A stretch of DNA of 64,000 nucleotides from a virus: IMG/VR virus record IMGVR_UViG_3300044646_003076. One strand, written 5' to 3'. Position numbers and translations under genes: made by a program. Positions within the stretch are counted from its first letter, which is position 1; each line of letters begins with the position of its first letter. Under the pieces are notes generated by a model. It had not been told where the DNA came from, made no database searches, and was given only the letters and a program-made list of their open reading frames with translations. Positions 1-64,000 of the stretch are shown piece after piece.

Positions 1-3000
1 ACGGTTCAATTAAATCAAGAATTTAATGAATTATCGGAATTCCCATTTGAAGTGGGTGAAGGTGTTCTAATTGAAAATGTGATCGTAGGAGAAAATGAGA
101 AGGGATATAATTCTTCTGGATACGATTATACACTCTTCACAATTAAAAATATTGATCCAAATATTGGTGGTATTGGTGCGACATTTGGATATAGTATGTC
201 AGACATTCTTGAACAAAATGAAGTTTTGGGGATTTATACTGGACAAACTCTAAAAGGGAATGCCGTACCAGAAAAATACTTACCAACTTTTAATGTTTCT
301 GTTAATCAAACAGAATTTGTTATTGGTGAGAATATCCATTGCGATGGTTCTAGTGGTATTATCGTTGATCAAAATTTAAGCAATAATTTTATCAAAGTTC
401 TAACCAAAGATGATCTAAAAATTGGAAGTAAATTAACAGGACAAACTTCTAAGACTAATATTATTATTTCCGATATTGTAGACTTTGAAGGTTATTTAAA
501 TGTCAAATCAACTTCTACCGTTATTGATGGTTGGAAAAGAGAAACGGGTTTCTTTAATAATAATTTACAGCGCATCCACGATAATGATTATTATCAGTAT
601 TTTTCATATTCTTTAAGTTCTGATGTTGAATACTCCAAGTGGAATGAAGTTGTTAGCGATCTGGTGCATCCAGCAGGATTCAAGAAATTTAGTGATTTAA
701 CTGTTTATTGTGAATCACCAGAAACCGAGTTCGCTAGTACACTTGATGTTGAAGTTACTCCTATTGTTGATATTGAAATTGATCTAAATCTTAACTGTGT
801 TGATAATTTTGATCTAGTTAGAGAAAATTCATTTATTATTGATGATGAATTAGCGTCCAATGAGATATATTTTAATTCAACATTATTGCAAGATTATGTG
901 GAATCCATTGGTAATAGAGTTATAAGTATTGATGACTTTGTTCTAGATTTTTCTAATCCACCGAATGATATTGAATCAGTGGCATTAGATTCATTCAATA
1001 AAAACGACTATTACTATAAGCGCTATTTTATTTCAGTTCGGGATAAATGGTATCAAGAAAAATCCAATCTTATTATTGTCAACGTTCTCCACAATAATAC
1101 TGAGGTTGATAGCAATCAATATGCCGAATTATACACTGAGGATTCTTTTGGATATTTTGATGCCACACTCACTAATAATAATTGTGACCTCCAATTCTAT
1201 CCTGAAGATTTTGAGGGTTCCAATTATTACCTAGAATCGCTGTCTTATGGCATTGGAAAAAATACATTAGGTGTCTCAACTGTCAATCTTGGAAATATGG
1301 CTCGGATTGAATATTCAGGTTCAATTCACCCAGTTGGAATTGCTACAACAACTATCGTCGGTATTTCATCTTCAATTCTGGCAGCTAAAATTATTGTTGG
1401 AATTGCTTACACCAATAATTCTCATTATGAGGTTGATGAACTTAATCTCGTTCATAATGGATCAACAATTAGACTTGTTAATTATGGAGAACTTGTTTTA
1501 TCATCAATCTCTTCGGGTATCGGAACTTATTACGCTTATTACACTGGAAATAAAATCAATATTGATCTGATTCCAAATGTTGTAGGAACTGGTACTCAAT
1601 ATTATTTGAATACCATAACCAATACTATCAGTAATATAGTCGGAGTCGGCTCAACCGCGATAGGTCAAAGTATTATTGTTTCATCTGCTAGTACGACATC
1701 CTTAGGTATTGCAACAGAAGTAGTCAGATATTCTAACAATAATAGTGGATCTTATAGTATTGTTTCTATTGATAATCTAACAAATTTAACTTCGTCGGTT
1801 GTTGAATTTACATCCCTTTATAATAAAAAAACCAACAATACGGTTTACACTTCTTATGCCGAGAATGTAACGAACGGTTCCTTAGGAATCATCAGCAGTT
1901 ATGTGAAAAATGATAACATTATTGTTGAATTCAAACCTAATAATTCGGATTCATATTCAATTAGAGCAATCAATAATATTCTAGCTACATCTCAAGACAA
2001 AACTTCAGTTGGAGTTAATACATCATTTGTTATTGAAACCGATTACTCTCAATATGACGCTAGAAATTATGGTTTCGTGGATAATTTTGAAGCTCTCCAT
2101 AATGAAAATCCTATTTTCTCAAAAACTTTTAATGGAGAATCGGTTAATAATGTTTTAATTTCAGAAAATAAAATCCGACTTCCTAATCACTATTTTGTTA
2201 GTGGTGAAGAAGTTACTTATGAATATGATTCATCTCCGATTGGAATCGGTACTACTTTTATTGTTGGTATTGGCATAACTACGAAATTACCATCTAAGAT
2301 CTTTATTATTAAGGTTGATGATCTTGATGTGAAAGTTGCAGCATCTGCGAGTGAGGCACTTTCTCTACCACCTAAACCATTGACGATAACTTCAATCGGA
2401 ATAGGTAGCCAACATAAAGTAACATCAACATCCCAGACTAATAGATCTTTGGTGACTGTTGACAATATGATTCAATCTCCATTCGTATCAACAGCTCAAA
2501 CTTCATTTACCGTCAAGTCTGTTGGATTATTTGATAGTGAGATATCCCTTAATAGTATTGAGAACTTTGCTTCCGGTGATTTTCTTAAGATCCAAAATGA
2601 ATATGTAAAAGTTCTTTCCGTTGGAATAGGTTCAACTAATGTATTACTGGTTGATAGAGCAAAATTAGGTTCTTCGTTGTCCCAGTATTCTCAAAATACA
2701 ACCATAACTAAGGTAAAAGGAAACTATATTATAAACAATAATAGAATTTATTATGATTCAATAAATTCTAATCAATCTATGGATGGTGACTCTTCTTATA
2801 CTTTTGGTGGTAGAGTCTTTAATCGTACAGGTGAACCTGGATCTAGTAATAAAACCTATTTTGACAACTATATTTTTGATGATATAACAGATAATTTTAA
2901 TGGTAGCAATAAAGTCTTTAAATTGAAAGTTGATAATAGTGAAATTGAAACACATGATAATCGTAATGCAGTTGTACTCATTAATGGAATTTTCCAACAT

Positions 3001-4896
3001 CCAGGTCAAGAGTACACCATTACTGAAAATTTAGGAATTTCTTCCATATCTTTTATTGGATCCGCTAGTTCTGTATCATATGACGTGAATACTGCGACCA
3101 TTCCTAGAGGAGGAACTATTGTTTCCTTTGCTACCACTCAAGGGTTTGGTTATCAACCACTCGTTTCAGCCGGAGGAACTGCTGTTGTTTCTCTCGCTGG
3201 TTCTATTCAATCTATTTCTATTGGTAATAGTGGTTCTGGTTATAGAGTTGGTATTCAGACAGTAAGAGTTGGAATTCAAACACAAAATCTAGAGTCCACA
3301 TCAATAACATATGTTGGTGTTGCTAGTATTTCTAATGGTAACATTGTTAGTGTAGCAATAACAAATCCAGGTGTAGGTTACACAGCTTCTAGCGCCAACG
3401 TTATTTTTGATGCACCACTACCATACTCAAACATTCCATTAATCTCCTCGGGAGTAGGAACGGGTGCAAGTATTTCAATTGTTGTTGGGCAAGGTAGTAG
3501 TATTATTGATTATGAATTAACAAATACTGGTTATGGGTATAACAGTGGTGAAGAATTATCCCTGATGGTTGGTATTCCGACCACACCTGGACCTTTTGTT
3601 CCATTTAAGTTGAAAGTTGATGATACTTTTGATGATCAGTTTTCTTCCTGGGTTATTGGTGATTTACAGCCGCTTGATTCTTTTGATTCGTTCTTTGATG
3701 GTAGAAGAAGAAATTTCCAATTGAGAATATCAAATACTCCTATTTCAATTCAGAAAAATCCAGGGTCAACTCTAGATCTGGATCATACATTATTGATTTT
3801 TATTAATGATGTCTTACAGATTCCCGGTGTTTCTTATATCTTTAATGGTGGTAGTGTTGTACGATTTATTGAATCACCAAAAGCTACTGATAAATCTAAG
3901 ATCTTATTCTATCGTGGTACGAGTCAATATGACGTTGCCAATGTAGATGTAATAGAAGAGCTTAAAATTGGGGATAATGTACTAATTAATAGTGAAGATT
4001 TAGATTATCAACAAAGTGATCGTCTCATTACCGATATTCTTTCAACAGAAACAGTGGAAACCTATTTTTATAATGGTTCAGGAATATCTGATGATGAATC
4101 TAGAACTCGTCCGATAACACTCTGTCGCCAAACCGAAGATCTTATTATAAATGGTCAAGTGATAGGTAAAAATAGAACTTTTTATGATACATTAATAAAT
4201 CCTACAACAAAACTGATTTCTTCGGTGAGCATCGGTGCAACTCAAATATTTGTTGAAAATGTTAGAGCATTTTTTGATAATAAAAAAGAGTACCAAGAAA
4301 CCGATACTCCACAAAAAACCGTACAAATTATTTCACAAGATGATAATAATTTAAAATATGAGACTTTAACTACTGTTAAATACGATGGTGATTATGGTGT
4401 TATTTCTGGTATTAAAACTGCTCCAATTGGTATTGGATCTACAGGAATTGTATTCCAACTTTATATTCCACAAGAATCGCCATTAAGAATTGATTCTTAT
4501 GTTAATGGTGGTGTGAGCGGAATTAAAACAGGATATTATTTTAGTGTCAATAATTCCAATCTATCTAACGGTATTATATCACTGAATAATAATGAAACGG
4601 TAGTGGGTGTTGGTACAACATTCTTAAACAACGTTTACCGAGCATATTCAGTTTCTATTGCTCAGACTTCTGTTCCAGGTGTCGGAATTACCAATGTGGT
4701 TGAGGTTACAGCAAAAGTAGATCGTTTTGTGAGCGGAGTAGGAATTAGTAATTATTATGGAAATTATAGTTGGGGTAGATTGTATGACTACCTTAGAATT
4801 GATCCTAAAGAGTTTTTAGTAAATAATAGTGGCTTATCAACAGCCCCAATTGTTCAAAGAGCTAAAACAATAAAAACTGATAACTATTACAGCTAA
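1..4896 (+). CDS. gp7: Baseplate wedge initiator-like large structural protein, 5'-partial (frame 1 is open back to base 1)
   Basis: Contains the GW..ETGFFN..QRIHDNDYYQYFSYSL..W..V..LVHPAGFKKF motif of cyanophage gp7 and repeated DDI...FNG...F.L modules. Lies immediately upstream of gp8. No stop codon between base 1 and the track start at 52. Confidence 0.75.
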   Translation, partial: TVQLNQEFNELSEFPFEVGEGVLIENVIVGENEKGYNSSGYDYTLFTIKNIDPNIGGIGATFGYSMSDILEQNEVLGIYTGQTLKGNAVPEKYLPTFNVSVNQTEFVIGENIHCDGSSGIIVDQNLSNNFIKVLTKDDLKIGSKLTGQTSKTNIIISDIVDFEGYLNVKSTSTVIDGWKRETGFFNNNLQRIHDNDYYQYFSYSLSSDVEYSKWNEVVSDLVHPAGFKKFSDLTVYCESPETEFASTLDVEVTPIVDIEIDLNLNCVDNFDLVRENSFIIDDELASNEIYFNSTLLQDYVESIGNRVISIDDFVLDFSNPPNDIESVALDSFNKNDYYYKRYFISVRDKWYQEKSNLIIVNVLHNNTEVDSNQYAELYTEDSFGYFDATLTNNNCDLQFYPEDFEGSNYYLESLSYGIGKNTLGVSTVNLGNMARIEYSGSIHPVGIATTTIVGISSSILAAKIIVGIAYTNNSHYEVDELNLVHNGSTIRLVNYGELVLSSISSGIGTYYAYYTGNKINIDLIPNVVGTGTQYYLNTITNTISNIVGVGSTAIGQSIIVSSASTTSLGIATEVVRYSNNNSGSYSIVSIDNLTNLTSSVVEFTSLYNKKTNNTVYTSYAENVTNGSLGIISSYVKNDNIIVEFKPNNSDSYSIRAINNILATSQDKTSVGVNTSFVIETDYSQYDARNYGFVDNFEALHNENPIFSKTFNGESVNNVLISENKIRLPNHYFVSGEEVTYEYDSSPIGIGTTFIVGIGITTKLPSKIFIIKVDDLDVKVAASASEALSLPPKPLTITSIGIGSQHKVTSTSQTNRSLVTVDNMIQSPFVSTAQTSFTVKSVGLFDSEISLNSIENFASGDFLKIQNEYVKVLSVGIGSTNVLLVDRAKLGSSLSQYSQNTTITKVKGNYIINNNRIYYDSINSNQSMDGDSSYTFGGRVFNRTGEPGSSNKTYFDNYIFDDITDNFNGSNKVFKLKVDNSEIETHDNRNAVVLINGIFQHPGQEYTITENLGISSISFIGSASSVSYDVNTATIPRGGTIVSFATTQGFGYQPLVSAGGTAVVSLAGSIQSISIGNSGSGYRVGIQTVRVGIQTQNLESTSITYVGVASISNGNIVSVAITNPGVGYTASSANVIFDAPLPYSNIPLISSGVGTGASISIVVGQGSSIIDYELTNTGYGYNSGEELSLMVGIPTTPGPFVPFKLKVDDTFDDQFSSWVIGDLQPLDSFDSFFDGRRRNFQLRISNTPISIQKNPGSTLDLDHTLLIFINDVLQIPGVSYIFNGGSVVRFIESPKATDKSKILFYRGTSQYDVANVDVIEELKIGDNVLINSEDLDYQQSDRLITDILSTETVETYFYNGSGISDDESRTRPITLCRQTEDLIINGQVIGKNRTFYDTLINPTTKLISSVSIGATQIFVENVRAFFDNKKEYQETDTPQKTVQIISQDDNNLKYETLTTVKYDGDYGVISGIKTAPIGIGSTGIVFQLYIPQESPLRIDSYVNGGVSGIKTGYYFSVNNSNLSNGIISLNNNETVVGVGTTFLNNVYRAYSVSIAQTSVPGVGITNVVEVTAKVDRFVSGVGISNYYGNYSWGRLYDYLRIDPKEFLVNNSGLSTAPIVQRAKTIKTDNYYS

Positions 4897-4899
4897 ATA
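4894..4899 (+). promoter_or_regulatory. gp55-dependent late promoter (CTAAATA) for gp8
   Basis: TAAATA core 18 nt before the ATG; the same motif recurs before most structural genes. Confidence 0.7.
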
Positions 4900-4916
4900 A
4901 GTAAAAACATTAAGAA

Positions 4917-6503
4917 ATGGCGTCCATTAAAAGGGATAAATTAAGAATAACCAACGCTAAGCAATTCGTTGTCGGTATAACCACAACTACGAATTCTTAT
5001 TATACTTTTATTGGTCTTTTGAATCCCGAAGCATATAAGTCAGATTGGAATATATCTCCTCAGTTACCTAGAGATAATTTTTCAGAAGAGAATGATTATT
5101 GGGACACCATGATCGCTCTTAAAAAAGTGAAGGTTGATGATGTTCGGATGATTGTTAAAAAAAATGTCTGGACTTCGGGTACAGTCTATGATATGTACCG
5201 CCATGATATTAGTGTTGTTAATACAGCTAAACCTTCTGGTGCAACTAGCCTTTTTACATCCAATTACTACGCTATTAATAGTAATTACGATGTGTATATT
5301 TGTTTGAATAATGGAACTAATCCCGAATATCCATCTGGTAGACCTTCATTAGATGAACCATTTTCCAAAGATTTAGAACCAACAACACCCGGAACAAGTG
5401 GTGATGGTTATGTTTGGAAGTATCTTTACACAATTAAACCCAGTGATATTATCAAGTTTGATAGTAAATTTTATATTCCGCTCCCGAGAGAATGGGGCGC
5501 TGATTCTCAAACATCATTAGTAAAAAATAATGCGATCACTAGCGGACAACTTAAAACAGTAGTTATTAAAAATCGCGGTCTTAATGTAGGAACACCCAAT
5601 TCAACCTACGCGAATGTACCCATTAAAGGTGATGGTTCGGGTGCTCTCGCAACAATCGTAGTCAATAATGATTCTAAAGTTGATTCAATAACGGTATCAA
5701 GTGGTGGTAGTAATTATACTTATGGTAGTGTAGACTTAACGGGTGGTGGAGTTCCTCTTGGTACCACTAGACCCGAATTTGATGTTATAATTCCTCCTTC
5801 TGGTGGACATGGATTTGACATTTATAATGAATTGGGTTCTTATCGGGTGATGGTTCAAGTTCAAAATGAAAACGATGAAACTAATCCCGACTTTATTCAA
5901 CAAAATGAATTTTCTAGAGTAGGATTGATTCAGAATCCACAAAAATTTAACTCTAATACTCTCTTAACCGATGATAAAGTTAGTGCTCTTTATGCCTTAA
6001 AACTTGTTGGTATCACAAGTGTCAATGACTACAAAAACGCTAAATTTACTCAAGATAGTATTATCACCCAGACTATTGGAACTGGTATTACGGCTGCAGG
6101 TAGAGTTGCATCTTATGATTACTCAACTGGAGTTCTTAAGTATTGGCAAGATCGTAGTTTGGTAGGATTTAACACAGATGGAACTCAAAATAATACTCCA
6201 ATCTATGGATTTAATCTAAACAGATTTACTCCCAATATAACATCCGGTGGCTCATTGGTGATTTCAGGTGAGTCTAATAATTTGAATCTTAAAATTGATT
6301 CTTCTTTTGGTACAGAAAGTAATCCGGGTATAACCACAGTAATAAATAATAGAACATATCAATTAGGACAATCTTTTATTGGTGGTGTTTCCCAACCCGA
6401 AGTTAAAAAATACTCTGGGGATATCTTAGTTGTTGAGAATAGGGCACCAGTTCCTAGATCACCAAGCCAAAAAGAACATATCAAAATTAACATTCAATTC
6501 TAA
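4917..6503 (+). CDS. gp8: Baseplate wedge subunit
   Basis: YWDTMIALKKV..DDVRMIVKKNVWTSGTVYDMYRHD, YDVYICLNNG and GDGYVWKYLYTI motifs; C-terminal ENRAPVPRS..QKEHIKINIQF; synteny after gp7. Confidence 0.9.
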   Translation: MASIKRDKLRITNAKQFVVGITTTTNSYYTFIGLLNPEAYKSDWNISPQLPRDNFSEENDYWDTMIALKKVKVDDVRMIVKKNVWTSGTVYDMYRHDISVVNTAKPSGATSLFTSNYYAINSNYDVYICLNNGTNPEYPSGRPSLDEPFSKDLEPTTPGTSGDGYVWKYLYTIKPSDIIKFDSKFYIPLPREWGADSQTSLVKNNAITSGQLKTVVIKNRGLNVGTPNSTYANVPIKGDGSGALATIVVNNDSKVDSITVSSGGSNYTYGSVDLTGGGVPLGTTRPEFDVIIPPSGGHGFDIYNELGSYRVMVQVQNENDETNPDFIQQNEFSRVGLIQNPQKFNSNTLLTDDKVSALYALKLVGITSVNDYKNAKFTQDSIITQTIGTGITAAGRVASYDYSTGVLKYWQDRSLVGFNTDGTQNNTPIYGFNLNRFTPNITSGGSLVISGESNNLNLKIDSSFGTESNPGITTVINNRTYQLGQSFIGGVSQPEVKKYSGDILVVENRAPVPRSPSQKEHIKINIQF

Positions 6504-6508
6504 TTACA

Positions 6509-9500
6509 ATGCCACAAGAGACCAACTTAAACGTATCTCCATATTTTGATGATTTTGACAAGGATAAAAAGTATTATAAGGTTTTAATAAAACCCGAATC
6601 TCCAGTACAAGCAAGAGAGATCAATAATCTTCAGTCTATTTTTCAAAATCAAATTGAGTCTCTAGGTGATCACATTTTTAGAGAAGGCGCAAAAGTCATT
6701 CCTGGACAAACGAGTTATAATCGCTACTATAATGCTGTTGAACTTGAAAACAGTTTTTCTGGAGTAGATTTAGAAACTTATCTTTCATTCATAGTTGGAA
6801 AGAAAATCATCGGATCAACTTCCGGCGTTGAAGCTGTTATTGATAGTGCTATCACATCTAATGAATCTGAACGGAATAATGTAACCATTTACGTTAATTA
6901 TCTATCAGCAAGTAGTGTTAATAATTCAACATTAACTTTTCTTGACGGAGAGAATCTTTTAATTCAAGAAAGTATTATCACTTCCTCTATTGCTTTTGAG
7001 GCCGGACAGGCAATAGCTAAAACTATCTCACTGAGTAGTAATTCTCTATCATCAACTTTTACTGTCTCTGAAGGTGTTTATTATCTTCGTGGGCATTTTG
7101 TTGTTGTAGATACTCAGACATTAATTCTAGATCAATACGATAATAATCCAACTTATAAGATTGGATTTACTATTGAAGAAGAAATTATAACTTCCGATAT
7201 TGATCCTTCACTCACCGATAATGCAAAAGGATTCAATAACTATGCCGCTCCTGGTGCAGATAGATTTAAAATAACAGCAATTCTGGATAAAAAGGAAATC
7301 GGTGATACACTCTCCGATAATTTTGTAGAGATTACTAGAATAGAAAATGGAATTATTCGTAATAATCCTAATGATCCATTATACAATATTATTGAGGAAA
7401 AGTTTGCAAAAAGAACTTATGACGAATCAGGTGATTACTACGTTCGTAGATATGATGTTTCCTGTGAAGAGTCTTTAAATAATAGAATTGGAAATAATGG
7501 TATCTTTTTTGAAGGTGCCAAGACCTATCAGGGTAATACTCCTTCAGATGATCTCGCAATCTATAAAGTATCTCCTGGTAAAGCTTATGTTAGAGGATAT
7601 GAAGTAGAAATAAATGCTCCAACTTTCTTAGATATCACAAAACCTAGAACCACGAAAGTTATTGGAAACCAGTCATTAATTTATTCAACTGGAACGACTC
7701 TCTCATTAAACAATGTTTACGGTACACCTGAGATCGGTATTGGTAATACATTCACTCTTTCTCTTAGAGATTCAAGAATAGGTGTTGGTCTTTCTACTGC
7801 ATCGGGTGATGAAATTGGTTTGGCCAGAGTGTATGATTATGCACTAGAATCTGGTTCTTATCAAACATTATTAACAACCAATGTTTGGGATCTAACACTT
7901 TATGATATTCAACCTTATACTAAGATAACACTCAACCAACCAGCCACGATTTCAACACCTGCTTATTTCGTCGGTAATTCTAGCGGTGCTACTGGTTATC
8001 TCAAAACCAGTATTAGTAATTCATCCAATGTTGTTCTTTATAATGTTTCTGGTAAGTTTGTTGAAAATGAATCATTTACTATCAATAATATTACAAACAG
8101 TAGAATTGGTACCGCTGTTACATCTTATGGTATTTCGGATGTTAAATCTGTTTATGGTTCTTCTACATATGGTCCTTTTAATGGTGACGTTGTTCAAACA
8201 GATTTCTTATCCGTTGGTATCTGCTCTATTACTGCAGAAGTTGCAAATGAATCCACAATTACGATCAGTGGTTTAAACTATATTAATAGCTTCAATAAAA
8301 ATGATCTTGTTAGATTCTCATTACCAACTCAAGGTACATTACCTTTTGTTGCGAAAGTAAAATCTTTTAGTAATACCAGTCAAGCTACTAATCTTGTTGT
8401 TACTGGAGTTACTACAGTTGCTGGAGTTTATGATGGTAAGTTACCTTCCAGTGGAACTAATCTTACAGATTTAACTCTTATTAAGACTAGCACCGGTTCG
8501 GGTAATCAAACTCAACTTTATACTCCACTCTCTAGACAAAATGTTAGAAATGTTGATCTAAGTGAATCTAATCTCATTATCAGGAAGCAGTATAAAGTAA
8601 ACATTACTACAAATTCTACTAATACACTAACTGCTGGGGATGATTACTTTTTCTTACCATATGACGAAGAGCGTTATTCACTAATTCGCTCTGATGGTGT
8701 TGTTGAACCTCTAACCTCTGATAAGTTTGATATCTCTTCTGGCGGTAAACAGCTCACTATTAATGGTTTGGGGTCCAATGATACCAATTCAGTTTTAATT
8801 ACTACACAGAGAAAAATTAACGTAACAGCTAAAGTAAAGCAAAAACAGAGAGTTAATTCAATCGTTATTGATAAATCTTCGCTGCCTTCTTCTGGTATTG
8901 GAACTACTACCCGCAATGATAAACTCATTTACGGTAATTATCCTTATGGTACTAGAGTTCAAGATACGGAAATTTCATTAAATGTTCCTGATGTTATTGT
9001 GGTTCATGGTATTTTTGAATCACAAAATTTAGAAGAACCAACGGCACCTAAAATGGTTCTTTCTAATATCAGTCCAACCAATAATACTAGCGCAATTCTT
9101 ATTGGTGAACAATTTATTGGACAGACGAGTGGCGCAGTTGCAATCTGCGCGGATATTGTGGATAGCGACGAGATTCATTTTATCTATAAAAACAGCACGG
9201 TATTCCAAACTGGTGAAGTTGTATCCTTTAAGGAATCACAACTAACAGCGAAAGTTAGTCAGATTACCTCCAACAGCAAGAACATTACAAATTCTTATCT
9301 CTTTGATAATGGACAAAGAGAATCATATTATGATTATAGTAAAATTATCAGAAGATCTGGTGCATTAGAGCCACAATCAAAAATTATTGTTTATTTTGAT
9401 AATCTCACATATAGCAGTCAAGATGCAGGTGATATTACTACGGCATCATCTTACATAACTTTTGATTATAAGAACGATATTCAATCTCATAATAATATAA

Positions 9501-12500
9501 GAAATACTGATATTGTTGATATTAGACCCAGAGTTGATAATTACACTGTTCAAATAGATGCGAGATCACCTTTTGAATTTGAAGGTAGAAAATTCACACA
9601 AACAGGAAACTCGTCCACTAATATTCTTGCTTCAGACGAAGAATTAATTCTCAACTTTGATTATTATCAACCGAGAATTGATAGAATTTTTCTCAATAAA
9701 GAAGGGAACTTTATTGTTCAAAAGGGAACACCTTCTGATGAACCAGCACTACCCCAATCCGTAGATGATTCTATTGAAATTGCAAAGGTATTTTTACCAG
9801 CATATCTCTATGACACAAACAAAGCTTCAGTAACACAATATGATTATAAGAGATATCAGATGTCTGATATCTCAAAACTAGAGACAAGAATTAAAAATCT
9901 TGAAGCCTACACCACATTATCTCTTCTTGAAACCGAAACGTCCAATCTTTTTATTCCTGATGCTAGTAATCCAGGTCTAAACCGTTTTAAATCGGGTTTC
10001 TTTGTTGATAATTTTAAAACTTTAACCGCACAAGATGAAAGTGTTGGTATAAGAAATGCCGTAGATCCTAAAAATGGAGGAATGAGACCATCTCACTATA
10101 CTTCTTCAATTCCTCTTGTAATCGGAACAAAAGAACTTCTTGGTGTTGGGAGTACAACCAATATTGATTATTCCAATATTACCACAAGCGATATTTTGGG
10201 TGATAATATTCAAAAAACAGGTGATATTATTACCCTGAAATATAATAGTATTAAATGGTTAGAACAACCATTCGCTACTCGTGTTGAAAATGTACAACCT
10301 TTCATTCTTAGTTTCTGGGAAGGAACACTTTCTCTTAATCCCTCTTCTGATATTTGGGTTGATACAGTAAGACTTAATCCCAAAACAATTCAAGTAGAAG
10401 GTGATTATCTCGCTACTCTTAACAGATTGGTCGCTTCTAATGGTATAAATGCTCAAACAGGAATCGGTCCTACTATCTGGGGTTCATGGTCATTACTCGG
10501 TTATGGTAATCCTCGCTGGGTAAGAAGCTCTGGATTCACTAATGGTATTCCTTCAGTATTTCAAGGAAGAAGCGTATTGGGTCCGGCTCGCTGGTCTGGA
10601 CATGCAGTAGATTCAGTCAGTAGTGGTATTATTCCTACCACTGGTCTATATGTGGAAGCTAGAGATTCATTTTCTTCACGAACCGGATCCCAGATGATCG
10701 TATCTGAAATATTTGATACTAGATCTCTTGGTGATTCGGTAGTGGCGGTTGATATTCTTCCAAATATGAGATCCCGGAATATTGAATTCCGATGCTCAGG
10801 TATGCAAAAAGGAATATTAGTGTATCCTTTCTTTGAAGGTGTAGATGTGAGCCGTTATTGTTTCCCTAAACTACTTGAGATCTCAATGACCTCAGGCACT
10901 TTCATTATCGGTGAAACAGTAAGAATTAAAACAACAGCTAATAATATTGAAGGATATTTCCGTATTGCACAACCTAATCATAAAAATGGAGGATTTAATT
11001 CACCTTCAGAATTTTATTCAAGTGAACCTTATCGCAATACCGTATTACCTACTTCTTATACCTCAACATCAACTATTCTTAATGTTGATACTGGATCACT
11101 GGCTCTCAAATCACAGGGCAATTATTATGGTAAAGTTCAGAATGGGTTTATTCTTATTGGCGAGAGTAGTGGTGCAGAAGCAACTGTTTCTGAGCTGAGA
11201 TTGGTTACTGATAATAACGGAGAAATTGTTGGTTCTTTTTATATTCCAGATCCTAATATTCCAGAGAATCCAGTATTTTCCACAGGCACCAAGATCTTTA
11301 AACTAACCAGTAATGTAACAAACACTCCAATTAAAGGGAGTCCGTTAAGTGCAGCAGAGTCTAAATTCTTTGCTGAAGGTAAGAGGCAATCTATCCAAGA
11401 AAAAGTTCTTTCTGTTAGAAACGCTTCCGTTACTACCAGAACATTCACGGAAACTAAATCGGAAGAAGTCTTCACTGGTCTTTATATTGATCCTCTCGCA
11501 CAATCTTTCTCATGTGATGAACCAACTGGTGTATATCTTACACATGTTGATGTCTACTTTGAGTCCAAGGATGCATCTATTCCAGTTAGATGCCAAATCA
11601 GAACGATGGAGCTTGGTACTCCAACTCAGACAATTCTTCCATTCAGTGAGATTTCCCTGAATCCAGATGATGTCAATATTTCTTCTGATGGTTCAGTATC
11701 AACAACTTTTAAATTCAGTTCTCCTGTTTATATTGAACCGGGTCAAGAAAACGCATTTGTTTTACTTTCTAACTCAACATCTTATAGAGTCTGGATTTCT
11801 AGACTTGGTGAACGCGATGTGTTTAGTAAAAAAATAGTTGAGACTCAACCAACTTTAGGATCCCTATTTAAGTCTCAAAATGCATCAACTTGGACACCTA
11901 GCCAATTTGAAGATCTTAAGTTCACTCTTTATCGGGCAGAGTTTGCTACCACTTCTGGATATGTGAATTTCTATAATCCAGATCTCAATGAAGCTAATTC
12001 ACAGATTCCTATTCTTACCAATAATCCATTAGATCTTATCTCAAGAAAAGTTAGACTTGGACTTGCAGTAACTATCACAGAAAGCGATAATAACTTTAAA
12101 TATGGACAAACAGTATATCAACCTAGCACCAATGCTCAGGGTATATACATTTCAAAAGTAGGATTAGCAACAGGGGGAACATCAAATGGTGGTTTAACAA
12201 TAACTTCTGCTGGAATTGGTTATACTCCAACATCAGGTACTCTCACGTATAATAATATTTCACTTTCACCAATAACCGGATCTGGACGCAACGCAACAGC
12301 CAATATCACTATTTCCAATGGTGTTGCAATTGGCGCAACCGTTGTTAATAGTGGAACTGGTTATCAAGTGGGCGACGTATTAACCGCCACACAAATTGGA
12401 GCAAATGCCTTAGGTAGAAATCTTAGAATCTCTATTGGTAATGTAACACAATTTAATGAACTCGTTCTTGATAATGTCCAAGGTAATTTTGCTACGGGAG

Positions 12501-13969
12501 TTGGTGTTGGTAATAGTCTATATTATTATAATTCTTCTGGTATTTCATCTCAGATCAATTTTGCGACTGGTGGTAATGTGACAATAACACCTCCAATCCG
12601 AGTGGAAGAAGATGGTCTTCACTTTAGAGTTAAACATTCTAATCACGGAATGCATTCTAAATTGAATTATGTTGTAGTTAAAAATGCTAAAGCTGATACC
12701 CCGACAGCAACAATAACAGCTCCGATATCCAACACTTCAACTACGAGTATTCCAGTTAATAATTCAACCATTTTTGAATCATTTGAAGGTCAATTAGTCT
12801 CTACTAATAATCCGGGTTATATTATCATCAACGATGAAATTATTAAATATACTTCTGTTACTTCAGGATTACTCAATAATATCACAAGAGGTATTGATTC
12901 CACTCTCCCGATTACACATTCTATCAATTCAGAAATTCAAAAATATGAACTGAATGGTGTATCACTATTACGAATCAATAGAACTCATAAATTAGAAGAT
13001 GCCACAGTAAGCAATCCTATCGGTCTAGATTATTATAGTATTAGACTATCACAGTCATCCGAAACGATCGGAACTAAGAATATTATTGATAGAACAGGAT
13101 CCGGATTGTATTCAGCTCTTTATTTTAATGCCAATAAGAGTGCTGGTGGGAATGTTGTGAGATCATCCCAGAACATGCCATATGAGCTTATCACTCCTAT
13201 TTTTGAAAGCTTTATTCCCAATAATACAAGCATTGAAGCAAAATTGAGAAGTGTATCTGGAACCAGTATTTCAGGTAACGAAAATTCGTTTGAGGATAGG
13301 GGATATTATGACATAACACTTGGAGAATATAATTATCTTGAGACTCCAAGAATTATTGCATCTAAAGTCAACGAAACCAATAATTTAACCGAACTACCAG
13401 GTAACAAATCTCTTAATATTATTACAACTTTAACGACTGCCGATTCAAGAATTAGTCCTTGTATTGATCTTACTAGAGTGAGTGTTATCACTACTTCTAA
13501 TAGAATCAATAAGATTGTTGATAATTATGTCGGAGATAACAGAGTCAATTCCCTTAATAGAGATCAAAATGCATTTATTTACGTTTCTAAACCCCATAGA
13601 TTAGAATTCCCAGCATCTTCTATTAAACTTTATGTGAGTGCTGATGTTAATAATTACTCCGATATCAGAGCACTATATTCCATTGATTCCGAAGAAAACC
13701 CAAATCCGATTTTTGAATTATTTCCAGGATTCAGTAACATTGATTCTCTTGGCAATACCGTTAATAGTAGTCTTAATGATGGAACTCCAGATAGATTCAC
13801 TCAAACCAATAACACTCTTTCTTTTGAAGCACAAAATTATAGAGAGTATGAATTTACCTCTAACAATCTACCTCCATTTAGATACTTTAGAGTTAAATTA
13901 ATCTTCACTTCTACCAATCAGGCATACGTGCCTAAGGTAAAAGACATCCGTACCATCGCTCTCGCCTAA
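6509..13969 (+). CDS. Giant virion structural protein (VrlC-like / DUF4815-type), 2486 aa
   Basis: N-terminal MPQETNLNVSPYFDDFD...PVQAREIN.LQSIFQNQIE; NYAAPGADRFKI; DPLAQSF...TSQ(W)TPSQFEDLKF-like motifs; usual position after gp8 in cyanomyoviruses. Confidence 0.8.
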   Translation: MPQETNLNVSPYFDDFDKDKKYYKVLIKPESPVQAREINNLQSIFQNQIESLGDHIFREGAKVIPGQTSYNRYYNAVELENSFSGVDLETYLSFIVGKKIIGSTSGVEAVIDSAITSNESERNNVTIYVNYLSASSVNNSTLTFLDGENLLIQESIITSSIAFEAGQAIAKTISLSSNSLSSTFTVSEGVYYLRGHFVVVDTQTLILDQYDNNPTYKIGFTIEEEIITSDIDPSLTDNAKGFNNYAAPGADRFKITAILDKKEIGDTLSDNFVEITRIENGIIRNNPNDPLYNIIEEKFAKRTYDESGDYYVRRYDVSCEESLNNRIGNNGIFFEGAKTYQGNTPSDDLAIYKVSPGKAYVRGYEVEINAPTFLDITKPRTTKVIGNQSLIYSTGTTLSLNNVYGTPEIGIGNTFTLSLRDSRIGVGLSTASGDEIGLARVYDYALESGSYQTLLTTNVWDLTLYDIQPYTKITLNQPATISTPAYFVGNSSGATGYLKTSISNSSNVVLYNVSGKFVENESFTINNITNSRIGTAVTSYGISDVKSVYGSSTYGPFNGDVVQTDFLSVGICSITAEVANESTITISGLNYINSFNKNDLVRFSLPTQGTLPFVAKVKSFSNTSQATNLVVTGVTTVAGVYDGKLPSSGTNLTDLTLIKTSTGSGNQTQLYTPLSRQNVRNVDLSESNLIIRKQYKVNITTNSTNTLTAGDDYFFLPYDEERYSLIRSDGVVEPLTSDKFDISSGGKQLTINGLGSNDTNSVLITTQRKINVTAKVKQKQRVNSIVIDKSSLPSSGIGTTTRNDKLIYGNYPYGTRVQDTEISLNVPDVIVVHGIFESQNLEEPTAPKMVLSNISPTNNTSAILIGEQFIGQTSGAVAICADIVDSDEIHFIYKNSTVFQTGEVVSFKESQLTAKVSQITSNSKNITNSYLFDNGQRESYYDYSKIIRRSGALEPQSKIIVYFDNLTYSSQDAGDITTASSYITFDYKNDIQSHNNIRNTDIVDIRPRVDNYTVQIDARSPFEFEGRKFTQTGNSSTNILASDEELILNFDYYQPRIDRIFLNKEGNFIVQKGTPSDEPALPQSVDDSIEIAKVFLPAYLYDTNKASVTQYDYKRYQMSDISKLETRIKNLEAYTTLSLLETETSNLFIPDASNPGLNRFKSGFFVDNFKTLTAQDESVGIRNAVDPKNGGMRPSHYTSSIPLVIGTKELLGVGSTTNIDYSNITTSDILGDNIQKTGDIITLKYNSIKWLEQPFATRVENVQPFILSFWEGTLSLNPSSDIWVDTVRLNPKTIQVEGDYLATLNRLVASNGINAQTGIGPTIWGSWSLLGYGNPRWVRSSGFTNGIPSVFQGRSVLGPARWSGHAVDSVSSGIIPTTGLYVEARDSFSSRTGSQMIVSEIFDTRSLGDSVVAVDILPNMRSRNIEFRCSGMQKGILVYPFFEGVDVSRYCFPKLLEISMTSGTFIIGETVRIKTTANNIEGYFRIAQPNHKNGGFNSPSEFYSSEPYRNTVLPTSYTSTSTILNVDTGSLALKSQGNYYGKVQNGFILIGESSGAEATVSELRLVTDNNGEIVGSFYIPDPNIPENPVFSTGTKIFKLTSNVTNTPIKGSPLSAAESKFFAEGKRQSIQEKVLSVRNASVTTRTFTETKSEEVFTGLYIDPLAQSFSCDEPTGVYLTHVDVYFESKDASIPVRCQIRTMELGTPTQTILPFSEISLNPDDVNISSDGSVSTTFKFSSPVYIEPGQENAFVLLSNSTSYRVWISRLGERDVFSKKIVETQPTLGSLFKSQNASTWTPSQFEDLKFTLYRAEFATTSGYVNFYNPDLNEANSQIPILTNNPLDLISRKVRLGLAVTITESDNNFKYGQTVYQPSTNAQGIYISKVGLATGGTSNGGLTITSAGIGYTPTSGTLTYNNISLSPITGSGRNATANITISNGVAIGATVVNSGTGYQVGDVLTATQIGANALGRNLRISIGNVTQFNELVLDNVQGNFATGVGVGNSLYYYNSSGISSQINFATGGNVTITPPIRVEEDGLHFRVKHSNHGMHSKLNYVVVKNAKADTPTATITAPISNTSTTSIPVNNSTIFESFEGQLVSTNNPGYIIINDEIIKYTSVTSGLLNNITRGIDSTLPITHSINSEIQKYELNGVSLLRINRTHKLEDATVSNPIGLDYYSIRLSQSSETIGTKNIIDRTGSGLYSALYFNANKSAGGNVVRSSQNMPYELITPIFESFIPNNTSIEAKLRSVSGTSISGNENSFEDRGYYDITLGEYNYLETPRIIASKVNETNNLTELPGNKSLNIITTLTTADSRISPCIDLTRVSVITTSNRINKIVDNYVGDNRVNSLNRDQNAFIYVSKPHRLEFPASSIKLYVSADVNNYSDIRALYSIDSEENPNPIFELFPGFSNIDSLGNTVNSSLNDGTPDRFTQTNNTLSFEAQNYREYEFTSNNLPPFRYFRVKLIFTSTNQAYVPKVKDIRTIALA

Positions 13970-13971
13970 CA

Positions 13972-14193
13972 ATGACTCAGCTAGTTTCTATTGAATCTGA
14001 TACCAATCTCGCAAGAGATTTATCAACCAACACCATTGTAAACACCAATGGTAATGCTTATGAGAAATATATAAGCTGCAAAAAGCGACAGGAAGAAGAT
14101 AAAACTAAGCTAGAGAATATGCAAACTGAAATTGAATCCATGAAAGACGATTTACAGATTATTAAAAATCTATTGCTATCATTCCATAAATGA
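13972..14193 (+). CDS. Conserved small hypothetical protein with a coiled-coil C-terminus
   Basis: Coupled to both neighbours (2-nt gap upstream, ATGA overlap downstream); heptad-like C-terminus. Confidence 0.75.
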   Translation: MTQLVSIESDTNLARDLSTNTIVNTNGNAYEKYISCKKRQEEDKTKLENMQTEIESMKDDLQIIKNLLLSFHK

Positions 14194-14363
14194 ATCCAAA
14201 CACAATTAATTTAAAGACATTAAGTTTTTCCTTTGAATATGAAAAACTATCAAGAGATATTGATAGCTTAAATAATATAGATGATGCTAAGGATCTAGCT
14301 AAGTATTTTATGAAGCTATATTTTTATCAACAAGAAACTATCTCTAGTCTAGGTAAACTATAA
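14190..14363 (+). CDS. 57-aa ORF absent from the ORF track; possible NblA-like helix-loop-helix protein
   Basis: Translated by hand: MNPNTINLKTLSFSFEYEKLSRDIDSLNNIDDAKDLAKYFMKLYFYQQETISSLGKL*. ATGA overlap with the upstream ORF and TAATG overlap with gp13. The ORF itself is well supported; the NblA call is pattern-level only. Confidence 0.7.
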   Translation: MNPNTINLKTLSFSFEYEKLSRDIDSLNNIDDAKDLAKYFMKLYFYQQETISSLGKL

Positions 14364-15184
14364 TGGCACAACCAACGAATAGACAAGAATTTATTGATTA
14401 TTGCCTAAGAAGTCTTGGTGCTCCTGTTCTTGAGATTAATGTGGCTCAAGAACAGATTGAAGATAGAGTTGATGATGCAATTCAATATTTTCAAGAAAGG
14501 CATTTTGATGGTGTAGAGTTGACCTACTTGAAATATAAAATAACTCAAGAAGATATTGATCGGGCAGGAGGTAAAATCAATCCTGGTATAACAACTACCA
14601 ATAGCGCGGGAAAAGATTATACATTCCAAGACGACAGAAATTATATTCAGATTCCCGATTATATCTTTGGTGTAACTAAAATCTTTAAATTTGAGGGAAC
14701 TAACACACTCTCCAGCAATATGTTTAGTATTAAATATCAATTATTTTTGAATGATCTTTATTATTGGGGATCAACTGAGCTATTGTCTTATACCATGGTT
14801 AAGCGTTATCTTGAAGATATTGACTGGATTCTTTCTACCGAAAAACCTATCAGATTCAATAAAAGACAAGGACGCCTTTATATTGATGTTGATTGGAAAA
14901 CGATGTCAAAGGATTCTTATCTACTCATTGAGTGTTATAGAGCACTCAATCCAACAGAATCAACTAAAGTTTGGAATGACTCTTTTCTTAAAAGGTATGC
15001 AACCGCTCTCATCAAAAGACAATGGGGATCCAATCTATCATCTAAATTTAGAGGAATGAAACTTCCAGGAGGAGTTGAACTTAATGGTAGAGAGATGTAT
15101 GATGATGCTCAACGAGAACTTGATATTATTGAAGAAAAAATGAGTAGTTATTATGAACTCCCGCCTCTAGATCTTATTGCATAA
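14363..15184 (+). CDS. gp13: Neck protein
   Basis: MAQPTNRQEFIDYCLRSLGAPVLEINVA.EQIEDRVDDAIQYFQERHFDG; LKRYATALIKRQWGSNL; LPGGVELNGREMYDDA. Confidence 0.95.
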   Translation: MAQPTNRQEFIDYCLRSLGAPVLEINVAQEQIEDRVDDAIQYFQERHFDGVELTYLKYKITQEDIDRAGGKINPGITTTNSAGKDYTFQDDRNYIQIPDYIFGVTKIFKFEGTNTLSSNMFSIKYQLFLNDLYYWGSTELLSYTMVKRYLEDIDWILSTEKPIRFNKRQGRLYIDVDWKTMSKDSYLLIECYRALNPTESTKVWNDSFLKRYATALIKRQWGSNLSSKFRGMKLPGGVELNGREMYDDAQRELDIIEEKMSSYYELPPLDLIA

Positions 15185-15189
15185 AATAG

Positions 15190-16590
15190 ATGTTAAATCC
15201 TTTCTTTTTGCAAGGCTCAAAAACAGAACAAGGTCTTCTACAAGATCTAATAAATGAATCAATTCAGATTCATGGTGTAGATATCTACTATCTCCCGAGA
15301 CTTTATGTAACAAAAAGAAAGGTTGTTAGGGAAGTTATTGAATCAAAATTTACATCCGCGTTTCCTTTAGAAGCATATATTGAAAGTTATGATGGTTATG
15401 AAGGAGCTGGTACACTTTTAAGTAAATTTGGTATCAAGCCAGAACTAGATCTCAATATTATTATTTCCAAAGAGCGATTTGGATCATATATCACTCCTTT
15501 GATTCAACATATCCCGGATATTGAATTACCAACAAGACCTAAAGAAGGAGATTTAATATGGTTTCCTCTTGGAGATCGTCTTTTTGAAATCAAGTTTGTT
15601 GAACATGAAGCACCTTTTTATCAACTACAAAACAATTATGTTTATGCTTTAAGATGTGAACTCTTCCGCTATCAAGATGAGATTATTGCCACCGGATATG
15701 AATTTATTGATGAAACTGTTAAAAATCAAATTTATACTGAAATCTATCAACTTATTGGGGTCGGTAATACCGCTTCCGCCATCACATCTATTCTTAATGG
15801 TGGAGTAACAAGTGTCACAATCACCAATAGAGGTGATGGATATCGTAGTGCTCCAAATGTAGCTTTTACAACTTCTCCTGGAACCACAGCAGTTGGTATT
15901 GCGTCAATGATCGGTGGTATTGTTGATCTTTGTGAACCAGATTCTTCTCGTTTTAGAGTTCAAAACGTAGAAATAACAAATCCTGGTTTCGGATACACCG
16001 TTGCTCCAACAGTTGGATTTTATGGAGGAGATGGTTCTGGTGCATCTGCTTATGCAACAATCGCTGATGGTATTGTTGGTATTATTACAATAACAAATCC
16101 AGGAAGCGGTTATACTGGGGTACCAGATATTAATGTTGTTGGAGTAGCATCCACACCAGCTATTCTAAGAGGTATTGTTCAGAATGGATCTCTTTCCGAA
16201 ATCAGAATCATTCAAGCTGGTATTGGCTACACTGTTCCACCACAAATAACGATAAGTAATCCTTCTAATAGTGCTACTGGAACATTCACTTTTAATGAGA
16301 TCGTTTCAGGTAATATTACTGGTAATTCTGCAAGAGTTAAAAAATGGGATAAACCAACTAATATTCTTGAAGTTGGTAATATGACGGGATCCTTTGTTCC
16401 CGGAGAACTTTTAACCGGAATGGAATCTGGTGCTCAATATGCAGTGCAAAGTGGAATTTCATCTTTGACTAATGAAGAGTTCACACAGATCGGAATTACG
16501 ATTAATCCTTATGCACAAAATAATGATATCCAAGTGGAAGCCAATAAGGTTATTGATGATACAGAGTACAATATCTTTGGTAAGATCTAA
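15190..16590 (+). CDS. gp14: Neck protein with a cyanophage-type C-terminal repeat extension
   Basis: MLNPFFLQGSKTEQGLLQDLINESIQIHGVDIYYLPR; RPKEGDLIWFPLGDRLFEIKFVEHEAPFYQL; V.ITNPG.GY repeats. Confidence 0.93.
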   Translation: MLNPFFLQGSKTEQGLLQDLINESIQIHGVDIYYLPRLYVTKRKVVREVIESKFTSAFPLEAYIESYDGYEGAGTLLSKFGIKPELDLNIIISKERFGSYITPLIQHIPDIELPTRPKEGDLIWFPLGDRLFEIKFVEHEAPFYQLQNNYVYALRCELFRYQDEIIATGYEFIDETVKNQIYTEIYQLIGVGNTASAITSILNGGVTSVTITNRGDGYRSAPNVAFTTSPGTTAVGIASMIGGIVDLCEPDSSRFRVQNVEITNPGFGYTVAPTVGFYGGDGSGASAYATIADGIVGIITITNPGSGYTGVPDINVVGVASTPAILRGIVQNGSLSEIRIIQAGIGYTVPPQITISNPSNSATGTFTFNEIVSGNITGNSARVKKWDKPTNILEVGNMTGSFVPGELLTGMESGAQYAVQSGISSLTNEEFTQIGITINPYAQNNDIQVEANKVIDDTEYNIFGKI

Positions 16591-17597
16591 TGTTTCAACA
16601 CTTCTATCACGAAACACTCAGACGTGTTATCTACGCTTTCGGAACACTTTTTAATAATATCTACATCAAACATAAAAATGACGAAGGTGAAGTTATTTCA
16701 ACATTAAGAGTGCCAGTTGCATATGGACCGACTCAAAAATTTCTAGCAAGACTTGAACAATCTCCAGATTTAAGTAAACCTATTCAGATCACTCTTCCAA
16801 GAATGTCAATGGAGATTACCAATATTAAGTATGATAGTGCAAGACAGACGACTGCCACGCAAACTTTTATTGCTCCCGATAAAAATAGTAAACCACGAAA
16901 AGGATATCTACCAATAGCATATACTTTATTTTTAGAACTTGGTATTTTTACTAAACTAGAAGATGATATGTTTCAGATAGTTGAACAGATTCTTCCATAT
17001 TTTCGTCCAAGCTATACCGTTAGTATTGATTTTCTAGATGAAATCAACGAGAAGAGAGATATAATTTTTACACTCAATGATATTGAAATGACTGATGATT
17101 ATGAAGGAAATTTTGATAAAAGACGTTCACTCATCTGGACTTTAAGATTTTCTGCTGACATCTTCTTCTTTATTCCGATTTCAGGAGAAAATGAGGCATC
17201 TAAGAATATTATCAATAAGGTTTCTTTTGGATTTATTGCTGGTGATTATGATGGCAAAAATAAAAAAGAAGATATTAGATATACAGTAACACCAAAAGCC
17301 ACAAAAAATTATACTGGAACTGTTATCACTTCATTGGCTAAAGATTCATCCGAATCCGATACTCTTATTGAAGTAACTGATTCCACTAACATTACAGAAA
17401 AAACTTTCATCTCAATTAATGATGAGACACTTTATGTTAAATCAATACAAGGAAATATTTTGAATGTTGATCGTGGAATCTATGATACTACCACGAAACT
17501 TCATATTAAAGGATCCGATGTATTAAATATTACTACCATAGATAATGCACTTATTGCTCCACAAGATCCATTCTCTTTTATTGGAATTTTTGAATAA
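16590..17597 (+). CDS. gp15: Tail sheath stabilizer / tail completion protein
   Basis: MFQHFYHETLRRVIYAFGTLFNNI; VPVAYGPTQKFLARL; ITLPRMSMEI; IVEQILPYFRPSY. Confidence 0.93.
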   Translation: MFQHFYHETLRRVIYAFGTLFNNIYIKHKNDEGEVISTLRVPVAYGPTQKFLARLEQSPDLSKPIQITLPRMSMEITNIKYDSARQTTATQTFIAPDKNSKPRKGYLPIAYTLFLELGIFTKLEDDMFQIVEQILPYFRPSYTVSIDFLDEINEKRDIIFTLNDIEMTDDYEGNFDKRRSLIWTLRFSADIFFFIPISGENEASKNIINKVSFGFIAGDYDGKNKKEDIRYTVTPKATKNYTGTVITSLAKDSSESDTLIEVTDSTNITEKTFISINDETLYVKSIQGNILNVDRGIYDTTTKLHIKGSDVLNITTIDNALIAPQDPFSFIGIFE

Positions 17598-17599
17598 TC

Positions 17600-18031
17600 A
17601 TGCCAAAACAAAAAAAGTTTGAAGAATTACATGCAACGTTCAATATTGAACCCGTTATTGAAAAAACAGAAGTTGAGCAAAAAGAGGTAGAAGTTCTACC
17701 AGATCAAAAACCGTCAGCTTTTGATGCTGATGTACAATACGTTTTTGGTGTCATTAAAGCAACAATCATAAAAACTCAAGAGGCTCTTGATAATGCACTT
17801 GAATTGGCACAGGAAACGGATTCAGCTAGAGCTTATGAAGTTGTTGGTCAATTATCAAAGCAAAGCGTAGAATCAGCCGAGAAGATTATTGATATTCACC
17901 AAAAACTTAAAGATATGGATGAAGGTAGAAACAATAATAGTAATGGGAATGTCACTCAAAACAATGCAATATTCGTCGGAACTACTGCAGAAGCAATAAA
18001 ATTAGTAAAAGCACAGATAAGCGATAAATAA
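17600..18031 (+). CDS. gp16: Terminase small subunit
   Basis: ALELAQETDSARAYEVVGQLSK; NVTQNNAIFVGTTAE; synteny. Confidence 0.9.
   Translation: MPKQKKFEELHATFNIEPVIEKTEVEQKEVEVLPDQKPSAFDADVQYVFGVIKATIIKTQEALDNALELAQETDSARAYEVVGQLSKQSVESAEKIIDIHQKLKDMDEGRNNNSNGNVTQNNAIFVGTTAEAIKLVKAQISDK
18025..18030 (+). promoter_or_regulatory. Late promoter (ATAAATA)
   Basis: TAAATA just upstream of ORF 18050. Confidence 0.65.
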
Positions 18032-18049
18032 TTATTAATTTTACACAAA

Positions 18050-19648
18050 ATGTCAGTATTTTCAGAAGACCATAAAGAGATTGAAAGTGGTAAAAGAAAG
18101 GATGAAGAAGGCTACATGGCTCACATTGAGTTGGATAGCATTGAAAAATCGGTCAGTAGACTGAGAAAAGTTATTAAAAAATCCGATCAACAACTTCCTG
18201 CCTGGGTTCAATCTAAAATCACAAGAGCTACTGATTTTATTGACACTGCAGCAGAATATCTATCTTCTGATGAAAAACTGAGCGAAGGTGCAAGTTTTCA
18301 AATTAATCCAGAAAAACATAAAAAAGCAAGACCTCCAGTTGGTGCGGAAAAACTCAGAAGTATGTCGGCAAGACAGAGAGCACAATTACCCAATCAAGAA
18401 CTCGTAAGAAGTAAAGTTGGTATTCAACTTCCTAAACTTAAAGAATCTTCTCTGACAGATCGTATTCTTGCAGAAATGGGTTGTGATTGTGATATGAAGC
18501 CACATAAGAGTGTTAATGAGATTGCCAAAAAGCATAATACCTCAGTTGAAAGAATTGAAAAACAACTGAAAAAAGGTATTAAAGTTGAAATGGAACATAC
18601 TACTGATAAGTCAGAAGCAGAGAGTATCGCACTACAACATCTAGCAGAAAGACCAGATTATTATGCCAAACTTTCTAAAGTGGAAAATGCTCCCATTCAG
18701 GAAGAAACAAAATCTGGTGATAGTAGTTTAAGAGATTGGTTTTCAAAATCTAGTGGCAGAGATCCTAAAACAGGTAAAAAGGTTCCGGGTTGGGTGCAGA
18801 TTGGTGGTCCTTATGCTGGTGCTCCATGTGCAAGACAGCCCGGCCAGAAATCAACTCCAAAATGCGGAAGTTCTAAAATGGCAGGAAATCTTTCCGATAA
18901 GGAAGAAGAAAAAGCCTTTAAACGTAAGAATAGAAAAGATCCCAATCAACCGGAAAAATCAGGAGCATCTAAACCGACATACGTTAAAACCGAAGAGTAT
19001 CTAGTTAAAGAAGATAAAAAAGAAAAGAGTAAAAAAGACGCTTGTTACCACAAAGTTAAATCACGATATGATGTTTGGCCTAGTGCATATTCAAGTGCTT
19101 CTTTAGTAAAATGTCGCAAAGTTGGTGCAGCTAACTGGGGCACAAAATCAGAAGAGACGATTCAAGAAGGAGTAAGAATTCAATCTCAAAGTGGCCAATT
19201 AATGAACATTATGCTTAACTGGCGCAATAAAATTATTGTCACTCAAATGTTCTTTCCGCAAGTAAGAATTCCTAAGAAGTTAGAAGTATTATCCGCTGTT
19301 GAAAAGGTTTACCCTGGTGCAAAAGTTCTTACTTTTAGAGTAAGTGTTATTGATCCAAAAATGCCTTTAGTTCAAGTTAAAGAAGATACCGAAGCCTGGC
19401 AAAAAGTAAATCGTAAAGATAGAGTTGATGGTTTAAGTCAAAAAGCTGTGAATACTTACAGAAGAGAACATCCAGGTTCAAAACTTCAAACCGCTGTTAC
19501 TGAAAAAAATCCAACAGGTAAAAGAAAAAAGCGCAGAAAATCTTATTGTAGTAGATCTGAAGGTCAGATGAAAATGCATAATATTAGCTGTTCCGAAGAT
19601 CCCAAAAAGCCTATTTGTAAAGCCAGACGACGTTGGAATTGTGAATAA
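18050..19648 (+). CDS. Modular hypothetical protein with a DUF5661-like domain; putative internal head protein
   Basis: EIAKKH...KGIKVEMEHT...IALQHLAERPDYYAKL; LPAWVQSKITRA; Cys-containing modules (CKARRRWNC); late promoter upstream. Confidence 0.7.
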   Translation: MSVFSEDHKEIESGKRKDEEGYMAHIELDSIEKSVSRLRKVIKKSDQQLPAWVQSKITRATDFIDTAAEYLSSDEKLSEGASFQINPEKHKKARPPVGAEKLRSMSARQRAQLPNQELVRSKVGIQLPKLKESSLTDRILAEMGCDCDMKPHKSVNEIAKKHNTSVERIEKQLKKGIKVEMEHTTDKSEAESIALQHLAERPDYYAKLSKVENAPIQEETKSGDSSLRDWFSKSSGRDPKTGKKVPGWVQIGGPYAGAPCARQPGQKSTPKCGSSKMAGNLSDKEEEKAFKRKNRKDPNQPEKSGASKPTYVKTEEYLVKEDKKEKSKKDACYHKVKSRYDVWPSAYSSASLVKCRKVGAANWGTKSEETIQEGVRIQSQSGQLMNIMLNWRNKIIVTQMFFPQVRIPKKLEVLSAVEKVYPGAKVLTFRVSVIDPKMPLVQVKEDTEAWQKVNRKDRVDGLSQKAVNTYRREHPGSKLQTAVTEKNPTGKRKKRRKSYCSRSEGQMKMHNISCSEDPKKPICKARRRWNCE

Positions 19649-19651
19649 TTT

Positions 19652-22645
19652 ATGCCAAAAAAAGAAGAGCATTATTTAGGTAATCCCCTATTAAAAAGAT
19701 CTAATATTGATGTAGAGCTAACTCAGGAACAGTTTATTGAATTAGCAAAATGTGCTGATGATCCGATTTATTTTGCTAAGAATTATATTAAAATTGTAAC
19801 TCTTAATGAAGGTCTAGTAAATTTTAAGCCTTATCCTTTTCAGGAAGAAATGCTTAAAAACTTCTATGAGAAAAGATTTAATATTTGCAAACTGCCCAGG
19901 CAAAGCGGAAAATCAACGACTACTGTTGCATTCTTGATTCATAACATGCTTTTTGATGAGCACACATCTATTGCGATTCTTGCTAACAAAGCCCAGACAG
20001 CAAAAGAAATTTTATCAAGACTTCAAACGGCATATGAGAATCTTCCAAAATGGATGCAACAGGGTGTTAAATCTTGCAATAAAACTTCAATGGAGCTTGA
20101 GAATGGCTCTAAGGTAATTGCCGCATCTACTTCGGCATCAGCGGTTAGAGGTGGTACTTATTCACTGCTAATGTTGGATGAATATGCATTCGTTCCCGAA
20201 CAGATTGCTAATAACTTTATGCGATCTGTTTATCCAACGATCTCGTCCGGTGATAATTCTAAAGTTATTGTGGTATCTTGTGTCACTAAAGATACTTATC
20301 TCTTAACACCTTCGGGATATAGAAAAATTGAGCGCCTAATTGACGAAAAGAAAGAAGGTGCTTATTTTACAAATGAATATACCGTGATGGGTAGAGATAA
20401 ATTCTATTCAAGTAATATAATTGTTAATAACGGAAAATCAACAACTAATATCATTAAAACTCGTTATGAAGAACTTGAATGCTCCGAAAACCATAAGTTA
20501 TGGGCACATAAAAATGGTAGATATGATTATTTTAAGAGTAGTGAATTAGCTGTTGGTGACTATATTGCCTTAAAATATAACACTCAAGTTTTCGGTAATA
20601 ACGATTATGTTGGATATTACCCCGAAAAGGGTAAAAATAAAAATCATTTTTCTTGTTCATATATTAACGAGGATATCGCCTATTTCGTTGGTCTTTATAT
20701 CTCAGAAGGTTATGCTAGAGACCATTATTCAAAGTCTAGTGGAAATTTAATCGGTGGACAAATAGTAATATCTTGTGGAGACGATATTTCAGAATCACTG
20801 AGCAAACTAGGTTTAAAGTTCAGAAAAATTGATGATGTTCATTACATCATAAATTCAAAAAATTTAGTAGGATTTTTAAAGGAATTAGGTTTTGATGTTA
20901 CAAAGAAAGCTCCATCTAAAACGATCCCCGATAAAGTACTATCATGGTCTAAAAATAACATAACAGCATTACTCAGGGGAATGTTTGATGGTGATGGTGG
21001 AATCACAAAGAGAGGCAGAATTCATTATTCCTCAACTTCTAGAGAATTAATAAGACAAGTTCAACTTTTATTATCTAATTTGGGAATTTTGGGTTCAATT
21101 TATAAATCTATAACACCCCCCACAGAGAAAGTAAAAGTTTATTCTACAGTTTATACTATTGAAATTGAAGGCAGGTTTTCTACAGCTTATAAAGATCAAA
21201 TAGGATTCGGATTAAAAAGAAAAAAAGACTTATTTTCATACATAAAAATTCCAAGTAGAACTGGACATCCTACAGATGTTGTTCCAGAGTCTGCTTTAAC
21301 AATAATAAAAAATGGCAACAAAGAAATAGAAAAACTTTATCTTATTCCTAAACGGAAAAAGAAGGTTTTTACTACTTTTTCAAGAAGTTTACTATTAGAG
21401 CACAAATCTAAAATTTATCCTTTAGCTGATGATAATCTCAAAGAATTTTTTGATGATAATGTAGACGAGAATCTAATCTGGTTAAAAATTAAAGATACCC
21501 AAAAATCAGAAAATGAAGTTTTTGATGTTTCTCTTCCTGATGTAAAAGATGATAAATGGTGTCACTCGGTTCTTTATAATAACTTTTTAGGTCATCAGAC
21601 GCCACAAGGCATGAATCATTTTTATAATCTTTGGATGAGCGCAAAGAAAGGTAAAAATGGTTACCATCCATTTGAGATCCATTGGTCTGACGTACCGGGA
21701 AGAGACGAAAAATGGAAACAACAACAGATTGCTAACACTAGCGAAAAAGACTTCAACCAAGAATTCAATACTGAATTTTTAGGCTCAACAGAAACTCTTA
21801 TTTCAGGCCAAAAGCTCGTTAAAATTCACACCTCTGATCCATTAAGATCAATAAACTCTCTTGATGTTTACGAAGAACCCAAAGAAGATCATGTTTATGT
21901 AACATTAGTAGATACTGCCCAAGGAGTAGAAAAAGATTATCATGCTTTTGTTATTATTGACATAACAAACAACTCCAACAACAAAGGATTACCCGCATAC
22001 AACGTAGTAGCAAAATATAAAAATAATGAAATCAAACCTGAAATTTATTCCAGTGTTGTTAAAGATATAGCTTTTGTTTATAATCAATCATTTTTATTAT
22101 GCGAAGTTAATGAAACGGGTAGACAAGTAGCGAATGATCTATTAGAGGATGGTTATCCTAATATGTTACAGTGTTCAACAAAAGCCAGAAGTGGTCAGTT
22201 TATTGGTCAAAATTTCTCTGGTAAATATGAACCCGGTGTTAAGATGCAGAAGAACGTCAAAAAGATTGGCTGCATAAAACTCAAGACTCTTATTGAAGAA
22301 AATATCCTGTTCATCAATGATAGAGACATCTTTGCTGAATTAACAACCTTCGTTCAAAAAGGTTCAACATTTGAAGCAGAAGCTGGTAAAAATGACGATC
22401 TTGTTATGTGTCTAGTGATGTTCTCTTGGCTAACAACCAATCAGTATTTCAAAGATCTTGTTGATGATGATTTAAGAAAAAGACTACTACAAGAGAAAAA
22501 AGACCAAGAGGAATCTGATATTTTACCTTTTGGTTTTGCTCCTTATGAAGAAGAAGTGATAGTTGATGAAAAAACCGGAAATGTATGGCAAGTTGTTGAA
22601 GAAGATGAAATGAATGCTATGTTAAATCTATTCAATTACTATTAA
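19652..22645 (+). CDS. gp17: Terminase large subunit, interrupted by a 440-aa intein
   Basis: Walker A PRQSGKS, Walker B LLMLDEYAF, motif III IVVS|TPQG split by the intein, C-terminal RNase H-like nuclease (TLVDTAQG; NDDLVMCL). Confidence 0.97.
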   Translation: MPKKEEHYLGNPLLKRSNIDVELTQEQFIELAKCADDPIYFAKNYIKIVTLNEGLVNFKPYPFQEEMLKNFYEKRFNICKLPRQSGKSTTTVAFLIHNMLFDEHTSIAILANKAQTAKEILSRLQTAYENLPKWMQQGVKSCNKTSMELENGSKVIAASTSASAVRGGTYSLLMLDEYAFVPEQIANNFMRSVYPTISSGDNSKVIVVSCVTKDTYLLTPSGYRKIERLIDEKKEGAYFTNEYTVMGRDKFYSSNIIVNNGKSTTNIIKTRYEELECSENHKLWAHKNGRYDYFKSSELAVGDYIALKYNTQVFGNNDYVGYYPEKGKNKNHFSCSYINEDIAYFVGLYISEGYARDHYSKSSGNLIGGQIVISCGDDISESLSKLGLKFRKIDDVHYIINSKNLVGFLKELGFDVTKKAPSKTIPDKVLSWSKNNITALLRGMFDGDGGITKRGRIHYSSTSRELIRQVQLLLSNLGILGSIYKSITPPTEKVKVYSTVYTIEIEGRFSTAYKDQIGFGLKRKKDLFSYIKIPSRTGHPTDVVPESALTIIKNGNKEIEKLYLIPKRKKKVFTTFSRSLLLEHKSKIYPLADDNLKEFFDDNVDENLIWLKIKDTQKSENEVFDVSLPDVKDDKWCHSVLYNNFLGHQTPQGMNHFYNLWMSAKKGKNGYHPFEIHWSDVPGRDEKWKQQQIANTSEKDFNQEFNTEFLGSTETLISGQKLVKIHTSDPLRSINSLDVYEEPKEDHVYVTLVDTAQGVEKDYHAFVIIDITNNSNNKGLPAYNVVAKYKNNEIKPEIYSSVVKDIAFVYNQSFLLCEVNETGRQVANDLLEDGYPNMLQCSTKARSGQFIGQNFSGKYEPGVKMQKNVKKIGCIKLKTLIEENILFINDRDIFAELTTFVQKGSTFEAEAGKNDDLVMCLVMFSWLTTNQYFKDLVDDDLRKRLLQEKKDQEESDILPFGFAPYEEEVIVDEKTGNVWQVVEEDEMNAMLNLFNYY
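20279..21598 (+). mobile_element. Full-length intein with a LAGLIDADG homing endonuclease in gp17 (residues 210-649)
   Basis: Starts CVTKDTYLL; block B ECSENHKL; LAGLIDADG motifs AYFVGLYISEGY and LLRGMFDGDG; block F EVFDVSL; ends YNNFLGHQ followed by +1 Thr. Excision restores KVIVVS-TPQGMNHFY. Confidence 0.95.
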
Positions 22646-22659
22646 AAAGACCGTTTACC

Positions 22660-22665
22660 TAAATA
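22660..22665 (+). promoter_or_regulatory. Late promoter (CTAAATA) for gp18
   Basis: Intergenic TAAATA followed by SD GGAG. Confidence 0.75.
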
Positions 22666-22699
22666 ATTTTTAGCAAGCTGAATTATTTTGGAGCAATAA

Positions 22700-24880
22700 A
22701 TGGCAACACCTCAATTATCTCCAGGGGTTCTTACTAGGGAAGTAGATCTTACTGTAGGTCGTGCAGATAATGTACTTGATAACATCGGCGCTTTTGCTGG
22801 TCCCTTTCCTATTGGCCCGGTAGAAGATCCGATTGATATTATCACCGAGCAAGATCTTATTAAAGTATTTGGTAAACCAGAAAATACTAATAATCAATAT
22901 GAATATTGGATGTCTGCCAGTTCATATCTGAGTTATGGTGGTATTCTAAAGGTCGTTCGTGTAGATGATGCAAATCTTGTTAACGCTAACGCAATTCGTA
23001 ATTCTTCTGGAGTTTCAACTTGTGGTGATACTACACTCAAAATCAAAAACTTTGATGACTACGAATTAAATCATTCTGACGATATTGCCAATTATATCTT
23101 TGCTGCCAAAAATCCCGGAGAGTGGGCCAACAGTCTTAAGGTTTGCATTGTTGATAACAAGGCCGATCAGACTTTAACCGTTTCTGCTGGTACTGCTACA
23201 TCTACCGCTATTGGTATGGGTGTTACTGTTGCTCTCACCAATCAAGTTGTGGCTGGCGCTGGTTCTACTAGCCTCTTCAATGGTTATCTGAAGGGTATTG
23301 TAACTGGTAAATCCAGTGCATCTCTTGATGTTAAAATTGTCTCAAGAGTAGCTACTGGTAGTACAGAAGAGCAACTCGTTGAGTACAGAAACGGCGACCA
23401 ATTAACTTCTATCGTATCTGGTAGCACTATTACTGTTACTAATTCTGTGGGTGCTGCACAAACCACCCAAACTCTTGCTGCAGATTCTGTTGTTGATTGG
23501 TATGATCAACAAAAACTGGAACTCGTTAATACTACCATTTATTGGAATTCCATTGCACCTAAGCCCATCAGTAGCGAATTTGCGGCTGAAAGAAATGGTA
23601 GAAACGATTCTATTCATATTGCTATTGTTGATGACACTGGAACTGTCACCGGCATTCAAGGCAATCTTCTAGAGAAACATCTATTCCTTTCTAAGGCAAC
23701 CGATGCCATTTCTGCAGTAAATTCACCTCAGAAAATCTGGTGGAAGGATTATCTTGCTCAGTTTTCTAATTTTGTTTTTGTTGGTGATGATCCATCTGAC
23801 AACAGCAATCCTAATGAGGTAGTTTATCAAACTGGTTTCTCTAGTGGTTTTGTTGGTATTACTACCGCTCAGGGTCAATGGAATCAGCCAGCACAAAGCA
23901 AAACTTTCTCAGCTATCGGTAACGTAACCTATAATCTGTCCGGTGGTAAGAACTATGGCAGCACAAGCGGTTTGACTGCTACTCTTGCCAATTTGGTCTC
24001 CGCATATAGATTGTTCAATAACAGAGACGAGATCCCTGTTGACTACCTGATTATGGGACCCGGTTTGACCAATAAGGCAGAGTCTCAGGCTAAGGCCCAG
24101 GAACTCATCGCTATTGCAAATCGAAGAAAGGATTGTATCGCAACTATCTCACCTCATAGAGATGATGTAGTTGGAGTAACTAACCGTGAAACCCAGACCG
24201 ATAATGTCATTTCGTTCTATGCTCCATTATCATCTTCATCTTATGCGATTTTTGATGATAATTACAAATATACTTTTGATCGCTTCAATAATAAGTTCCG
24301 ATATGTGCCAACCAATGCCGATGTTGCAGGTCTTTGTGTAAGAACCAGTATCGTTGCATATCCTTGGTTCTCTCCTGCAGGACAACAAAGAGGTATTCTC
24401 AATAATGCTATCAAACTTGCTTATAATTCTGAGCGTCCTCAGAGAGATCGGCTTTATTCTCAGAGAATCAACTCTGTAATCAATCAGCCTGGTATCGGAA
24501 TTCTACTTTACGGTGATAAGACTGCATTGGGTTATGCATCGGCGTTTGATAGAATCAACGTTCGTAGACTCTTTCTTACTATTGAACAAGCATTTGAAAG
24601 ACTTGCACAGGCTCAACTATTTGAAATCAACGACGATATTTCTCGTTCTAATTTCATCAACAGAGTTGAACCTTATCTACGTGATGTTCAAGCCAAGCGC
24701 GGTCTTTATGATTTCCGTGTTGTTTGTGATGAATCTAATAACACTCCCGATGTTATTGATAACAATGAATTTAGAGGAGATATTTACCTCAAGCCTGCCA
24801 AAACAACCAACTTCATCACTCTTACTTATGTTGCAACCCGAACTGGAGTAAGTTTTGAAGAAGTTGTTGGTAGAGTATAA
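22700..24880 (+). CDS. gp18: Tail sheath protein
   Basis: MATPQLSPGVLTREVDLT; YPWFSPAGQQRG; AFDRINVRRLFL; FVVCDESNNTPDVIDNNEF-type C-terminus. Confidence 0.97.
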   Translation: MATPQLSPGVLTREVDLTVGRADNVLDNIGAFAGPFPIGPVEDPIDIITEQDLIKVFGKPENTNNQYEYWMSASSYLSYGGILKVVRVDDANLVNANAIRNSSGVSTCGDTTLKIKNFDDYELNHSDDIANYIFAAKNPGEWANSLKVCIVDNKADQTLTVSAGTATSTAIGMGVTVALTNQVVAGAGSTSLFNGYLKGIVTGKSSASLDVKIVSRVATGSTEEQLVEYRNGDQLTSIVSGSTITVTNSVGAAQTTQTLAADSVVDWYDQQKLELVNTTIYWNSIAPKPISSEFAAERNGRNDSIHIAIVDDTGTVTGIQGNLLEKHLFLSKATDAISAVNSPQKIWWKDYLAQFSNFVFVGDDPSDNSNPNEVVYQTGFSSGFVGITTAQGQWNQPAQSKTFSAIGNVTYNLSGGKNYGSTSGLTATLANLVSAYRLFNNRDEIPVDYLIMGPGLTNKAESQAKAQELIAIANRRKDCIATISPHRDDVVGVTNRETQTDNVISFYAPLSSSSYAIFDDNYKYTFDRFNNKFRYVPTNADVAGLCVRTSIVAYPWFSPAGQQRGILNNAIKLAYNSERPQRDRLYSQRINSVINQPGIGILLYGDKTALGYASAFDRINVRRLFLTIEQAFERLAQAQLFEINDDISRSNFINRVEPYLRDVQAKRGLYDFRVVCDESNNTPDVIDNNEFRGDIYLKPAKTTNFITLTYVATRTGVSFEEVVGRV

Positions 24881-24886
24881 TTATAT

Positions 24887-24892
24887 TAAATA
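24887..24892 (+). promoter_or_regulatory. Late promoter for gp19
   Basis: Intergenic TAAATA followed by SD GGAGG. Confidence 0.7.
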
Positions 24893-24913
24893 CTTATTAC
24901 GGAGGATAAATTA

Positions 24914-25549
24914 ATGTCTACTCTAAGAACAATTACTGGCTTCAAACAAAGATTAAGAGGTGGTGGCTCTCGTCCTAATCTTTTTGAAGTCAGTATTCCC
25001 GCTTTTCCATCTACTCTAGGTATTACCTGGGGTAGACAGGAAGCAGAAGATTTTAACTTCTTTTGTAAATCGGCTGCTATTCCGGGCTCAACCGTCAATC
25101 CGATTGATGTGCCATTTCGCGGACGTTCATTAAAAATTGCGGGCGATAGAACCGTTGCACCTTGGACAGTAACCGTTACTAACGATGAATCATTCAATCT
25201 TCATAATGCCTTTTTGCAGTGGCAGAATGGTATGAATAAGATGGAAAACGCTACTGGTGCAACATCTCCTTCTGCATATATGGTCAATGCTTATGTTGAT
25301 CAATTAGGAAGAGGTGCAGACGCTGGACGTTATTCTACTCGCAACTCCGCTACTGGTGGCGCGGTTGGTAACGTGTCTATTCCTCCGGTCCGTAGATTCA
25401 AACTTATTGATGTCTGGCCTTCGGATGTAGGTGAGATCGCTCTTTCTTATGAACAAGACAACACTATTGAAGAATTTAGTGTTGAGTTCCAGATTCAATA
25501 CATCGCTGTTGGTGAAGATGGAGATCAAAACGGAGTGATTATTCGCTAA
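24914..25549 (+). CDS. gp19: Tail tube protein
   Basis: GGGSRPNLFEV; PFRGRSLKIAGDRT...WTVTVTNDESF; IEEFSVEFQIQY. Confidence 0.97.
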   Translation: MSTLRTITGFKQRLRGGGSRPNLFEVSIPAFPSTLGITWGRQEAEDFNFFCKSAAIPGSTVNPIDVPFRGRSLKIAGDRTVAPWTVTVTNDESFNLHNAFLQWQNGMNKMENATGATSPSAYMVNAYVDQLGRGADAGRYSTRNSATGGAVGNVSIPPVRRFKLIDVWPSDVGEIALSYEQDNTIEEFSVEFQIQYIAVGEDGDQNGVIIR

Positions 25550-25555
25550 TAAATA
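25550..25555 (+). promoter_or_regulatory. Late promoter for gp20
   Basis: ATAAATA immediately after the gp19 stop. Confidence 0.7.
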
Positions 25556-25578
25556 GATCACTTAGAACTGTTTGATAT

Positions 25579-27702
25579 ATGACTAAACTTTTTGGTTTTT
25601 CAATTGATGATGATAGCGAATTATCTCCTAGTACACTTTCCCCCGTTGCTCCTTCAGATGAGGACGGGGCTGATTTTTATCTAACTAGCGGATTTTTCGG
25701 TACTCATATTGATATTGAAAATATCTATAGAACCGAATTTGATCTTATTCGTAGATATCGTGAAATGGCGCTACATCCAGAGGTTGATTCCGCTATTGAA
25801 GATATCGTAAATGAGGCTATTGTTTCTGATACTAATGATTCTCCAGTTCAAATTGAATTGTCTAATCTTAATGCAAGTGATAAACTAAAAGCAGACATTA
25901 GACAAGAATTCAAGTATATTTTAGAAATGTTAGATTTTGATAAAAAAGCTCACGAGATTTACCGTAACTGGTATGTTGATGGAAGACTGTATTATCATAA
26001 AGTTATTGATATCAAAAGACCCAAAGACGGCATTCAGGATCTTCGCTACATTGATTCCATGAAAATGCGTTATGTTCGTCAAGAAGTAAAAACCGAAAAC
26101 GAAAAAATTTCAGCTAGACAATTCGGTGATGCTGATCCGATGAACTATAAGTTCCCGAAGATTGAGGAATATTTTATATACACACCAAACACATCTTATC
26201 CTGTGGGTGGACCAAAAGAAATGACCGCAGGACACGAAAAAGGTGTTAAATTTGCTCGTGATTCTATTGTTTATTGTACGAGTGGTCTTCTTGATAGAAA
26301 TAAAGGAACAACATTATCATATCTCAATAAGGCATCTAAAACACTCAATCAATTAAGAATGATTGAAGATAGTCTTGTTATTTACCGACTTCTTCGTAGT
26401 TCTGAACGTCGGGTATTTTATATTGACGTTGGTAATCTACCAAAAGTGAAAGCAGAACAACATCTTCGGGATGTGATGATGCGTTATCGTAATCGGTTGA
26501 CTTATTCTACATCCGATGGTACTATTAAGGATGATAAGAAATTTATGGCAATGATGGAAGATTTCTTTCTTCCTAGACGTGAAGGTGGCAGAGGGACTCA
26601 GCTTGATATTGTTCCTGGTGGTTGCCTTGCTATGAATACTAAAGTATCTCTTTTGGATGGTAGAGAACTTTCTATCTCAGAAATTGAAAATGAGATGAAG
26701 GATGGTAAAAAACTTTGGACTTATTCATGTCATCCAACAACAGGTGAATTCGCTCCCGGATTAATTTCATGGGCGGGTGTTACACAGAAAAAAGCTAAAG
26801 TATTAAGAATCACTTTGGATAATGGTGAGAGTGTGGTGTGTACTTACGATCACAAGTTCCCAATTTATGATGTTGGTTTTGTTGAAGCTCAAGAATTAAC
26901 GACGGAATCTAGAGTAATTAGTGCTCATAAAAATCCCAACATCATTCCAACTATCGTTAATATTGAATATCTTCCAGATGAAATTGAAGTCGGTACTCTT
27001 ACTATTGATTCCGATGAAACTATCCACAATTATCATACATTCGCATTATCTTGTGGAATTTATACAAAAAACAGTAATCTCGGCGAATTAACCGATATAA
27101 ACTACTTCCAACGTAAGCTCTATAAGGATCTTGGTGTTCCCGAATCTCGCATTGGCGGTGACTCAGGTTTTAATCTTGGTAGATCTTCTGAAATTCTGCG
27201 CGATGAAGTTAAATTCTCTAAATTCGTTGGAAGACTTCGCAAGAGATTTGCGGGATTATTCACCGATATGTTAAAAACTCAACTCATTCTTAAAAATATC
27301 ATCACACCACAAGATTGGTCACAAATGAGTGAGCACATTCAGTTTGACTTCTTGTATGATAATCACTTTGCCGAACTCAAAGAAGCCGAATTGCTCACAG
27401 AGAGAATGAATAATCTTTCTATAGCAGAACCTTATATCGGAAAATATTTTTCTCGTGATTATGCTCGTCGTAAGATTCTTCGTCAGACGGATCAAGAGAT
27501 TGTTGAAGAAGATGCTAAGATCAAAAAAGAAATTAAAGATGGTGTTATTCCCGATCCAAACATTCCAGTTGATCCTAATACCGGTCTTCCTCTACCTATG
27601 GAGAGTCCAGGCAATAACATTCAAGGTGATATGGGTAAAATTCCCGTAGAACCAAAAGTGGATAGCTCCGCCGTTGAAGCCCCGAAAGGTGGCGAAATCT
27701 AA
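25579..27702 (+). CDS. gp20: Portal vertex protein, interrupted by a 150-aa mini-intein
   Basis: YREMALHPEVDSAIEDIVNEAIV; RRVFYIDVGNLPKVKAEQ; EDFFLPRREGGRGT...PGG|SNLGELTDINYFQRKLY. Confidence 0.97.
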   Translation: MTKLFGFSIDDDSELSPSTLSPVAPSDEDGADFYLTSGFFGTHIDIENIYRTEFDLIRRYREMALHPEVDSAIEDIVNEAIVSDTNDSPVQIELSNLNASDKLKADIRQEFKYILEMLDFDKKAHEIYRNWYVDGRLYYHKVIDIKRPKDGIQDLRYIDSMKMRYVRQEVKTENEKISARQFGDADPMNYKFPKIEEYFIYTPNTSYPVGGPKEMTAGHEKGVKFARDSIVYCTSGLLDRNKGTTLSYLNKASKTLNQLRMIEDSLVIYRLLRSSERRVFYIDVGNLPKVKAEQHLRDVMMRYRNRLTYSTSDGTIKDDKKFMAMMEDFFLPRREGGRGTQLDIVPGGCLAMNTKVSLLDGRELSISEIENEMKDGKKLWTYSCHPTTGEFAPGLISWAGVTQKKAKVLRITLDNGESVVCTYDHKFPIYDVGFVEAQELTTESRVISAHKNPNIIPTIVNIEYLPDEIEVGTLTIDSDETIHNYHTFALSCGIYTKNSNLGELTDINYFQRKLYKDLGVPESRIGGDSGFNLGRSSEILRDEVKFSKFVGRLRKRFAGLFTDMLKTQLILKNIITPQDWSQMSEHIQFDFLYDNHFAELKEAELLTERMNNLSIAEPYIGKYFSRDYARRKILRQTDQEIVEEDAKIKKEIKDGVIPDPNIPVDPNTGLPLPMESPGNNIQGDMGKIPVEPKVDSSAVEAPKGGEI
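26623..27072 (+). mobile_element. Mini-intein (no endonuclease) in portal gp20 (residues 349-498)
   Basis: Starts CLAMNTKVSLLDG; block B CTYDHKF; ends YHTFALSCGIYTKN followed by +1 Ser. Excision restores PGG-SNLGEL, matching the PGGQNLGE portal motif. Confidence 0.92.
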
Positions 27703-27725
27703 ATACAATTATTCTAAAAACAATT

Positions 27726-27881
27726 ATGGAAAATCTAGCTCAAATGATTCTTCAAAAAGAATCTCCTTCAAAAATTTCTGATTATATCAAAGACCAACTG
27801 AATCTAAAAGCGGTTGAAAAAATTGATCAATTCCGACCAGAAGTAGCCGCTAATCTTTTTGGCGTAGAAGAAGAAAATTGA
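27726..27881 (+). CDS. 51-aa conserved small protein after the portal gene (prohead-core-like position); absent from the ORF track
   Basis: Translated by hand: MENLAQMILQKESPSKISDYIKDQLNLKAVEKIDQFRPEVAANLFGVEEEN*. Late promoter TAAATA at 27700-27705; fills the gap exactly. Confidence 0.8.
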   Translation: MENLAQMILQKESPSKISDYIKDQLNLKAVEKIDQFRPEVAANLFGVEEEN

Positions 27882-27882
27882 A

Positions 27883-28554
27883 ATGGATCTGAGTGATCTT
27901 TTTCAATTAGTATCCGAAGAAAAGAAAAAACAAAAAGAGGAGTTTGATAATCTCGTATCAGACTCCTTTGAAAATCTAGTCTGGAATCAATTAGAAGAGA
28001 AAACTAAACCTAAAAAGAAAAAGAAGAAAGTAATAAAAGAAGAGGTATTACCACCTCAACCACAAACATTACTAGAGCGTTCTTTAGGAATATTATCGGA
28101 GCCTTCTGATAAAAAACAAGACCGTGATCCACTAACACCATTAGATCAAAAGTTTGTAACATTTGAAGAGCTTCAAAAACATTACACACTATTCATCTCA
28201 AGAATCCAACAGCAGTTATCCACATTAGGTGGAGGTGGTGAAGCTAATCTAGCCTTTATGACGTTGCCGGTAAGAACGGTAACGTCTTCTTCTTATATAA
28301 TCACACATAGAGATTATTATGTTGGAGTTAATTATGCAGGAGCGGTTACGATTACTTTACCTAAAGCCGACCGTGAAGGTAGAAAATATACAATAAAAGA
28401 TGAATTAGGTCAAGCATCTAGAGGAACTAATCGCTACATAACAATCGTTCCTCAATCTGGTGATCTTATTGATGGAAGAAATAATGCAATATTAGCTTTT
28501 GATTATGGTAGTCTAACATTTATATGGAAAAGTAATTCCTGGAGAATCATATGA
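27883..28554 (+). CDS. Hypothetical two-domain protein (cyanophage-type N-terminus plus a beta-rich C-terminal module)
   Basis: DPLTPLDQKFVTFEELQKHY...QQQLSTLGGGGE linker, then YYVGVNYAGAVTITLP...TIKDELG. Confidence 0.7.
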   Translation: MDLSDLFQLVSEEKKKQKEEFDNLVSDSFENLVWNQLEEKTKPKKKKKKVIKEEVLPPQPQTLLERSLGILSEPSDKKQDRDPLTPLDQKFVTFEELQKHYTLFISRIQQQLSTLGGGGEANLAFMTLPVRTVTSSSYIITHRDYYVGVNYAGAVTITLPKADREGRKYTIKDELGQASRGTNRYITIVPQSGDLIDGRNNAILAFDYGSLTFIWKSNSWRII

Positions 28555-29801
28555 GTCATCTTTTTGCACCACCGAAACAAGAACAAGATGCATTTGGTAG
28601 ATTAAGAATTTCTGATCCCTTTACTCTAGGTGATTATAAACATATCTTTTATCTTAATCCTGAATTTATTAATGCAGTTTCAGGTGCAGGATCTTCAGTT
28701 TATTACGATAAAAATCAATCTGCAGCTATTCTTCAGGTTGGTGTAACGTCTGGTGCCTATGCGATTCATCAAACAAGACAATATCATCCATATGCACCAG
28801 GAAAATCTCAGCTAATCTTATCTTCTATCAATTTCAAAGAAGCTGTTCCCAATAACATCAGAAGAACAGGATATTTTGATGATCATAATGGAATTTTTGT
28901 AGAAGTTGATGCATCAGGTAGAATAAATTTTGTTATAAGATCTGATGTTTCTGGAGTTATTTCTGAAAGAAGAGTAACCCAATCGGATTGGAATAAAGAT
29001 CCGTTAAACGGTGGTGGTCCTTCTGGTTATAATATCAATATCAATAAAACTCAACTTTTTATTACCGATTTTGAATGGTTAGGTGTTGGAGTTGTCCGAT
29101 GTGGTTTTGCTATTGATGGAAGAAACATAATCTGTCATGAATTTTATAATGCAAATAATCTTGAAACCGTTTACATGAGAATGCCGAATCTTCCTGTTAG
29201 ATGTGAAATTAGAAACGTTGGAACTATTGGAGCTGCTACTTCTTTCACTCAGATTTGCTCAACTGTTATTAGTGAAGGTGGTTATGAGGAAACTGGATTT
29301 GAATGGTCACATACTACACCCCTAAGATCAATTAGTGTTGGATCTTCTTTACCCGCGATTACAATAAAGCTTAAAAATACTTTTAAAGACGATAAAAATA
29401 GAGTAAACGTTAAACTCACTAACGTTTCTGTATTTGCTGTTGGTGGTAATGTTCGCTACGAAATCGTCAAAATTCCAACAAGTGTGGGTATTAATACATC
29501 AGGAACATGGATCTCAGAAAACGATAATTCGGCAGTTGAATACAATCAAACCGCAACTGGTATATCTTCCGTTTATTATGAAGATGTTTCTGGTGGTTAT
29601 GCTGCAGGAAGTAGTCAAAATGCAAACGTTATTAATGGTTCTTCTTCTACAGCACAGATAGGACCAAAAGCCAAAAAGAATTTTATCTGTCAAAATTATG
29701 ATTCTACTGATTCAGAATTATTCTCAGTAAGAGTTTATAATATAGATTCTAGTTATACTGCTCAAGTTGGCGTTTCTATACATTGGAAGGAAATATACTA
29801 A
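28551..29801 (+). CDS. Hypothetical beta-rich protein, probably virion-associated (DAFGRLR family)
   Basis: 416-aa ORF; N-terminal DAFGRLRISDPFTLGDYKH; ATGA overlap with the upstream gene. Confidence 0.65.
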   Translation: MSHLFAPPKQEQDAFGRLRISDPFTLGDYKHIFYLNPEFINAVSGAGSSVYYDKNQSAAILQVGVTSGAYAIHQTRQYHPYAPGKSQLILSSINFKEAVPNNIRRTGYFDDHNGIFVEVDASGRINFVIRSDVSGVISERRVTQSDWNKDPLNGGGPSGYNININKTQLFITDFEWLGVGVVRCGFAIDGRNIICHEFYNANNLETVYMRMPNLPVRCEIRNVGTIGAATSFTQICSTVISEGGYEETGFEWSHTTPLRSISVGSSLPAITIKLKNTFKDDKNRVNVKLTNVSVFAVGGNVRYEIVKIPTSVGINTSGTWISENDNSAVEYNQTATGISSVYYEDVSGGYAAGSSQNANVINGSSSTAQIGPKAKKNFICQNYDSTDSELFSVRVYNIDSSYTAQVGVSIHWKEIY

Positions 29802-29805
29802 ATCC

Positions 29806-29811
29806 TAAATA
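29806..29811 (+). promoter_or_regulatory. Late promoter (CTAAATA)
   Basis: Intergenic TAAATA before ORF 29836. Confidence 0.7.
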
Positions 29812-29835
29812 GGTTATAGTTAAAATTGTCTTATA

Positions 29836-30387
29836 ATGGCTCATAAACCCGTAGGTATTGGTAGTTCTTTTTCGGTTTCATCTGGAGCTGCTACTACATC
29901 ACAACCATTTCAAGTTTATAGTGATACTCTGAGAATTGTATCAACGGCACCCGCTTTTGTTAAAATTGATTCTGAGCCAACGGCATCGCCAAGTAATTAT
30001 TACGTCTCTAACACAAGAGAATATACTTTAGCTCTTTCTCCCACTTCGGCAAGAATTGCTGGAATTACTACTGGTGCAACAACTATTATTGATTTTCTAG
30101 AAGGAACATTTTCTCCTTTTGGTGTGGGTGATTATGTTTCCTTAACATCACCAAATCAATCATATTATAACTTTACTCATAAAAAAGTTCTTAATGTTCA
30201 AACATCAGCAATGGGTGTTGATGGTTATCATTCTCGTAGAATTATTGTTGAGAATAATTCATCGGGTATCGTGACAGCATATACCGCTAATGATGCAGAT
30301 CTTAGAACCTCAGCAAAGATTTCTGCATATGGTTTGGGTGCTGGTGCGATTTATTATCATCAGGTCCAAATCTCTGGTGATGCATAA
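29836..30387 (+). CDS. Conserved hypothetical protein upstream of the prohead protease
   Basis: 183-aa ORF with its own CTAAATA promoter; C-terminal LYYHQVQISG-like end typical of this cyanophage locus. Confidence 0.7.
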   Translation: MAHKPVGIGSSFSVSSGAATTSQPFQVYSDTLRIVSTAPAFVKIDSEPTASPSNYYVSNTREYTLALSPTSARIAGITTGATTIIDFLEGTFSPFGVGDYVSLTSPNQSYYNFTHKKVLNVQTSAMGVDGYHSRRIIVENNSSGIVTAYTANDADLRTSAKISAYGLGAGAIYYHQVQISGDA

Positions 30388-30402
30388 AATCTTCACTTTC
30401 TC

Positions 30403-30408
30403 TAAATA
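30403..30408 (+). promoter_or_regulatory. Late promoter (CTAAATA) for gp21
   Basis: Intergenic TAAATA. Confidence 0.75.
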
Positions 30409-30431
30409 GTTTATAATTATTCCGATTAATA

Positions 30432-31082
30432 ATGAAACTTATTAGAGAAGAAGCTGAATCCGTAAAAATTCTCACAGAAGAAAAGAACGGTAGAAAGACT
30501 CTCTATATTGAGGGTAATTTTATGATGGGTGATAAACCCAATAGAAATAACCGAATCTATCCGATGAATACTTTGAGAAATGCGGTTAGAACTTATAATG
30601 AAAACTTCGTTAAGCAAAATCGCTCTGTTGGTGAACTCAATCATAACAGTACACCCTCTATTGATCTTACTAAAGTTTCCCATATGATTACCAAGCTTGA
30701 AGAGCGAGGTAATTATTTTTATGGTAAAGCAAAAATTCTTAATACTCCAATGGGAACAATCGCCCAATCTCTTATTGATGAAGGAGTTGTTCTCGGTGTG
30801 AGTAGTAGAGCATTAGGTTCCGTTCGGCCCAATAATGAAGGATTCAATGTTGTCGGTGATGATCTTCTGATTTCAACCGTAGACATCGTTGCTGATCCCA
30901 GTGTCGGCTCTGCCGCTTTTGTTAATGGAATCTATGAAGGTAAAGAATGGCTCTATGATACAAAATCAAAAGAGTATGTAGCCTACAATATTAAAAATCA
31001 GATTGAAAAAGATGTTATCGCTCGTAGACTCACTGAAGAAAGAATGCTTCTTCATTTTGAAAATTATCTGAATCTTATCTGA
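30432..31082 (+). CDS. gp21: Prohead core protease
   Basis: MKLIREE...LYIEGNF...NRNNRIYP; GELNH (catalytic His); LGVSSRALGS (catalytic Ser); VDIVADPS...AFVNGIYEGKEW. Confidence 0.97.
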   Translation: MKLIREEAESVKILTEEKNGRKTLYIEGNFMMGDKPNRNNRIYPMNTLRNAVRTYNENFVKQNRSVGELNHNSTPSIDLTKVSHMITKLEERGNYFYGKAKILNTPMGTIAQSLIDEGVVLGVSSRALGSVRPNNEGFNVVGDDLLISTVDIVADPSVGSAAFVNGIYEGKEWLYDTKSKEYVAYNIKNQIEKDVIARRLTEERMLLHFENYLNLI

Positions 31083-31099
31083 TAAAATATCAAGTTTTC

Positions 31100-31109
31100 T
31101 AAATAAATA
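31100..31109 (+). promoter_or_regulatory. Overlapping tandem late promoters for gp22/gp23
   Basis: CTAAATAAATA. Confidence 0.75.
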
Positions 31110-31130
31110 CAGAATCATTAAAACAGGTTA

Positions 31131-32360
31131 TTGGAGAAAAAGATGCCTCGTACTAAAAGAACTCTTAATGAAATGGACGCTAAAAATCCCCATTCAGTGA
31201 CAGCCGTGAATCGTAATGCCAAACCTGGCGAACCGATGAAGAAGCTCACCACTGGTATTCCTGATGGCCAAAGTGGTAATTGGGAAGATCTTGGTGGCCC
31301 AACTCCAGAAAATTCAAAGCCTGATGACGATTCAAATAAACTTGCCGATGCTGGTGCTCGTCTAAAGCGTGTATCCGATGCTGTTACTCGTAATGCTAAA
31401 CCAGCAGAGCCAATGCAAAAGATGCGCGAAGAATACGACGAAGAGGATGAAGATTTAGAATATGAAGAAGATGAAGATCTAGAAGATGAGGATGAAGATC
31501 TTCAGGAAGAGAAAGAAGAAGATGAAGATGAAGAGGACGAAAAGCCTTCTAAGAAGTCCAGAAAGTCCGAGAAAGAAGAAGAGGACGAAGATGAAGAAGA
31601 AGATTCTATGAAAGAATCTGCTGAAGAGGAATTCAATCTTGACGAAGATGTTGAGGCTATCGTGGCCGGTGAAGGTCTTTCTGAAGAATTCAAAGAAAAG
31701 ACTCGCGTGATTTATGAGGCTGCGGTTCGCTCTAAAGTCGGCGAAATCCGCGATCGTCTTGAAGAGCAATATCAAGCCGCTCTCGTTGAAGAAGTTCAAG
31801 AGATCGCTGTTGAACTTCAAGAGCGTGTTGATGCTTATCTAGAGTATGTTGCTGACGAGTGGATGACCGATAATCAACTCGCCATTGAATATGGTATTAA
31901 GGAACAGATCGCTGAATCTTTCCTTAGTAATCTGTTTAAACTTTTTGAAGATCATAATGTAAATCTCCCTGAGGAGAAGTATGATGTAGTAGAGAATATG
32001 GTAGAAAAACTTGATGAGATGGAGAATAAACTCAACGAGCAAATCGAGAAAAATATGCAACTAACTCAGAAACTCTCTGAGTCCACTGCAGATAAAATCT
32101 TTGATGAAGTTGCTACTGGTCTAGCCAGAACACAACAAGAAAAGCTCGCTTCACTTGCAGAGAGTGTTGAGTTTGAGAGTGAGGAAACCTATCGTGACAA
32201 ATTAGAGACTCTTCGGGAATCTTATTTCCCTCAACAAAAGAGAAGTCTAAATGCTCAACTTGAAACGCTATCTGAAGGTACTGAAGTTCCTTCTGCACCT
32301 GATTATTCTGGTGCAATGGAACAATATCTTAGAGTCGCTTCGCTTTCAGCAAAAATTTGA
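31131..32360 (+). CDS. gp22: Prohead core scaffold protein (true start probably ATG 31143)
   Basis: WEDLGGPTPENSKPDDDSNKL; acidic tract; GEGLSEEFKEK...FEAAV-like motif; YLEYVADEWM; ETYRDKLETLRESYF. Confidence 0.95.
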   Translation: MEKKMPRTKRTLNEMDAKNPHSVTAVNRNAKPGEPMKKLTTGIPDGQSGNWEDLGGPTPENSKPDDDSNKLADAGARLKRVSDAVTRNAKPAEPMQKMREEYDEEDEDLEYEEDEDLEDEDEDLQEEKEEDEDEEDEKPSKKSRKSEKEEEDEDEEEDSMKESAEEEFNLDEDVEAIVAGEGLSEEFKEKTRVIYEAAVRSKVGEIRDRLEEQYQAALVEEVQEIAVELQERVDAYLEYVADEWMTDNQLAIEYGIKEQIAESFLSNLFKLFEDHNVNLPEEKYDVVENMVEKLDEMENKLNEQIEKNMQLTQKLSESTADKIFDEVATGLARTQQEKLASLAESVEFESEETYRDKLETLRESYFPQQKRSLNAQLETLSEGTEVPSAPDYSGAMEQYLRVASLSAKI

Positions 32361-32408
32361 ATTTAACATTCAATCAAACCAAAACACCACATTTAAGAGG
32401 TAAAGTAA

Positions 32409-33815
32409 ATGTTTACTGTTGACACTCATCTGCTAGAAAAGTGGAATCCACTTTTAAATCTTCCAGAACTAGATCCAATTAAAGATTCTCATCGTAGAGC
32501 TGTTACCGCACAGCTCCTAGAAAATACCGAAAATTCTCTTCGGGACATCGAAGCTTTTGATCGTGGCTCTCTTCTAACAGAATCTCCCACTAACTCAGCC
32601 AACGCTCCAGGTTTTTCTGGTGGTTATGGTAGTGCATCCGCTGCCGCTGGTCCTGTAGCCGGTTTTGATCCAATTCTAATCAGCCTTATTCGCCGCGCTA
32701 TGCCGAATCTGGTTGCTTATGATCTAGCTGGCGTACAACCTATGAATGGTCCTGCCGGTCTAATTTTTGCCATGCGCAGTCGTTATACTAATCAAAGTGG
32801 CGCTGAGACCTTCTTTGATGAAGTGAACACTTCATTCTCTGGTCAAAATAGTGGCTTCAATCTTGCCGGTTTCGGTTCAACCGCTGCTGGTATTGGTACC
32901 ACTACTCAACGTGGTAGCAATCCTGGTCTACTGAACCCAACTGAAACTTCAACTGAAGTCTTTAATGTTGGTCAAGGTATGGAAACTGGCGATGCTGAAA
33001 ATCTTGGTAATGGCGTTGATAATCAGTTCAATGAAATGTCATTCAGCATTGAGCGAGTTCCTGTTCAAGCTCAAAGCCGCGCACTTGCTGGTGAGTATAG
33101 CTTAGAGCTGATGCAGGATCTAAAAGCGATCCATAACCTTTCTGCCGAAGGTGAACTCGCTAATATTCTTTCCACCGAGATTCTTTCTGAAATCAACCGG
33201 GAAGTTATGCGGACAATTTATCTGACTGCAGAACAAGGTGCTGTTAATAACGTAGCCACTCCTGGTGTATTTGACCTTGATATTGACTCCAATGGCCGTT
33301 GGTCTGTTGAGAAATTTAAAGGCCTTATTTACCAGATTGAAAGAGATGCTAACGCTATTAACCAGCGTACTCGTAGAGGAAAGGGTAACGTTATCACATG
33401 CTCCGCTGATGTGGCTTCTGCGCTAACTATGGCTGGTGTGCTTGATTATACTCCTGCTCTTGATACTAATCTTAATGTTGATGATAGTGCTGATCTGTTT
33501 GCTGGAACCATGCAGCGAGGCAGATATAGAGTTTATATTGATCCATTTATGTCTAACGTAAGTAATACCCACTTTTATGTGGTTGGTTACAAGGGTAAGA
33601 ATGCTATGGATGCTGGACTATTTTATTGTCCCTATATTCCACTTCAAATGGTACGTGCTGTTGATCCCAAAACTTTTCAACCTCGTCTCGGATTTAAGAG
33701 TAGATACGGAATGGTTGCTAATCCTTACGCAGAAGGTCTAACTCAAGGTCTAGGTCGTCTTCGTACCAATAGCAATAGATATTACAGAAGAGTTGCTGTA
33801 CGAAATTTAATGTGA
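32409..33815 (+). CDS. gp23: Major capsid protein
   Basis: FDPILISLIRRAMPNLVAYDLAGVQPMNGPAGLIFAMRSRY; FYCPYIPLQMVRA; FQPRLGFKSRYG; putative gp21 cleavage site LLTE|SP. Confidence 0.98.
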   Translation: MFTVDTHLLEKWNPLLNLPELDPIKDSHRRAVTAQLLENTENSLRDIEAFDRGSLLTESPTNSANAPGFSGGYGSASAAAGPVAGFDPILISLIRRAMPNLVAYDLAGVQPMNGPAGLIFAMRSRYTNQSGAETFFDEVNTSFSGQNSGFNLAGFGSTAAGIGTTTQRGSNPGLLNPTETSTEVFNVGQGMETGDAENLGNGVDNQFNEMSFSIERVPVQAQSRALAGEYSLELMQDLKAIHNLSAEGELANILSTEILSEINREVMRTIYLTAEQGAVNNVATPGVFDLDIDSNGRWSVEKFKGLIYQIERDANAINQRTRRGKGNVITCSADVASALTMAGVLDYTPALDTNLNVDDSADLFAGTMQRGRYRVYIDPFMSNVSNTHFYVVGYKGKNAMDAGLFYCPYIPLQMVRAVDPKTFQPRLGFKSRYGMVANPYAEGLTQGLGRLRTNSNRYYRRVAVRNLM

Positions 33816-33837
33816 GCTACTGCTTACATTTTTGTAG

Positions 33838-33862
33838 AGGAGGCAGAAATGCCTCCTTTTTT
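33838..33862 (+). terminator. Intrinsic terminator after gp23
   Basis: AGGAGGCA-GAAA-TGCCTCCT (8-bp stem, GNRA loop) followed by a T run. Confidence 0.9.
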
Positions 33863-35366
33863 ATTGCAATTTTAATCTCAAATAACCACAATCAAATAAC
33901 TTCTTATACTTCGGCTTATCACAATAAAAACACTCATGTTCATTCCCATTACATTCTTCTTCAATAATATCACGATTAAACAAAAATAAGTATCTCCTAT
34001 TAGTATAATAATAACTAGGAGCAATAACAGAATCAACAACAAATCCATAACTTTTTAATAATTTACCATCAGAAAAACGACGATCAATATCGCAATATAA
34101 ATCACCAGAATTAAACTTCTTAAATTCATCTAAACACATCTTAAATCCACCAATAACACTAACACCCATTCTTGATTCATTCCTAACAACAAACCATTTA
34201 TTATCAATAAGCTTAAAACACAATAAATGAATCAGACTACGTTTATCATATAAACCAACAGAGATAAACTCATCTTCTAACGAACCAAAGATACTATTTG
34301 TAACTAAAAATTCATTAGATATTTTCTTATCAATAAATTTAACCTGACACTCTTTACTATGAATTCGTCTATTCTTTAATAACTTTCTTTTCACTAGACT
34401 CTTACAAATTAAATTATTATAATCCCATTCAGAGCTAAAAAATTGTATAAGTTGAACACCATTCTCTAAAGCTTTTTCAGTCTTAATTAAATGATATTCT
34501 GGCCCCTTGATTAAACAAGGCTTTTTCTCATTAGGCTTATAACAGTGTGAATATAATCCATTATACTCAAAAGCAATATTTTTAGAAGGAACAAAAACAT
34601 CTAATTCTTTTCCACGTAAAAGAAATCTATCATTTCCAATAACATTACAATCCGTTATTCTTTTAACATATGATGATAATTTCTTCTCTCCTTTACTTGT
34701 AAACTTACGAGTAGGAACATGTTCATTTGAACTTCTTATTCTGATGTCATGTTTGATTAATGCCTCACGAACGTAAGCAACATTAGACGAAAGAATCTTT
34801 GCTATTTGACGATAAGTGAGTTTTTGTGTAACATATAGATCATACATTTTATTTTTATCTTCTAATGTGGCTTTTGTTTCTTCGCTGATTGCTCTCGCAT
34901 TTTTAACAGCATCTTTTAATCCATGTTTTTCTATCCATCTAACAACAGTTGGCTCCGAAACTCCAAGTTCTTTTCCTATACGCTCATAACCTTTCTTTAA
35001 AACGACTCGTTGATTATAAACCCAATCATAATTTCCCAATTTATTCTTCACTTCGTCTGAAATCTTACAATCTCCTCTATGACATTCTGGGCCACAATAA
35101 AGTCTAAAACCTTCAATGGCATTTCCATAATTTAATATAGCAGGTCTACCACAATTCGCTTTACATTGAGGAATATTGGCTTTGGTGATATTATTTTTAA
35201 TACAATAAGCTCTAGATCTTAGTTGTATATTATCATAATAATCATCTAGAAAGAGGGTTTCTTTTTCTATTGCTTCTCTTAATTCTTTTTTAGTTGCAAG
35301 AGATATAAAACCACCTTTGTCCCAATGCTCTTCAATAATCTTCTTCAAATCCATAACAGCACTCAT
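33861..35366 (-). CDS. Free-standing Hef-like homing endonuclease (PD-(D/E)xK/Vsr-like nuclease with N-terminal Zn-finger-like and HTH modules)
   Basis: ELDVFVPSKNIAFEYNGLYSH nuclease motif; KTEKALENGVQLIQFFSSEW; C-terminal LFDCG; HTH segments (RIGKELGVSEPTVVRWI; RQIAKILSSNVAYVREAL); CxxxC...CxxxC. Confidence 0.75.
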   Translation of the reverse strand: MSAVMDLKKIIEEHWDKGGFISLATKKELREAIEKETLFLDDYYDNIQLRSRAYCIKNNITKANIPQCKANCGRPAILNYGNAIEGFRLYCGPECHRGDCKISDEVKNKLGNYDWVYNQRVVLKKGYERIGKELGVSEPTVVRWIEKHGLKDAVKNARAISEETKATLEDKNKMYDLYVTQKLTYRQIAKILSSNVAYVREALIKHDIRIRSSNEHVPTRKFTSKGEKKLSSYVKRITDCNVIGNDRFLLRGKELDVFVPSKNIAFEYNGLYSHCYKPNEKKPCLIKGPEYHLIKTEKALENGVQLIQFFSSEWDYNNLICKSLVKRKLLKNRRIHSKECQVKFIDKKISNEFLVTNSIFGSLEDEFISVGLYDKRSLIHLLCFKLIDNKWFVVRNESRMGVSVIGGFKMCLDEFKKFNSGDLYCDIDRRFSDGKLLKSYGFVVDSVIAPSYYYTNRRYLFLFNRDIIEEECNGNEHECFYCDKPKYKKLFDCGYLRLKLQ

Positions 35367-35379
35367 TCTTCACTTCACC

Positions 35380-35408
35380 ATCTTAGCACAATAACTCCAT
35401 TTTGTCAA
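35380..35408 (-). promoter_or_regulatory. Sigma70-like early promoter driving the endonuclease gene
   Basis: Minus strand TTGACA (35408-35403), 17-bp spacer ending TGTGC, -10 TAAGAT (35385-35380). Confidence 0.8.
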
Positions 35409-35419
35409 GTTCATTCTGA

Positions 35420-35425
35420 TAAATA
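35420..35425 (+). promoter_or_regulatory. Late promoter for gp3-uvsY-uvsW
   Basis: ATAAATA, back-to-back with the leftward sigma70 promoter. Confidence 0.7.
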
Positions 35426-35446
35426 ATCAATCAATAACATTCAATA

Positions 35447-36013
35447 ATGCCCGATACATCTTATAACATTCCAAGTAATCAAATAGAAAATAGAAACTTT
35501 TCATATCCAACAAAATATCGCTTTACTCTAAACCGATATCCTAAAGCGATATTTTTTGCTAATTCTGCTTCTATTCCTGGACTTGAATTAACATTGGCAA
35601 CACAACCAACTTCTCTAGGAAGAGACATTCCACAACCAGGAAATAAACTCCGAATGGATTCATTTGATTTAAGATTTATCGTAGACGAGGATCTAGTCAA
35701 TTATAATGAAATCAATAAATGGTTAAGAGGTCTTGGATATCCAGAATCATTGCAACAAATTTACGATTTACAAAAAGAAGGTAATAATAACTCATATAAG
35801 TCTGGACTAGATTTATATTCCGATGGTACTCTTCAAGTTCTTAATTCTAATGATAAGCCTACAGTACAAGTTCGTTATTATGACTTATTTCCATTTTCAA
35901 TAACACCACTGGTTTTTGATGCCACAATCTCTAAGCCAGATCCATTTCTTGCCACGGTCAAGTTCCAATATACATACTTTGAACTTTTGGATAAGAGTGG
36001 AAATCCTCTATGA
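35447..36013 (+). CDS. gp3: Tail completion / sheath stabilizer
   Basis: NRNFSYPTKYRFTL; FFANSASIPG; FIVDEDLVNYNEI.KWLRGLGYPE; YSDGTLQVLNSN. Confidence 0.92.
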   Translation: MPDTSYNIPSNQIENRNFSYPTKYRFTLNRYPKAIFFANSASIPGLELTLATQPTSLGRDIPQPGNKLRMDSFDLRFIVDEDLVNYNEINKWLRGLGYPESLQQIYDLQKEGNNNSYKSGLDLYSDGTLQVLNSNDKPTVQVRYYDLFPFSITPLVFDATISKPDPFLATVKFQYTYFELLDKSGNPL

Positions 36014-36435
36014 AGCATAGTGAAATTGAACAAATGTGGAAACAAGACTCGGTTATTGATCCCGATAATCTTCATCTTGAGTCCATAAAAATTCCACAAT
36101 TACATGGAAAATATTATGAAATTTTAAACCGAGTTTTTATTCTTAAAAAACAAAAAGAATTAGAATACAAAAGACTTTATAAGAATCAATGGTTATATTT
36201 CTCAGGTAAAGCCGATCCCGAAGTTTACCAAGAAAAGCCATTTCCCCATAAGATTATGAAGCAAGATGTTGGAATTTATATTGAAGCTGATGAGGATCTT
36301 AATAAAATCAAAAGCATGTTAGAGTATTATTCACATACGATTGATTATCTTAAAGACATTCTTAAGCAGATTCATAATCGCACTTTTCAGATTAGAGATA
36401 ATATAGAATACAGTAAATTTATCGCAGGTCAATAA
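36010..36435 (+). CDS. uvsY: Recombination mediator
   Basis: MWKQDSVIDPDNLHLESIKIPQLHGKYYE; YFSGKADPEVY.EKPF; IHNRTFQIRDNIE. Confidence 0.95.
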   Translation: MKHSEIEQMWKQDSVIDPDNLHLESIKIPQLHGKYYEILNRVFILKKQKELEYKRLYKNQWLYFSGKADPEVYQEKPFPHKIMKQDVGIYIEADEDLNKIKSMLEYYSHTIDYLKDILKQIHNRTFQIRDNIEYSKFIAGQ

Positions 36436-37898
36436 TGGCTGATGTAACAATTCAAAAGAAAAATGAGATTTACATAAAACTCATATGTGAACCATACGTT
36501 CTTTATGAAATGGCACAATACTTCACCTTTGATGTTCCTGGTGCGAAGTATTCACCTGCATACAAAAAGGGTGGTTGGGATGGTAAGATTTCACTTCTCT
36601 CAACGTCTACTGGTGAAATCTATTGTGGTCTTTTGGATAGAATTATCGCTAAGCTGAAGATTCATGGATTTTCTTATGAATTTAAAGACAATAAGCAATA
36701 CGGCTTACCCTTTGAGATCAATCCAGAAATAACACTAGAAGGTGTCACTGGATTCATGAATGTTCTTGGACCAAAAGCCAATCTTATTCCCGATGATTAT
36801 CAAATTAATGCAGTATATGAATGTCTAAAGTACAACAGAAAAACAATCGTATCACCCACATCTTCTGGTAAAACATTCCAGATTTTTGGATTGGTTCGCT
36901 ATTATATGATGAAGAATTATAAGATTCTTATTGTCTTTCCTCAAACAAGTCTTATTCGGCAAACCTATAAAGAATTTGAAGACTATGGATTAGATTCAGA
37001 ATCTACTTGTCATATGATCTATCAAGGACAATATAAAAAATCAGATAAGCAAGTACATCTTTCAACTTATCAATCCATTTATGATCTAGATAAATCTTTT
37101 TTCAACCAATATGATGTTGTTATTGTTGATGAGTGTCACAGAACAACATCAAAGAGTCTTATTGGTATTATGAAGAAATGTCCTGACGTGAAGTATCGTT
37201 TTGGATTTACTGGAACTCTTAGTAACAACGATGATTCAAAAGCTCCTAACGAATTAACAATTTCTGGACTTTTTGGACCTTCTTATAGAACCACCAATAC
37301 CAAAGAACTCATTGAAAAAGGAAGAGTTTCACAATTAGATATTCGTTGTGTTGTTCTAAAGCACAAACCACAAAAGTTTGATCGTTATGAAGATGAAGTT
37401 CAATATCTTATTAGTAACGAAAAAAGAAACAATTTTATCTGCGATCTTTCTAGTAAACTCAACAACAACACTCTTGTTATATTCTCCAGAGTTGAGAGTC
37501 ATGGTCAACTGCTTTATGATATTCTAAAAGAAAATAAGAACAAAAAAATCTTCTTTATTCATGGTGGTGTTGAGGTTGAAGAGCGCGAAAGAGTTAGACA
37601 GATTTGTGAACAAGAAAATAATGCAATTATTATCGCATCTTATGGTGTCTTTAGTACCGGAATTAATATTAAGAATTTACACAACATCATATTGGCATCT
37701 TCTTCTAAAGGAAAAATTCGGATTCTTCAGACTATCGGTAGAGGATTAAGAAAACACAAGTCTAAAGATAGAGCAACTCTTTATGATATCGCTGATGATT
37801 GTGGAAAAAATTACACTCTTAATCATTTCTTAGAAAGAATCAAAATTTATAATGAAGAAGAATTTGATTATGACATTAAGACCATAGAACTCAAGTAA
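36435..37898 (+). CDS. uvsW: SF2 RNA-DNA/DNA-DNA helicase
   Basis: SPTSSGKT, VIVDECH, GFTGTL, STGINIKNLHN, LQTIGRGLRK. Confidence 0.96.
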   Translation: MADVTIQKKNEIYIKLICEPYVLYEMAQYFTFDVPGAKYSPAYKKGGWDGKISLLSTSTGEIYCGLLDRIIAKLKIHGFSYEFKDNKQYGLPFEINPEITLEGVTGFMNVLGPKANLIPDDYQINAVYECLKYNRKTIVSPTSSGKTFQIFGLVRYYMMKNYKILIVFPQTSLIRQTYKEFEDYGLDSESTCHMIYQGQYKKSDKQVHLSTYQSIYDLDKSFFNQYDVVIVDECHRTTSKSLIGIMKKCPDVKYRFGFTGTLSNNDDSKAPNELTISGLFGPSYRTTNTKELIEKGRVSQLDIRCVVLKHKPQKFDRYEDEVQYLISNEKRNNFICDLSSKLNNNTLVIFSRVESHGQLLYDILKENKNKKIFFIHGGVEVEERERVRQICEQENNAIIIASYGVFSTGINIKNLHNIILASSSKGKIRILQTIGRGLRKHKSKDRATLYDIADDCGKNYTLNHFLERIKIYNEEEFDYDIKTIELK

Positions 37899-38203
37899 TC
37901 TTTAATCTTAATATACTTTTTGATGTAGTGTGGAGTGTTTGGATTATATGCTACACTGCGACGAACAAGACAATGATCATCGGATGCTAGATGTTCTAGA
38001 ACTTTTGGTGGTGTGTTTGGATTATATGCTACACTGCGACGAACAAGACAATGATCATCGGATGCTAGATGTTCTAGAAATTTTGGTGGTGTGTTTGGAT
38101 TTAGTGCTACCCTATAACGAACCAACCAATCCTCATCGGTCGCTAGTTGTTCTAGAGTTTTTGGTGAAGTGTTTGGATTACTGGCTTGTTCAAGTTTGTT
38201 CAT
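37868..38203 (-). CDS. LRV/HEAT-like repeat protein A (three 26-aa repeats); ATG 38203 preferred over the track's TTG 38209
   Basis: Repeat NPNTPPKxLExLATDxxxxVRxxVAx; shared N-cap MNKLEQAS and C-cap NPNTPHYIKKYIKI. Confidence 0.85.
   Translation of the reverse strand: MNKLEQASNPNTSPKTLEQLATDEDWLVRYRVALNPNTPPKFLEHLASDDHCLVRRSVAYNPNTPPKVLEHLASDDHCLVRRSVAYNPNTPHYIKKYIKIKDYLSSMVLMS
37941..38096. repeat. Near-perfect 78-bp tandem duplication inside LRV protein A
   Basis: 37941-38018 and 38019-38096 differ at one base (Val vs Phe codon). Confidence 0.95.
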
Positions 38204-38408
38204 AATCAATTCTCATCTTTTGTATAAACTTGTTCACATTCACCTCTCCTCTTACATACAATAATAACTCTAGTTGTTGAAAATAATTCAAGATTTTTAT
38301 TCAGACAAGATAAATTTTTACCAGAATTACAAATCATAATCGTTGTTATGAAATCAAGCATTTAAGGTTCCTAATATAATTGCGTTGTTTATTATTATGA
38401 AAGAATTG

Positions 38409-38975
38409 TTATGTTTTATCTAACTTAGCTAGTTGTTCTTGAATTTTAATATACTTTTTGATGTAGTGTGGTGTGTTTGGATTTTGTGCTACTCCACAAC
38501 GAACATCAGAATTCTTATTGGTCGCTAGTTGTTCTAGTGCTTTTGGTGGTGTGTTTGGATTACATGCTACCCAATAACGAATAGAATAATCATCATCAGT
38601 CGCTAGTTGTTCTAGGGCTTTTGGTGGTGTGTTTGGGTTTTGTGCTAACGCCACACAAATATAATACCTATCATTGGTCACAAAACTCTTTATTGTCGTT
38701 GGTTGGGTATCTGAAATTTTTAATGCTTGCCAACAAATTTTCCAGCCCTCATCTGCCATTAGAAGTTCTAATGTTTCAGGTGAAGTGTTTGGATTTCTTG
38801 CTACTCCACAACGAACCCAATACTCTTCATCAGTAGCTAGACGCTCTAGCTCTTCTCGTGGTGTGTTTGGATTACATGCTACCCAATAACGAATAGAATA
38901 ATCATCATCAGTCGCTAGTTTTTCTAGAGTTTTTGGTGAAGTGTTTGGATTACTGGCTTGTTCAAGTTTGTTCAT
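38409..38975 (-). CDS. LRV/HEAT-like repeat protein B (six repeats, two of them degenerate)
   Basis: Same caps and repeat consensus; ATGA overlap with the upstream paralogue. Confidence 0.87.
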   Translation of the reverse strand: MNKLEQASNPNTSPKTLEKLATDDDYSIRYWVACNPNTPREELERLATDEEYWVRCGVARNPNTSPETLELLMADEGWKICWQALKISDTQPTTIKSFVTNDRYYICVALAQNPNTPPKALEQLATDDDYSIRYWVACNPNTPPKALEQLATNKNSDVRCGVAQNPNTPHYIKKYIKIQEQLAKLDKT

Positions 38976-39451
38976 AATCTAGCTAATTGGTCTTGAATTT
39001 TAAGATACTTTTTGATGTAGTGTGGTGTGTTTGGATTTCTTGCTACACATTCACGAACCTCAGAACTCTTATCGGTCGCTAGGAGTTCTAGTGTTTTTGG
39101 ATGTGTATTTGGATTTCGTGCTACCCGATAATAAACATAAAAACATTCATCGGTCGCTAAAAGTTCTAGAGTTTCTGGTGGTGTGTTTTGATTATATGCT
39201 ACATTATAACGAACACCAGAATTCTCATCGGTTGCCAGTTGTTCTAGGATTTCTAGTGGAGTGTTTAGATTTTCTGCTACAACAATACGGACACGATAAT
39301 CCTCATCGGTTGCTAGTTGTACTAAAATTTTTTGTGGTGTGTTTGGGTTATGTGCTACACAACAACGAACACCAGATTCCTCATCGGTTGCCAGAATTTC
39401 TATTACATTTGGTGGTGTATTTGGATCTCTAGCTTGTTCAAGTTTGTTCAT
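38972..39451 (-). CDS. LRV/HEAT-like repeat protein C (five repeats)
   Basis: Same caps and repeat consensus; ATGA overlaps on both sides. Confidence 0.87.
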   Translation of the reverse strand: MNKLEQARDPNTPPNVIEILATDEESGVRCCVAHNPNTPQKILVQLATDEDYRVRIVVAENLNTPLEILEQLATDENSGVRYNVAYNQNTPPETLELLATDECFYVYYRVARNPNTHPKTLELLATDKSSEVRECVARNPNTPHYIKKYLKIQDQLARL

Positions 39452-39798
39452 AACGTCGCCAGATGTTCTTGAATTTTAATATACTTTTTGATGTAGTGTG
39501 GTGTGTTTGGATTTAGTGCTACCCTATAACGAACAACAGAATTCTCATCGGTCGCTAGTTGTTCTAGGGCTTTTGGTGGTGTGTTTGGATGTATTGCTAC
39601 ACAATAACGAACACTAGAATCCTCATCGGTCGCTAGTTGTTCTAGGGCTTTTGGTGGTGTGTTTGGATTATGTGCTACCAAATAACGAACATTAGGATCC
39701 CCATTGGTGACTAAAAGTTCTAATAGTTTCGCCTGAGTATTTTGATTCCATATAGTATTTGGATCCAAAATAAAGTCAATAAAATTCACATTAGACAT
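39448..39798 (-). CDS. LRV/HEAT-like repeat protein D (three repeats, divergent N-terminus)
   Basis: Repeat consensus and HYIKKYIKI C-cap. Confidence 0.85.
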   Translation of the reverse strand: MSNVNFIDFILDPNTIWNQNTQAKLLELLVTNGDPNVRYLVAHNPNTPPKALEQLATDEDSSVRYCVAIHPNTPPKALEQLATDENSVVRYRVALNPNTPHYIKKYIKIQEHLATL

Positions 39799-39994
39799 AA
39801 TAAATTTTTCTCTTTGGTTGTTCTTTTCTTTTTACAATAAACTTATTAGCAGAATCAAAGGAATCAAAACATATTTCAACAGGAAAAACTTCTGCTTTGA
39901 TAAAAGGCATCCAAAAAAGAAGTAACTTTCGCTGTTGTGGATAAAATTTAATGTTTCCGTTTAAATCAGTTTTTTCAACAATACGGTAGATCAT
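39791..39994 (-). CDS. Small hypothetical protein (67 aa from ATG 39994)
   Basis: MIYRIVEKTDLNGNIKFYPQQRKLLLFW...; overlaps the start of LRV-D and lies in the same minus-strand run. Confidence 0.7.
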   Translation of the reverse strand: MIYRIVEKTDLNGNIKFYPQQRKLLLFWMPFIKAEVFPVEICFDSFDSANKFIVKRKEQPKRKIYYV

Positions 39995-40002
39995 TTTAGT
40001 AA

Positions 40003-40620
40003 TTAACAAAAAGAAGTAATAACAACATTAACGTGAGAAGTAGTTCTTTTAATTTTATTGATGATTTTCTTCCACCAAGATTGACGATATCTTGAAATCA
40101 TTTGGCTAAAATAACCACCTTGCGAGGTACTAATGATAACAAGATATTCTGTTGTTGGTAATATAGTCTCTAGAAGTTTCTGTGAAATCGTATCATCTTC
40201 ATCTACAATAACAACATCAAACCTATTATAACGATAACTATTGATTGATGAACAATTAAAAACGTTAACATTTTTAGATTTAATGAAAGGTTTAATGTCA
40301 TTTAATCTGGAATAGTTTGAGAAAAATACACCAACTTTCTTGTTACATAGTAAACCTAGATAATTGGCTAGATTAATAGTGAAGAAGGTTTTTCCAGATC
40401 GTCTAAATGTAGCAATTAATGTAATAGGACTTTTGAAACAAGAACGAAACCACTTTCTTTGATAACGTTTTAATCCTTTAGTCTCCACAAAAGAAGGATA
40501 GATTCTTGTTCCTTTAATGAAACAATTAAACTTTTCTAGTTCATTAGAGGGATTCTGAAACAACATGTTAGATGTTCTGACAGATTTTAATAACTTATTT
40601 AACGAGTTCTTGATATTCAA
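40003..40620 (-). CDS. Minimal terminase-like P-loop ATPase (no nuclease domain)
   Basis: Q-motif LKRYQ, Walker A FRRSGKT, Walker B DVVIVDE, motif III IISTSQG; 205 aa. Confidence 0.75.
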   Translation of the reverse strand: MNIKNSLNKLLKSVRTSNMLFQNPSNELEKFNCFIKGTRIYPSFVETKGLKRYQRKWFRSCFKSPITLIATFRRSGKTFFTINLANYLGLLCNKKVGVFFSNYSRLNDIKPFIKSKNVNVFNCSSINSYRYNRFDVVIVDEDDTISQKLLETILPTTEYLVIISTSQGGYFSQMISRYRQSWWKKIINKIKRTTSHVNVVITSFC

Positions 40621-40838
40621 AACTTTTCTTCTCTTGTTAATGTTGATTGATGATTTAAATGTATTTGATAGTTTAATCGTCTATAACGCTTACTAAAAAC
40701 ATCTGGTAACCAATAAGTTTCTAGATATTCTACTTTTACATTTTGAAGAAAGAAATCTAGATCATGAAAAATACCTAATTGACAATAACCATCGTGAGTG
40801 ATAAAGTTATTGTCGTCAAGTCTATAGTAATAAAGCAT
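40617..40838 (-). CDS. Conserved cyanophage hypothetical protein (ATG 40838 preferred; track start 40868 is TTG)
   Basis: HDGYCQLGIF...ETYWLPDVFSKRYRR motif, recalled from the minus-strand gene found between uvsW and gp55 in cyanomyoviruses. Confidence 0.75.
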   Translation of the reverse strand: MLYYYRLDDNNFITHDGYCQLGIFHDLDFFLQNVKVEYLETYWLPDVFSKRYRRLNYQIHLNHQSTLTREEKF

Positions 40839-40900
40839 TATTGTATTTGACGAACGATAGTGAGTCAATTCCCGAAGGGAATGATTAAATAATATTAGAA

Positions 40901-41296
40901 GTGTTAAGAAATATAATGCAAGAGGAATTTTATGCGGTTGTTAAGTTAGTAAGTGGTGAAGAAATTTTTGGTATAGTATCCCCAATGGAGGAACAGGGTG
41001 AACAGTATTTGATTCTTTTAGATCCCATTAGTATCACTAGAGAAGAGTTGAATAACGTTTACATTTACAGAATAGAACCATGGATGAAGCTAACACAAGA
41101 AACGATTTTCATCTTAGAAAAGTCAAAAATAATTACGGTAGTAGAATCATTTGACGATGAGCTAATAAAGCTTTACAAACGTTATTTGAACAAAAGTGAC
41201 TCTAGTGGAACCTATGTACTCAATAGATCTGAAGGATTCATCAATAACGTTAAACGAGCTAGAATGATACTAGAGAAGATCTACAGAATCAATTAA
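40901..41296 (+). CDS. Conserved hypothetical protein (Sm-like fold suspected) upstream of gp55
   Basis: MQEEFYAVVKLVSGEEIFG; IEPWMK; late promoter TAAATA at 40886-40891. Confidence 0.8.
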   Translation: MLRNIMQEEFYAVVKLVSGEEIFGIVSPMEEQGEQYLILLDPISITREELNNVYIYRIEPWMKLTQETIFILEKSKIITVVESFDDELIKLYKRYLNKSDSSGTYVLNRSEGFINNVKRARMILEKIYRIN

Positions 41297-41393
41297 TTCC
41301 CTTCGGGAATCAGCTCCTTTCAGTCGCTGGTACTAACTTTAGTTAAATTTAATCTATTAAATTTTAATAGTTACTGGTGACGTAACTCCTGTG

Positions 41394-41422
41394 AGTCTAC
41401 TCACACTTTTTCCATTTGTCAA
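41394..41422 (-). promoter_or_regulatory. Leftward sigma70-like promoter
   Basis: Minus strand TTGACA (41422-41417), 17-bp spacer, TAGACT (41399-41394). Confidence 0.7.
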
Positions 41423-41475
41423 GCTTTAATATGCCACTTTGTTCACTGGCACACTCTACCACCTTATAACCCCTC

Positions 41476-41504
41476 TTGACAAATCAGACATTATGTGTTA
41501 TAGT
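41476..41504 (+). promoter_or_regulatory. Sigma70-like early promoter for gp55
   Basis: TTGACA 41476-41481, 17-bp spacer, TATAGT 41499-41504. Confidence 0.85.
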
Positions 41505-41540
41505 GGTCTTCTAAATAGGCGACCGTGAGGAAAATATTGA

Positions 41541-42059
41541 ATGATAACAACCAGTGTAATGAAAAAGAAAAAGAGATCGGTTCATTATGTTTCAAATCAA
41601 GAACTATCCGATGCATTAGTAGCTTACATCAAACTTTGTAGAGAAGCGAAAGAAAAAGGAGAACCAAGACCAAGAGTACCAGAATTTTTAGGTAAATGTT
41701 TTCTTAATATCGTAACAAGATATTCTTATCTTCCTCAGTTTGTTAATTATCCTTTTCTGAATGATATGATTTCAGATGCAATAGAAAACTGCTGTAAGTA
41801 TTGTCATAATTATAATCCCGATTATGTGAGTCCAAAAACAGGTAAGAAAATTAATGCCTTCAATTATATTACTCAATATGCCTACTTCGCTTTCATTCGT
41901 AGAATTAAACTAGAGAAGAAAGAAATGGAGAAAACGAGTAGAATGCTTGAACAACTTGATTTCAATAATGTAATGGTTGACGAAGGAGAAGGTATTGATA
42001 ATTACAGTGATTATAATTCAATTAAAGACAACGTATTTTTACGACTGAGACAAGGATGA
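41541..42059 (+). CDS. gp55: Late-transcription sigma factor
   Basis: HYVSNQEL..AL; FLGKCFLNI; FVNYPFLNDMISDAIENC; AFNYITQYAYFAFIRRIKLEKK. Confidence 0.95.
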   Translation: MITTSVMKKKKRSVHYVSNQELSDALVAYIKLCREAKEKGEPRPRVPEFLGKCFLNIVTRYSYLPQFVNYPFLNDMISDAIENCCKYCHNYNPDYVSPKTGKKINAFNYITQYAYFAFIRRIKLEKKEMEKTSRMLEQLDFNNVMVDEGEGIDNYSDYNSIKDNVFLRLRQG

Positions 42060-43096
42060 GTAAAATAGCCATTATTACAGATCAACATTTTCAGGCAAGG
42101 AAAACCTCTAAACAATTTCACGATTATTTTCTAGAATTTTATAATAATATTTTCTTTCCTTATCTAGAGAAACATAATATCAAAACCGTTATTGATCTCG
42201 GTGACACTTTTGATAATCGCAACTTTCTTGATCCCGCTGCGATTGATTGGGCAAAAAGAAATTATTACGATCGGTTATATACCTTAGGAATTGATCATCA
42301 CGTTGTTGTAGGTAATCACACTTCCAAACTTAAAAATACCAATAAGATTAGTTCGGTTGATCTTATTCTTAGAGAGTATAGCAATATCACAATCTATAAG
42401 AATCCAACCGATACGAAAATTCAAGATCTAGATATTCTTTTTATTCCTTGGATCAATAAAGAAAACGAAGAAGAAACTCTGAATAAGATTCGTAACACCT
42501 CAGCAAAGATCGCAATGGGTCATCTGGAATTGAATGGTTTCAGTCCTTATGTTGGTCATGTTATGGAAGATGGAAGAGAATCCGATGTCTTCAAGAAGTT
42601 TCAAAAGGTTTTCTCTGGTCACTATCATACACGCTCCGATAACGGCAAGATCTATTACATCGGTAATCCTTACGAGCTGTATTTTAACGATGTGGATGAC
42701 AGACGTGGTTTTGTCATTTTTGACGCTGAAACCCTAGACCACGACTACGTTGATAATCCGTTTCGGATGCATTACCAACTCTATTACGATGGCGGTTGTG
42801 ACTTCACATTGACCGACGAGCTGAGCAATAAGATCATCAAGGTGATTGTTAAAAAAATTGATGACTTTAAGCACTTTGAAGAGTTTATTGCCGAGTTGAA
42901 TAAATTACAACCTGCAGAGCTTAAAATCATTCAGGCTATTCAGGCAGTTGATGTTGAAGAGTTTGAGACCACAGATTCAGAGGATACTCTTTCAGTTCTT
43001 CATCGCTATATTGATGAGTTTGAAAATAATTACGATAAGAGTCGGATTAAGAGTATCATCAATAATCTTTATCAAGAAGTTCATCAATTAGTCTGA
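42056..43096 (+). CDS. gp47: Recombination endonuclease subunit (Mre11-like)
   Basis: IITDQHF, IDLGDTFDNR, VVGNH, AMGHLELNGF, FSGHYH, YIGNPYE metallophosphoesterase motifs. Confidence 0.96.
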   Translation: MSKIAIITDQHFQARKTSKQFHDYFLEFYNNIFFPYLEKHNIKTVIDLGDTFDNRNFLDPAAIDWAKRNYYDRLYTLGIDHHVVVGNHTSKLKNTNKISSVDLILREYSNITIYKNPTDTKIQDLDILFIPWINKENEEETLNKIRNTSAKIAMGHLELNGFSPYVGHVMEDGRESDVFKKFQKVFSGHYHTRSDNGKIYYIGNPYELYFNDVDDRRGFVIFDAETLDHDYVDNPFRMHYQLYYDGGCDFTLTDELSNKIIKVIVKKIDDFKHFEEFIAELNKLQPAELKIIQAIQAVDVEEFETTDSEDTLSVLHRYIDEFENNYDKSRIKSIINNLYQEVHQLV

Positions 43097-43359
43097 TGTT
43101 TTTAATCACATTAAAAGATAAGAAAAAGAATGGTGCTTTTTCAATAATTAACGAAGAGAATGAAAAGATTCTATTGTTCTTTGAGATGTTTGATGATGCA
43201 GAACGTTATAGAATTTTATTAGAAGAACAAGATCTTCCTGAAATGGAGATTCTTGAATATGATGATAAGGTCCTAATAGAAACTACCGAAGCTATCGGAT
43301 ATAATTATACTATTATTGGTCCTTATGATCTAGTTGTTCCACCGAAAATGTACGATTGA
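43096..43359 (+). CDS. Conserved hypothetical protein between gp47 and gp46 (DUF3110-like)
   Basis: LLFFEMFDDAERYRILLE; YNYTIIGPYDLVVPP. Confidence 0.75.
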   Translation: MFLITLKDKKKNGAFSIINEENEKILLFFEMFDDAERYRILLEEQDLPEMEILEYDDKVLIETTEAIGYNYTIIGPYDLVVPPKMYD

Positions 43360-43362
43360 ATT

Positions 43363-44535
43363 ATGAAAATTAATTTACTAAATGGTGATTCTTTATTAAT
43401 ACTTAAAGAATTTGATGATAATAGTATTGATTCCATTGTTTGCGATCCTCCATATGGATTGAGTTTTATGGGAAAAAAATGGGATTATGATGTTCCTTGT
43501 GTGGAGTTATGGGCAGAATGTCTACGAGTGTTGAAACCGGGTGGACATCTTTTGGCATTTGCTGGCACACGGACACAGCATAGAATGGCATGTAGAATTG
43601 AAGATGCTGGCTTTGAGATCCGGGATATGATTGCCTGGGTCTACGGGTCGGGGTTCCCGAAGTCGCTGGATGTGAGCAAGGCGATTGATAAAGCTGCGGG
43701 CGCGGAGCGGGAGGTGGTGGGGCAACAGCATCGCCCCGAAGGAAGGCAGTTTGCGGAGGGTGCCAGCGGCTTCGCGCGTGGGGCCGTTGACATCACCGCC
43801 CCCGCCACCCCCGAAGCCCAGCAGTGGTCCGGCTGGGGCACAGCTCTAAAACCAGCACTTGAACCAATTACTATGGCTCGTAAACCATTAGAAGGAACTG
43901 TTGCTTCTAATGTGCTGGAGCACGGCACCGGGGCGCTGAATGTGGATGGGTGCAGAGTGGCACATAATGAGGATTGTCGGATCATGGCTCCAAGTCAATC
44001 CAACATTGACAATCCAAGTGAAAAACTTCGGCAGGGTGGTAGAAGAGAAGAAACCCTGGAACTGAAACCCTCCGGCCGCTGGCCCGCCAACCTGATCACG
44101 GATGGCAGTGACGAGGTGGTGGGGTTATTTCCAGATAGGAAAACAACATGGGTTTCCCCCAAACATAAAAATAATCGTAGTGGTGAATTTCTTGGAGAAT
44201 TAAAACATCCTGGAGCACAGGGTTTCAATGACTCAGGTTCGGCTGCCCGTTTCTTTTATTGTGCTAAAACAAGCAAGAAAGAACGTGGTAACGGAAATAA
44301 CCATCCAACAGTTAAACCTATTGCGCTCATGCGCTATCTTTGTCGTCTAGTCACACCTCCTGGTGGCACAGTTCTTGATCCATTTATGGGCAGCGGTTCT
44401 ACAGGAATCGCGGCACTTCAAGAAAATTTTAATTTTATTGGTATAGAGTTGGATGAAAATTATTATAATATAGCAAAAGATCGCATAGACGTAGTTAAAA
44501 ATAAACCAACATTAGATGTATTATTTGACCTATGA
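43363..44535 (+). CDS. Beta-class amino (N4C/N6A) DNA methyltransferase
   Basis: Catalytic motif IV DSIVCDPPYG precedes NHPTVKPIALMRYL and SAM-binding motif I VLDPFMGSGSTG. Confidence 0.92.
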   Translation: MKINLLNGDSLLILKEFDDNSIDSIVCDPPYGLSFMGKKWDYDVPCVELWAECLRVLKPGGHLLAFAGTRTQHRMACRIEDAGFEIRDMIAWVYGSGFPKSLDVSKAIDKAAGAEREVVGQQHRPEGRQFAEGASGFARGAVDITAPATPEAQQWSGWGTALKPALEPITMARKPLEGTVASNVLEHGTGALNVDGCRVAHNEDCRIMAPSQSNIDNPSEKLRQGGRREETLELKPSGRWPANLITDGSDEVVGLFPDRKTTWVSPKHKNNRSGEFLGELKHPGAQGFNDSGSAARFFYCAKTSKKERGNGNNHPTVKPIALMRYLCRLVTPPGGTVLDPFMGSGSTGIAALQENFNFIGIELDENYYNIAKDRIDVVKNKPTLDVLFDL

Positions 44536-46247
44536 TAATTTTTAAGAAAGTTAGAGCAAAGAATTTCTTATCGGTTGGTAATCAATTTTTAGATTATGAC
44601 CTGAATAATGAGCATTTGACTTGTATCCGTGGTGGAAATGGACAGGGCAAAAGTTTGATGATCGATTTTATTACTTTTTCTCTCTATAAAAAAGCTTACC
44701 GAAACATCAATCTTCCACAACTTGTCAATAACATCAACCAAAAAGACTGTGTTGCTGAAATAGAATTCTCTATTGGCGATACTGAATGGATGGTAAGACG
44801 CGGACTGTCACCGAATATCTTTGAAATTTATAAAAATGGTGAAATTTTAGATCAACATTCTTCTGTTATTGAACAACAGAAGTGGTTAGAGCAAAATGTT
44901 CTTAAGATGTCCTATAAGACTTTTATTCAGATTGTCATTCTTGGTTCTAGTGCCTTTATTCCTTTTATGCAGCTCGTTCCGGCTGATAGAAGAGATGTTA
45001 TTGAAGATCTTTTGGATATTAAGCTTTTCTCTTCTATGAATATTTTGGTCAAAGAGAAGATCAAAGAGTTTAAGGATAATGTTAAGATTCTATCAATCAA
45101 GAAAGATTCTTATGAAGACAAAGTTTCAATGCAACGGAATTTTATTGATGAGATTGAAAAACGAAGTAGAGACGACATACAAGAAAAAACCGATACCATC
45201 ACAGAACTTTTTTCTTCTATTGAATCATTACAATCCAAGAATGATGAGATCAATTTAGATATTCAAAAACTCAATGAAACTCTTGATGATCTTGTGGGTG
45301 TATCTGATAACCTAAAAACACTTCTAGCTAATAAGACAAAGCTTACAGTGGAAGCCAAGAATCTCAAAGAAACCACAAACTTCTTTGTTAATAACGATGT
45401 ATGTCCAACATGTTCACAGCATATTGATGATGAGTTTAAGAAATCAAAACAGAAAGATATTAAGAAACAGATGAGTTCTTTGAAGAAAACTTATGATTCT
45501 TTAATTCTTACGATTGATGAAGAAACTCAAAGACAAGAACAATTCAAAAAGACTTCTGAAGAAACAAATACCTTAAATCAAAAGATTTCTTATAATAACT
45601 ATCAGATCTCACAAGCTCAAAATAGAATTAAAGAACTACACGTTCAGATCAAACGTCTAACCGATGCGATCAATAATAAAAACGATGAACATCAAAAACT
45701 AGAAGAATATAACCAAACTCTAGACAATATTAAAACTGATATCGCAGAGCTAAAAGAAGAGATTCATCATTACGATTATGTTCAGCTCATATTGAAAGAT
45801 TCTGGTGTTAAATCAAGAATCATCGAAAAATACCTAAAGATTATTAATCAACAGATTAATAAGTATCTGAATCTTTTGGAGCTTTATGTTAATTTCAATC
45901 TTGATTCGGAGTTTAACGAAAAAATCACAACTCCAACCTTTGAAAGTTTTTCGTATGGTAACTTCTCTGAAGGCCAGAAGCGACGTGTAGATCTTGCACT
46001 TCTCTTTACATGGAGATATATCAGTACATTGAAGAACTCAGCTAATACAAATTTATTGATTTGTGATGAGATTCTTGATGGATCTTTAGATGAAATGGGT
46101 CACTTTGCTTTTCTTAAGATCATTAAAGAAGAGATGAAGAACTCTAATATCTTTGTTATTTCACATAGAGATGGAATTGAACATCGTTTTGATAAAGTTA
46201 TCACCATAGAAAAAAGAGGTAATTTTACGGTAAAATCAGAATCATAA
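44532..46247 (+). CDS. gp46: Recombination endonuclease subunit (Rad50/SMC-like ATPase)
   Basis: Walker A GGNGQGKS; zinc-hook CPTC; signature FSEGQK; Walker B LLICDEILDGSLD. Confidence 0.96.
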   Translation: MIIFKKVRAKNFLSVGNQFLDYDLNNEHLTCIRGGNGQGKSLMIDFITFSLYKKAYRNINLPQLVNNINQKDCVAEIEFSIGDTEWMVRRGLSPNIFEIYKNGEILDQHSSVIEQQKWLEQNVLKMSYKTFIQIVILGSSAFIPFMQLVPADRRDVIEDLLDIKLFSSMNILVKEKIKEFKDNVKILSIKKDSYEDKVSMQRNFIDEIEKRSRDDIQEKTDTITELFSSIESLQSKNDEINLDIQKLNETLDDLVGVSDNLKTLLANKTKLTVEAKNLKETTNFFVNNDVCPTCSQHIDDEFKKSKQKDIKKQMSSLKKTYDSLILTIDEETQRQEQFKKTSEETNTLNQKISYNNYQISQAQNRIKELHVQIKRLTDAINNKNDEHQKLEEYNQTLDNIKTDIAELKEEIHHYDYVQLILKDSGVKSRIIEKYLKIINQQINKYLNLLELYVNFNLDSEFNEKITTPTFESFSYGNFSEGQKRRVDLALLFTWRYISTLKNSANTNLLICDEILDGSLDEMGHFAFLKIIKEEMKNSNIFVISHRDGIEHRFDKVITIEKRGNFTVKSES

Positions 46248-46253
46248 TAAATA
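46248..46253 (+). promoter_or_regulatory. Late promoter
   Basis: ATAAATA after the gp46 stop. Confidence 0.7.
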
Positions 46254-46284
46254 GTTCAAATAAACACTAAATTGTAAAATAACC

Positions 46285-47004
46285 ATGTCTCAATCTCATT
46301 CTTTGTTTGAAGCATATCAGGCCGTTTACACACCTCAAGAGCAAGATGATTATCAACTTGTTTTAGATTATCTTGTTTCTGAGGGATATGTTGATGACGC
46401 GGATGAAGCCGAACTCGTTATTGAACAACTAGAAGACGATGTTATTGATGGTATTCTGGATGAAGTTAAGGGTTGTGGTGGTAAAGTGAATCCCGATAAC
46501 GGAGATTATGAAAATGGTTCTGGTTCTTCTAGGATGATGATGTCTCCTAGAAAGAAAGCTCTCGCTATGGCTAGACGCAAAGAAAATGAGGCAACTACAC
46601 CTCAACATCAGCGTCAAGCCGCTAAGATGCGCAGAGTTGCTAGTAATATGAAGGAAGAATTAGACGAGGCGAACAGAGCAGAAAGAGAATTTAAATTAAA
46701 CGATTCCGAAAAATTAGCAGCTAGAAATACTTCTTCTGCATATTTTAGGGTCTCACCTAAGGATCCCACTTCCCCCAATAGAATTAGAGCAAAGGGCTCG
46801 CTACATGCTGCGGATCAAGAGAAAAGACAAAAAACACACAAAGAAAAAAGAGGCATTAGAGAAGAATTAGACACCTACGATCTGGTTCTAGATTATCTTC
46901 TCTCTGAAGGTTTTGCTGATAATGAAGAAGCCGCTCTTCAGATTATGTCCAATATGAGCGAAGAGTGGATGGAAGAAGCTGTATCTCATTATGTGAATTC
47001 TTGA
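46285..47004 (+). CDS. Hypothetical putative internal head protein with two copies of a D.Y.LVLDYL.SEG domain
   Basis: DDYQLVLDYLVSEGYVDDADEA and DTYDLVLDYLLSEGFADNEEAA; late promoter at 46248. Confidence 0.7.
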   Translation: MSQSHSLFEAYQAVYTPQEQDDYQLVLDYLVSEGYVDDADEAELVIEQLEDDVIDGILDEVKGCGGKVNPDNGDYENGSGSSRMMMSPRKKALAMARRKENEATTPQHQRQAAKMRRVASNMKEELDEANRAEREFKLNDSEKLAARNTSSAYFRVSPKDPTSPNRIRAKGSLHAADQEKRQKTHKEKRGIREELDTYDLVLDYLLSEGFADNEEAALQIMSNMSEEWMEEAVSHYVNS

Positions 47005-47027
47005 AGTCAATATAAAATAAAAAGCAC

Positions 47028-47056
47028 TTGACAAATCGGAGATCTCGTGCTATAGT
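47028..47056 (+). promoter_or_regulatory. Sigma70-like early promoter for the LRV-E/F and gp45 operon
   Basis: TTGACA 47028-47033, 17-bp spacer ending GTGC, TATAGT 47051-47056. Confidence 0.85.
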
Positions 47057-47110
47057 GCCTAGGCGCCTTGAAAATGGGCATCTAGGCAATTTTTATGGAG
47101 TTTTATTATA

Positions 47111-47407
47111 ATGAGTGAAAATCATTTTTGGAGATACAATGAAGATAAGATTATTCGTCAGTTAGAAGAATATCTTAAAGGAACGTATAATCAACACTAT
47201 GTTGATAGAGTTAATGGTGGACAAGAACAAACGCTTGATAAAATCAAATATAACCGAAGAGAAGGTTTTTGTGCCGGGAATGTAACAAAGTATATTGATC
47301 GTTACGACGCAAAAGGAACACCGAGAGCTGATCTCTTTAAAGTTTTGCATTATACGATGTTATTGATCAATCATCTAAATCTTATTGAAAATAATGGACA
47401 AAGTTAA
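47111..47407 (+). CDS. Conserved hypothetical protein (DUF3310/SaV-like) upstream of the sliding clamp
   Basis: WRYNEDKII...TYNQHY; GFCAGNVTKYIDRY..KGTPRADLFKVLHY. Confidence 0.75.
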   Translation: MSENHFWRYNEDKIIRQLEEYLKGTYNQHYVDRVNGGQEQTLDKIKYNRREGFCAGNVTKYIDRYDAKGTPRADLFKVLHYTMLLINHLNLIENNGQS

Positions 47408-47858
47408 ATTAGCTAGAGATCCAAACACAACACCAGAAATCTTAGAACAATTAGCGACTGATGAGGATTATTGGGTTCGTTATCGTGTAGCATATAATCC
47501 AAACATACCAAAAAAAGTTCTAGAACAACTAGCGACCGAAAAGGATTCTAGTGTTCGTGAATGTGTAGCACTAAATCCAAACACAACACAAAAAGTTCTA
47601 GAACAACTGGCGACCGATGAGAATTATCTTGTTCGTGAATGTGTAGCATATAATCCAAACACACCACCAAAAGCACTAGAGCAATTAGCGACCGATGAGT
47701 ATTGGGATGTTCGTTATCGGGTGACACAAAATCCAAACACTCCGATTCATATATTGAAGATTCTCAGTAAAGATAGTGATCGTGAAACTAGAAATAGTGC
47801 ATTGAAAAACTTAAAACCCAAACAATTAGAACTTGATTTATCATTTAAATCTTATTAA
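47385..47858 (+). CDS. LRV/HEAT-like repeat protein E (four repeats; start possibly ATG 47394)
   Basis: Same 26-aa repeat; alternative C-cap NPNTPIHILK. Confidence 0.87.
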   Translation: MKIMDKVKLARDPNTTPEILEQLATDEDYWVRYRVAYNPNIPKKVLEQLATEKDSSVRECVALNPNTTQKVLEQLATDENYLVRECVAYNPNTPPKALEQLATDEYWDVRYRVTQNPNTPIHILKILSKDSDRETRNSALKNLKPKQLELDLSFKSY

Positions 47859-47863
47859 GAATT

Positions 47864-48256
47864 ATGAACAAATTTGAACAAGCAAAAAATCCAAACACAC
47901 CACCAAATGTACTAAAAATTCTAGCGACCGATAAGAATTATTGGGTTCGTTGTTGTGTAGCACATAATCCAAATACTTCAACAAAAACACTTGAACAACT
48001 AGCGACCGATGAGGATTCTTATGTTCGTTGGAGTGTGGCACAAAATCCAAACACTCCAATAAAAACTCTGGAACTACTAGCAACCGATGATAAATGGTAT
48101 GTTCGTCGTGGTGTAGCACTAAACCGAAACACACCACCAGAAATTCTTGAACAACTAGCAACCGATGAAGAATGGGATGTTCGTTATGGAGTATCAATAA
48201 ATCCAAACACTCCGATTCATATATTGAAGAGTCTCACTCAAACAATTAGAACTTGA
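47864..48256 (+). CDS. LRV/HEAT-like repeat protein F (four repeats)
   Basis: N-cap MNKFEQAK; repeats; C-cap NPNTPIHILK. Confidence 0.87.
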   Translation: MNKFEQAKNPNTPPNVLKILATDKNYWVRCCVAHNPNTSTKTLEQLATDEDSYVRWSVAQNPNTPIKTLELLATDDKWYVRRGVALNRNTPPEILEQLATDEEWDVRYGVSINPNTPIHILKSLTQTIRT

Positions 48257-48265
48257 TCTATCATT

Positions 48266-48949
48266 ATGAAATTATCAAAAAACACACTTGACATTTTGAA
48301 CAGTTATAGAGAAATCAATAACTCTATTGTCATCTATCCCGGAAATAAAATTAGAGTAAAAAGCGAAGATAAAAGAATCTTCGCCGAGGCGATTGTAGAA
48401 GAAACTTTTGATCGTGAATTCGGAATTTATGATCTCAAAAATTTTCTAGCTGCCTATAATATTTTGGGAACACCGGAACTGATTTTCTCCAACGAAGATT
48501 ATGTTCGTCTCAAAGAAGGTAGATCTGAGATTAAATATTATTTCTCTTCCAGTGAATTTATCACTTCTATTCCACCGGATAAGGATGTTAGACTGAAATC
48601 CAGAGACGTTTGTATTCAGTTACCACAGTCACAATTCAATAAGATGGCAAAGATGTCAACTTTTGATAGTGATCGCACACACTGGATTGTTGAATTTCTT
48701 GGTGAAGAAGGTGAAATCTATCTGAGAGTCTATCATAAGGATGTTCCAACCTCAACTTCCTATAGTTGTGTTGTAGGAGAAACAGAAAATACATTCTCAC
48801 TCAAGACCTACTTAGATGTTTTTCGTCTCATGAACGGAGATTATGACATCGTTATCTCAAAATCACCATTCTTTCTTGAGGCAACAAACACCAGTAGAAA
48901 TCTCAGATACGTTCTGCCATTATCACCAGAATCAACATACGAGGATTGA
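48266..48949 (+). CDS. gp45: Sliding clamp
   Basis: MKLSKNTLDILNSYREINNSI; FGIYDLKNFL; IKYYFS; YDIVISK. Confidence 0.93.
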   Translation: MKLSKNTLDILNSYREINNSIVIYPGNKIRVKSEDKRIFAEAIVEETFDREFGIYDLKNFLAAYNILGTPELIFSNEDYVRLKEGRSEIKYYFSSSEFITSIPPDKDVRLKSRDVCIQLPQSQFNKMAKMSTFDSDRTHWIVEFLGEEGEIYLRVYHKDVPTSTSYSCVVGETENTFSLKTYLDVFRLMNGDYDIVISKSPFFLEATNTSRNLRYVLPLSPESTYED

Positions 48950-48952
48950 TAA

Positions 48953-49885
48953 ATGAGTTATCAATATCTTTGGGTTCAAAAGTACACTCCACTCACAATT
49001 GAAGAGTGTATTCTACCAGAAGGAATCAAAAAACAGTTTATTGATTTTCGCAATTCACAGCAAGTTCCAAATATGATTCTTGCTGGAGAAAGAGGAATCG
49101 GTAAAACCTCAACAATGATCGCTCTTGCTAAAGAGCTTGAACGCGATCTGATGATTATTAATGGCTCAGACGAAAGAACGATTGATATCATTCGTAATAA
49201 GGTAAAAAATTATGCATCTACCGTATCACTGAATCCGGGTAAGAAGATTCTTCTTATTGACGAAGGTGATAATATGACTAATGATGCACAGTTAGCACTT
49301 AGAGGTTGTATTGAAGAGTTTCAGCGAAATTGCACGTTTGTTTTCACTTGTAATAATCTTAGTGGAATTAAAGAACCTATTCAATCTAGATGTCCACCTA
49401 TTGTTTTTAAGATTCCTGCTAGTGAAAAAGCAAAATTGATGACGGAGTTCTACACTAGAATTCTTAAAATTCTTGAGCTAGAAAACGTTACCTGTGATGA
49501 CAATAAAATTCTTATCAAGTTCATCAATAAGCATTTTCCTGATTTTCGTAGAACTATTCATCTACTAGAGCAAAATTCAAAAAGTGGATCCATCGGAACC
49601 AATCTTTTAGCTCAAGTGTCTGAGATGAACACCACTACTCTTTTCCGACATCTTAAAGAATGTAAATTCTTAGATGTGCGTAAATGGGTTGTTGAGAATC
49701 TAGAAAACGATCCAAATACAATCTTTCGTAAAGTTTACGATGGTCTGGATGATGTTATGGATAAACAGTCAATTCCTGCTGCTATTTTGATTCTTTATGA
49801 TCATATGAATAGCAATGTAATGGATAACGAGATTAACATTCTTGCATGTTTTAGTAAGATTATGATGGAGTGTGAATGGCTGTAG
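48953..49885 (+). CDS. gp44: Clamp loader large subunit
   Basis: LWVQKYTP.TIEECILP; GERGIGKT; IINGSDE; LIDEGD; FTCN...IKEPIQSRC; FPDFRR. Confidence 0.96.
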   Translation: MSYQYLWVQKYTPLTIEECILPEGIKKQFIDFRNSQQVPNMILAGERGIGKTSTMIALAKELERDLMIINGSDERTIDIIRNKVKNYASTVSLNPGKKILLIDEGDNMTNDAQLALRGCIEEFQRNCTFVFTCNNLSGIKEPIQSRCPPIVFKIPASEKAKLMTEFYTRILKILELENVTCDDNKILIKFINKHFPDFRRTIHLLEQNSKSGSIGTNLLAQVSEMNTTTLFRHLKECKFLDVRKWVVENLENDPNTIFRKVYDGLDDVMDKQSIPAAILILYDHMNSNVMDNEINILACFSKIMMECEWL

Positions 49886-50250
49886 AACTTAAAGATTGGA
49901 TTAATTCAATAACTTTTTCCAAAGAAGATCTTTCTGATAACATTTCAGAATATCCTTTCTATATTGTCAATAAAATTTTGGGATCCGATAGAGGATGTGT
50001 GTTGCTTGTCAATGAATTGAACAAGAGATACACAATGCCAGCGGATATGCAATATAAGTTTTTATTGACAGCTATTCCGAGAAAGAAAAGATTCAATCCA
50101 TATCTCAAAAAAAGTAAAGACATGGACATTGAGGCTGTTAAAGAATACTTTAAAATTAGCACTGAAAAAGCAAAAGAATATCTTGAGGTACTTGATGTGG
50201 AGCAAGTACAATCAATTAAACGCCAACTGTTCAAAGGTGGCACTCCATAA
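49876..50250 (+). CDS. gp62: Clamp loader small subunit
   Basis: ELKDWINSI; YPFYIVNK; QYKFLL..IPRKKRF.PYLKK; VKEYFK.STEKA. Confidence 0.93.
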   Translation: MAVELKDWINSITFSKEDLSDNISEYPFYIVNKILGSDRGCVLLVNELNKRYTMPADMQYKFLLTAIPRKKRFNPYLKKSKDMDIEAVKEYFKISTEKAKEYLEVLDVEQVQSIKRQLFKGGTP

Positions 50251-50289
50251 ATACATTATGTTTGTTTTTAAATTTAGGATTTTTGAATT

Positions 50290-50769
50290 ATGAGTACACT
50301 TGATCGCAATTACATTCCATTTGGAGAAGTTGAACCGATTTATGTTTCTTTAAAAGAGCCAGATGATTTTCTAAAAATTCGGGAAACAATTTCTAGAGTC
50401 GGACTTCTCTCTAGACATCAAAACGTTCTTTATCAATCTTGTCATATTCTACACACTCGTAGAGGAACGTTATCTTCTTATCGCATCTGCCATTTTAAAG
50501 AGCTTTTTGGTTTAGATGGCAAGGAAACTACGATTACTCTTGAGGATATGCAGCGTAGATCAACTACAGCAAAACTTTTAGAGCAGTGGGGACTTTTAAC
50601 TATTGTTAATCCTGAAGTATTAGATAAGTATGGTTATTGTCCATTAAATAAGATTAAAGTTGTCAGCTATAAAGAAAAAGTTGATGGTACTTATCGCTTA
50701 GAAGCCAAATATACGATTGGTAATAAGGGCCAGAAACGAGAAGACACCGGTTCGGTATCTCCGACCTGA
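50290..50769 (+). CDS. regA: Translational repressor
   Basis: LKEPDDFLKIRETISRVG; LYQSCHILH; HFKELFGLDGK; IKVVSYKEK...LEAKYTIG. Confidence 0.93.
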   Translation: MSTLDRNYIPFGEVEPIYVSLKEPDDFLKIRETISRVGLLSRHQNVLYQSCHILHTRRGTLSSYRICHFKELFGLDGKETTITLEDMQRRSTTAKLLEQWGLLTIVNPEVLDKYGYCPLNKIKVVSYKEKVDGTYRLEAKYTIGNKGQKREDTGSVSPT

Positions 50770-50787
50770 TAACCACGATAGATAAAT

Positions 50788-50943
50788 ATGAAGACGTTTA
50801 AGCAGTTTTTAGAGATGGTGGATGATTTTAACGCTCCACCTAAAAAGCCCAAAGAGAAGTGCTATAAAACAATCAAATATACAATGGCTCCGGGTGGTAA
50901 AGCCTGCGCTAAACGCTCTTCATCAAGTGCCGCTGGTGATTAA
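50788..50943 (+). CDS. 51-aa peptide with a T4 capsid-targeting-sequence-like N-terminus; absent from the ORF track
   Basis: Translated by hand: MKTFKQFLEMVDDFNAPPKKPKEKCYKTIKYTMAPGGKACAKRSSSSAAGD*. N-terminus resembles T4 internal-protein MKTYQEFIAE. Confidence 0.7.
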   Translation: MKTFKQFLEMVDDFNAPPKKPKEKCYKTIKYTMAPGGKACAKRSSSSAAGD

Positions 50944-51191
50944 ATAGTCAGCGGTTAAATTCACAATATTATTGATTATTATGACAGATGAACAAATTTT
51001 AAATCTTGCTGAAGAATTTAATTTCCAAGAGAGATTTATAGAATACGATAGATTGGGTTTTGAAATTAATGAGTATATTGCCTCAGGAGAAAATTTGATA
51101 GAATTCGCTCTCGCTATTCATAAGATCGGATTTAATAAAGGTTATGCTACCGGTGCCCAACGGTGATTAAAATAGCCTGCGGCTAAATTCA
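50935..51191 (+). repeat. Imperfect 29/30-bp direct repeat with a conserved hairpin flanking one small ORF
   Basis: GGTGATTAAA-TAGTCAGCGGTTAAATTCA (50935-50963) vs GGTGATTAAAATAGCCTGCGGCTAAATTCA (51162-51191). Confidence 0.75.
50981..51166 (+). CDS. Small hypothetical protein (ATG 50981)
   Basis: MTDEQILNLAEEF...NLIEFALAIHKIG; fills the gap between the direct repeats. Confidence 0.7.
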   Translation: MTDEQILNLAEEFNFQERFIEYDRLGFEINEYIASGENLIEFALAIHKIGFNKGYATGAQR

Positions 51192-51209
51192 TTCTAAAGC
51201 GAATACCAA

Positions 51210-51428
51210 ATGAAAGGAACGGTGTCACCCGAACTACGTTATATTTTAAATGATCCTAAACTACGAGAGAAATTTTATTCGGAATTCTTTAATAGAGATA
51301 GAACTGTAGAAAATATCAATATTAAATTGGACGATGATACTCAAATAGCTATTAAAAACTTTGGAAATTTTACAGCTAGAAAAAATAAAAAATCTCGTAA
51401 CATATTAGATTTATTACTAGGATTTTAA
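51210..51428 (+). CDS. Small hypothetical protein
   Basis: 72-aa ORF in the plus-strand run; no recognised motif. Confidence 0.6.
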   Translation: MKGTVSPELRYILNDPKLREKFYSEFFNRDRTVENINIKLDDDTQIAIKNFGNFTARKNKKSRNILDLLLGF

Positions 51429-51473
51429 GCTCACTAACAATTAAAACATAAACATTTTACACAACACACAATT

Positions 51474-51701
51474 ATGAATCCACACGAATCAGATTTACGC
51501 TTTTGCATCTACCAAGAAGCGAGATCAATGCTAGAAAGAGAATATAATGGTAAAATTGAACTAATTGATTTATACCTACGCTCCACAGATAGGGGGATTT
51601 GGAGCAATAAACCATTGGACATGAATCCCAAATATCCATCACCAAAGGACGTTGCTGATTTAGCCAATAGTATTAATAATTTCGTCAATAAAACCGCTTG
51701 A
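51474..51701 (+). CDS. Conserved T4-like hypothetical protein
   Basis: LRF.IYQEA..ML...Y and KYPS..DV..LA..IN.FV pattern seen in small T4-like genes. Confidence 0.7.
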   Translation: MNPHESDLRFCIYQEARSMLEREYNGKIELIDLYLRSTDRGIWSNKPLDMNPKYPSPKDVADLANSINNFVNKTA

Positions 51702-51726
51702 CAAATTAAGAGAAATGTGCTAGAGT
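51698..51726 (+). promoter_or_regulatory. Sigma70-like early promoter for the gp43 operon
   Basis: TTGACA 51698-51703, 17-bp spacer ending GTGC, TAGAGT 51721-51726. Confidence 0.8.
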
Positions 51727-51756
51727 GGATCTTGTTCAAAAGGCAGTTCCACTCTT

Positions 51757-52056
51757 ATGAAAATAAAGTTGGTATATTTAAAAACGGGTGAATATGTTGT
51801 AACGACATTATACCAAGTAACTGAAGGTGAAGATAAAAGTTTACTTTGTTATGTCTTTGATAATCCAAAATCGGTTCTAACAAATTCTGATTGGAGTAAT
51901 GAAACCGATAGTCAACTTACGGTTCAAGCTGCTCTTGTTAGTTGGCCGGCATTCACAAAAGATAAACGAATTGAAGTCTTTCCTGATAATGTTGTAGCTG
52001 TTGTTGAGCCTTCAGATGAGTTAATTAAGTTATATGAGGAATCTATAAATGAGTGA
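51757..52056 (+). CDS. Conserved hypothetical protein upstream of gp43
   Basis: MKIKLVYLKTGEYVV...; WPAFTKD...VFPDNVVAVVEP..EL.KLYEE. Confidence 0.78.
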   Translation: MKIKLVYLKTGEYVVTTLYQVTEGEDKSLLCYVFDNPKSVLTNSDWSNETDSQLTVQAALVSWPAFTKDKRIEVFPDNVVAVVEPSDELIKLYEESINE

Positions 52057-52399
52057 AAAATTTAATAGTGTTGATTTGAACCAATACGATAAAAAAGATA
52101 TTCTAACAAAACTTCTGGTTTTTCCTGATGGTTCAGTCTTAATCAGTAAACTTGTATATATCGCACCTCTTGATATTGGTGAACCTGATATTGTTCTAAT
52201 TGAGCCACACGTAATTAGTGAAAATATTGTTCAAGATGTTCTTACTGAAGAAACACAAAGAACAACACCCTCATTGACTCCTTGGTTATTTGATTATGCC
52301 GATATCAATCAGAATCAATTCTATATTCACAGTGATAAGATTCTGACCATGGCAACACCGAAAGCTGAAGTATTAGATGAGTATAATAAGAGGTTTTGA
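52049..52399 (+). CDS. Conserved hypothetical protein upstream of gp43 (probable paralogue of the previous gene)
   Basis: VLISKL...DIGEPD..LIEP; LTPWL; IHSDKILTMATPK..VLDEY. Confidence 0.78.
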   Translation: MSEKFNSVDLNQYDKKDILTKLLVFPDGSVLISKLVYIAPLDIGEPDIVLIEPHVISENIVQDVLTEETQRTTPSLTPWLFDYADINQNQFYIHSDKILTMATPKAEVLDEYNKRF

Positions 52400-54900
52400 T
52401 GAAGTGGTACACGAGTGTAAAGAGGTCAGGTAATAAACTTTATATTAGAGGTAATTATGAAGGTGTTCCTTATTCAGATGTAGTAGAATATCAGCCAACA
52501 CTTTATCTTCCTTCAAAAACTCCAACTGATTATAAAAATCTAGCGGGTGAATACTTAAGACCAATTAAACAACCATCTATTCGGGATCTAAGAGGCTTTC
52601 TTGAAAAGTATAAAGATGTAGATGGTTTTAGTGTTTATGGTAATGAGAATCCGATTTATCAATATATCGCAGACGAGTTTCCGGGTAAAATTGAGTTTGA
52701 TATGAATAATATCAAAACTTATTATTTGGATATTGAGACTACATCCGAACACGGTGGTATTGATGTTGATGCAGCAAGAGAGCAAATTCTTCTTGTTACA
52801 TTGATGGATTATAAGACCAAAAAATCAATTACCTTCGGATCAAGAACGTTCACTAAAAGAGTAGAAAACAACACATATATTGAATGTAAAGACGAAGCTG
52901 ATCTTCTTAAAAAGTTTCTTATTTTCTGGGAAAAATCTTATCCTGAGATTATTTCAGGATGGAATATTGAGACCTTTGACTTACCATATCTGATTCGTAG
53001 AATTGAAAAGACTCTAGGTGAAAACAGTGTAAAAATGCTTTCTCCTTGGAAGATTGTAAGACCAAAGGAGATTATTGATCGCAGAACCGGAAAGACTCAA
53101 AATGCCTTTGATATCTTTGGTGTCAATATTATTGACTATCTTCCGTTCTTTAAAAAATACGCAGGTATCGGTGTAGAAAATAATAAACTGGATACTGTTG
53201 CAAAAGAGGTTCTTAAAGAGAGCAAATTAGATCACGAGGAATACGATACCTTTGCCGATTTTTATACCAAAAACTGGGATCTGTTTGTAGAGTATAACAT
53301 CGTTGATACAGTTCTTATTGATAAGCTAGAGAAGAAACTTAGACTCATTCAGCTTGCTGTTACACTCGCATTAGATTCAAAAGTTAATCCTGAAGACACT
53401 CTTTCACAAGGAAGAATGTGGGATGCAATCATCTATAACTTTCTTCTGGCTAAAAATATTATTATTCCCGTTCGTTCTGAGCCACAGATTAAAGATGAGA
53501 AGTTCAAAGGAGCATTCGTAAAACCACCACAAATCGGTAAATTTAAGTGGGTAACTACCTTTGACGTTTCTTCTCTGTATCCTTCTCTTATTAGAACATA
53601 CAATATCAGTCCCGAAACTCTAGTAGAAGAGAGAAATTCTACCGTTTCTATTGAATCTATTGTTGATGAGACTTTTAAGCTTGAACCGAAATATTCAAAT
53701 TATTCGGTTTGTCCTAACGGTTCAATGTATAGAAAGGACTTTCAGGGATTTCTTCCTAAGATTATGGAGGAGATGTTCAATGAGAGAAGCGTCTATAAGA
53801 AAAAAATGCTTGAATACCAAAAGCAATATGAGCTTACTCCAACTACGGAATTGGAAGAACTTATCGCTACTTATAGAATTCTTCAAGAATCAAAGAAGCA
53901 ATGTCTTAACTCAGCTTTTGGATCTCTTGGTAATAATTACTTTAGATTTTACGACATTAGAAACGCCGAAGCGATTACCAGTTCGGGTCAAGCTGCCATT
54001 AAGACCGTAGAAAAGCATATGAACGCTTATCTACAAAAGATTTCTGGTAGTAATAAGGATATGGTTATTGCCGGTGATACTGATAGTGCAATCGTTTATC
54101 TTGAACCAATAGTAGACAGAATCTTCAAGAATAAAAATCCAACCGAAGAAGAGATTATTAACTTTCTTTGCTCTATTTGTGATAATCAAGTCCAAAAAGT
54201 AATTCAAAATATCTTTAGTGATCTTTCAGAAACTACGAATGCATTTGAAAATCATCTGCATATGAAGAGAGAAAAAATCTGCTCATCTGGATTATGGAAA
54301 GCTAAAAAGAACTATATTCTTAATGTATGGGATAATGAAGGTGTTCGCTATTCAGAACCAAAGATTAAAATCAGTGGCATTGAGGCAGTTAAAACCTCAG
54401 TTCCCGCTATCTGCCGTGAACGAGTGAGAAAGGCTATTGATTGCATTATGAATAAGAACGAGGATGATCTTATTGATTTTATTCAGGAGTTCAGAAAAGA
54501 GTTCTTCAGTCTTTCACCTGAGGAGATTGCATCACCAAGAAGAGTTAGCGATATTGATAAGTGGTCAAGTCCTCTGACTACATACATCAAGGGAACTCCC
54601 ATTCAAGCCAGAGCCGCGATTCTATACAACAAACTATTACAAGAAAAGAATCTTCTAAACAAATATCCAGTCATTAAAAACGGTGAAAATCTTAAATTCT
54701 GTTATTTGAGATTACCGAATCCCATAAGAGAAGATGTTATCGGTTTTGTTCAAAAATTCCCCAAAGAGCTTGGACTTGAAAAATATGTAAATTATCAGCT
54801 TCAGTTTGAATTATCATTCATCAATCCACTTAAGAAAATCTTGGATGTTATTGGATGGAGAACTGAAAAATCTTATACCCTAGACGACTTATTCAATTAA
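52396..54900 (+). CDS. gp43: Family B DNA polymerase
   Basis: ExoI LDIETTS, ExoII SGWNIETFD, ExoIII YNIVD; Pol motifs TFDVSSLYPS, KQCLNSAFG, AGDTDS, KKNY. Confidence 0.98.
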   Translation: MMKWYTSVKRSGNKLYIRGNYEGVPYSDVVEYQPTLYLPSKTPTDYKNLAGEYLRPIKQPSIRDLRGFLEKYKDVDGFSVYGNENPIYQYIADEFPGKIEFDMNNIKTYYLDIETTSEHGGIDVDAAREQILLVTLMDYKTKKSITFGSRTFTKRVENNTYIECKDEADLLKKFLIFWEKSYPEIISGWNIETFDLPYLIRRIEKTLGENSVKMLSPWKIVRPKEIIDRRTGKTQNAFDIFGVNIIDYLPFFKKYAGIGVENNKLDTVAKEVLKESKLDHEEYDTFADFYTKNWDLFVEYNIVDTVLIDKLEKKLRLIQLAVTLALDSKVNPEDTLSQGRMWDAIIYNFLLAKNIIIPVRSEPQIKDEKFKGAFVKPPQIGKFKWVTTFDVSSLYPSLIRTYNISPETLVEERNSTVSIESIVDETFKLEPKYSNYSVCPNGSMYRKDFQGFLPKIMEEMFNERSVYKKKMLEYQKQYELTPTTELEELIATYRILQESKKQCLNSAFGSLGNNYFRFYDIRNAEAITSSGQAAIKTVEKHMNAYLQKISGSNKDMVIAGDTDSAIVYLEPIVDRIFKNKNPTEEEIINFLCSICDNQVQKVIQNIFSDLSETTNAFENHLHMKREKICSSGLWKAKKNYILNVWDNEGVRYSEPKIKISGIEAVKTSVPAICRERVRKAIDCIMNKNEDDLIDFIQEFRKEFFSLSPEEIASPRRVSDIDKWSSPLTTYIKGTPIQARAAILYNKLLQEKNLLNKYPVIKNGENLKFCYLRLPNPIREDVIGFVQKFPKELGLEKYVNYQLQFELSFINPLKKILDVIGWRTEKSYTLDDLFN

Positions 54901-54906
54901 AAATTT

Positions 54907-55956
54907 ATGGATCTTTTAAAGAGTATTATTAAAGAAATCGGAGCTGAATACGCCAGTGTGGCTTCCGATATTGTTGAAAATGAGACCTTCATTGACACTG
55001 GGTCTTATATTCTAAATGCATTAACCTCAGGTAGTATCTTTGGTGGTCTTTCCCAAAACAAGATTACTTGTCTTGCTGCACCAGAAGCAAGCGGAAAAAC
55101 CTATATCGCCTTATCGGTTGTTAGAAATTTTCTAGAAAAAAATCCAGAAGGTTTTTGTATCTATTTTGATACAGAATCTGCGATCACTAAAAAAATGTTA
55201 GGTGAACGTAAAATTGATGTCAATAGAGTTATTGTTGTTGATAAGGTTGCAACGGTAGAGCAATTCAGAATGAAGACTCTTAAGGCCGTTGATGCCTATA
55301 TGAAACTAGCAGAGAAAGATAGAAAGCCCTGTCTTTTTGTTCTAGACTCTCTTGGGATGTTATCAACCAATAAGGAAATTAATGACACTCTTGCAGAAAA
55401 AGACACAAGAGATATGACCAAGGCCGCGCTTCTTAAGGGTGCATTTAGAATGTTGACGATCAAATTAGGTGAAGCTAATATTCCATTGATTGTCAATAAT
55501 CACGTTTATGATCAGATGTCATTATATTCCACAAAGGAACTTAGTGGTGGATCAGCTCTTAAATATTCAGCATCAACGATTCTAGAAATTTCTAAATCAA
55601 AAGAAAAAGTAGGAACCGAAGTTGCGGGTGTTATTCTAAGATTCAAAACCAGAAAATCTCGTTTTAGTAAAGAGAATCAAGATGTGGAAGTGCGGCTGTT
55701 TTACGATGAGCGAGGATTAGATCGTTATTATGGTTTGATTGAACTGGCCGAAGAAGGTGGAATTATTCCTAGAGTCGGAAATCGTTATGAGATTCAAGGT
55801 AAGAAGCTAGGTAAAAGACAGATTCTCGCTTCACCGGAAGAGTATTTCACACAAGATTTGTTAGAGAGAATAGACGAATATGCCAAAACGAAGTTCCAAT
55901 ACGGTAAGTCCGCGAAAACCGAAGAAACAGAAGACCCCGAAGATCTTTCTGAATGA
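54907..55956 (+). CDS. uvsX: RecA-like recombinase
   Basis: DTGSYILNAL.SGSIFGGL; Walker A APEASGKT; FDTESAI; VLDSLGMLST; RDMTKA; SGGSALKYSAS. Confidence 0.96.
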   Translation: MDLLKSIIKEIGAEYASVASDIVENETFIDTGSYILNALTSGSIFGGLSQNKITCLAAPEASGKTYIALSVVRNFLEKNPEGFCIYFDTESAITKKMLGERKIDVNRVIVVDKVATVEQFRMKTLKAVDAYMKLAEKDRKPCLFVLDSLGMLSTNKEINDTLAEKDTRDMTKAALLKGAFRMLTIKLGEANIPLIVNNHVYDQMSLYSTKELSGGSALKYSASTILEISKSKEKVGTEVAGVILRFKTRKSRFSKENQDVEVRLFYDERGLDRYYGLIELAEEGGIIPRVGNRYEIQGKKLGKRQILASPEEYFTQDLLERIDEYAKTKFQYGKSAKTEETEDPEDLSE

Positions 55957-56497
55957 TTTTGTTGAGATTTATGATAATGTTCTAGATCCAACTCAATGTC
56001 AAGCTCTCATAAACATTTTTGAATCTCTTCCAGAGAAACAAGAAGTTATTGATGACAACAAAAGACCCTCTTTCACTCAACTGAATCTTACTGAGAATAC
56101 AACGGTAAGTGAAGACATTAAATCTCTTCACGATATTCTTATCTCAAAGACTTTTGAATATCGCAATCTTTATTATGAGTTTGTAGATGAACGAGTCTTT
56201 CCAGATAAACATAACTTTGAGTATTATAGAATCAAAAAGTATAGAAATAATGGAGAAGATCTGTTTGATACTCATGTAGACGTGAGAAATCACGAATCAG
56301 CAAGAAGATTTCTTTCTTTTATGTTCTATCTCAATGATGTAGAAAAAGGTGGAGAAACACTCTTTGAAGGTCTTACTATTACTCCTAAATGTGGAAGATT
56401 AGTTGTCTTTCCTCCACTCTGGTTATTTCCACATAAAGGTTGTTGCCCTGTTAGTAACGATAAGTATATTTTAACAACGTATCTACATTACAAATAA
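55880..56497 (+). CDS. 2OG-Fe(II) oxygenase (prolyl-4-hydroxylase-like); start uncertain
   Basis: FDTHVD (HxD); FMFYLNDVEKGGET; FPPLWLFPH (distal His); KYILTTY. Confidence 0.85.
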   Translation: MPKRSSNTVSPRKPKKQKTPKIFLNDFVEIYDNVLDPTQCQALINIFESLPEKQEVIDDNKRPSFTQLNLTENTTVSEDIKSLHDILISKTFEYRNLYYEFVDERVFPDKHNFEYYRIKKYRNNGEDLFDTHVDVRNHESARRFLSFMFYLNDVEKGGETLFEGLTITPKCGRLVVFPPLWLFPHKGCCPVSNDKYILTTYLHYK

Positions 56498-56499
56498 TT

Positions 56500-56769
56500 A
56501 TGGACCATTTACAATACCCATGTTTAATTTTTGTTCTTTATCCCACAGATGAAAGAACGATCAAAGTTACTGAAGAAGTCAGTAAAGATGCTTCATTATT
56601 GGGAGTAGATCTGGAAGTGGGGAAAGAATTTATTATAGACCAAAAGTGTGACAGATTTGCTGCATCATCTTTTGATGATATTGTGAAATATTATGAACAA
56701 AATAAAGATAAAAAGGTGAGATTTAGTGATAATCTGTTAAATGAATATTTTGGTATTAAAGTGGAATGA
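56500..56769 (+). CDS. Hypothetical protein
   Basis: 89-aa ORF coupled to gp41 by an ATGA overlap. Confidence 0.65.
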   Translation: MDHLQYPCLIFVLYPTDERTIKVTEEVSKDASLLGVDLEVGKEFIIDQKCDRFAASSFDDIVKYYEQNKDKKVRFSDNLLNEYFGIKVE

Positions 56770-58127
56770 ATGATAAAGTAGAACTTTTAGTATTGAAAAA
56801 TTTAATATTTAATGAAGACTATACCCGAAAAGTTCTTCCTTTTCTTAAGCCTGAATACTTTCAGGATTATTCACAAAGAATATTGTTTGATGAGATCATA
56901 ACATTCGTAGGTGAATACAATAAGCTACCGTCTAAGGACGCATTAGAAATTGAGATAGCAAGACGAACTGATCTTAATGAGAGTTCGTTTAAAGAAATAA
57001 ATCAGCTTATCACATCATTTGAACCAGAATTAGTAACCGAAGATTGGTTAATTTCAACAACAGAAAGATGGTGTAAAGATAGAGCTGTTTACCTAGCTCT
57101 TATGGATTCTATCCATATCGCAAATGGTGAAGATGAAAAAAGAACTCGTGATGCAATCCCGGCAATTTTACAAGAAGCCTTATCTGTTTCTTTTGATAGT
57201 AATATCGGACATGATTATTTTGAAAACAGTGATGACCGTTTTGAATATTATCACGATGTAGAGTCAAAAATTTCTTTTGAAATTGAGAGACTTAACATCA
57301 TCACAAAAGGTGGAGTGAAGAGTAAAACTCTCAATATGATTATGGGAACCACTAATGCAGGTAAATCTATTTGTCTTTGTAGTTTTGCATCTTCTTATCT
57401 TAAACAAGGTAAGAACGTACTCTACATAACTCTTGAGATGTCAGAAGAGGAAATCGCAAAACGAATTGATGCTAATCTTCTTGATGTGAATATTGATCAC
57501 ATTGAAAAAGTATCAAAAAAAGTCTTTGATGATAAAATAAAAACTCTTCAAAACAGATTGAATGGTAAATTGATCATCAAAGAATATCCGACAGGTGGCG
57601 CATCGGTTAATAATTTTAGATCTCTTTTGAATGAGCTTAATTTAAAGAAAAAGTTCGTTCCCGATATTATTATTATTGACTATCTGTCTATTTGTGCGTC
57701 TTCTCGTTATCGTAAGGGTATGGCGAACTCTTATGAGTATGTCGGATCTATTGCAGAAGAGGTAAGAGGTTTAGCAAAAGAATACGATGTTCCAATTTGG
57801 TCGGCGATTCAATCAAATAGAGATCAACAAGCCAATAATGATCCAACTCTAGCTGGTATTAGTGAATCTGCCAAAATTGGTCACGTATCCGATTTTCTTG
57901 TTGCTATTATCTCCAATGAGGAATTAGAGCAACTTGGACAGTATATGTTCAAACAAATTAAAAACCGATATAATCAAAAAAGCAAACTAACAAGATTCGT
58001 TGTTGGTATTGATTATACAAAAATGAGATTGTATGATGTTGAACAAGGTGAGCTACCAGAAGATGCTCCGATTGAACAACAACCACAATCATCAACAGCA
58101 AAATTCAAAAAATTCAACTTTGATTAA
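56766..58127 (+). CDS. gp41: Replicative DNA helicase
   Basis: Walker A GTTNAGKS; NVLYITLEMSEE.IAKRIDAN; IIIDYL; WSAIQSNR; ISES; KQIKNRY; RFVVGIDY.KMRLYDVE. Confidence 0.96.
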   Translation: MNDKVELLVLKNLIFNEDYTRKVLPFLKPEYFQDYSQRILFDEIITFVGEYNKLPSKDALEIEIARRTDLNESSFKEINQLITSFEPELVTEDWLISTTERWCKDRAVYLALMDSIHIANGEDEKRTRDAIPAILQEALSVSFDSNIGHDYFENSDDRFEYYHDVESKISFEIERLNIITKGGVKSKTLNMIMGTTNAGKSICLCSFASSYLKQGKNVLYITLEMSEEEIAKRIDANLLDVNIDHIEKVSKKVFDDKIKTLQNRLNGKLIIKEYPTGGASVNNFRSLLNELNLKKKFVPDIIIIDYLSICASSRYRKGMANSYEYVGSIAEEVRGLAKEYDVPIWSAIQSNRDQQANNDPTLAGISESAKIGHVSDFLVAIISNEELEQLGQYMFKQIKNRYNQKSKLTRFVVGIDYTKMRLYDVEQGELPEDAPIEQQPQSSTAKFKKFNFD

Positions 58128-58134
58128 AACCATT

Positions 58135-58440
58135 ATGACAAACGTACAATTTGACAACATTCGTGGATGGGCTGATGCTCGCAATCTTATTGAAGGTAGT
58201 AAGCCAATCAATCAAATCTCAAAACTCGTAGAAGAACTAGGTGAGCTTGCAACAGGTGTAAATAAAGGCAAGAATGATCTTATTGCTGATGGTATTGGTG
58301 ATGCCGTTGTTGTTCTTACTATTCTTGCAAAACAATGTGGTATGAACATTGAAGATTGTATTGATCTTGCATGGAACGAGATTAAAGATCGCAAAGGTAG
58401 AATGGTTGATGGTATTTTTATTAAGGAGGATGATCTATGA
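58135..58440 (+). CDS. mazG: MazG-like nucleotide pyrophosphohydrolase (ATG 58135 preferred over 58033)
   Basis: KLVEELGELA...DGIGDAVVVL (EExxE...D metal-binding motif); canonical position after gp41. Confidence 0.85.
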   Translation: MTNVQFDNIRGWADARNLIEGSKPINQISKLVEELGELATGVNKGKNDLIADGIGDAVVVLTILAKQCGMNIEDCIDLAWNEIKDRKGRMVDGIFIKEDDL

Positions 58441-59399
58441 ATGATAAACAACTAGAATATGTTGTTGAAGTCTTAGAAAGAGAGATTTCCGGTTATTCAA
58501 AAGATTATGTACCGGAGAGAATCAGTCTTCTCAGAGAGTGCGTGAGAGAGTTAAAAGGTGAAGTAACACAATTGACAGATTATCATTTACAAGAACTACA
58601 AAAATGTAAAGATGATATTGTTTATTTTGCGGAAAAATATGTAACGATCAATAACGTTTTTTCGGGAGCGGTGAGATTTAACCCATATCCTCATCAAAAA
58701 GAATTACTTAGGGTTATACAAAATAACAATTATGTTATTGGTAAATTGATGAGGCAATCTGGGAAAACGGTGTGTGGTATAGTTGCAATTTTACATGAAT
58801 TGGTGTTTGGTGAACCCAAAACAATCGGAATATTATCATATAAAAAAGAACAATCTAGACAAATTTTGGATACTATAAAATTATATTATAGCTGTCTTCC
58901 TGATTGGATGACCTTTAAAATTGTAAAAGATAATAAAGAACAATTTCAATTAGAAAAGGGTTCATATGTTGATGTAATAACAGTTCGCTCTTTTTGTGGA
59001 AAAACTTATGATACTATTCTTCTTGACGAGTATGCATTTTTATTTGGGGGTAAAGTATTTCTTTTAGATGATAAACAAAAAAATTCATCAGAAGCTGTTG
59101 ATCTAAAAGGACTTAAAGAATATAATGATTTTTGGAAAGTGTTTCTTCCCCTTATGACTTGCCAAAATGACCAAAGAATTTTAATTTTGAGCACCATTTC
59201 TTCTACTAATAAAAATCATTACTTTAATAAATTGTGGTTAGAAAGTTCTAGGGCGAATAACAATTTTGTTGCTTTTGAATCTAACTGGAAAGATTATCCA
59301 GAATTAGATGAAAAATGGAGTTCTTCAATTGTTAAAAATATCGGCGAAGGAGCTTTTTCTCTTGAATATGAATGTAAAATTGAAGAAGATAGCCCGTAA
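58437..59399 (+). CDS. Terminase-large-subunit ATPase-domain paralogue lacking the nuclease domain
   Basis: KCKDDIVYFAEKYV.I...F.PYPHQ.ELL; MRQSGKT; ILLDEYAF; ILST; NW.DYPELDEKW...F.LEYEC. Aligns by eye with the N-terminal half of gp17 in this window and ends where the nuclease would begin. Confidence 0.88.
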   Translation: MNDKQLEYVVEVLEREISGYSKDYVPERISLLRECVRELKGEVTQLTDYHLQELQKCKDDIVYFAEKYVTINNVFSGAVRFNPYPHQKELLRVIQNNNYVIGKLMRQSGKTVCGIVAILHELVFGEPKTIGILSYKKEQSRQILDTIKLYYSCLPDWMTFKIVKDNKEQFQLEKGSYVDVITVRSFCGKTYDTILLDEYAFLFGGKVFLLDDKQKNSSEAVDLKGLKEYNDFWKVFLPLMTCQNDQRILILSTISSTNKNHYFNKLWLESSRANNNFVAFESNWKDYPELDEKWSSSIVKNIGEGAFSLEYECKIEEDSP

Positions 59400-59410
59400 T
59401 GGGCTTTTTT
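59391..59410 (+). terminator. Intrinsic terminator
   Basis: AGCCC-GTAAT-GGGCT followed by TTTTT. Confidence 0.75.
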
Positions 59411-59416
59411 AATGTC

Positions 59417-59422
59417 TAAATA
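59417..59422 (+). promoter_or_regulatory. Late promoter (CTAAATA)
   Basis: Directly after the terminator at 59391-59410. Confidence 0.75.
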
Positions 59423-59445
59423 ATTCAACTATTAAGTTTATTCAA

Positions 59446-60459
59446 ATGGAATATCGGGGCTATAATGGATTGTATGAATCATATCAACAAATCTATAGCG
59501 AAGGTAAATCTGATAAGCTTCTAACAAAGTCCATTGATCGCTCTGATGCGCGAACAGAAAGAGCTGATGGTGATGAGCCAGCTAGAATGCTTAAACATTT
59601 TACGACCAGAGGAGTCAAGAAGAAAAAGGGCATCAAAGAAGAATTAGATTCTGTTATTGAATATCTTATTGATGAAGGATTCACCGATACTGTTGATGGT
59701 GCCGAAGTTATTATTACATCTATGAGTGATCATTGGTATGAAAGTATTATTGAAGCGACCGATAGTAATAGAGATAAAAACGTTTCACAGCTCAGTTCAG
59801 ATCTTTCTGGATTAAGAGCTAAACAGAGAGATTATCAAAATCGTCTTATTAGAAATCCAAATGATACGACTGCTAAAAATACATTGACTCAGATTATACA
59901 ACAGATCAAAAATGCGAGTGGTGCTAGAAGCTCACTTGCATCCATTCAAGGTGTATCTTCAGCTAATATTTCCACTCCTAAAGCTAAGGCTTCTCCTGAA
60001 GAAAAAATGTCACCGGAAGAGCGATCGGCTTTTAGAAGTACATCACTCAGAAGCACACAAAAGTCTCCAGAAGAGAAAGCTAAATTACAAGCATCAATTA
60101 GAGCTGGTGCAGAGAAAGCCAAAAAGGCTAGATATGGATCAACACCACAAACACCTTCTTCTGGTGAAAGAGCAAGACCATCAGGTGAAACCAGAGCACA
60201 ATCAAGAGCTTCTCAAATGGGTGATGAGTTAGTCGGTGGATTATCACCAACTTATTATAATAGAGAAACTGGTAGACGTGAACCCATTAAGGCTGTCGGT
60301 GCAACTGAGAAGAATTATGGTGGTCGTGGTAGACAGAGAATCACTGGACGTTATCAGCAAGGTGCCACTGGTTCAGGCACCGATAGTCCAACTCCAGCAG
60401 GAAGCACTATTGATCCAACACGTAGAAGACTTAGAGGAACAGGTAGATCTCTCGGATAA
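59446..60459 (+). CDS. Hypothetical basic low-complexity protein, putative internal head protein
   Basis: LDSVIEYLIDEGFTDTVDGAEVIITSMSDHW domain related to 46285-47004; late promoter at 59417. Confidence 0.7.
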   Translation: MEYRGYNGLYESYQQIYSEGKSDKLLTKSIDRSDARTERADGDEPARMLKHFTTRGVKKKKGIKEELDSVIEYLIDEGFTDTVDGAEVIITSMSDHWYESIIEATDSNRDKNVSQLSSDLSGLRAKQRDYQNRLIRNPNDTTAKNTLTQIIQQIKNASGARSSLASIQGVSSANISTPKAKASPEEKMSPEERSAFRSTSLRSTQKSPEEKAKLQASIRAGAEKAKKARYGSTPQTPSSGERARPSGETRAQSRASQMGDELVGGLSPTYYNRETGRREPIKAVGATEKNYGGRGRQRITGRYQQGATGSGTDSPTPAGSTIDPTRRRLRGTGRSLG

Positions 60460-60462
60460 TTT

Positions 60463-61674
60463 ATGATGAAATCGTTTAGACAATTTTTATCTGAAGCTCG
60501 TGGTGGTAAAGCCGCCGAGCAAGCACAAAGAAGTGGATTGGTTTCTAATGGTCATGGTGAATGGCTGAATAGACAGGGGTTGGTTGTTGCAAAGACAGAA
60601 AAAGATAGACTGGTTTTTATTAAACCACAAACACCCAAAAAGAGTGAGCCTGAACCAGAACCGAAAGGTAAACCAATAACAGCGGGACAAAGAACTACAC
60701 CTAAACCAAAAAAACCTCAGCCACTACCGAAACCCAAAAAACAGAAAAAAGAAGAACCCGTTAAAGATATTGATAAACCAAAATCTATAACGGTAGTTTT
60801 TGGTAAGTTTAATCCACCAACAGCGGGACATCTACTTCTTCTTAAAAAAGCAAGAGAAATAGCCGGTGGTTCTGAACTGAGAATTTATCCTTCAAGAATT
60901 CAGAATGATCAAAATCCACTTGATGTGAAGAATAAGATTCGCTATATGCGATTAGCGTATCCCGATTTCGCTGATGATATTATGAACGATCAGGATATGG
61001 AAACTATCTTTGACGTTCTTACTCTTCTTAGTGAAGAAGGTTATAATGAAGTTCAAATTGTGGTTGGCTCACAAAGAGAATCTGAATTTGATCGTCTCGC
61101 AAATCAATATAACGGTAATCTTTATGAGTTTGAAAATATTGAAGTTATTCCCGCTGGATTAAAGGATCCCGATAGTGATTCTTCAGATGTTCAGTCCTCT
61201 GGTGCATTAAGAAAAGCTGCCATCAGTAATGAGTATTTTAAATTCAGAACAGGTCTTCCACCCAAGATGCAAGAAAAGGAGAAAAGAAATCTCTTCTATG
61301 CGGTTCAGCGTTATTATGAGAAAACAACTGTTAAAGAGATGTGGAAAGTGGCACCCGAATTAGACTATAAGAATCTCAGAGAAAATTATTATAAAGGAAA
61401 AATCTTTAACGTCGGAGATTTAGTTGAAAGCAGATCAACTGGAATTGTAGGTGAAATCAAAAGACGTGGACCCAATTATGTAATTTGTGTGAATGAAAAA
61501 TTGGATCTCATGTTCAAGCCTTGGATTGAAGATATTTCAGAATGGACTGATAATCAAGGAACAACATATAAAGAAAAAGAAATGGGAACTTCAGAAAGAT
61601 TGAAATATGTAATGCGTCTTATGGGACTAAAGAAAATAGATAACTTCATAAAGCCAACTAAAAAATCTAAATAA
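60463..61674 (+). CDS. Cyanophage cytidylyltransferase-like (HxGH-type nucleotidyltransferase) protein
   Basis: VVFGKFNPPTAGHLLL; NPLDV..KI..M; IVVGSQR..EF; SSGALRKAA; N-terminal MKSFRQFLSE. Confidence 0.85.
   Translation: MMKSFRQFLSEARGGKAAEQAQRSGLVSNGHGEWLNRQGLVVAKTEKDRLVFIKPQTPKKSEPEPEPKGKPITAGQRTTPKPKKPQPLPKPKKQKKEEPVKDIDKPKSITVVFGKFNPPTAGHLLLLKKAREIAGGSELRIYPSRIQNDQNPLDVKNKIRYMRLAYPDFADDIMNDQDMETIFDVLTLLSEEGYNEVQIVVGSQRESEFDRLANQYNGNLYEFENIEVIPAGLKDPDSDSSDVQSSGALRKAAISNEYFKFRTGLPPKMQEKEKRNLFYAVQRYYEKTTVKEMWKVAPELDYKNLRENYYKGKIFNVGDLVESRSTGIVGEIKRRGPNYVICVNEKLDLMFKPWIEDISEWTDNQGTTYKEKEMGTSERLKYVMRLMGLKKIDNFIKPTKKSK
61668..61673 (+). promoter_or_regulatory. Late promoter (CTAAATA)
   Basis: Overlaps the cytidylyltransferase stop. 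Confidence 0.65.
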
Positions 61675-61695
61675 TCAAAATAGTGTTTATATCAG

Positions 61696-62925
61696 ATGAA
61701 TAAAAAACATTTTATTGAGGCTCTAGATTCCGTAGGAAAAGAAGATTCAGATATTGATAATGATGGTAAGAGTAATACCACATCGGACAAGTATCTTTTA
61801 AAGCGTAGAAAAATTAGAGGTGCTGTTATTAATGCCCGTAAAATGAAAGAAGAATTTATTCCTGAACCTGAATCTTTTTATGATTGGAGATCAACGGTTT
61901 CTGAAGATATTGCTGCCGCCATTGAAGATAATAATACTAAAAAAATTGAAGCCAAAAACGTTGATAACTACGCTAAAAATAAAAGCGGTAAGCGGGTTGT
62001 TACTATTAATCCAACTGTAAATTTTAGAGAAGAAGTTGAATCTATGGGAGGAGAAGTAGTATCAACAGTTGACATCAATGAAATGTCTGAAGTAGCCGCA
62101 GAATATTTTATTAATCTAGGTCTTAATGAAGAAGGTGTTGAAGTTGTTATGGAAGAGTTAGGTGATGAAGAGTTTTGTGAATGGGTTATTGATATTATGG
62201 AAGAAGCAGTTCTTCTAGAAGCTAGAGCAGCTAAAAAGAGAAAAGGTGGTCCATCTTATGAAGAAGTGAAAGCGAGTATTGAAGCAAAAGAAAAAGCCAA
62301 AAAATCCGCGCCCAGAAAAGCTGCAGTAAAAATTGCCAAAGTGGAGCAAGAAAAAAGAACTCGTCCACCTGGACAAGAAAGAATCATCCGTGGTGCCCAA
62401 CAAGTTCTTCAGAAGGCCAACTCCCCCGAAACCAAAAAAGCAGTCGCCAAATCCGTTGCAAACACTCTAGCCAGAGGAGCACTTTCGGCCTGGGAGGGTC
62501 ATAAGGCAGCAATGCAATCTAAGAAGGAAGGCAAAGGTTTAATGCATCAAATCGGTAAAGGTGCCGCCGCTACTGCCACATCATTTCTTAAAAAAGGAAC
62601 CGCTCATCTAAAAGAATATATTGAATATCTTGAAAATGAAGGGTATGATCTCTCTGAGATTACATTACAGGATCTTTATGAACAGTTAGATTCTTTAGAA
62701 GAAAAAGCGGTTTCACAACAACAGCAAAAACTTTTTGGTCTAGCTCTTGCAGTTCAAAGAGGACAGAAGCCGAAAAGTGAAGTCAGTAAAGATGTTAAAG
62801 ATCTTGTGGGATCACTACCCGAAAAAGAAATTCGCAAATTCGCCAAAACAAAACGTAGCTCATTACCGAAAGAAATGAAAGAAGGATTATCTTTTTCGGA
62901 TCTTCGTCGTTTCATCGGAGAATAA
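61696..62925 (+). CDS. Conserved modular hypothetical protein, putative internal head protein
   Basis: EDSDIDNDGKSNTTSDKYLLKRRK; KAVSQQQQKLFGLALA..RG; KFAKTK...LP modules; late promoter at 61668. Confidence 0.72.
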   Translation: MNKKHFIEALDSVGKEDSDIDNDGKSNTTSDKYLLKRRKIRGAVINARKMKEEFIPEPESFYDWRSTVSEDIAAAIEDNNTKKIEAKNVDNYAKNKSGKRVVTINPTVNFREEVESMGGEVVSTVDINEMSEVAAEYFINLGLNEEGVEVVMEELGDEEFCEWVIDIMEEAVLLEARAAKKRKGGPSYEEVKASIEAKEKAKKSAPRKAAVKIAKVEQEKRTRPPGQERIIRGAQQVLQKANSPETKKAVAKSVANTLARGALSAWEGHKAAMQSKKEGKGLMHQIGKGAAATATSFLKKGTAHLKEYIEYLENEGYDLSEITLQDLYEQLDSLEEKAVSQQQQKLFGLALAVQRGQKPKSEVSKDVKDLVGSLPEKEIRKFAKTKRSSLPKEMKEGLSFSDLRRFIGE

Positions 62926-62927
62926 GA

Positions 62928-63110
62928 ATGAAATTCAATCTATTGTTGTTACTAGCCGAAACTATCATTGACCACTTCTGGAATTCACCCAGAGTCAAAG
63001 AGTTTGTTATTCATCTTCTTTCTAAATACGCGAAGAGCACTGATAATGATGTTGATGATTTTCTTGTTAGTTTCATCAGAATTAAGTTAATTCCAAACAA
63101 CACTAAATAA
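62928..63110 (+). CDS. Small conserved hypothetical protein
   Basis: VKEFVIHLLSKYAKSTDNDVDD motif. Confidence 0.72.
   Translation: MKFNLLLLLAETIIDHFWNSPRVKEFVIHLLSKYAKSTDNDVDDFLVSFIRIKLIPNNTK
63104..63109 (+). promoter_or_regulatory. Late promoter (CTAAATA)
   Basis: Overlaps the stop of the upstream gene. Confidence 0.65.
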
Positions 63111-63137
63111 TTACTAGCAAAAATAGCGGCAATAACA

Positions 63138-63902
63138 ATGGCACTTTGGGGTATTTCAACAACCACTGAGACTGCGGGTAATAACTTTAATATCCCAAAG
63201 TTTCTACAAGAAACCGATAGAAACCGTAGTCCACATAATGCATTTGCAGATCAGCGGGGATGGATTTTTCGGCATTATGGAACTGTTATTCATTCTGGAA
63301 TGTCAACTTCTTTTTATGATGAGGTTTTAGTTCCTGTAGCCGGACTTAACACTGCTGGTATTGGATCTAATACAATCGGTCTAGGTACTGCTACTCCTGT
63401 TGCGCTATTTTTTGAAGATCCTAATCGCTCCAGTCCAATCTCAGTTTCTGCTGGTGGAACTACAGGTATCGGTACAGGAAAAACTGGAATCGTACATCTA
63501 GTCTTTAATGAGAATGTATATGTCTCTGCCGGTGCAACTATTCTAGTTAATCGTTATAATGGCTCAGGTGTTTTTCAAGATGCATTGGTTGCCACTGCCA
63601 CATCTATGACTCCTAACGTAGAAGTCTTTAATTTTGTCGACAATGTTGGTTTCGTGACCTTTAAAAACTATAACGGGCAGGTCACCAATAGAGCATCATT
63701 CGCATTTAGTGCTCCTACTACTGGTATTGGTAGCTTTTTAAGTATTGATACCACTAAGGCATTCACTGGTGTTATTACTGATTTTTCTGGTGGCGCTGGT
63801 GTTACTAGCTCTATTACTTCAAATATTTTCCGCAATATTGGTGGTGCAGGATCTACCGCTGGTGTTGGACTTGGAACTACTACTCTTACTATTACTGCCT
63901 GA
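63138..63902 (+). CDS. Conserved hypothetical protein, probably a virion protein
   Basis: MALWG N-terminus; Gly/Thr-rich beta C-terminus; late promoter at 63104. Confidence 0.72.
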   Translation: MALWGISTTTETAGNNFNIPKFLQETDRNRSPHNAFADQRGWIFRHYGTVIHSGMSTSFYDEVLVPVAGLNTAGIGSNTIGLGTATPVALFFEDPNRSSPISVSAGGTTGIGTGKTGIVHLVFNENVYVSAGATILVNRYNGSGVFQDALVATATSMTPNVEVFNFVDNVGFVTFKNYNGQVTNRASFAFSAPTTGIGSFLSIDTTKAFTGVITDFSGGAGVTSSITSNIFRNIGGAGSTAGVGLGTTTLTITA

Positions 63903-63908
63903 TAATTA

Positions 63909-64000
63909 ATGATTTTTAATGAATTGACAGAAGATAATTTTCTTCTATTCGCAATAAAAAATTATCAAAATCCTCAAGGTGTAACAAAGGATGATTTTGA
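63909..64000 (+). CDS. Conserved T4-like hypothetical protein, 3'-partial
   Basis: MIFNELTEDNFLLFAIKNYQNPQGVTKDDF runs off the window end. Confidence 0.75.
   Translation, partial: MIFNELTEDNFLLFAIKNYQNPQGVTKDDF

Follow-up and report, generated by a model that had tools for sequence, protein, structure and literature searches.

The LRV genes and their surroundings

The window, that is, the whole 64,000-nt stretch of IMG/VR virus record IMGVR_UViG_3300044646_003076 that was analysed, harbors six genes for small LRV repeat proteins, four on the minus strand and two on the plus strand (Table 1). All six open reading frames lie where a sequence-only reading of the window had placed them and match PF01816, the LRV family of the HEAT/ARM-type clan in Pfam, with E values from 2e-14 to 4e-36, scoring 53–121 bits against a cut-off of 21.6 bits with 2–5 matched units each. 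The match to Pfam HEAT_2 is marginal (19–32 bits versus a cut-off of 27.7). The count of about 25 repeats given by that reading is close: 24 units are clear, and one or two degenerate ones lie in LRV gene 2. The N-cap MNK[LF]EQA, described as shared, is present on four of the six genes but absent from the other two, while the two shared C-caps are as described, with NPNTPHYIKKY.. closing the four minus-strand genes and NPNTPIHILK the two plus-strand genes.

Among the LRV genes of the coupled minus-strand row, LRV gene 4 comes first. The start of LRV gene 2 overlaps the stop of LRV gene 3 (ATGA), and the 3′ end of LRV gene 1, in which two of the three units are almost alike, overlaps that of a convergent uvsW homologue. 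On the plus strand, the site of LRV gene 5 has a DUF3310 gene on one side and a sliding-clamp gene on the other; a related T4-like contig has no gene at this site. Pfam does not confirm an RHH domain in the type-2 tail of the copy in G000.

The block that ends in the four minus-strand genes is headed by a stem-loop with a sigma70-like element directly behind it, which hints at an early promoter. Generic scans for sigma70 promoters and terminators gave no enrichment over shuffles, and individual elements such as this candidate are to be taken as hints. A similar layout of stem-loop and promoter is found upstream of another LRV gene.

Table 1. LRV genes of the window and the candidate regulatory element
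Feature	Coordinates	Strand	Length (aa)	Organization	PF01816 E value
LRV gene 1	37868..38209	-		N-cap MNKLEQA (ATG at 38203), 3 units, C-cap NPNTPHYIKKY	4.6e-21
LRV gene 2	38409..38975	-	188	N-cap, 5 good units and a degenerate central stretch, C-cap	4.1e-36
LRV gene 3	38972..39451	-	159	N-cap, 5 units, C-cap; modelled protein	3.9e-34
LRV gene 4	39448..39798	-	116	Own leader with degenerate first unit, 3 units, C-cap	2.1e-14
LRV gene 5	47385..47858	+	154-157	4 units, second-type C-end NPNTPIHILK and tail	1.9e-23
LRV gene 6	47864..48256	+	130	N-cap MNKFEQA, 4 units, C-end NPNTPIHILK	6.7e-27
Stem-loop and sigma70-like element	40840..40882	-		ATTCCC-TTCG-GGGAAT, then directly TTGACT-17-TACAAT

Family size and distribution

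The array of paralogs noticed in the window is real but was undercounted. The phage record, which is T4-like and 179.5 kb long, encodes 24 LRV genes with 99 good 26-aa units; together they span 10.6 kb, or 5.9% of the record, and PF01816 matches number 75 in the record as a whole. A survey of copy number in related phages had been proposed; the sister phage (G001 + G002) carries at least 35 LRV genes with 125 units in syntenic places, as compared with 24 genes here. Each single-domain protein starts with an N-cap, continues with 2–8 two-helix units of 26 residues, and closes with a long helix as its C-cap. Pfam matches, gene count, and the structural model agree on an expanded paralogous set of capped, single-domain LRV/HEAT-like solenoids, as had been read from the window. 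The LRV genes are a fast-evolving, lineage-specific multigene family of stand-alone HEAT-like α-solenoid proteins.

A detectable homologue of the family occurs in one of 50,697 GenBank phage records, and the ESM Atlas holds many clusters of small LRV proteins, most of them viral; thus, uncultured phages commonly carry the family, which has hardly been studied. The literature searched holds no description of an LRV/HEAT repeat family in phages, in keeping with the earlier remark that this is not a described phage system. The only PHROGs match of the proteins is to phrog_20647, a family without an assigned function. The AlkC identity suggested by the JGI names of some relatives is backed by no domain match.

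A frozen framework with seven variable positions

Over the 99 units of the genome, entropy reaches 2.0–3.5 bits at unit positions 16–19, 22, 23, and 26, the very positions that had been called hypervariable from the window. Of the 19 other positions, 16 have less than 1.3 bits; positions 6 and 11 have 1.6–1.7 bits, and position 8 (A/T/V/I) has 2.2 bits. The sister phage has the same entropy profile and composition. The six core variable positions (17–19, 22, 23, and 26) are occupied by Tyr (17%), Trp (11%), Cys (8%), and Arg (8%), the residues picked out earlier; Asp and Glu are abundant too. Relative to the expectation from base composition, the seven variable positions are enriched in Trp (8.9-fold) and Tyr (2.6-fold), whereas Ile, Phe, Val, and Thr are depleted 5–20-fold (0.05–0.16 of expectation). 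Net charge differs in sign from protein to protein (−15 to +4); for this reason, and because the AlkC names lack domain support, a DNA-mimic or DNA-binding role was set aside.

The framework codons are nearly invariant even at third positions, as the sequence-only reading had it, each being kept in 80–93 of the 99 units (GTT 90, CGT 93, GTA 86, GCA 83, CCA 80, and AAC 82). Codons that are rare genome-wide are fixed in both phages, namely CGT at Arg21 (18%), GCG at Ala13 (12%), and AAC at Asn3 (20%). In 216 unit pairs, 3.9% of framework nucleotides differ versus 40% of variable-codon nucleotides; in one pair, none of the 57 framework nucleotides differs versus 13 of the 21 in variable codons.

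Fold and correspondence to alphaRep

The only significant sequence match in the PDB is 1LRV. The product of LRV gene 3 was modelled with AlphaFold using a 72-row alignment, as a single-sequence run gave a pLDDT of only 50.7. The resulting model has a pLDDT of 90.3 and a pTM of 0.81, with residues 26–60 poorly predicted. Helix A comprises unit positions 6–12 and helix B positions 18–26, and two helices per unit are formed in units 3–5, together with the C-cap. In Foldseek, 1LRV is the top hit (prob 1.0, E 1.9e-3), and alphaRep chains are found at a TM score of 0.53.

In the model, positions 19, 22, 23, and 26 form a single stripe on helix B (i, i+3, i+4, and i+7), and the remaining variable positions lie in the loop before this helix. 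The motif D.D..VR..[AV]A. aligns with alphaRep, in which positions 18, 19, 22, 23, and 26 are randomized and make most of the contacts in solved complexes (PMC3754942). A phmmer comparison of an LRV protein with the alphaRep chain 8AW4_B is not significant (E 0.61). Helix periodicity and the alphaRep register suggest that the variable positions cluster on one surface, as had been expected of a binding face.

Selection and divergence

Amino-acid change at the variable positions outpaces silent change. Among 13 syntenic ortholog pairs, ω is 1.69 (CI 1.28–2.25) at variable codons, which is not a clean estimate of single-site selection since part of the excess change is imported with paralogous cassettes rather than by point substitution. 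At framework codons ω is 0.33, and caps and scaffold are strongly conserved (0.33–0.41). Gene conversion may slow the silent sites of the framework, which would inflate ratios based on them. In pooled unit pairs, pN at variable codons is 0.52 versus a pS of 0.27–0.33. As the cluster collection contains none of the six window proteins, the locus of paralog P0013, which lies outside the window, was followed with its orthologs across phage genomes: for the three closest genomes (G000, L070, and L071), pN at variable codons is 0.41, and it becomes 0.43 when the sister phage is included, while the two genes upstream have a pS of 0.07–0.12.

Not all of the set is freely hypervariable. At least six of the seven variable residues are kept in the sister phage by 15 of the 99 units (expected 1.4), a sign of functional constraint that marks these units as a stable, specific part of the family. 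The notion of a repertoire has to be qualified accordingly.

Cassette exchange between paralogs

Exchange blocks were located by maximal exact matches, as BLAST self-comparison merged the arrays (~78% identity) and masked the mosaic. Exact blocks of 51–108 nt, each with a variable cassette, are common to genes up to ~118 kb apart. For example, units 2–3 of LRV gene 3 contain an exact 108-nt block that recurs in a paralog 65 kb away (G000 115611-116096), and LRV gene 4 has exact 77-nt blocks in common with G000 157049 and G000 104897. Such sharing between distant genes points to cassette exchange. Each unit also has an exact constant block of 45–49 nt, and many such blocks exist; this block could act as a homology arm. 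New combinations arise by tandem duplication of units, gain and loss of units, and exchange of whole cassettes between dispersed paralogs.

Proposed function and alternatives

We lean towards the view that the LRV genes, as a fast-evolving solenoid family, encode putative binders of varied partners, defence proteins above all. The variable stripes of stacked units would form one continuous recognition surface. Because the proteins have no catalytic domain, the paralogs would each have a partner of their own and bind it stoichiometrically, whether to inhibit it, to serve as a decoy, or to act as an adaptor. The likeliest partners would be variable host proteins inside the infected cell, and among these defence proteins in particular; such partners would account for the many copies and also for the turnover seen when near-identical phages are compared. 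Anti-defence is the most plausible target class. The four LRV proteins that were searched against PADLOC defence-system models gave no match at E 0.01 or better. A more specific proposal, which is possible yet rather doubtful, is a combinatorial repertoire of putative binders in which ~100 cassettes of 33 nt, flanked by arms of 45–49 nt, are reshuffled by recombination among some 24–36 genes, and the new surfaces are selected against the changing defence proteins of the hosts.

Rapid change at a surface may also serve escape rather than binding. In that case the proteins would perform a common job through their scaffold and caps, and the stripe would change to evade host immune sensors, a form of antigenic variation. 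The rapid turnover between near-identical phages, the movement of cassettes between paralogs, and the strong conservation of caps and scaffold agree with it; however, it leaves unexplained why 24–35 copies are kept, why exact variable residues persist in the sister phage in 15% of units, and why Trp, Tyr, and Cys are enriched at the variable sites. Escape would not obviously favor residues of this kind, and at binding interfaces Trp and Tyr are characteristic. We consider this unlikely. Just as unlikely is concerted evolution with a relaxed surface, whereby gene conversion freezes the scaffold while the surface drifts, and the expansion is selfish or structurally trivial with no specific partners. 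The fixed rare codons and the many exact constant blocks are hallmarks of concerted evolution, but relaxed drift cannot lift amino-acid change above the silent rate, and the lower bound of ω at variable codons exceeds unity, as does the ratio of variable pN at the P0013 locus to the pS of its neighbors. Drift at 34% G+C would, moreover, enrich Ile, Phe, Lys, and Asn rather than Trp, Tyr, and Cys, and the reading frames are intact in all 24 genes of the record. If anything slightly less probable is that the partners are the phage's own proteins, with the LRV proteins serving as chaperones or adaptors for variable phage parts or with coupled neighbors binding each other. Many LRV genes are indeed paired through an ATGA overlap, a leader-type gene preceding an MNK-type gene, and the same genome carries very large tail-fibre-like genes. 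However, the LRV loci sit in replication and small-ORF regions, away from structural genes, and no link ties particular paralogs to particular phage proteins.

Two further explanations concern the source of the variation and a role in light harvesting. The phage LRV genes share with DGR variable proteins a fixed scaffold and variation in a few codons, here confined to codon positions 1–2 of mostly NNT codons, so that a DGR or similar targeted hypermutation could appear to write them. However, the 179.5-kb record (83% complete, with ~65 kb of the 244-kb parent contig outside it) has no match to the reverse transcriptase family PF00078, which makes a DGR unlikely, and there is no template/variable repeat pair. 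Furthermore, TGG, one of the commonest variable codons, is impossible from an AAY template, the ~100 targets lie scattered across the genome, the exact product of one paralog is found again in at least three metagenome samples, and the variation lies between genomes and not within one population. We give this explanation almost no credence. Scarcely more credible is that the proteins are NblB- or CpcE-like HEAT proteins with which a cyanophage remodels light harvesting. The nearest cellular relatives found are cyanobacterial, with 46% identity (a Prochloraceae MAG and Calothrix), and cyanophages have the most similar major capsid proteins, those of Synechococcus phages being 71.5% identical. 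However, the bilin-lyase or phycobilisome link drawn in the sequence-only reading is not supported: the NCBIfam NblB model gives 21.7 bits where 300 are required, the Pfam matches include no PBS-lyase HEAT family, and the phage record has neither psbA/psbD nor hli. A single conserved substrate is also hard to square with hypervariable surfaces.

Relation to known systems

The Azotobacter vinelandii LRV protein 1LRV has the same motif, D.D..VR..VA., followed by a Pro-containing turn. It is the product of a single cellular gene and has an N-terminal Fe-S domain. Its units have 24 residues, as counted on the alignment, whereas those of the phage have 26 with an NPNTP turn and dedicated caps; also unlike 1LRV, the phage proteins have dozens of paralogs, and their variable surfaces are aromatic.

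The synthetic alphaRep binder libraries and the thermostable HEAT-like repeats from nature on which they are patterned (3LTJ, 3LTM, and 4JW2) are likewise two-helix capped solenoids of variable unit number. AlphaRep and the phage LRV proteins have in common the core D.D..VR..AA., variable positions 18, 19, 22, 23, and 26 in the second helix, tolerance of Pro at 18, and a preference for small residues at 23. AlphaRep units have 31 residues rather than 26, and the likeness is one of motif register and fold, not of family membership. Cys is omitted from alphaRep, whereas the phage family is Cys-rich, and binding is proven for alphaRep but putative for the phage proteins.

Repeat proteins of giant viruses and of phage WO act on host proteins. 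The ankyrin and other repeats of amoebal giant viruses (PMC5753266) and the ankyrin genes that phage WO of Wolbachia carries (PMC3173496) are likewise lineage-specific expansions of a protein-binding repeat fold in a large viral genome. The phage LRV family differs from them in fold and in host domain; its units are far more uniform, its proteins are much smaller, and it shows cassette-level exchange and ω >1. In a lineage-specific expansion of the kind known from jumbo phages, Bacillus phage G encodes about 35 copies of a zinc ribbon, with a proposed role in DNA binding or transcription (PMC7824862). This too is a small domain in dozens of copies within one large phage genome; however, the fold is different, and no hypervariable surface is reported.

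Implications

If the LRV proteins are binders, nature would have carried out in this phage clade an experiment in the design of repeat-protein libraries. Its ingredients are a scaffold with caps, seven positions per unit that are diversified with Tyr, Trp, Cys, Asp, and Glu predominating, unit numbers that vary, and shuffling of modules; the engineers of alphaRep and DARPin libraries reached the same rules. The LRV scaffold is small, apparently stable, and takes almost any residue at the seven positions, which makes it a possible binder scaffold. Were the combinatorial proposal true, a bacterial virus would encode, in this family, a germline library for counter-immunity that is built from cassettes, with a logic comparable to that of lamprey VLR assembly and of pilin and VSG cassette variation. 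As binders, the LRV proteins would also constitute a new class of host-directed phage proteins that evolve by cassette exchange and not by acquisition of new genes, and they would offer a tractable route to the host proteins that large phages must neutralize.

The LRV Family and Its Host Phage

The phage encodes an expanded family of capped LRV solenoids with position-specific hypervariability above silent change, a Trp- and Tyr-rich, non-neutral composition, exchange of cassettes between genes, and conservation of some surfaces. The six window genes are real members, as the sequence-only reading had claimed: every one matches Pfam LRV (E 2e-14 to 4e-36), and 1LRV is the sole PDB sequence match of the repeat proteins. 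The claimed array of paralogs is confirmed as well, but the count of six was too low. The 179,526-bp IMG/VR record (G000), in which the window spans C1:10962-74961, harbors 24 LRV genes at 13 loci, comprising 99 well-formed 26-residue units and totaling 10.6 kb (5.9% of the record). The closest capsid gene (83% identity) comes from the same metagenome as G001 and G002, the two fragments that represent a sister phage. This phage carries 35 LRV genes with 125 units at syntenic positions; the variable positions and composition of its units are the same.

Only one of 50,697 GenBank phage records, a Moorella phage, contains a detectable homologue. Metagenomes yield hundreds, and the ESM Atlas holds many clusters of small LRV proteins, mostly viral. 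The searchable literature gave no paper on such a phage family, in agreement with the earlier view that the system is undescribed; its nearest precedents are the repeat-protein expansions of giant viruses and the zinc-ribbon expansion of phage G.

The phage is T4-like, with LRV genes flanked by homologues of UvsW, gp55, gp47, gp46, gp45, and gp44, and in its major capsid protein it shares 71.5% identity with Synechococcus phages B3 and B23. Among the cell-encoded relatives found, the closest to the repeat proteins are from two cyanobacteria (46% identity). Neither psbA/psbD nor hli was found in the record. Since proteins from this genome are also listed under a contig of 244,489 bp, the record was probably trimmed from a complete phage contig. 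IMG/VR labels it a provirus, yet it has the genes of a lytic T4-like phage.

Architecture and Genomic Context

A typical LRV gene consists of an N-cap (MNK[LF]EQA.DPNTP), 2-8 units, and a C-cap (NPNTP[HR]Y[IL]KKY[IL]KIQ.[HQ]L..L). At many loci, two or more LRV genes follow one another with overlapping stop and start codons (TTATGA), and an MNK-type gene comes after one that has its own leader. The AlphaFold model, built with a 72-row alignment (pLDDT 90.3, pTM 0.81; residues 26-60 poorly predicted), places helix A at positions 6-12 and helix B at positions 18-26 of the well-predicted units, with positions 16-18 as the loop into helix B and the C-cap as a single long helix. Foldseek ranks 1LRV first and returns synthetic alphaRep proteins at TM ~0.53, while the best matches in a viral structure library come from uncultured phages and are uncharacterised proteins named "leucine rich repeat variant".

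Departures from this plan occur. In the second window gene, the central units without the motif may reflect either unit decay or a specialised insertion. A second subfamily has a tail with NPNY followed by a stretch that is strand-helix-helix-like; Pfam identifies this tail as a ribbon-helix-helix domain in a metagenome relative (P0003) but gives no such match for the G000 copy. One 739-residue LRV protein, encoded by the sister phage, seems to combine several arrays in a single frame.

The four minus-strand window genes form the end of a block antiparallel to the flanking T4-core genes; the block also has three small ORFs. The stem-loop and sigma70-like promoter at the head of this block recur before another LRV gene; these elements resemble the promoter-early stem-loop cassettes known from T4-type hyperplastic regions. 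Early expression of the LRV genes is plausible. A related T4-like contig lacks LRV genes at both of the window's sites and has a single one elsewhere; the window copies are therefore insertions into a conserved replication module. Genes for gp47 and gp46 are usually adjacent; here, a 390-residue ORF lies between them, which is read as a putative DNA methyltransferase from sequence motifs and an N6_N4_Mtase match on a different contig. Its local G+C is higher (0.39), and several long spurious frames overlap it.

Features of the LRV loci and their surroundings
Feature	Location	Strand	Remarks
LRV gene	window 37868-38209	-	
LRV gene 2	window 38409-38975	-	VR..VA motif lost in two central units (ICWQAL, ICVALA)
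LRV gene	window 38972-39451	-	Units 2-3 match G000 115611-116096 exactly over 108 nt
LRV gene	window 39448-39798	-	77-nt block repeated in G000 157049
P-loop ORF, 205 residues	window 40003-40620	-	Weakly similar to large-terminase ATPase region (phrog_2, E 5e-7); same block as four LRV genes, distant from packaging genes
Stem-loop, directly followed by sigma70-like TTGACT-17-TACAAT	window 40840-40882	-	Head of minus-strand LRV block
Same stem-loop and promoter arrangement	L067 15290-15351 (G000 155289-155350)		Before another LRV gene
Putative methyltransferase ORF, 390 residues	window 43363-44535	+	Between gp47 and gp46 homologues
Very acidic ORF, 239 residues	window 46285-47004	+	Weak LisH match; LVLDYL[VL]SEG[YF][AV]D at both N- and C-terminal ends
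LRV gene	window 47385-47858	+	
LRV gene	window 47864-48256	+	
Second LRV subfamily	G000 172133-172585 (L062); G001 47368-47820, 39712-40326, 83882-84286, 58683-59270		Own N-terminal leader, different C-terminal tail
Traced LRV locus	G000 176675-177055		
LRV protein, 739 residues	G002 36917-39136 (L056)		Degenerate stretches between arrays

Variable Positions and Composition

Hypervariability at positions 16-19, 22, 23, and 26, noticed initially in the window, extends to all 99 units (entropy 2.0-3.5 bits). Sixteen of the 19 other positions are below 1.3 bits, the exceptions being positions 6 and 11 (1.6-1.7 bits) and position 8 (A/T/V/I, 2.2 bits). The seven-residue signature is unique in 92 of the 99 units. 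On the basis of the AlphaFold helix positions and helix geometry, positions 19, 22, 23, and 26 are predicted to occupy i, i+3, i+4, and i+7 of helix B, forming a single stripe opposite core residues V20 and V24. The unit motif D.D..VR..[AV]A. aligns with the alphaRep repeat, whose randomised positions (18, 19, 22, 23, 26, and 30) line the concave face and give most contacts in solved complexes (PMC3754942). Both in the phage units and in the natural repeats behind alphaRep, position 18 tolerates Pro and small residues are preferred at position 23.

The reported richness in W, Y, C, and R is borne out at positions 17-19, 22, 23, and 26, which are 17% Tyr, 11% Trp, 8% Cys, and 8% Arg, as well as 10% Asp and 10% Ser. 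Relative to the expectation from genome base composition (34% G+C) and counting all seven variable positions, Trp is enriched 8.9-fold, Glu 4.5-fold, Asp 3.3-fold, Tyr 2.6-fold, and Cys 2.2-fold, and Ile, Phe, Val, and Thr are each depleted 5-20-fold. Together, W, Y, F, and C make up 37% of variable sites in the phage versus 17% in cyanobacterial chromosomal relatives (a small sample of 23 units).

Rate of Change

Variable sites change more than silent sites, and four independent views agree on this. Across pooled unit pairs, pN is 0.52 and pS 0.33 at variable codons versus 0.145 and 0.27 at framework codons; at positions 17-19, the first two bases vary and the third is mostly T (pN/pS 2.4-2.7). 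The 216 unit pairs with at most 3 differences in 57 framework nucleotides, an illustration rather than an estimate since they were chosen for framework similarity, differ at 3.9% of framework nucleotides versus 40% of the 21 variable-codon nucleotides. In one pair, all 57 framework bases agree and 13 of the 21 variable bases differ. The predicted elevation of dN/dS is seen in 13 syntenic ortholog pairs between G000 and the sister phage, with Jukes-Cantor-corrected omega values, which mix substitution with cassette replacement, of 1.69 at variable sites (bootstrap CI 1.28-2.25) and 0.33 in the framework (0.28-0.40). Finally, one locus was traced through four related phage genomes. Among the three closest of these (G000, L070, and L071), pN is 0.41 at its variable codons and 0.04 in its caps, and pS is 0.07 and 0.12 in the two genes just upstream; including the sister phage, variable pN is 0.43. 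The surface is thus replaced almost completely while the two upstream neighbours remain ~89-99% protein-identical.

Origin of the Variation

LRV genes contain single-unit tandem duplicates, and unit number differs between syntenic orthologs (233 vs 75 residues; 219 vs 167). Distant genes share exact 51-108-nt blocks containing variable cassettes. The constant part of the unit gives exact 45-49-nt matches across many genes, long enough that they could be used as homology arms. At the traced locus, the LRV gene's own silent divergence is 0.19-0.25 versus 0.07-0.12 for its neighbours; this excess points to imported paralogous sequence, hence the mixed nature of the omega values.

Interpretation

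Among the rival explanations, hypermutation by a DGR was rejected: the record is without a reverse transcriptase, TGG ranks with the most frequent variable codons, and the exact product of one paralog is found again in contigs of at least three metagenome samples. The retention of variable residues in some units of the sister phage (see below) also speaks against it. Concerted evolution with drift finds its pattern in the framework codons, which are often genome-rare, with identical ones fixed in both phages (CGT for Arg21, GCG for Ala13, AAC for Asn3, and CTA for Leu9 and Leu12); each of the two framework valines has a fixed codon of its own. Concerted evolution in a multi-copy family would give such a pattern. 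If the framework evolves in concert, the diversity of the variable codons must be maintained against homogenisation. In the other rivals, which are less likely than the binding reading below, the surfaces would vary to escape recognition, the partners would be phage-internal, or the proteins would have a phycobilisome role.

With these alternatives in view, we lean slightly toward the stripe being a binding surface, with one partner per paralog, the partners being variable proteins of the host, for instance components of its defences. In the sister phage, six or more of the seven variable residues are retained in 15 of the 99 units, versus 1.4 expected by chance; some of the family is therefore stable, and these units are presumably tuned to conserved partners.

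Follow-up and report, generated by a model that had tools for sequence, protein, structure and literature searches.

Lamprey VLR genes are assembled somatically, starting with a germline gene that is incomplete and has donor cassettes on its flanks; cytidine deaminases are associated with the process. Artificial alphaRep binders were designed from a natural HEAT-like repeat family. The variable positions of alphaRep units (18, 19, 22, 23, 26 and 30) lie on the target-contacting face (PMC3754942). Bacillus phage G carries about 35 zinc-ribbon copies, a lineage-specific expansion of paralogues (PMC7824862). The genes described here (A to F) lie in two clusters within a 64,000-nt stretch of viral DNA (the window; IMG/VR record IMGVR_UViG_3300044646_003076) and encode LRV repeats (PF01816). 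The six belong to a family comprising at least 24 genes with 101 units of 78 nt in a T4-like, cyanophage-like genome, as counted in its 179.5-kb record (G000), part of a probable 244-kb contig.

The LRV genes resemble lamprey VLR in their repeat modules, conserved scaffold and variable surface residues, and short homologies could in principle guide copying in both. Unlike VLR, however, all 24 are complete ORFs (start, N-cap, units and C-tail), with neither an incomplete acceptor gene nor silent donor cassettes; cap-less cassette arrays were not seen among the LRV loci of G000, two assemblies of a relative are alike and changes are seen only between genomes. As in phage G, one small domain family has been expanded in one phage lineage, among accessory genes between core modules, but here with position-specific hypervariability and inter-copy mosaicism. 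Diversity-generating retroelements likewise restrict diversity in phage to set codons of a binding scaffold (binding being predicted here), whereas the incomplete 179.5-kb record gave no match to reverse transcriptase (PF00078), contains no apparent template/variable repeat pair and has many variable genes instead of one target. Plant NLR LRR regions and pathogen antigen families, multigene families shaped by gene conversion or unequal crossover along with diversifying selection (concerted or birth-and-death evolution), show the same mosaic tracts, lineage-homogenised scaffold and dN/dS >1 at predicted ligand positions; in contrast, the setting here is a T4-like phage genome of ~180-244 kb, with LRV repeats in very short genes (72-233 aa across the family).

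LRV genes, predicted fold and genome context

Cluster 1 adjoins uvsW (36435-37898, plus strand; helicase; PHROGs phrog_16, E=8.9e-104), which follows uvsY (36010-36435, plus strand; recombination mediator; phrog_231, E=1.5e-44) and whose end is overlapped by the 3′ end of gene A. Gene A (37868-38203, minus strand; 111 aa; PF01816 E=4.6e-21) consists of an N-cap, three units and a C-tail, gene B (38409-38975, minus; 188 aa; E=4.1e-36) has five scored units and a degenerate middle, gene C (38972-39451, minus; 159 aa; E=3.9e-34) has five units and gene D (39448-39798, minus; 116 aa; E=2.1e-14) has three units and a divergent head. Gene C is joined to both B and D by stop/start overlaps. At some distance, gene E (47394-47858, plus; 154 aa; E=1.9e-23) has four units and a different C-tail, and gene F (47864-48256, plus; 130 aa; E=6.7e-27) four units. 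All six score well above the Pfam LRV cut-off (53-121 bits vs 21.6), and 75 PF01816 repeat matches were found across G000. A promoter/terminator scan of cluster 1 gave promoters at chance level.

Each unit is a 26-aa scaffold with seven hypervariable positions (16-19, 22, 23 and 26), at which Y, W, S, C, R, G and D are common. The left variable block (16-19) is separated from the right by a VR core (GTTCGT), and the blocks of adjoining units are separated by a 45-nt scaffold stretch (NPNT...LATD). An AlphaFold2 model of gene C (pLDDT 96.6) is an alpha-solenoid with two helices per 26-aa unit (helix-turn-helix), i.e. short (~24-26 aa) two-helix repeats stacked as in 1LRV; the hypervariable positions sit on and just before the second helix of the unit. 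1LRV was the top Foldseek match (E=5.4e-5, TM only 0.43), and alphaRep binders aligned at TM 0.70-0.77 in a PDB search. The helical spacing of variable positions is the same in alphaRep and in the phage units, although the alphaRep unit has 31 aa against 26 and the phage units are distributed over at least 24 small natural genes with common N-caps and C-tails, not one long protein.

Searches for counterparts returned little: tblastn with gene C against 50,697 phage records (low-complexity filter on) gave one weak match (Moorella phage), a megablast search of the phage collection with the region found nothing but an irrelevant 53-nt match, and a literature search on LRV repeats in phages and on phages B3 and B23 found nothing relevant. 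Since psbA was not found in the 179.5-kb record, host assignment relies on the similarity of UvsW to Synechococcus phages and on the closest cellular homologues, which are cyanobacterial.

Mosaic tracts, codon usage and relatives

Comparison of the paralogues supports DNA exchange among them. Near-identical tracts of 60-370 nt lie within genes that otherwise remain at the 65-75% paralogue background, including 43 of ≥60 nt whose identity is ≥93%, and in-register exact runs of at least 36 nt were found in 107 pairs genome-wide (3 expected). In the 25 strongest tracts (Fisher p 6e-18 to 8e-8; P values are approximate, because many unit pairs are non-independent and the EDSS unit family dominates several counts), scaffold-only columns contain 0-4 differing sites, compared with 18% in the background. 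The sharp borders of tracts at 97-100% identity hold at scaffold third positions too (p 1e-3 to 1e-8), the kind of sharp-bordered mosaic between paralogues that marks concerted evolution. Gene conversion and partial segmental duplication leave the same mosaic, so that direction and mechanism of exchange are inseparable.

A segment of gene C (39176-39310, minus strand) matches a paralogue 65 kb away at 132/135 positions (G000 115752-115886), with flanks at 61-79%, and identity of C to paralogue G11 per 39 nt runs 87, 69, 79 and 76%, then 100, 100 and 92%, then 71, 61, 76, 74 and 79%. In gene D (39528-39678, minus), 144/151 positions match G000 105146-105296, and an overlapping second tract matches the paralogue at G000 157254-157375 (118/122). 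Tracts in gene E (47513-47585, plus; 72/73 vs G000 176773-176845, 118 kb off) and gene F (47957-48031, plus; 74/75 vs G000 172385-172459) are shorter. Units 2 and 3 of gene A form an internal tandem duplication (37935-38101, minus; 88/89 identical), and the DDDYS-IRYW unit of gene B (38521-38636, minus) is 98.3% identical to a non-syntenic segment of a related phage contig (L015, 9740-9855).

Scaffold codons are uniform in the units of G000 (CGT 95/96, GTA 88/94, GCG 71/95 and ACC 67/91), unlike the choices preferred by the genome (AGA, GTT, GCT and ACT). Two related lineages (L014 and L016) use CGC, GTT and ACT throughout, and the syntenic gene beside uvsW in a third (L021) has its own uniform scaffold (HPNCPIP..LEKL.ND). 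Repeats are more alike within than between lineages, synonymous sites included, a second mark of concerted evolution, and the pattern supports homogenisation of scaffold codons within each lineage to different states, although separate recent expansions from single founder units could also yield such uniformity.

In a close relative with 94-96% backbone identity both clusters have been rebuilt. In its cluster 1, R1 combines the body of B (94.7% identical) with the tail of A, and R3 combines the head of D with the tail of B. The repeat body of gene E is only 64-85% identical to that of the syntenic gene, i.e. at paralogue level, and the site of gene F is taken by a 274-aa gene with degenerate repeats. 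Two metagenome assemblies of this relative are 100% identical over 13.3 kb, both clusters included, with no variation seen between them; a metagenome scan with UvsW gave no further close relatives (best 79%). The proposal in the sequence-only reading that recombination or gene conversion shuffles variable cassettes is thus borne out for exchange between paralogues, by the tracts, the codon homogenisation and the rebuilt clusters, but not for its suggested route through the VR cores.

Half-block pairings and rival explanations

That proposal started from two identities breaking at VR, and both are exact. The 36-nt match between 38087-38122 and 39499-39534 extends by one base to 37 nt, linking unit 1 of gene A (VR-YR-VA-L-NPNTP; 38086-38122, minus strand) to unit 3 of gene D (39498-39534, minus), while the 23-nt match links unit 1 of gene C (VR-CC-VA-H-N; 39348-39370, minus) to unit 1 of gene F (47945-47967, plus) as its reverse complement. 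Read on the coding strand, each starts with GTTCGT (Val-Arg), covers the right variable block and reaches into the following NPNT. The accompanying list of pairings is also correct: xxYW occurs with YR, CC and CG, EC with KDSS, ENYL and KSSE, and xSG with CC and YN. Among the 24 units of the window (276 pairs, in-register runs), 0.07 runs of at least 36 nt and about 6 of at least 23 nt are expected, the 23-nt length being unremarkable by itself. The tracts do break at VR, but this says nothing about VR as junction, because a match coming from the right must end at the hypervariable codons 16-19 that abut it. Upstream of both matches the scaffold differs less than background, with the rare PPNV..IL state common to C.1 and F.1, in agreement with whole-unit homology; most simply, the two tracts represent homologous units with a diverged left variable block.

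A loosely VLR-like diversity generator, in which GTTCGT is the preferred crossover and left and right half-cassettes are re-paired combinatorially, seems quite improbable, even though several counts lean towards it. Pairs of units with right halves identical throughout (columns 58-78) but differing left blocks exceed a null of shuffled codon columns (2 pairs vs 0.13 in the window, P=0.0075; 10 vs 2.4 in the genome, P=0.0035), and common left blocks with different right blocks give 32 discordant pairs (~6.5 by chance); however, the upstream scaffold is also closer in 9/12 discordant right-block pairs (mean 6.2 differences vs 9.25). Among the ends of tracts ≥60 nt in length, 9/59 (~15%, vs ~19% under uniform breakpoints) split left from right block, and overall the ends follow the uniform-breakpoint null, most lying in the 45-nt NPNT...LATD scaffold and not in GTTCGT. 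Linkage over VR is 3-6 times that over the 45-nt scaffold: within a unit the probability of a shared right block given a shared left is 0.22 and the converse 0.43, against 0.07 and 0.03 across the scaffold. The 101 units carry 79 different left and 83 different right blocks in 93 combinations; most blocks are unique, so there is no small cassette pool to be reused. VR codons are nearly invariant and use CGT, disfavoured by the genome, but other scaffold codons are equally invariant and related lineages have GTTCGC. Homologous recombination in RecA and UvsX systems is known to need far more homology than the six bp of the core. Blockwise change, with one block untouched and at least two codons changed in the other, is over-dispersed (14 pairs vs 6.5 expected, P=0.001), and in one example (WL vs SS) five adjacent nucleotide changes lie beside 36 identical nucleotides, which would still accommodate short-patch exchanges with an end at VR. 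A search of viral contigs for an exact 40-nt junction pattern gave no match. The comparison drawn with lamprey VLR assembly also fails, as every gene is a complete, capped ORF and the relative's two assemblies are identical over both clusters; nothing seen here points to dedicated cleavage at the VR core or to assembly of an antibody-like kind.

Much of the block turnover ascribed to cassette shuffling reflects point substitution instead. In shared tracts, which were picked by identity, dN/dS is 4.2-7.9 at hypervariable codons (0.38-0.45 in the scaffold), so that point substitution supplies much of the diversity, and differing hypervariable codons there are separated by one nucleotide in 88 cases, two in 56 and three in 8. 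This contrast, and the many single-step changes between related units (Y/C, C/W/R), would be expected if a recent burst of unit or gene duplication had been followed by point mutation only, under strong diversifying selection and with no exchange between paralogues, the short tracts being residual identity or chance (as the 23-nt length would allow). The PHI check suggested with the earlier reading is in keeping with such a history as well: in our own implementation (101 units and 77 di-units) P was 0.006 with a 6-nt window, probably a within-codon effect, and five of six runs at windows of at least 12 nt were non-significant (P=0.04 for di-units at 12 nt, otherwise 0.10-0.63), although its power is judged low because sites are saturated. 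A history of this kind is nevertheless unlikely, given the sharp-edged tracts in genes otherwise at background, the other combinations of heads, bodies and tails in a relative whose backbone is 95% identical and the gene B unit at a non-syntenic locus. Furthermore, 235 unit pairs have no more than three differences in 57 scaffold nucleotides while nearly all hypervariable codons differ, implying a rate ratio well above 15 that is hard to reach via selection alone. Dedicated hypermutation of the variable codons, e.g. by a diversity-generating retroelement, would explain why variation is limited to fixed codons of a constant scaffold, but is very improbable with no reverse transcriptase in the 179.5-kb record, more than 100 targets over 24 genes where one variable region and a template repeat would be expected, and two identical assemblies.

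Proposed process and possible role

The probable source of the directly observed mosaic tracts, linkage pattern, codon homogenisation, dN/dS contrast and remodelling in relatives is ordinary homologous recombination combined with selection over evolutionary time, acting on a family of at least 24 LRV genes through three joint processes. Genes A to F are members of this multigene family, whose products would be small cytoplasmic LRV alpha-solenoids. Unequal crossover, tandem unit duplication and ectopic gene conversion, as forms of homologous exchange among some 100 78-nt units of nearly identical sequence, would homogenise the scaffold and now and then move variable blocks to new contexts, with junctions wherever homology permits, mostly in the 45-nt NPNT...LATD stretch. 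Hypervariable codons would meanwhile undergo fast point substitution under diversifying selection, and whole repeat bodies would be gained, lost or replaced between conserved N-caps and C-tails. Exchanges whose ends fall near VR by chance may account for a minority of the left/right re-pairings. The VR idea is corrected accordingly by this account: exchange is real, but driven by homology and not VR-centred. The phage recombination genes invoked for it are indeed encoded, as profile matches identified gp46/47 and a RecA-family (UvsX-like) recombinase (54979-55710, plus strand; PF00154 E=2.9e-19; G000 65940-66671) besides UvsY and UvsW, and we infer that exchange is presumably catalysed by this T4-type UvsX/UvsY/UvsW/gp46-47 machinery.

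More tentatively, the family may supply its phage lineage with dozens of small intracellular binders that can evolve as a repertoire. Concerted evolution would keep the scaffold uniform at nucleotide level and the ~100 units recombination-competent, so that helix-2 cassettes (positions 16-26) and whole bodies could be re-sorted between genes and co-infecting relatives, with fast retargeting of host or defence proteins, whose binding by LRV proteins is presumed here. Such a repertoire would be a germline, population-level analogue, in a bacterial virus, of cassette-based immune and antigenic-variation systems, and a natural counterpart of alphaRep libraries. If the proteins do bind host or defence components, it would be among the largest position-specifically diversified repertoires seen in a phage, and a ready natural library on a scaffold already proven in protein engineering.

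The family also offers a clean system for the joint shaping of repeat proteins by recombination and selection, in a virus with very active homologous recombination. Only about 6 of the 101 units have counterparts at ≥94% identity among 119 units of relatives. Between phages with 95% identity elsewhere, the scaffold remains the same even synonymously, while nearly all of the seven variable codons in a unit are replaced.

Genomic context and organisation of the LRV genes

All six small repeat-protein genes match Pfam PF01816 (LRV), with E-values of 1e-14 to 1e-36 (6/6 ORFs). Four are on the minus strand in a first cluster beside uvsW (gene A, 37868–38203; gene B, 38409–38975; gene C, 38972–39451; gene D, 39448–39798) and two on the plus strand in a second (gene E, 47394–47858; gene F, 47864–48256). 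B, C and D overlap stop-to-start, while a 200-nt non-coding gap (38206–38408) separates A from B. In the close relative (contigs L019/L020) this gap and the adjoining ‘...LAKLDKT’ tail lie between different genes, so that the gap acts as a module boundary that can shift position.

The window corresponds to positions 10962–74961 of a 179,526-bp virus record (G000), itself likely to belong to a 244,489-bp contig on which the window proteins are recorded. The whole record carries 24 LRV genes with 101 scoreable units of 26 aa (78 nt), and the family is probably larger still. N-caps (MNKxEQA) and C-tails (NPNTPHYIKKY...) are common to LRV genes genome-wide. Positions 16–19, 22, 23 and 26 of the unit are hypervariable and enriched in Y, W, S, C, R, G and D, the remainder being nearly fixed. 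The genome is T4-like, encoding UvsY, UvsW, gp55, gp47/46 and gp45 plus a RecA-type recombinase; UvsW has 66% identity to Synechococcus phages B3 and B23, and the nearest cellular homologues found for gene C are cyanobacterial. No comparable family was identified in the 50,697 phage records searched, and in the literature the nearest precedent found, in Bacillus phage G (PMC7824862), is the expansion of another domain. The mode of evolution is a known one; the setting is unusual.

The AlphaFold2 model of gene C (pLDDT 96.6) is a solenoid with two helices per unit, best matched among solved structures by 1LRV and artificial alphaRep binders (TM 0.70–0.77). Randomised positions 18, 19, 22, 23, 26 and 30 of alphaRep form its target-binding face (PMC3754942), and by analogy the variable residues of LRV units are predicted to line one face of helix 2.

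Shared tracts, variable blocks and the VR core

The sequence-only reading proposed that left and right blocks, the hypervariable codons on either side of the VR core (GTTCGT), are reassorted across genes through this core. Both tracts cited for this are exact: 38087–38122 (gene A) equals 39499–39534 (gene D), with one further matching base (37 nt), and 39348–39370 (gene C) is the reverse complement of 47945–47967 (gene F). All the amino-acid block pairings it listed were also found. Read on the coding strand, each tract opens with GTTCGT (Val-Arg), covers the right variable block and reaches into the next NPNT. Both thus break at VR as described, but this carries no information, because any match that extends in from the right is bound to end at codons 16–19.

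When codon columns were shuffled among units as a null model, 147 in-register exact runs of ≥23 nt were expected and 527 observed (5050 pairs), with ~6 expected for the 276 pairs of the window; for runs of ≥36 nt the genome-wide figures were 107 observed and 3 expected (0.07 expected in the window). Identity of the whole right half (columns 58–78) with a different left block was found in 2 pairs in the window (0.13 expected; P=0.0075) and 10 in the genome (2.4 expected; P=0.0035). The sharing is therefore real and non-random, a length of 23 nt being unremarkable in itself. Unit 1 of A and unit 3 of D differ at 5/45 upstream scaffold positions and the first units of C and F at 6 of 45, against a background of 9.25; the mean for the 12 discordant right-block pairs is 6.2. 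These first units of C and F have in common an Asn at position 7 (only 2/101 units), within a shared PPNV..IL stretch, and an Ile at position 11 (7/101 units). The cited pairs look like homologous whole units with a diverged left block, rather than half-unit swaps.

The register of the first mismatch past each end of 43 tracts (≥60 nt, ≥93% identity) was compared with uniform breakpoints. Of 59 tract ends, 9 (15%; ~19% expected) split a unit between its left and right blocks, and about three quarters lay within the 45-nt NPNT...LATD scaffold or next to it. Of unit pairs with a common left block, 22% agree in the right block as well, and of those with a common right block 43% agree in the left, compared with 7% and 3% for linkage of a right block to the left block of the next unit; VR is therefore the tighter link, not a weak point. 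The VR codons (GTT, 90/92; CGT, 95/96) are matched in invariance by other scaffold codons, and the core is GTTCGC in related lineages. Given the junction positions and stronger linkage across VR, exchange of half-cassettes centred on this core is not supported.

Nor is there a reusable cassette pool, with 79 left blocks, 83 right blocks and 93 combinations distinct among 101 units. Blocks do recur more often than chance predicts (left, 41 pairs vs 6.5; right, 21 vs 6.2; both, 9 vs 0.006). Most discordant pairs come from a single unit family, EDSS, in which right blocks show one-step codon differences (such as Y/C and C/W/R) and both flanks are nearly identical. In shared tracts dN/dS is 4.2–7.9 for hypervariable codons and 0.38–0.45 for scaffold, and one-nucleotide differences are the commonest class among differing hypervariable codons; new blocks therefore arise in large part from point substitution under diversifying selection. 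In 14 pairs (6.5 expected; P=0.001, with pairs non-independent) one block is intact while the other differs in two or more codons, and occasional short exchanges may end near VR.

Exchange between paralogues and concerted evolution

When all gene pairs were compared in register without gaps, numerous near-identical, sharp-bordered tracts emerged. Gene C matches a paralogue at 115.7 kb of G000 at 132/135 positions, and in successive 39-nt steps along the collinear genes the identity is 87, 69, 79, 76 | 100, 100, 92 | 71, 61, 76, 74, 79. D matches paralogues at 105 kb (144/151) and 157 kb (118/122), E one at 176.8 kb (72/73) and F one at 172.4 kb (74/75). With the count restricted to scaffold columns, the 25 strongest tracts have 0–4 differences each (background 18%), a contrast kept at scaffold third positions. 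Tandem unit duplications are present within A, G09, G10, G14, G16 and G22. Whole-gene duplication followed by even divergence, the explanation that would have counted against reassortment, cannot yield such profiles, and recombination among paralogues is supported by the sharp-bordered tracts. Most likely, exchange is driven by homology, through unequal crossover and ectopic conversion, and acts alongside diversifying point substitution in a binder scaffold.

Scaffold codons are near-uniform across units, counter to genome preference (scaffold/genome: CGT/AGA, GTA/GTT, GCG/GCT, ACC/ACT, CTA/(CTT or TTA)). More distant LRV-bearing phage contigs L014 and L016 are uniform for different codons (CGC, GTT, ACT), and the single LRV gene of L021 (8999–9550), syntenic beside uvsW (UvsW 79% identical), is built on a uniform scaffold of its own, HPNCPIP..LEKL.ND. 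In addition, 235 unit pairs have ≤3 differences in 57 scaffold nucleotides, with nearly all hypervariable codons differing. Together, these patterns are what homogenisation through conversion or unequal crossover classically leaves behind, with lineage-specific re-expansion as the alternative explanation. In the L021 gene, variability falls at the same positions as here, on a different scaffold.

Turnover and stability in related phages

L019 and L020 have 94–96% backbone identity to this genome. Cluster 1 of the relative contains three genes: the B body with the A tail, a new gene, and the D head with the B tail. The repeat body of E is only 64–85% identical (caps ~90%), and the position of F in L020 (19994–20818) is occupied by a 274-aa gene. 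This gene has long degenerate LRV/HEAT-like repeats of a different sub-family. In same-lineage contigs some orthologous units are kept (G17: 78/78, 76/78) and adjacent units replaced, only ~6/101 units having a ≥94% counterpart. The DDDYS-IRYW unit of B has a 98% identical copy at a non-syntenic locus. Mid-gene B (38650–38810) contains two degenerate units without VR/VA motifs. One of them (G01.3) could be scored and is 78/78 identical in the close relative, the other being unscored, and the first and last intact units of B are changed there, which suggests a conserved special role for the degenerate units or very recent transfer.

The L019 and L020 sequences come from two metagenomes and match at 100% over a 13.3-kb stretch that takes in both clusters. 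LRV genes are all complete, and an analogy with lamprey VLR assembly is not supported. No reverse transcriptase was identified in the 179,526-bp record. As far as can be seen from these sequences, LRV diversity does not appear to be programmed.

Contig L015, from a related phage, encodes a 739-aa LRV protein (7078–9297) in which many tandem units can be made out by eye. Its gene comes right after the orthologue of the gene at G000 119352–119645; no such giant form was seen in this genome. A DNA methyltransferase gene (43363–44535; PHROG phrog_67, E=6e-85) lies between gp47 and gp46, with 47% GC (core 54%) in 31–35% GC surroundings. It is missing from 96%-identical L020, which joins 43371 to 44525, and looks like a recent insertion.
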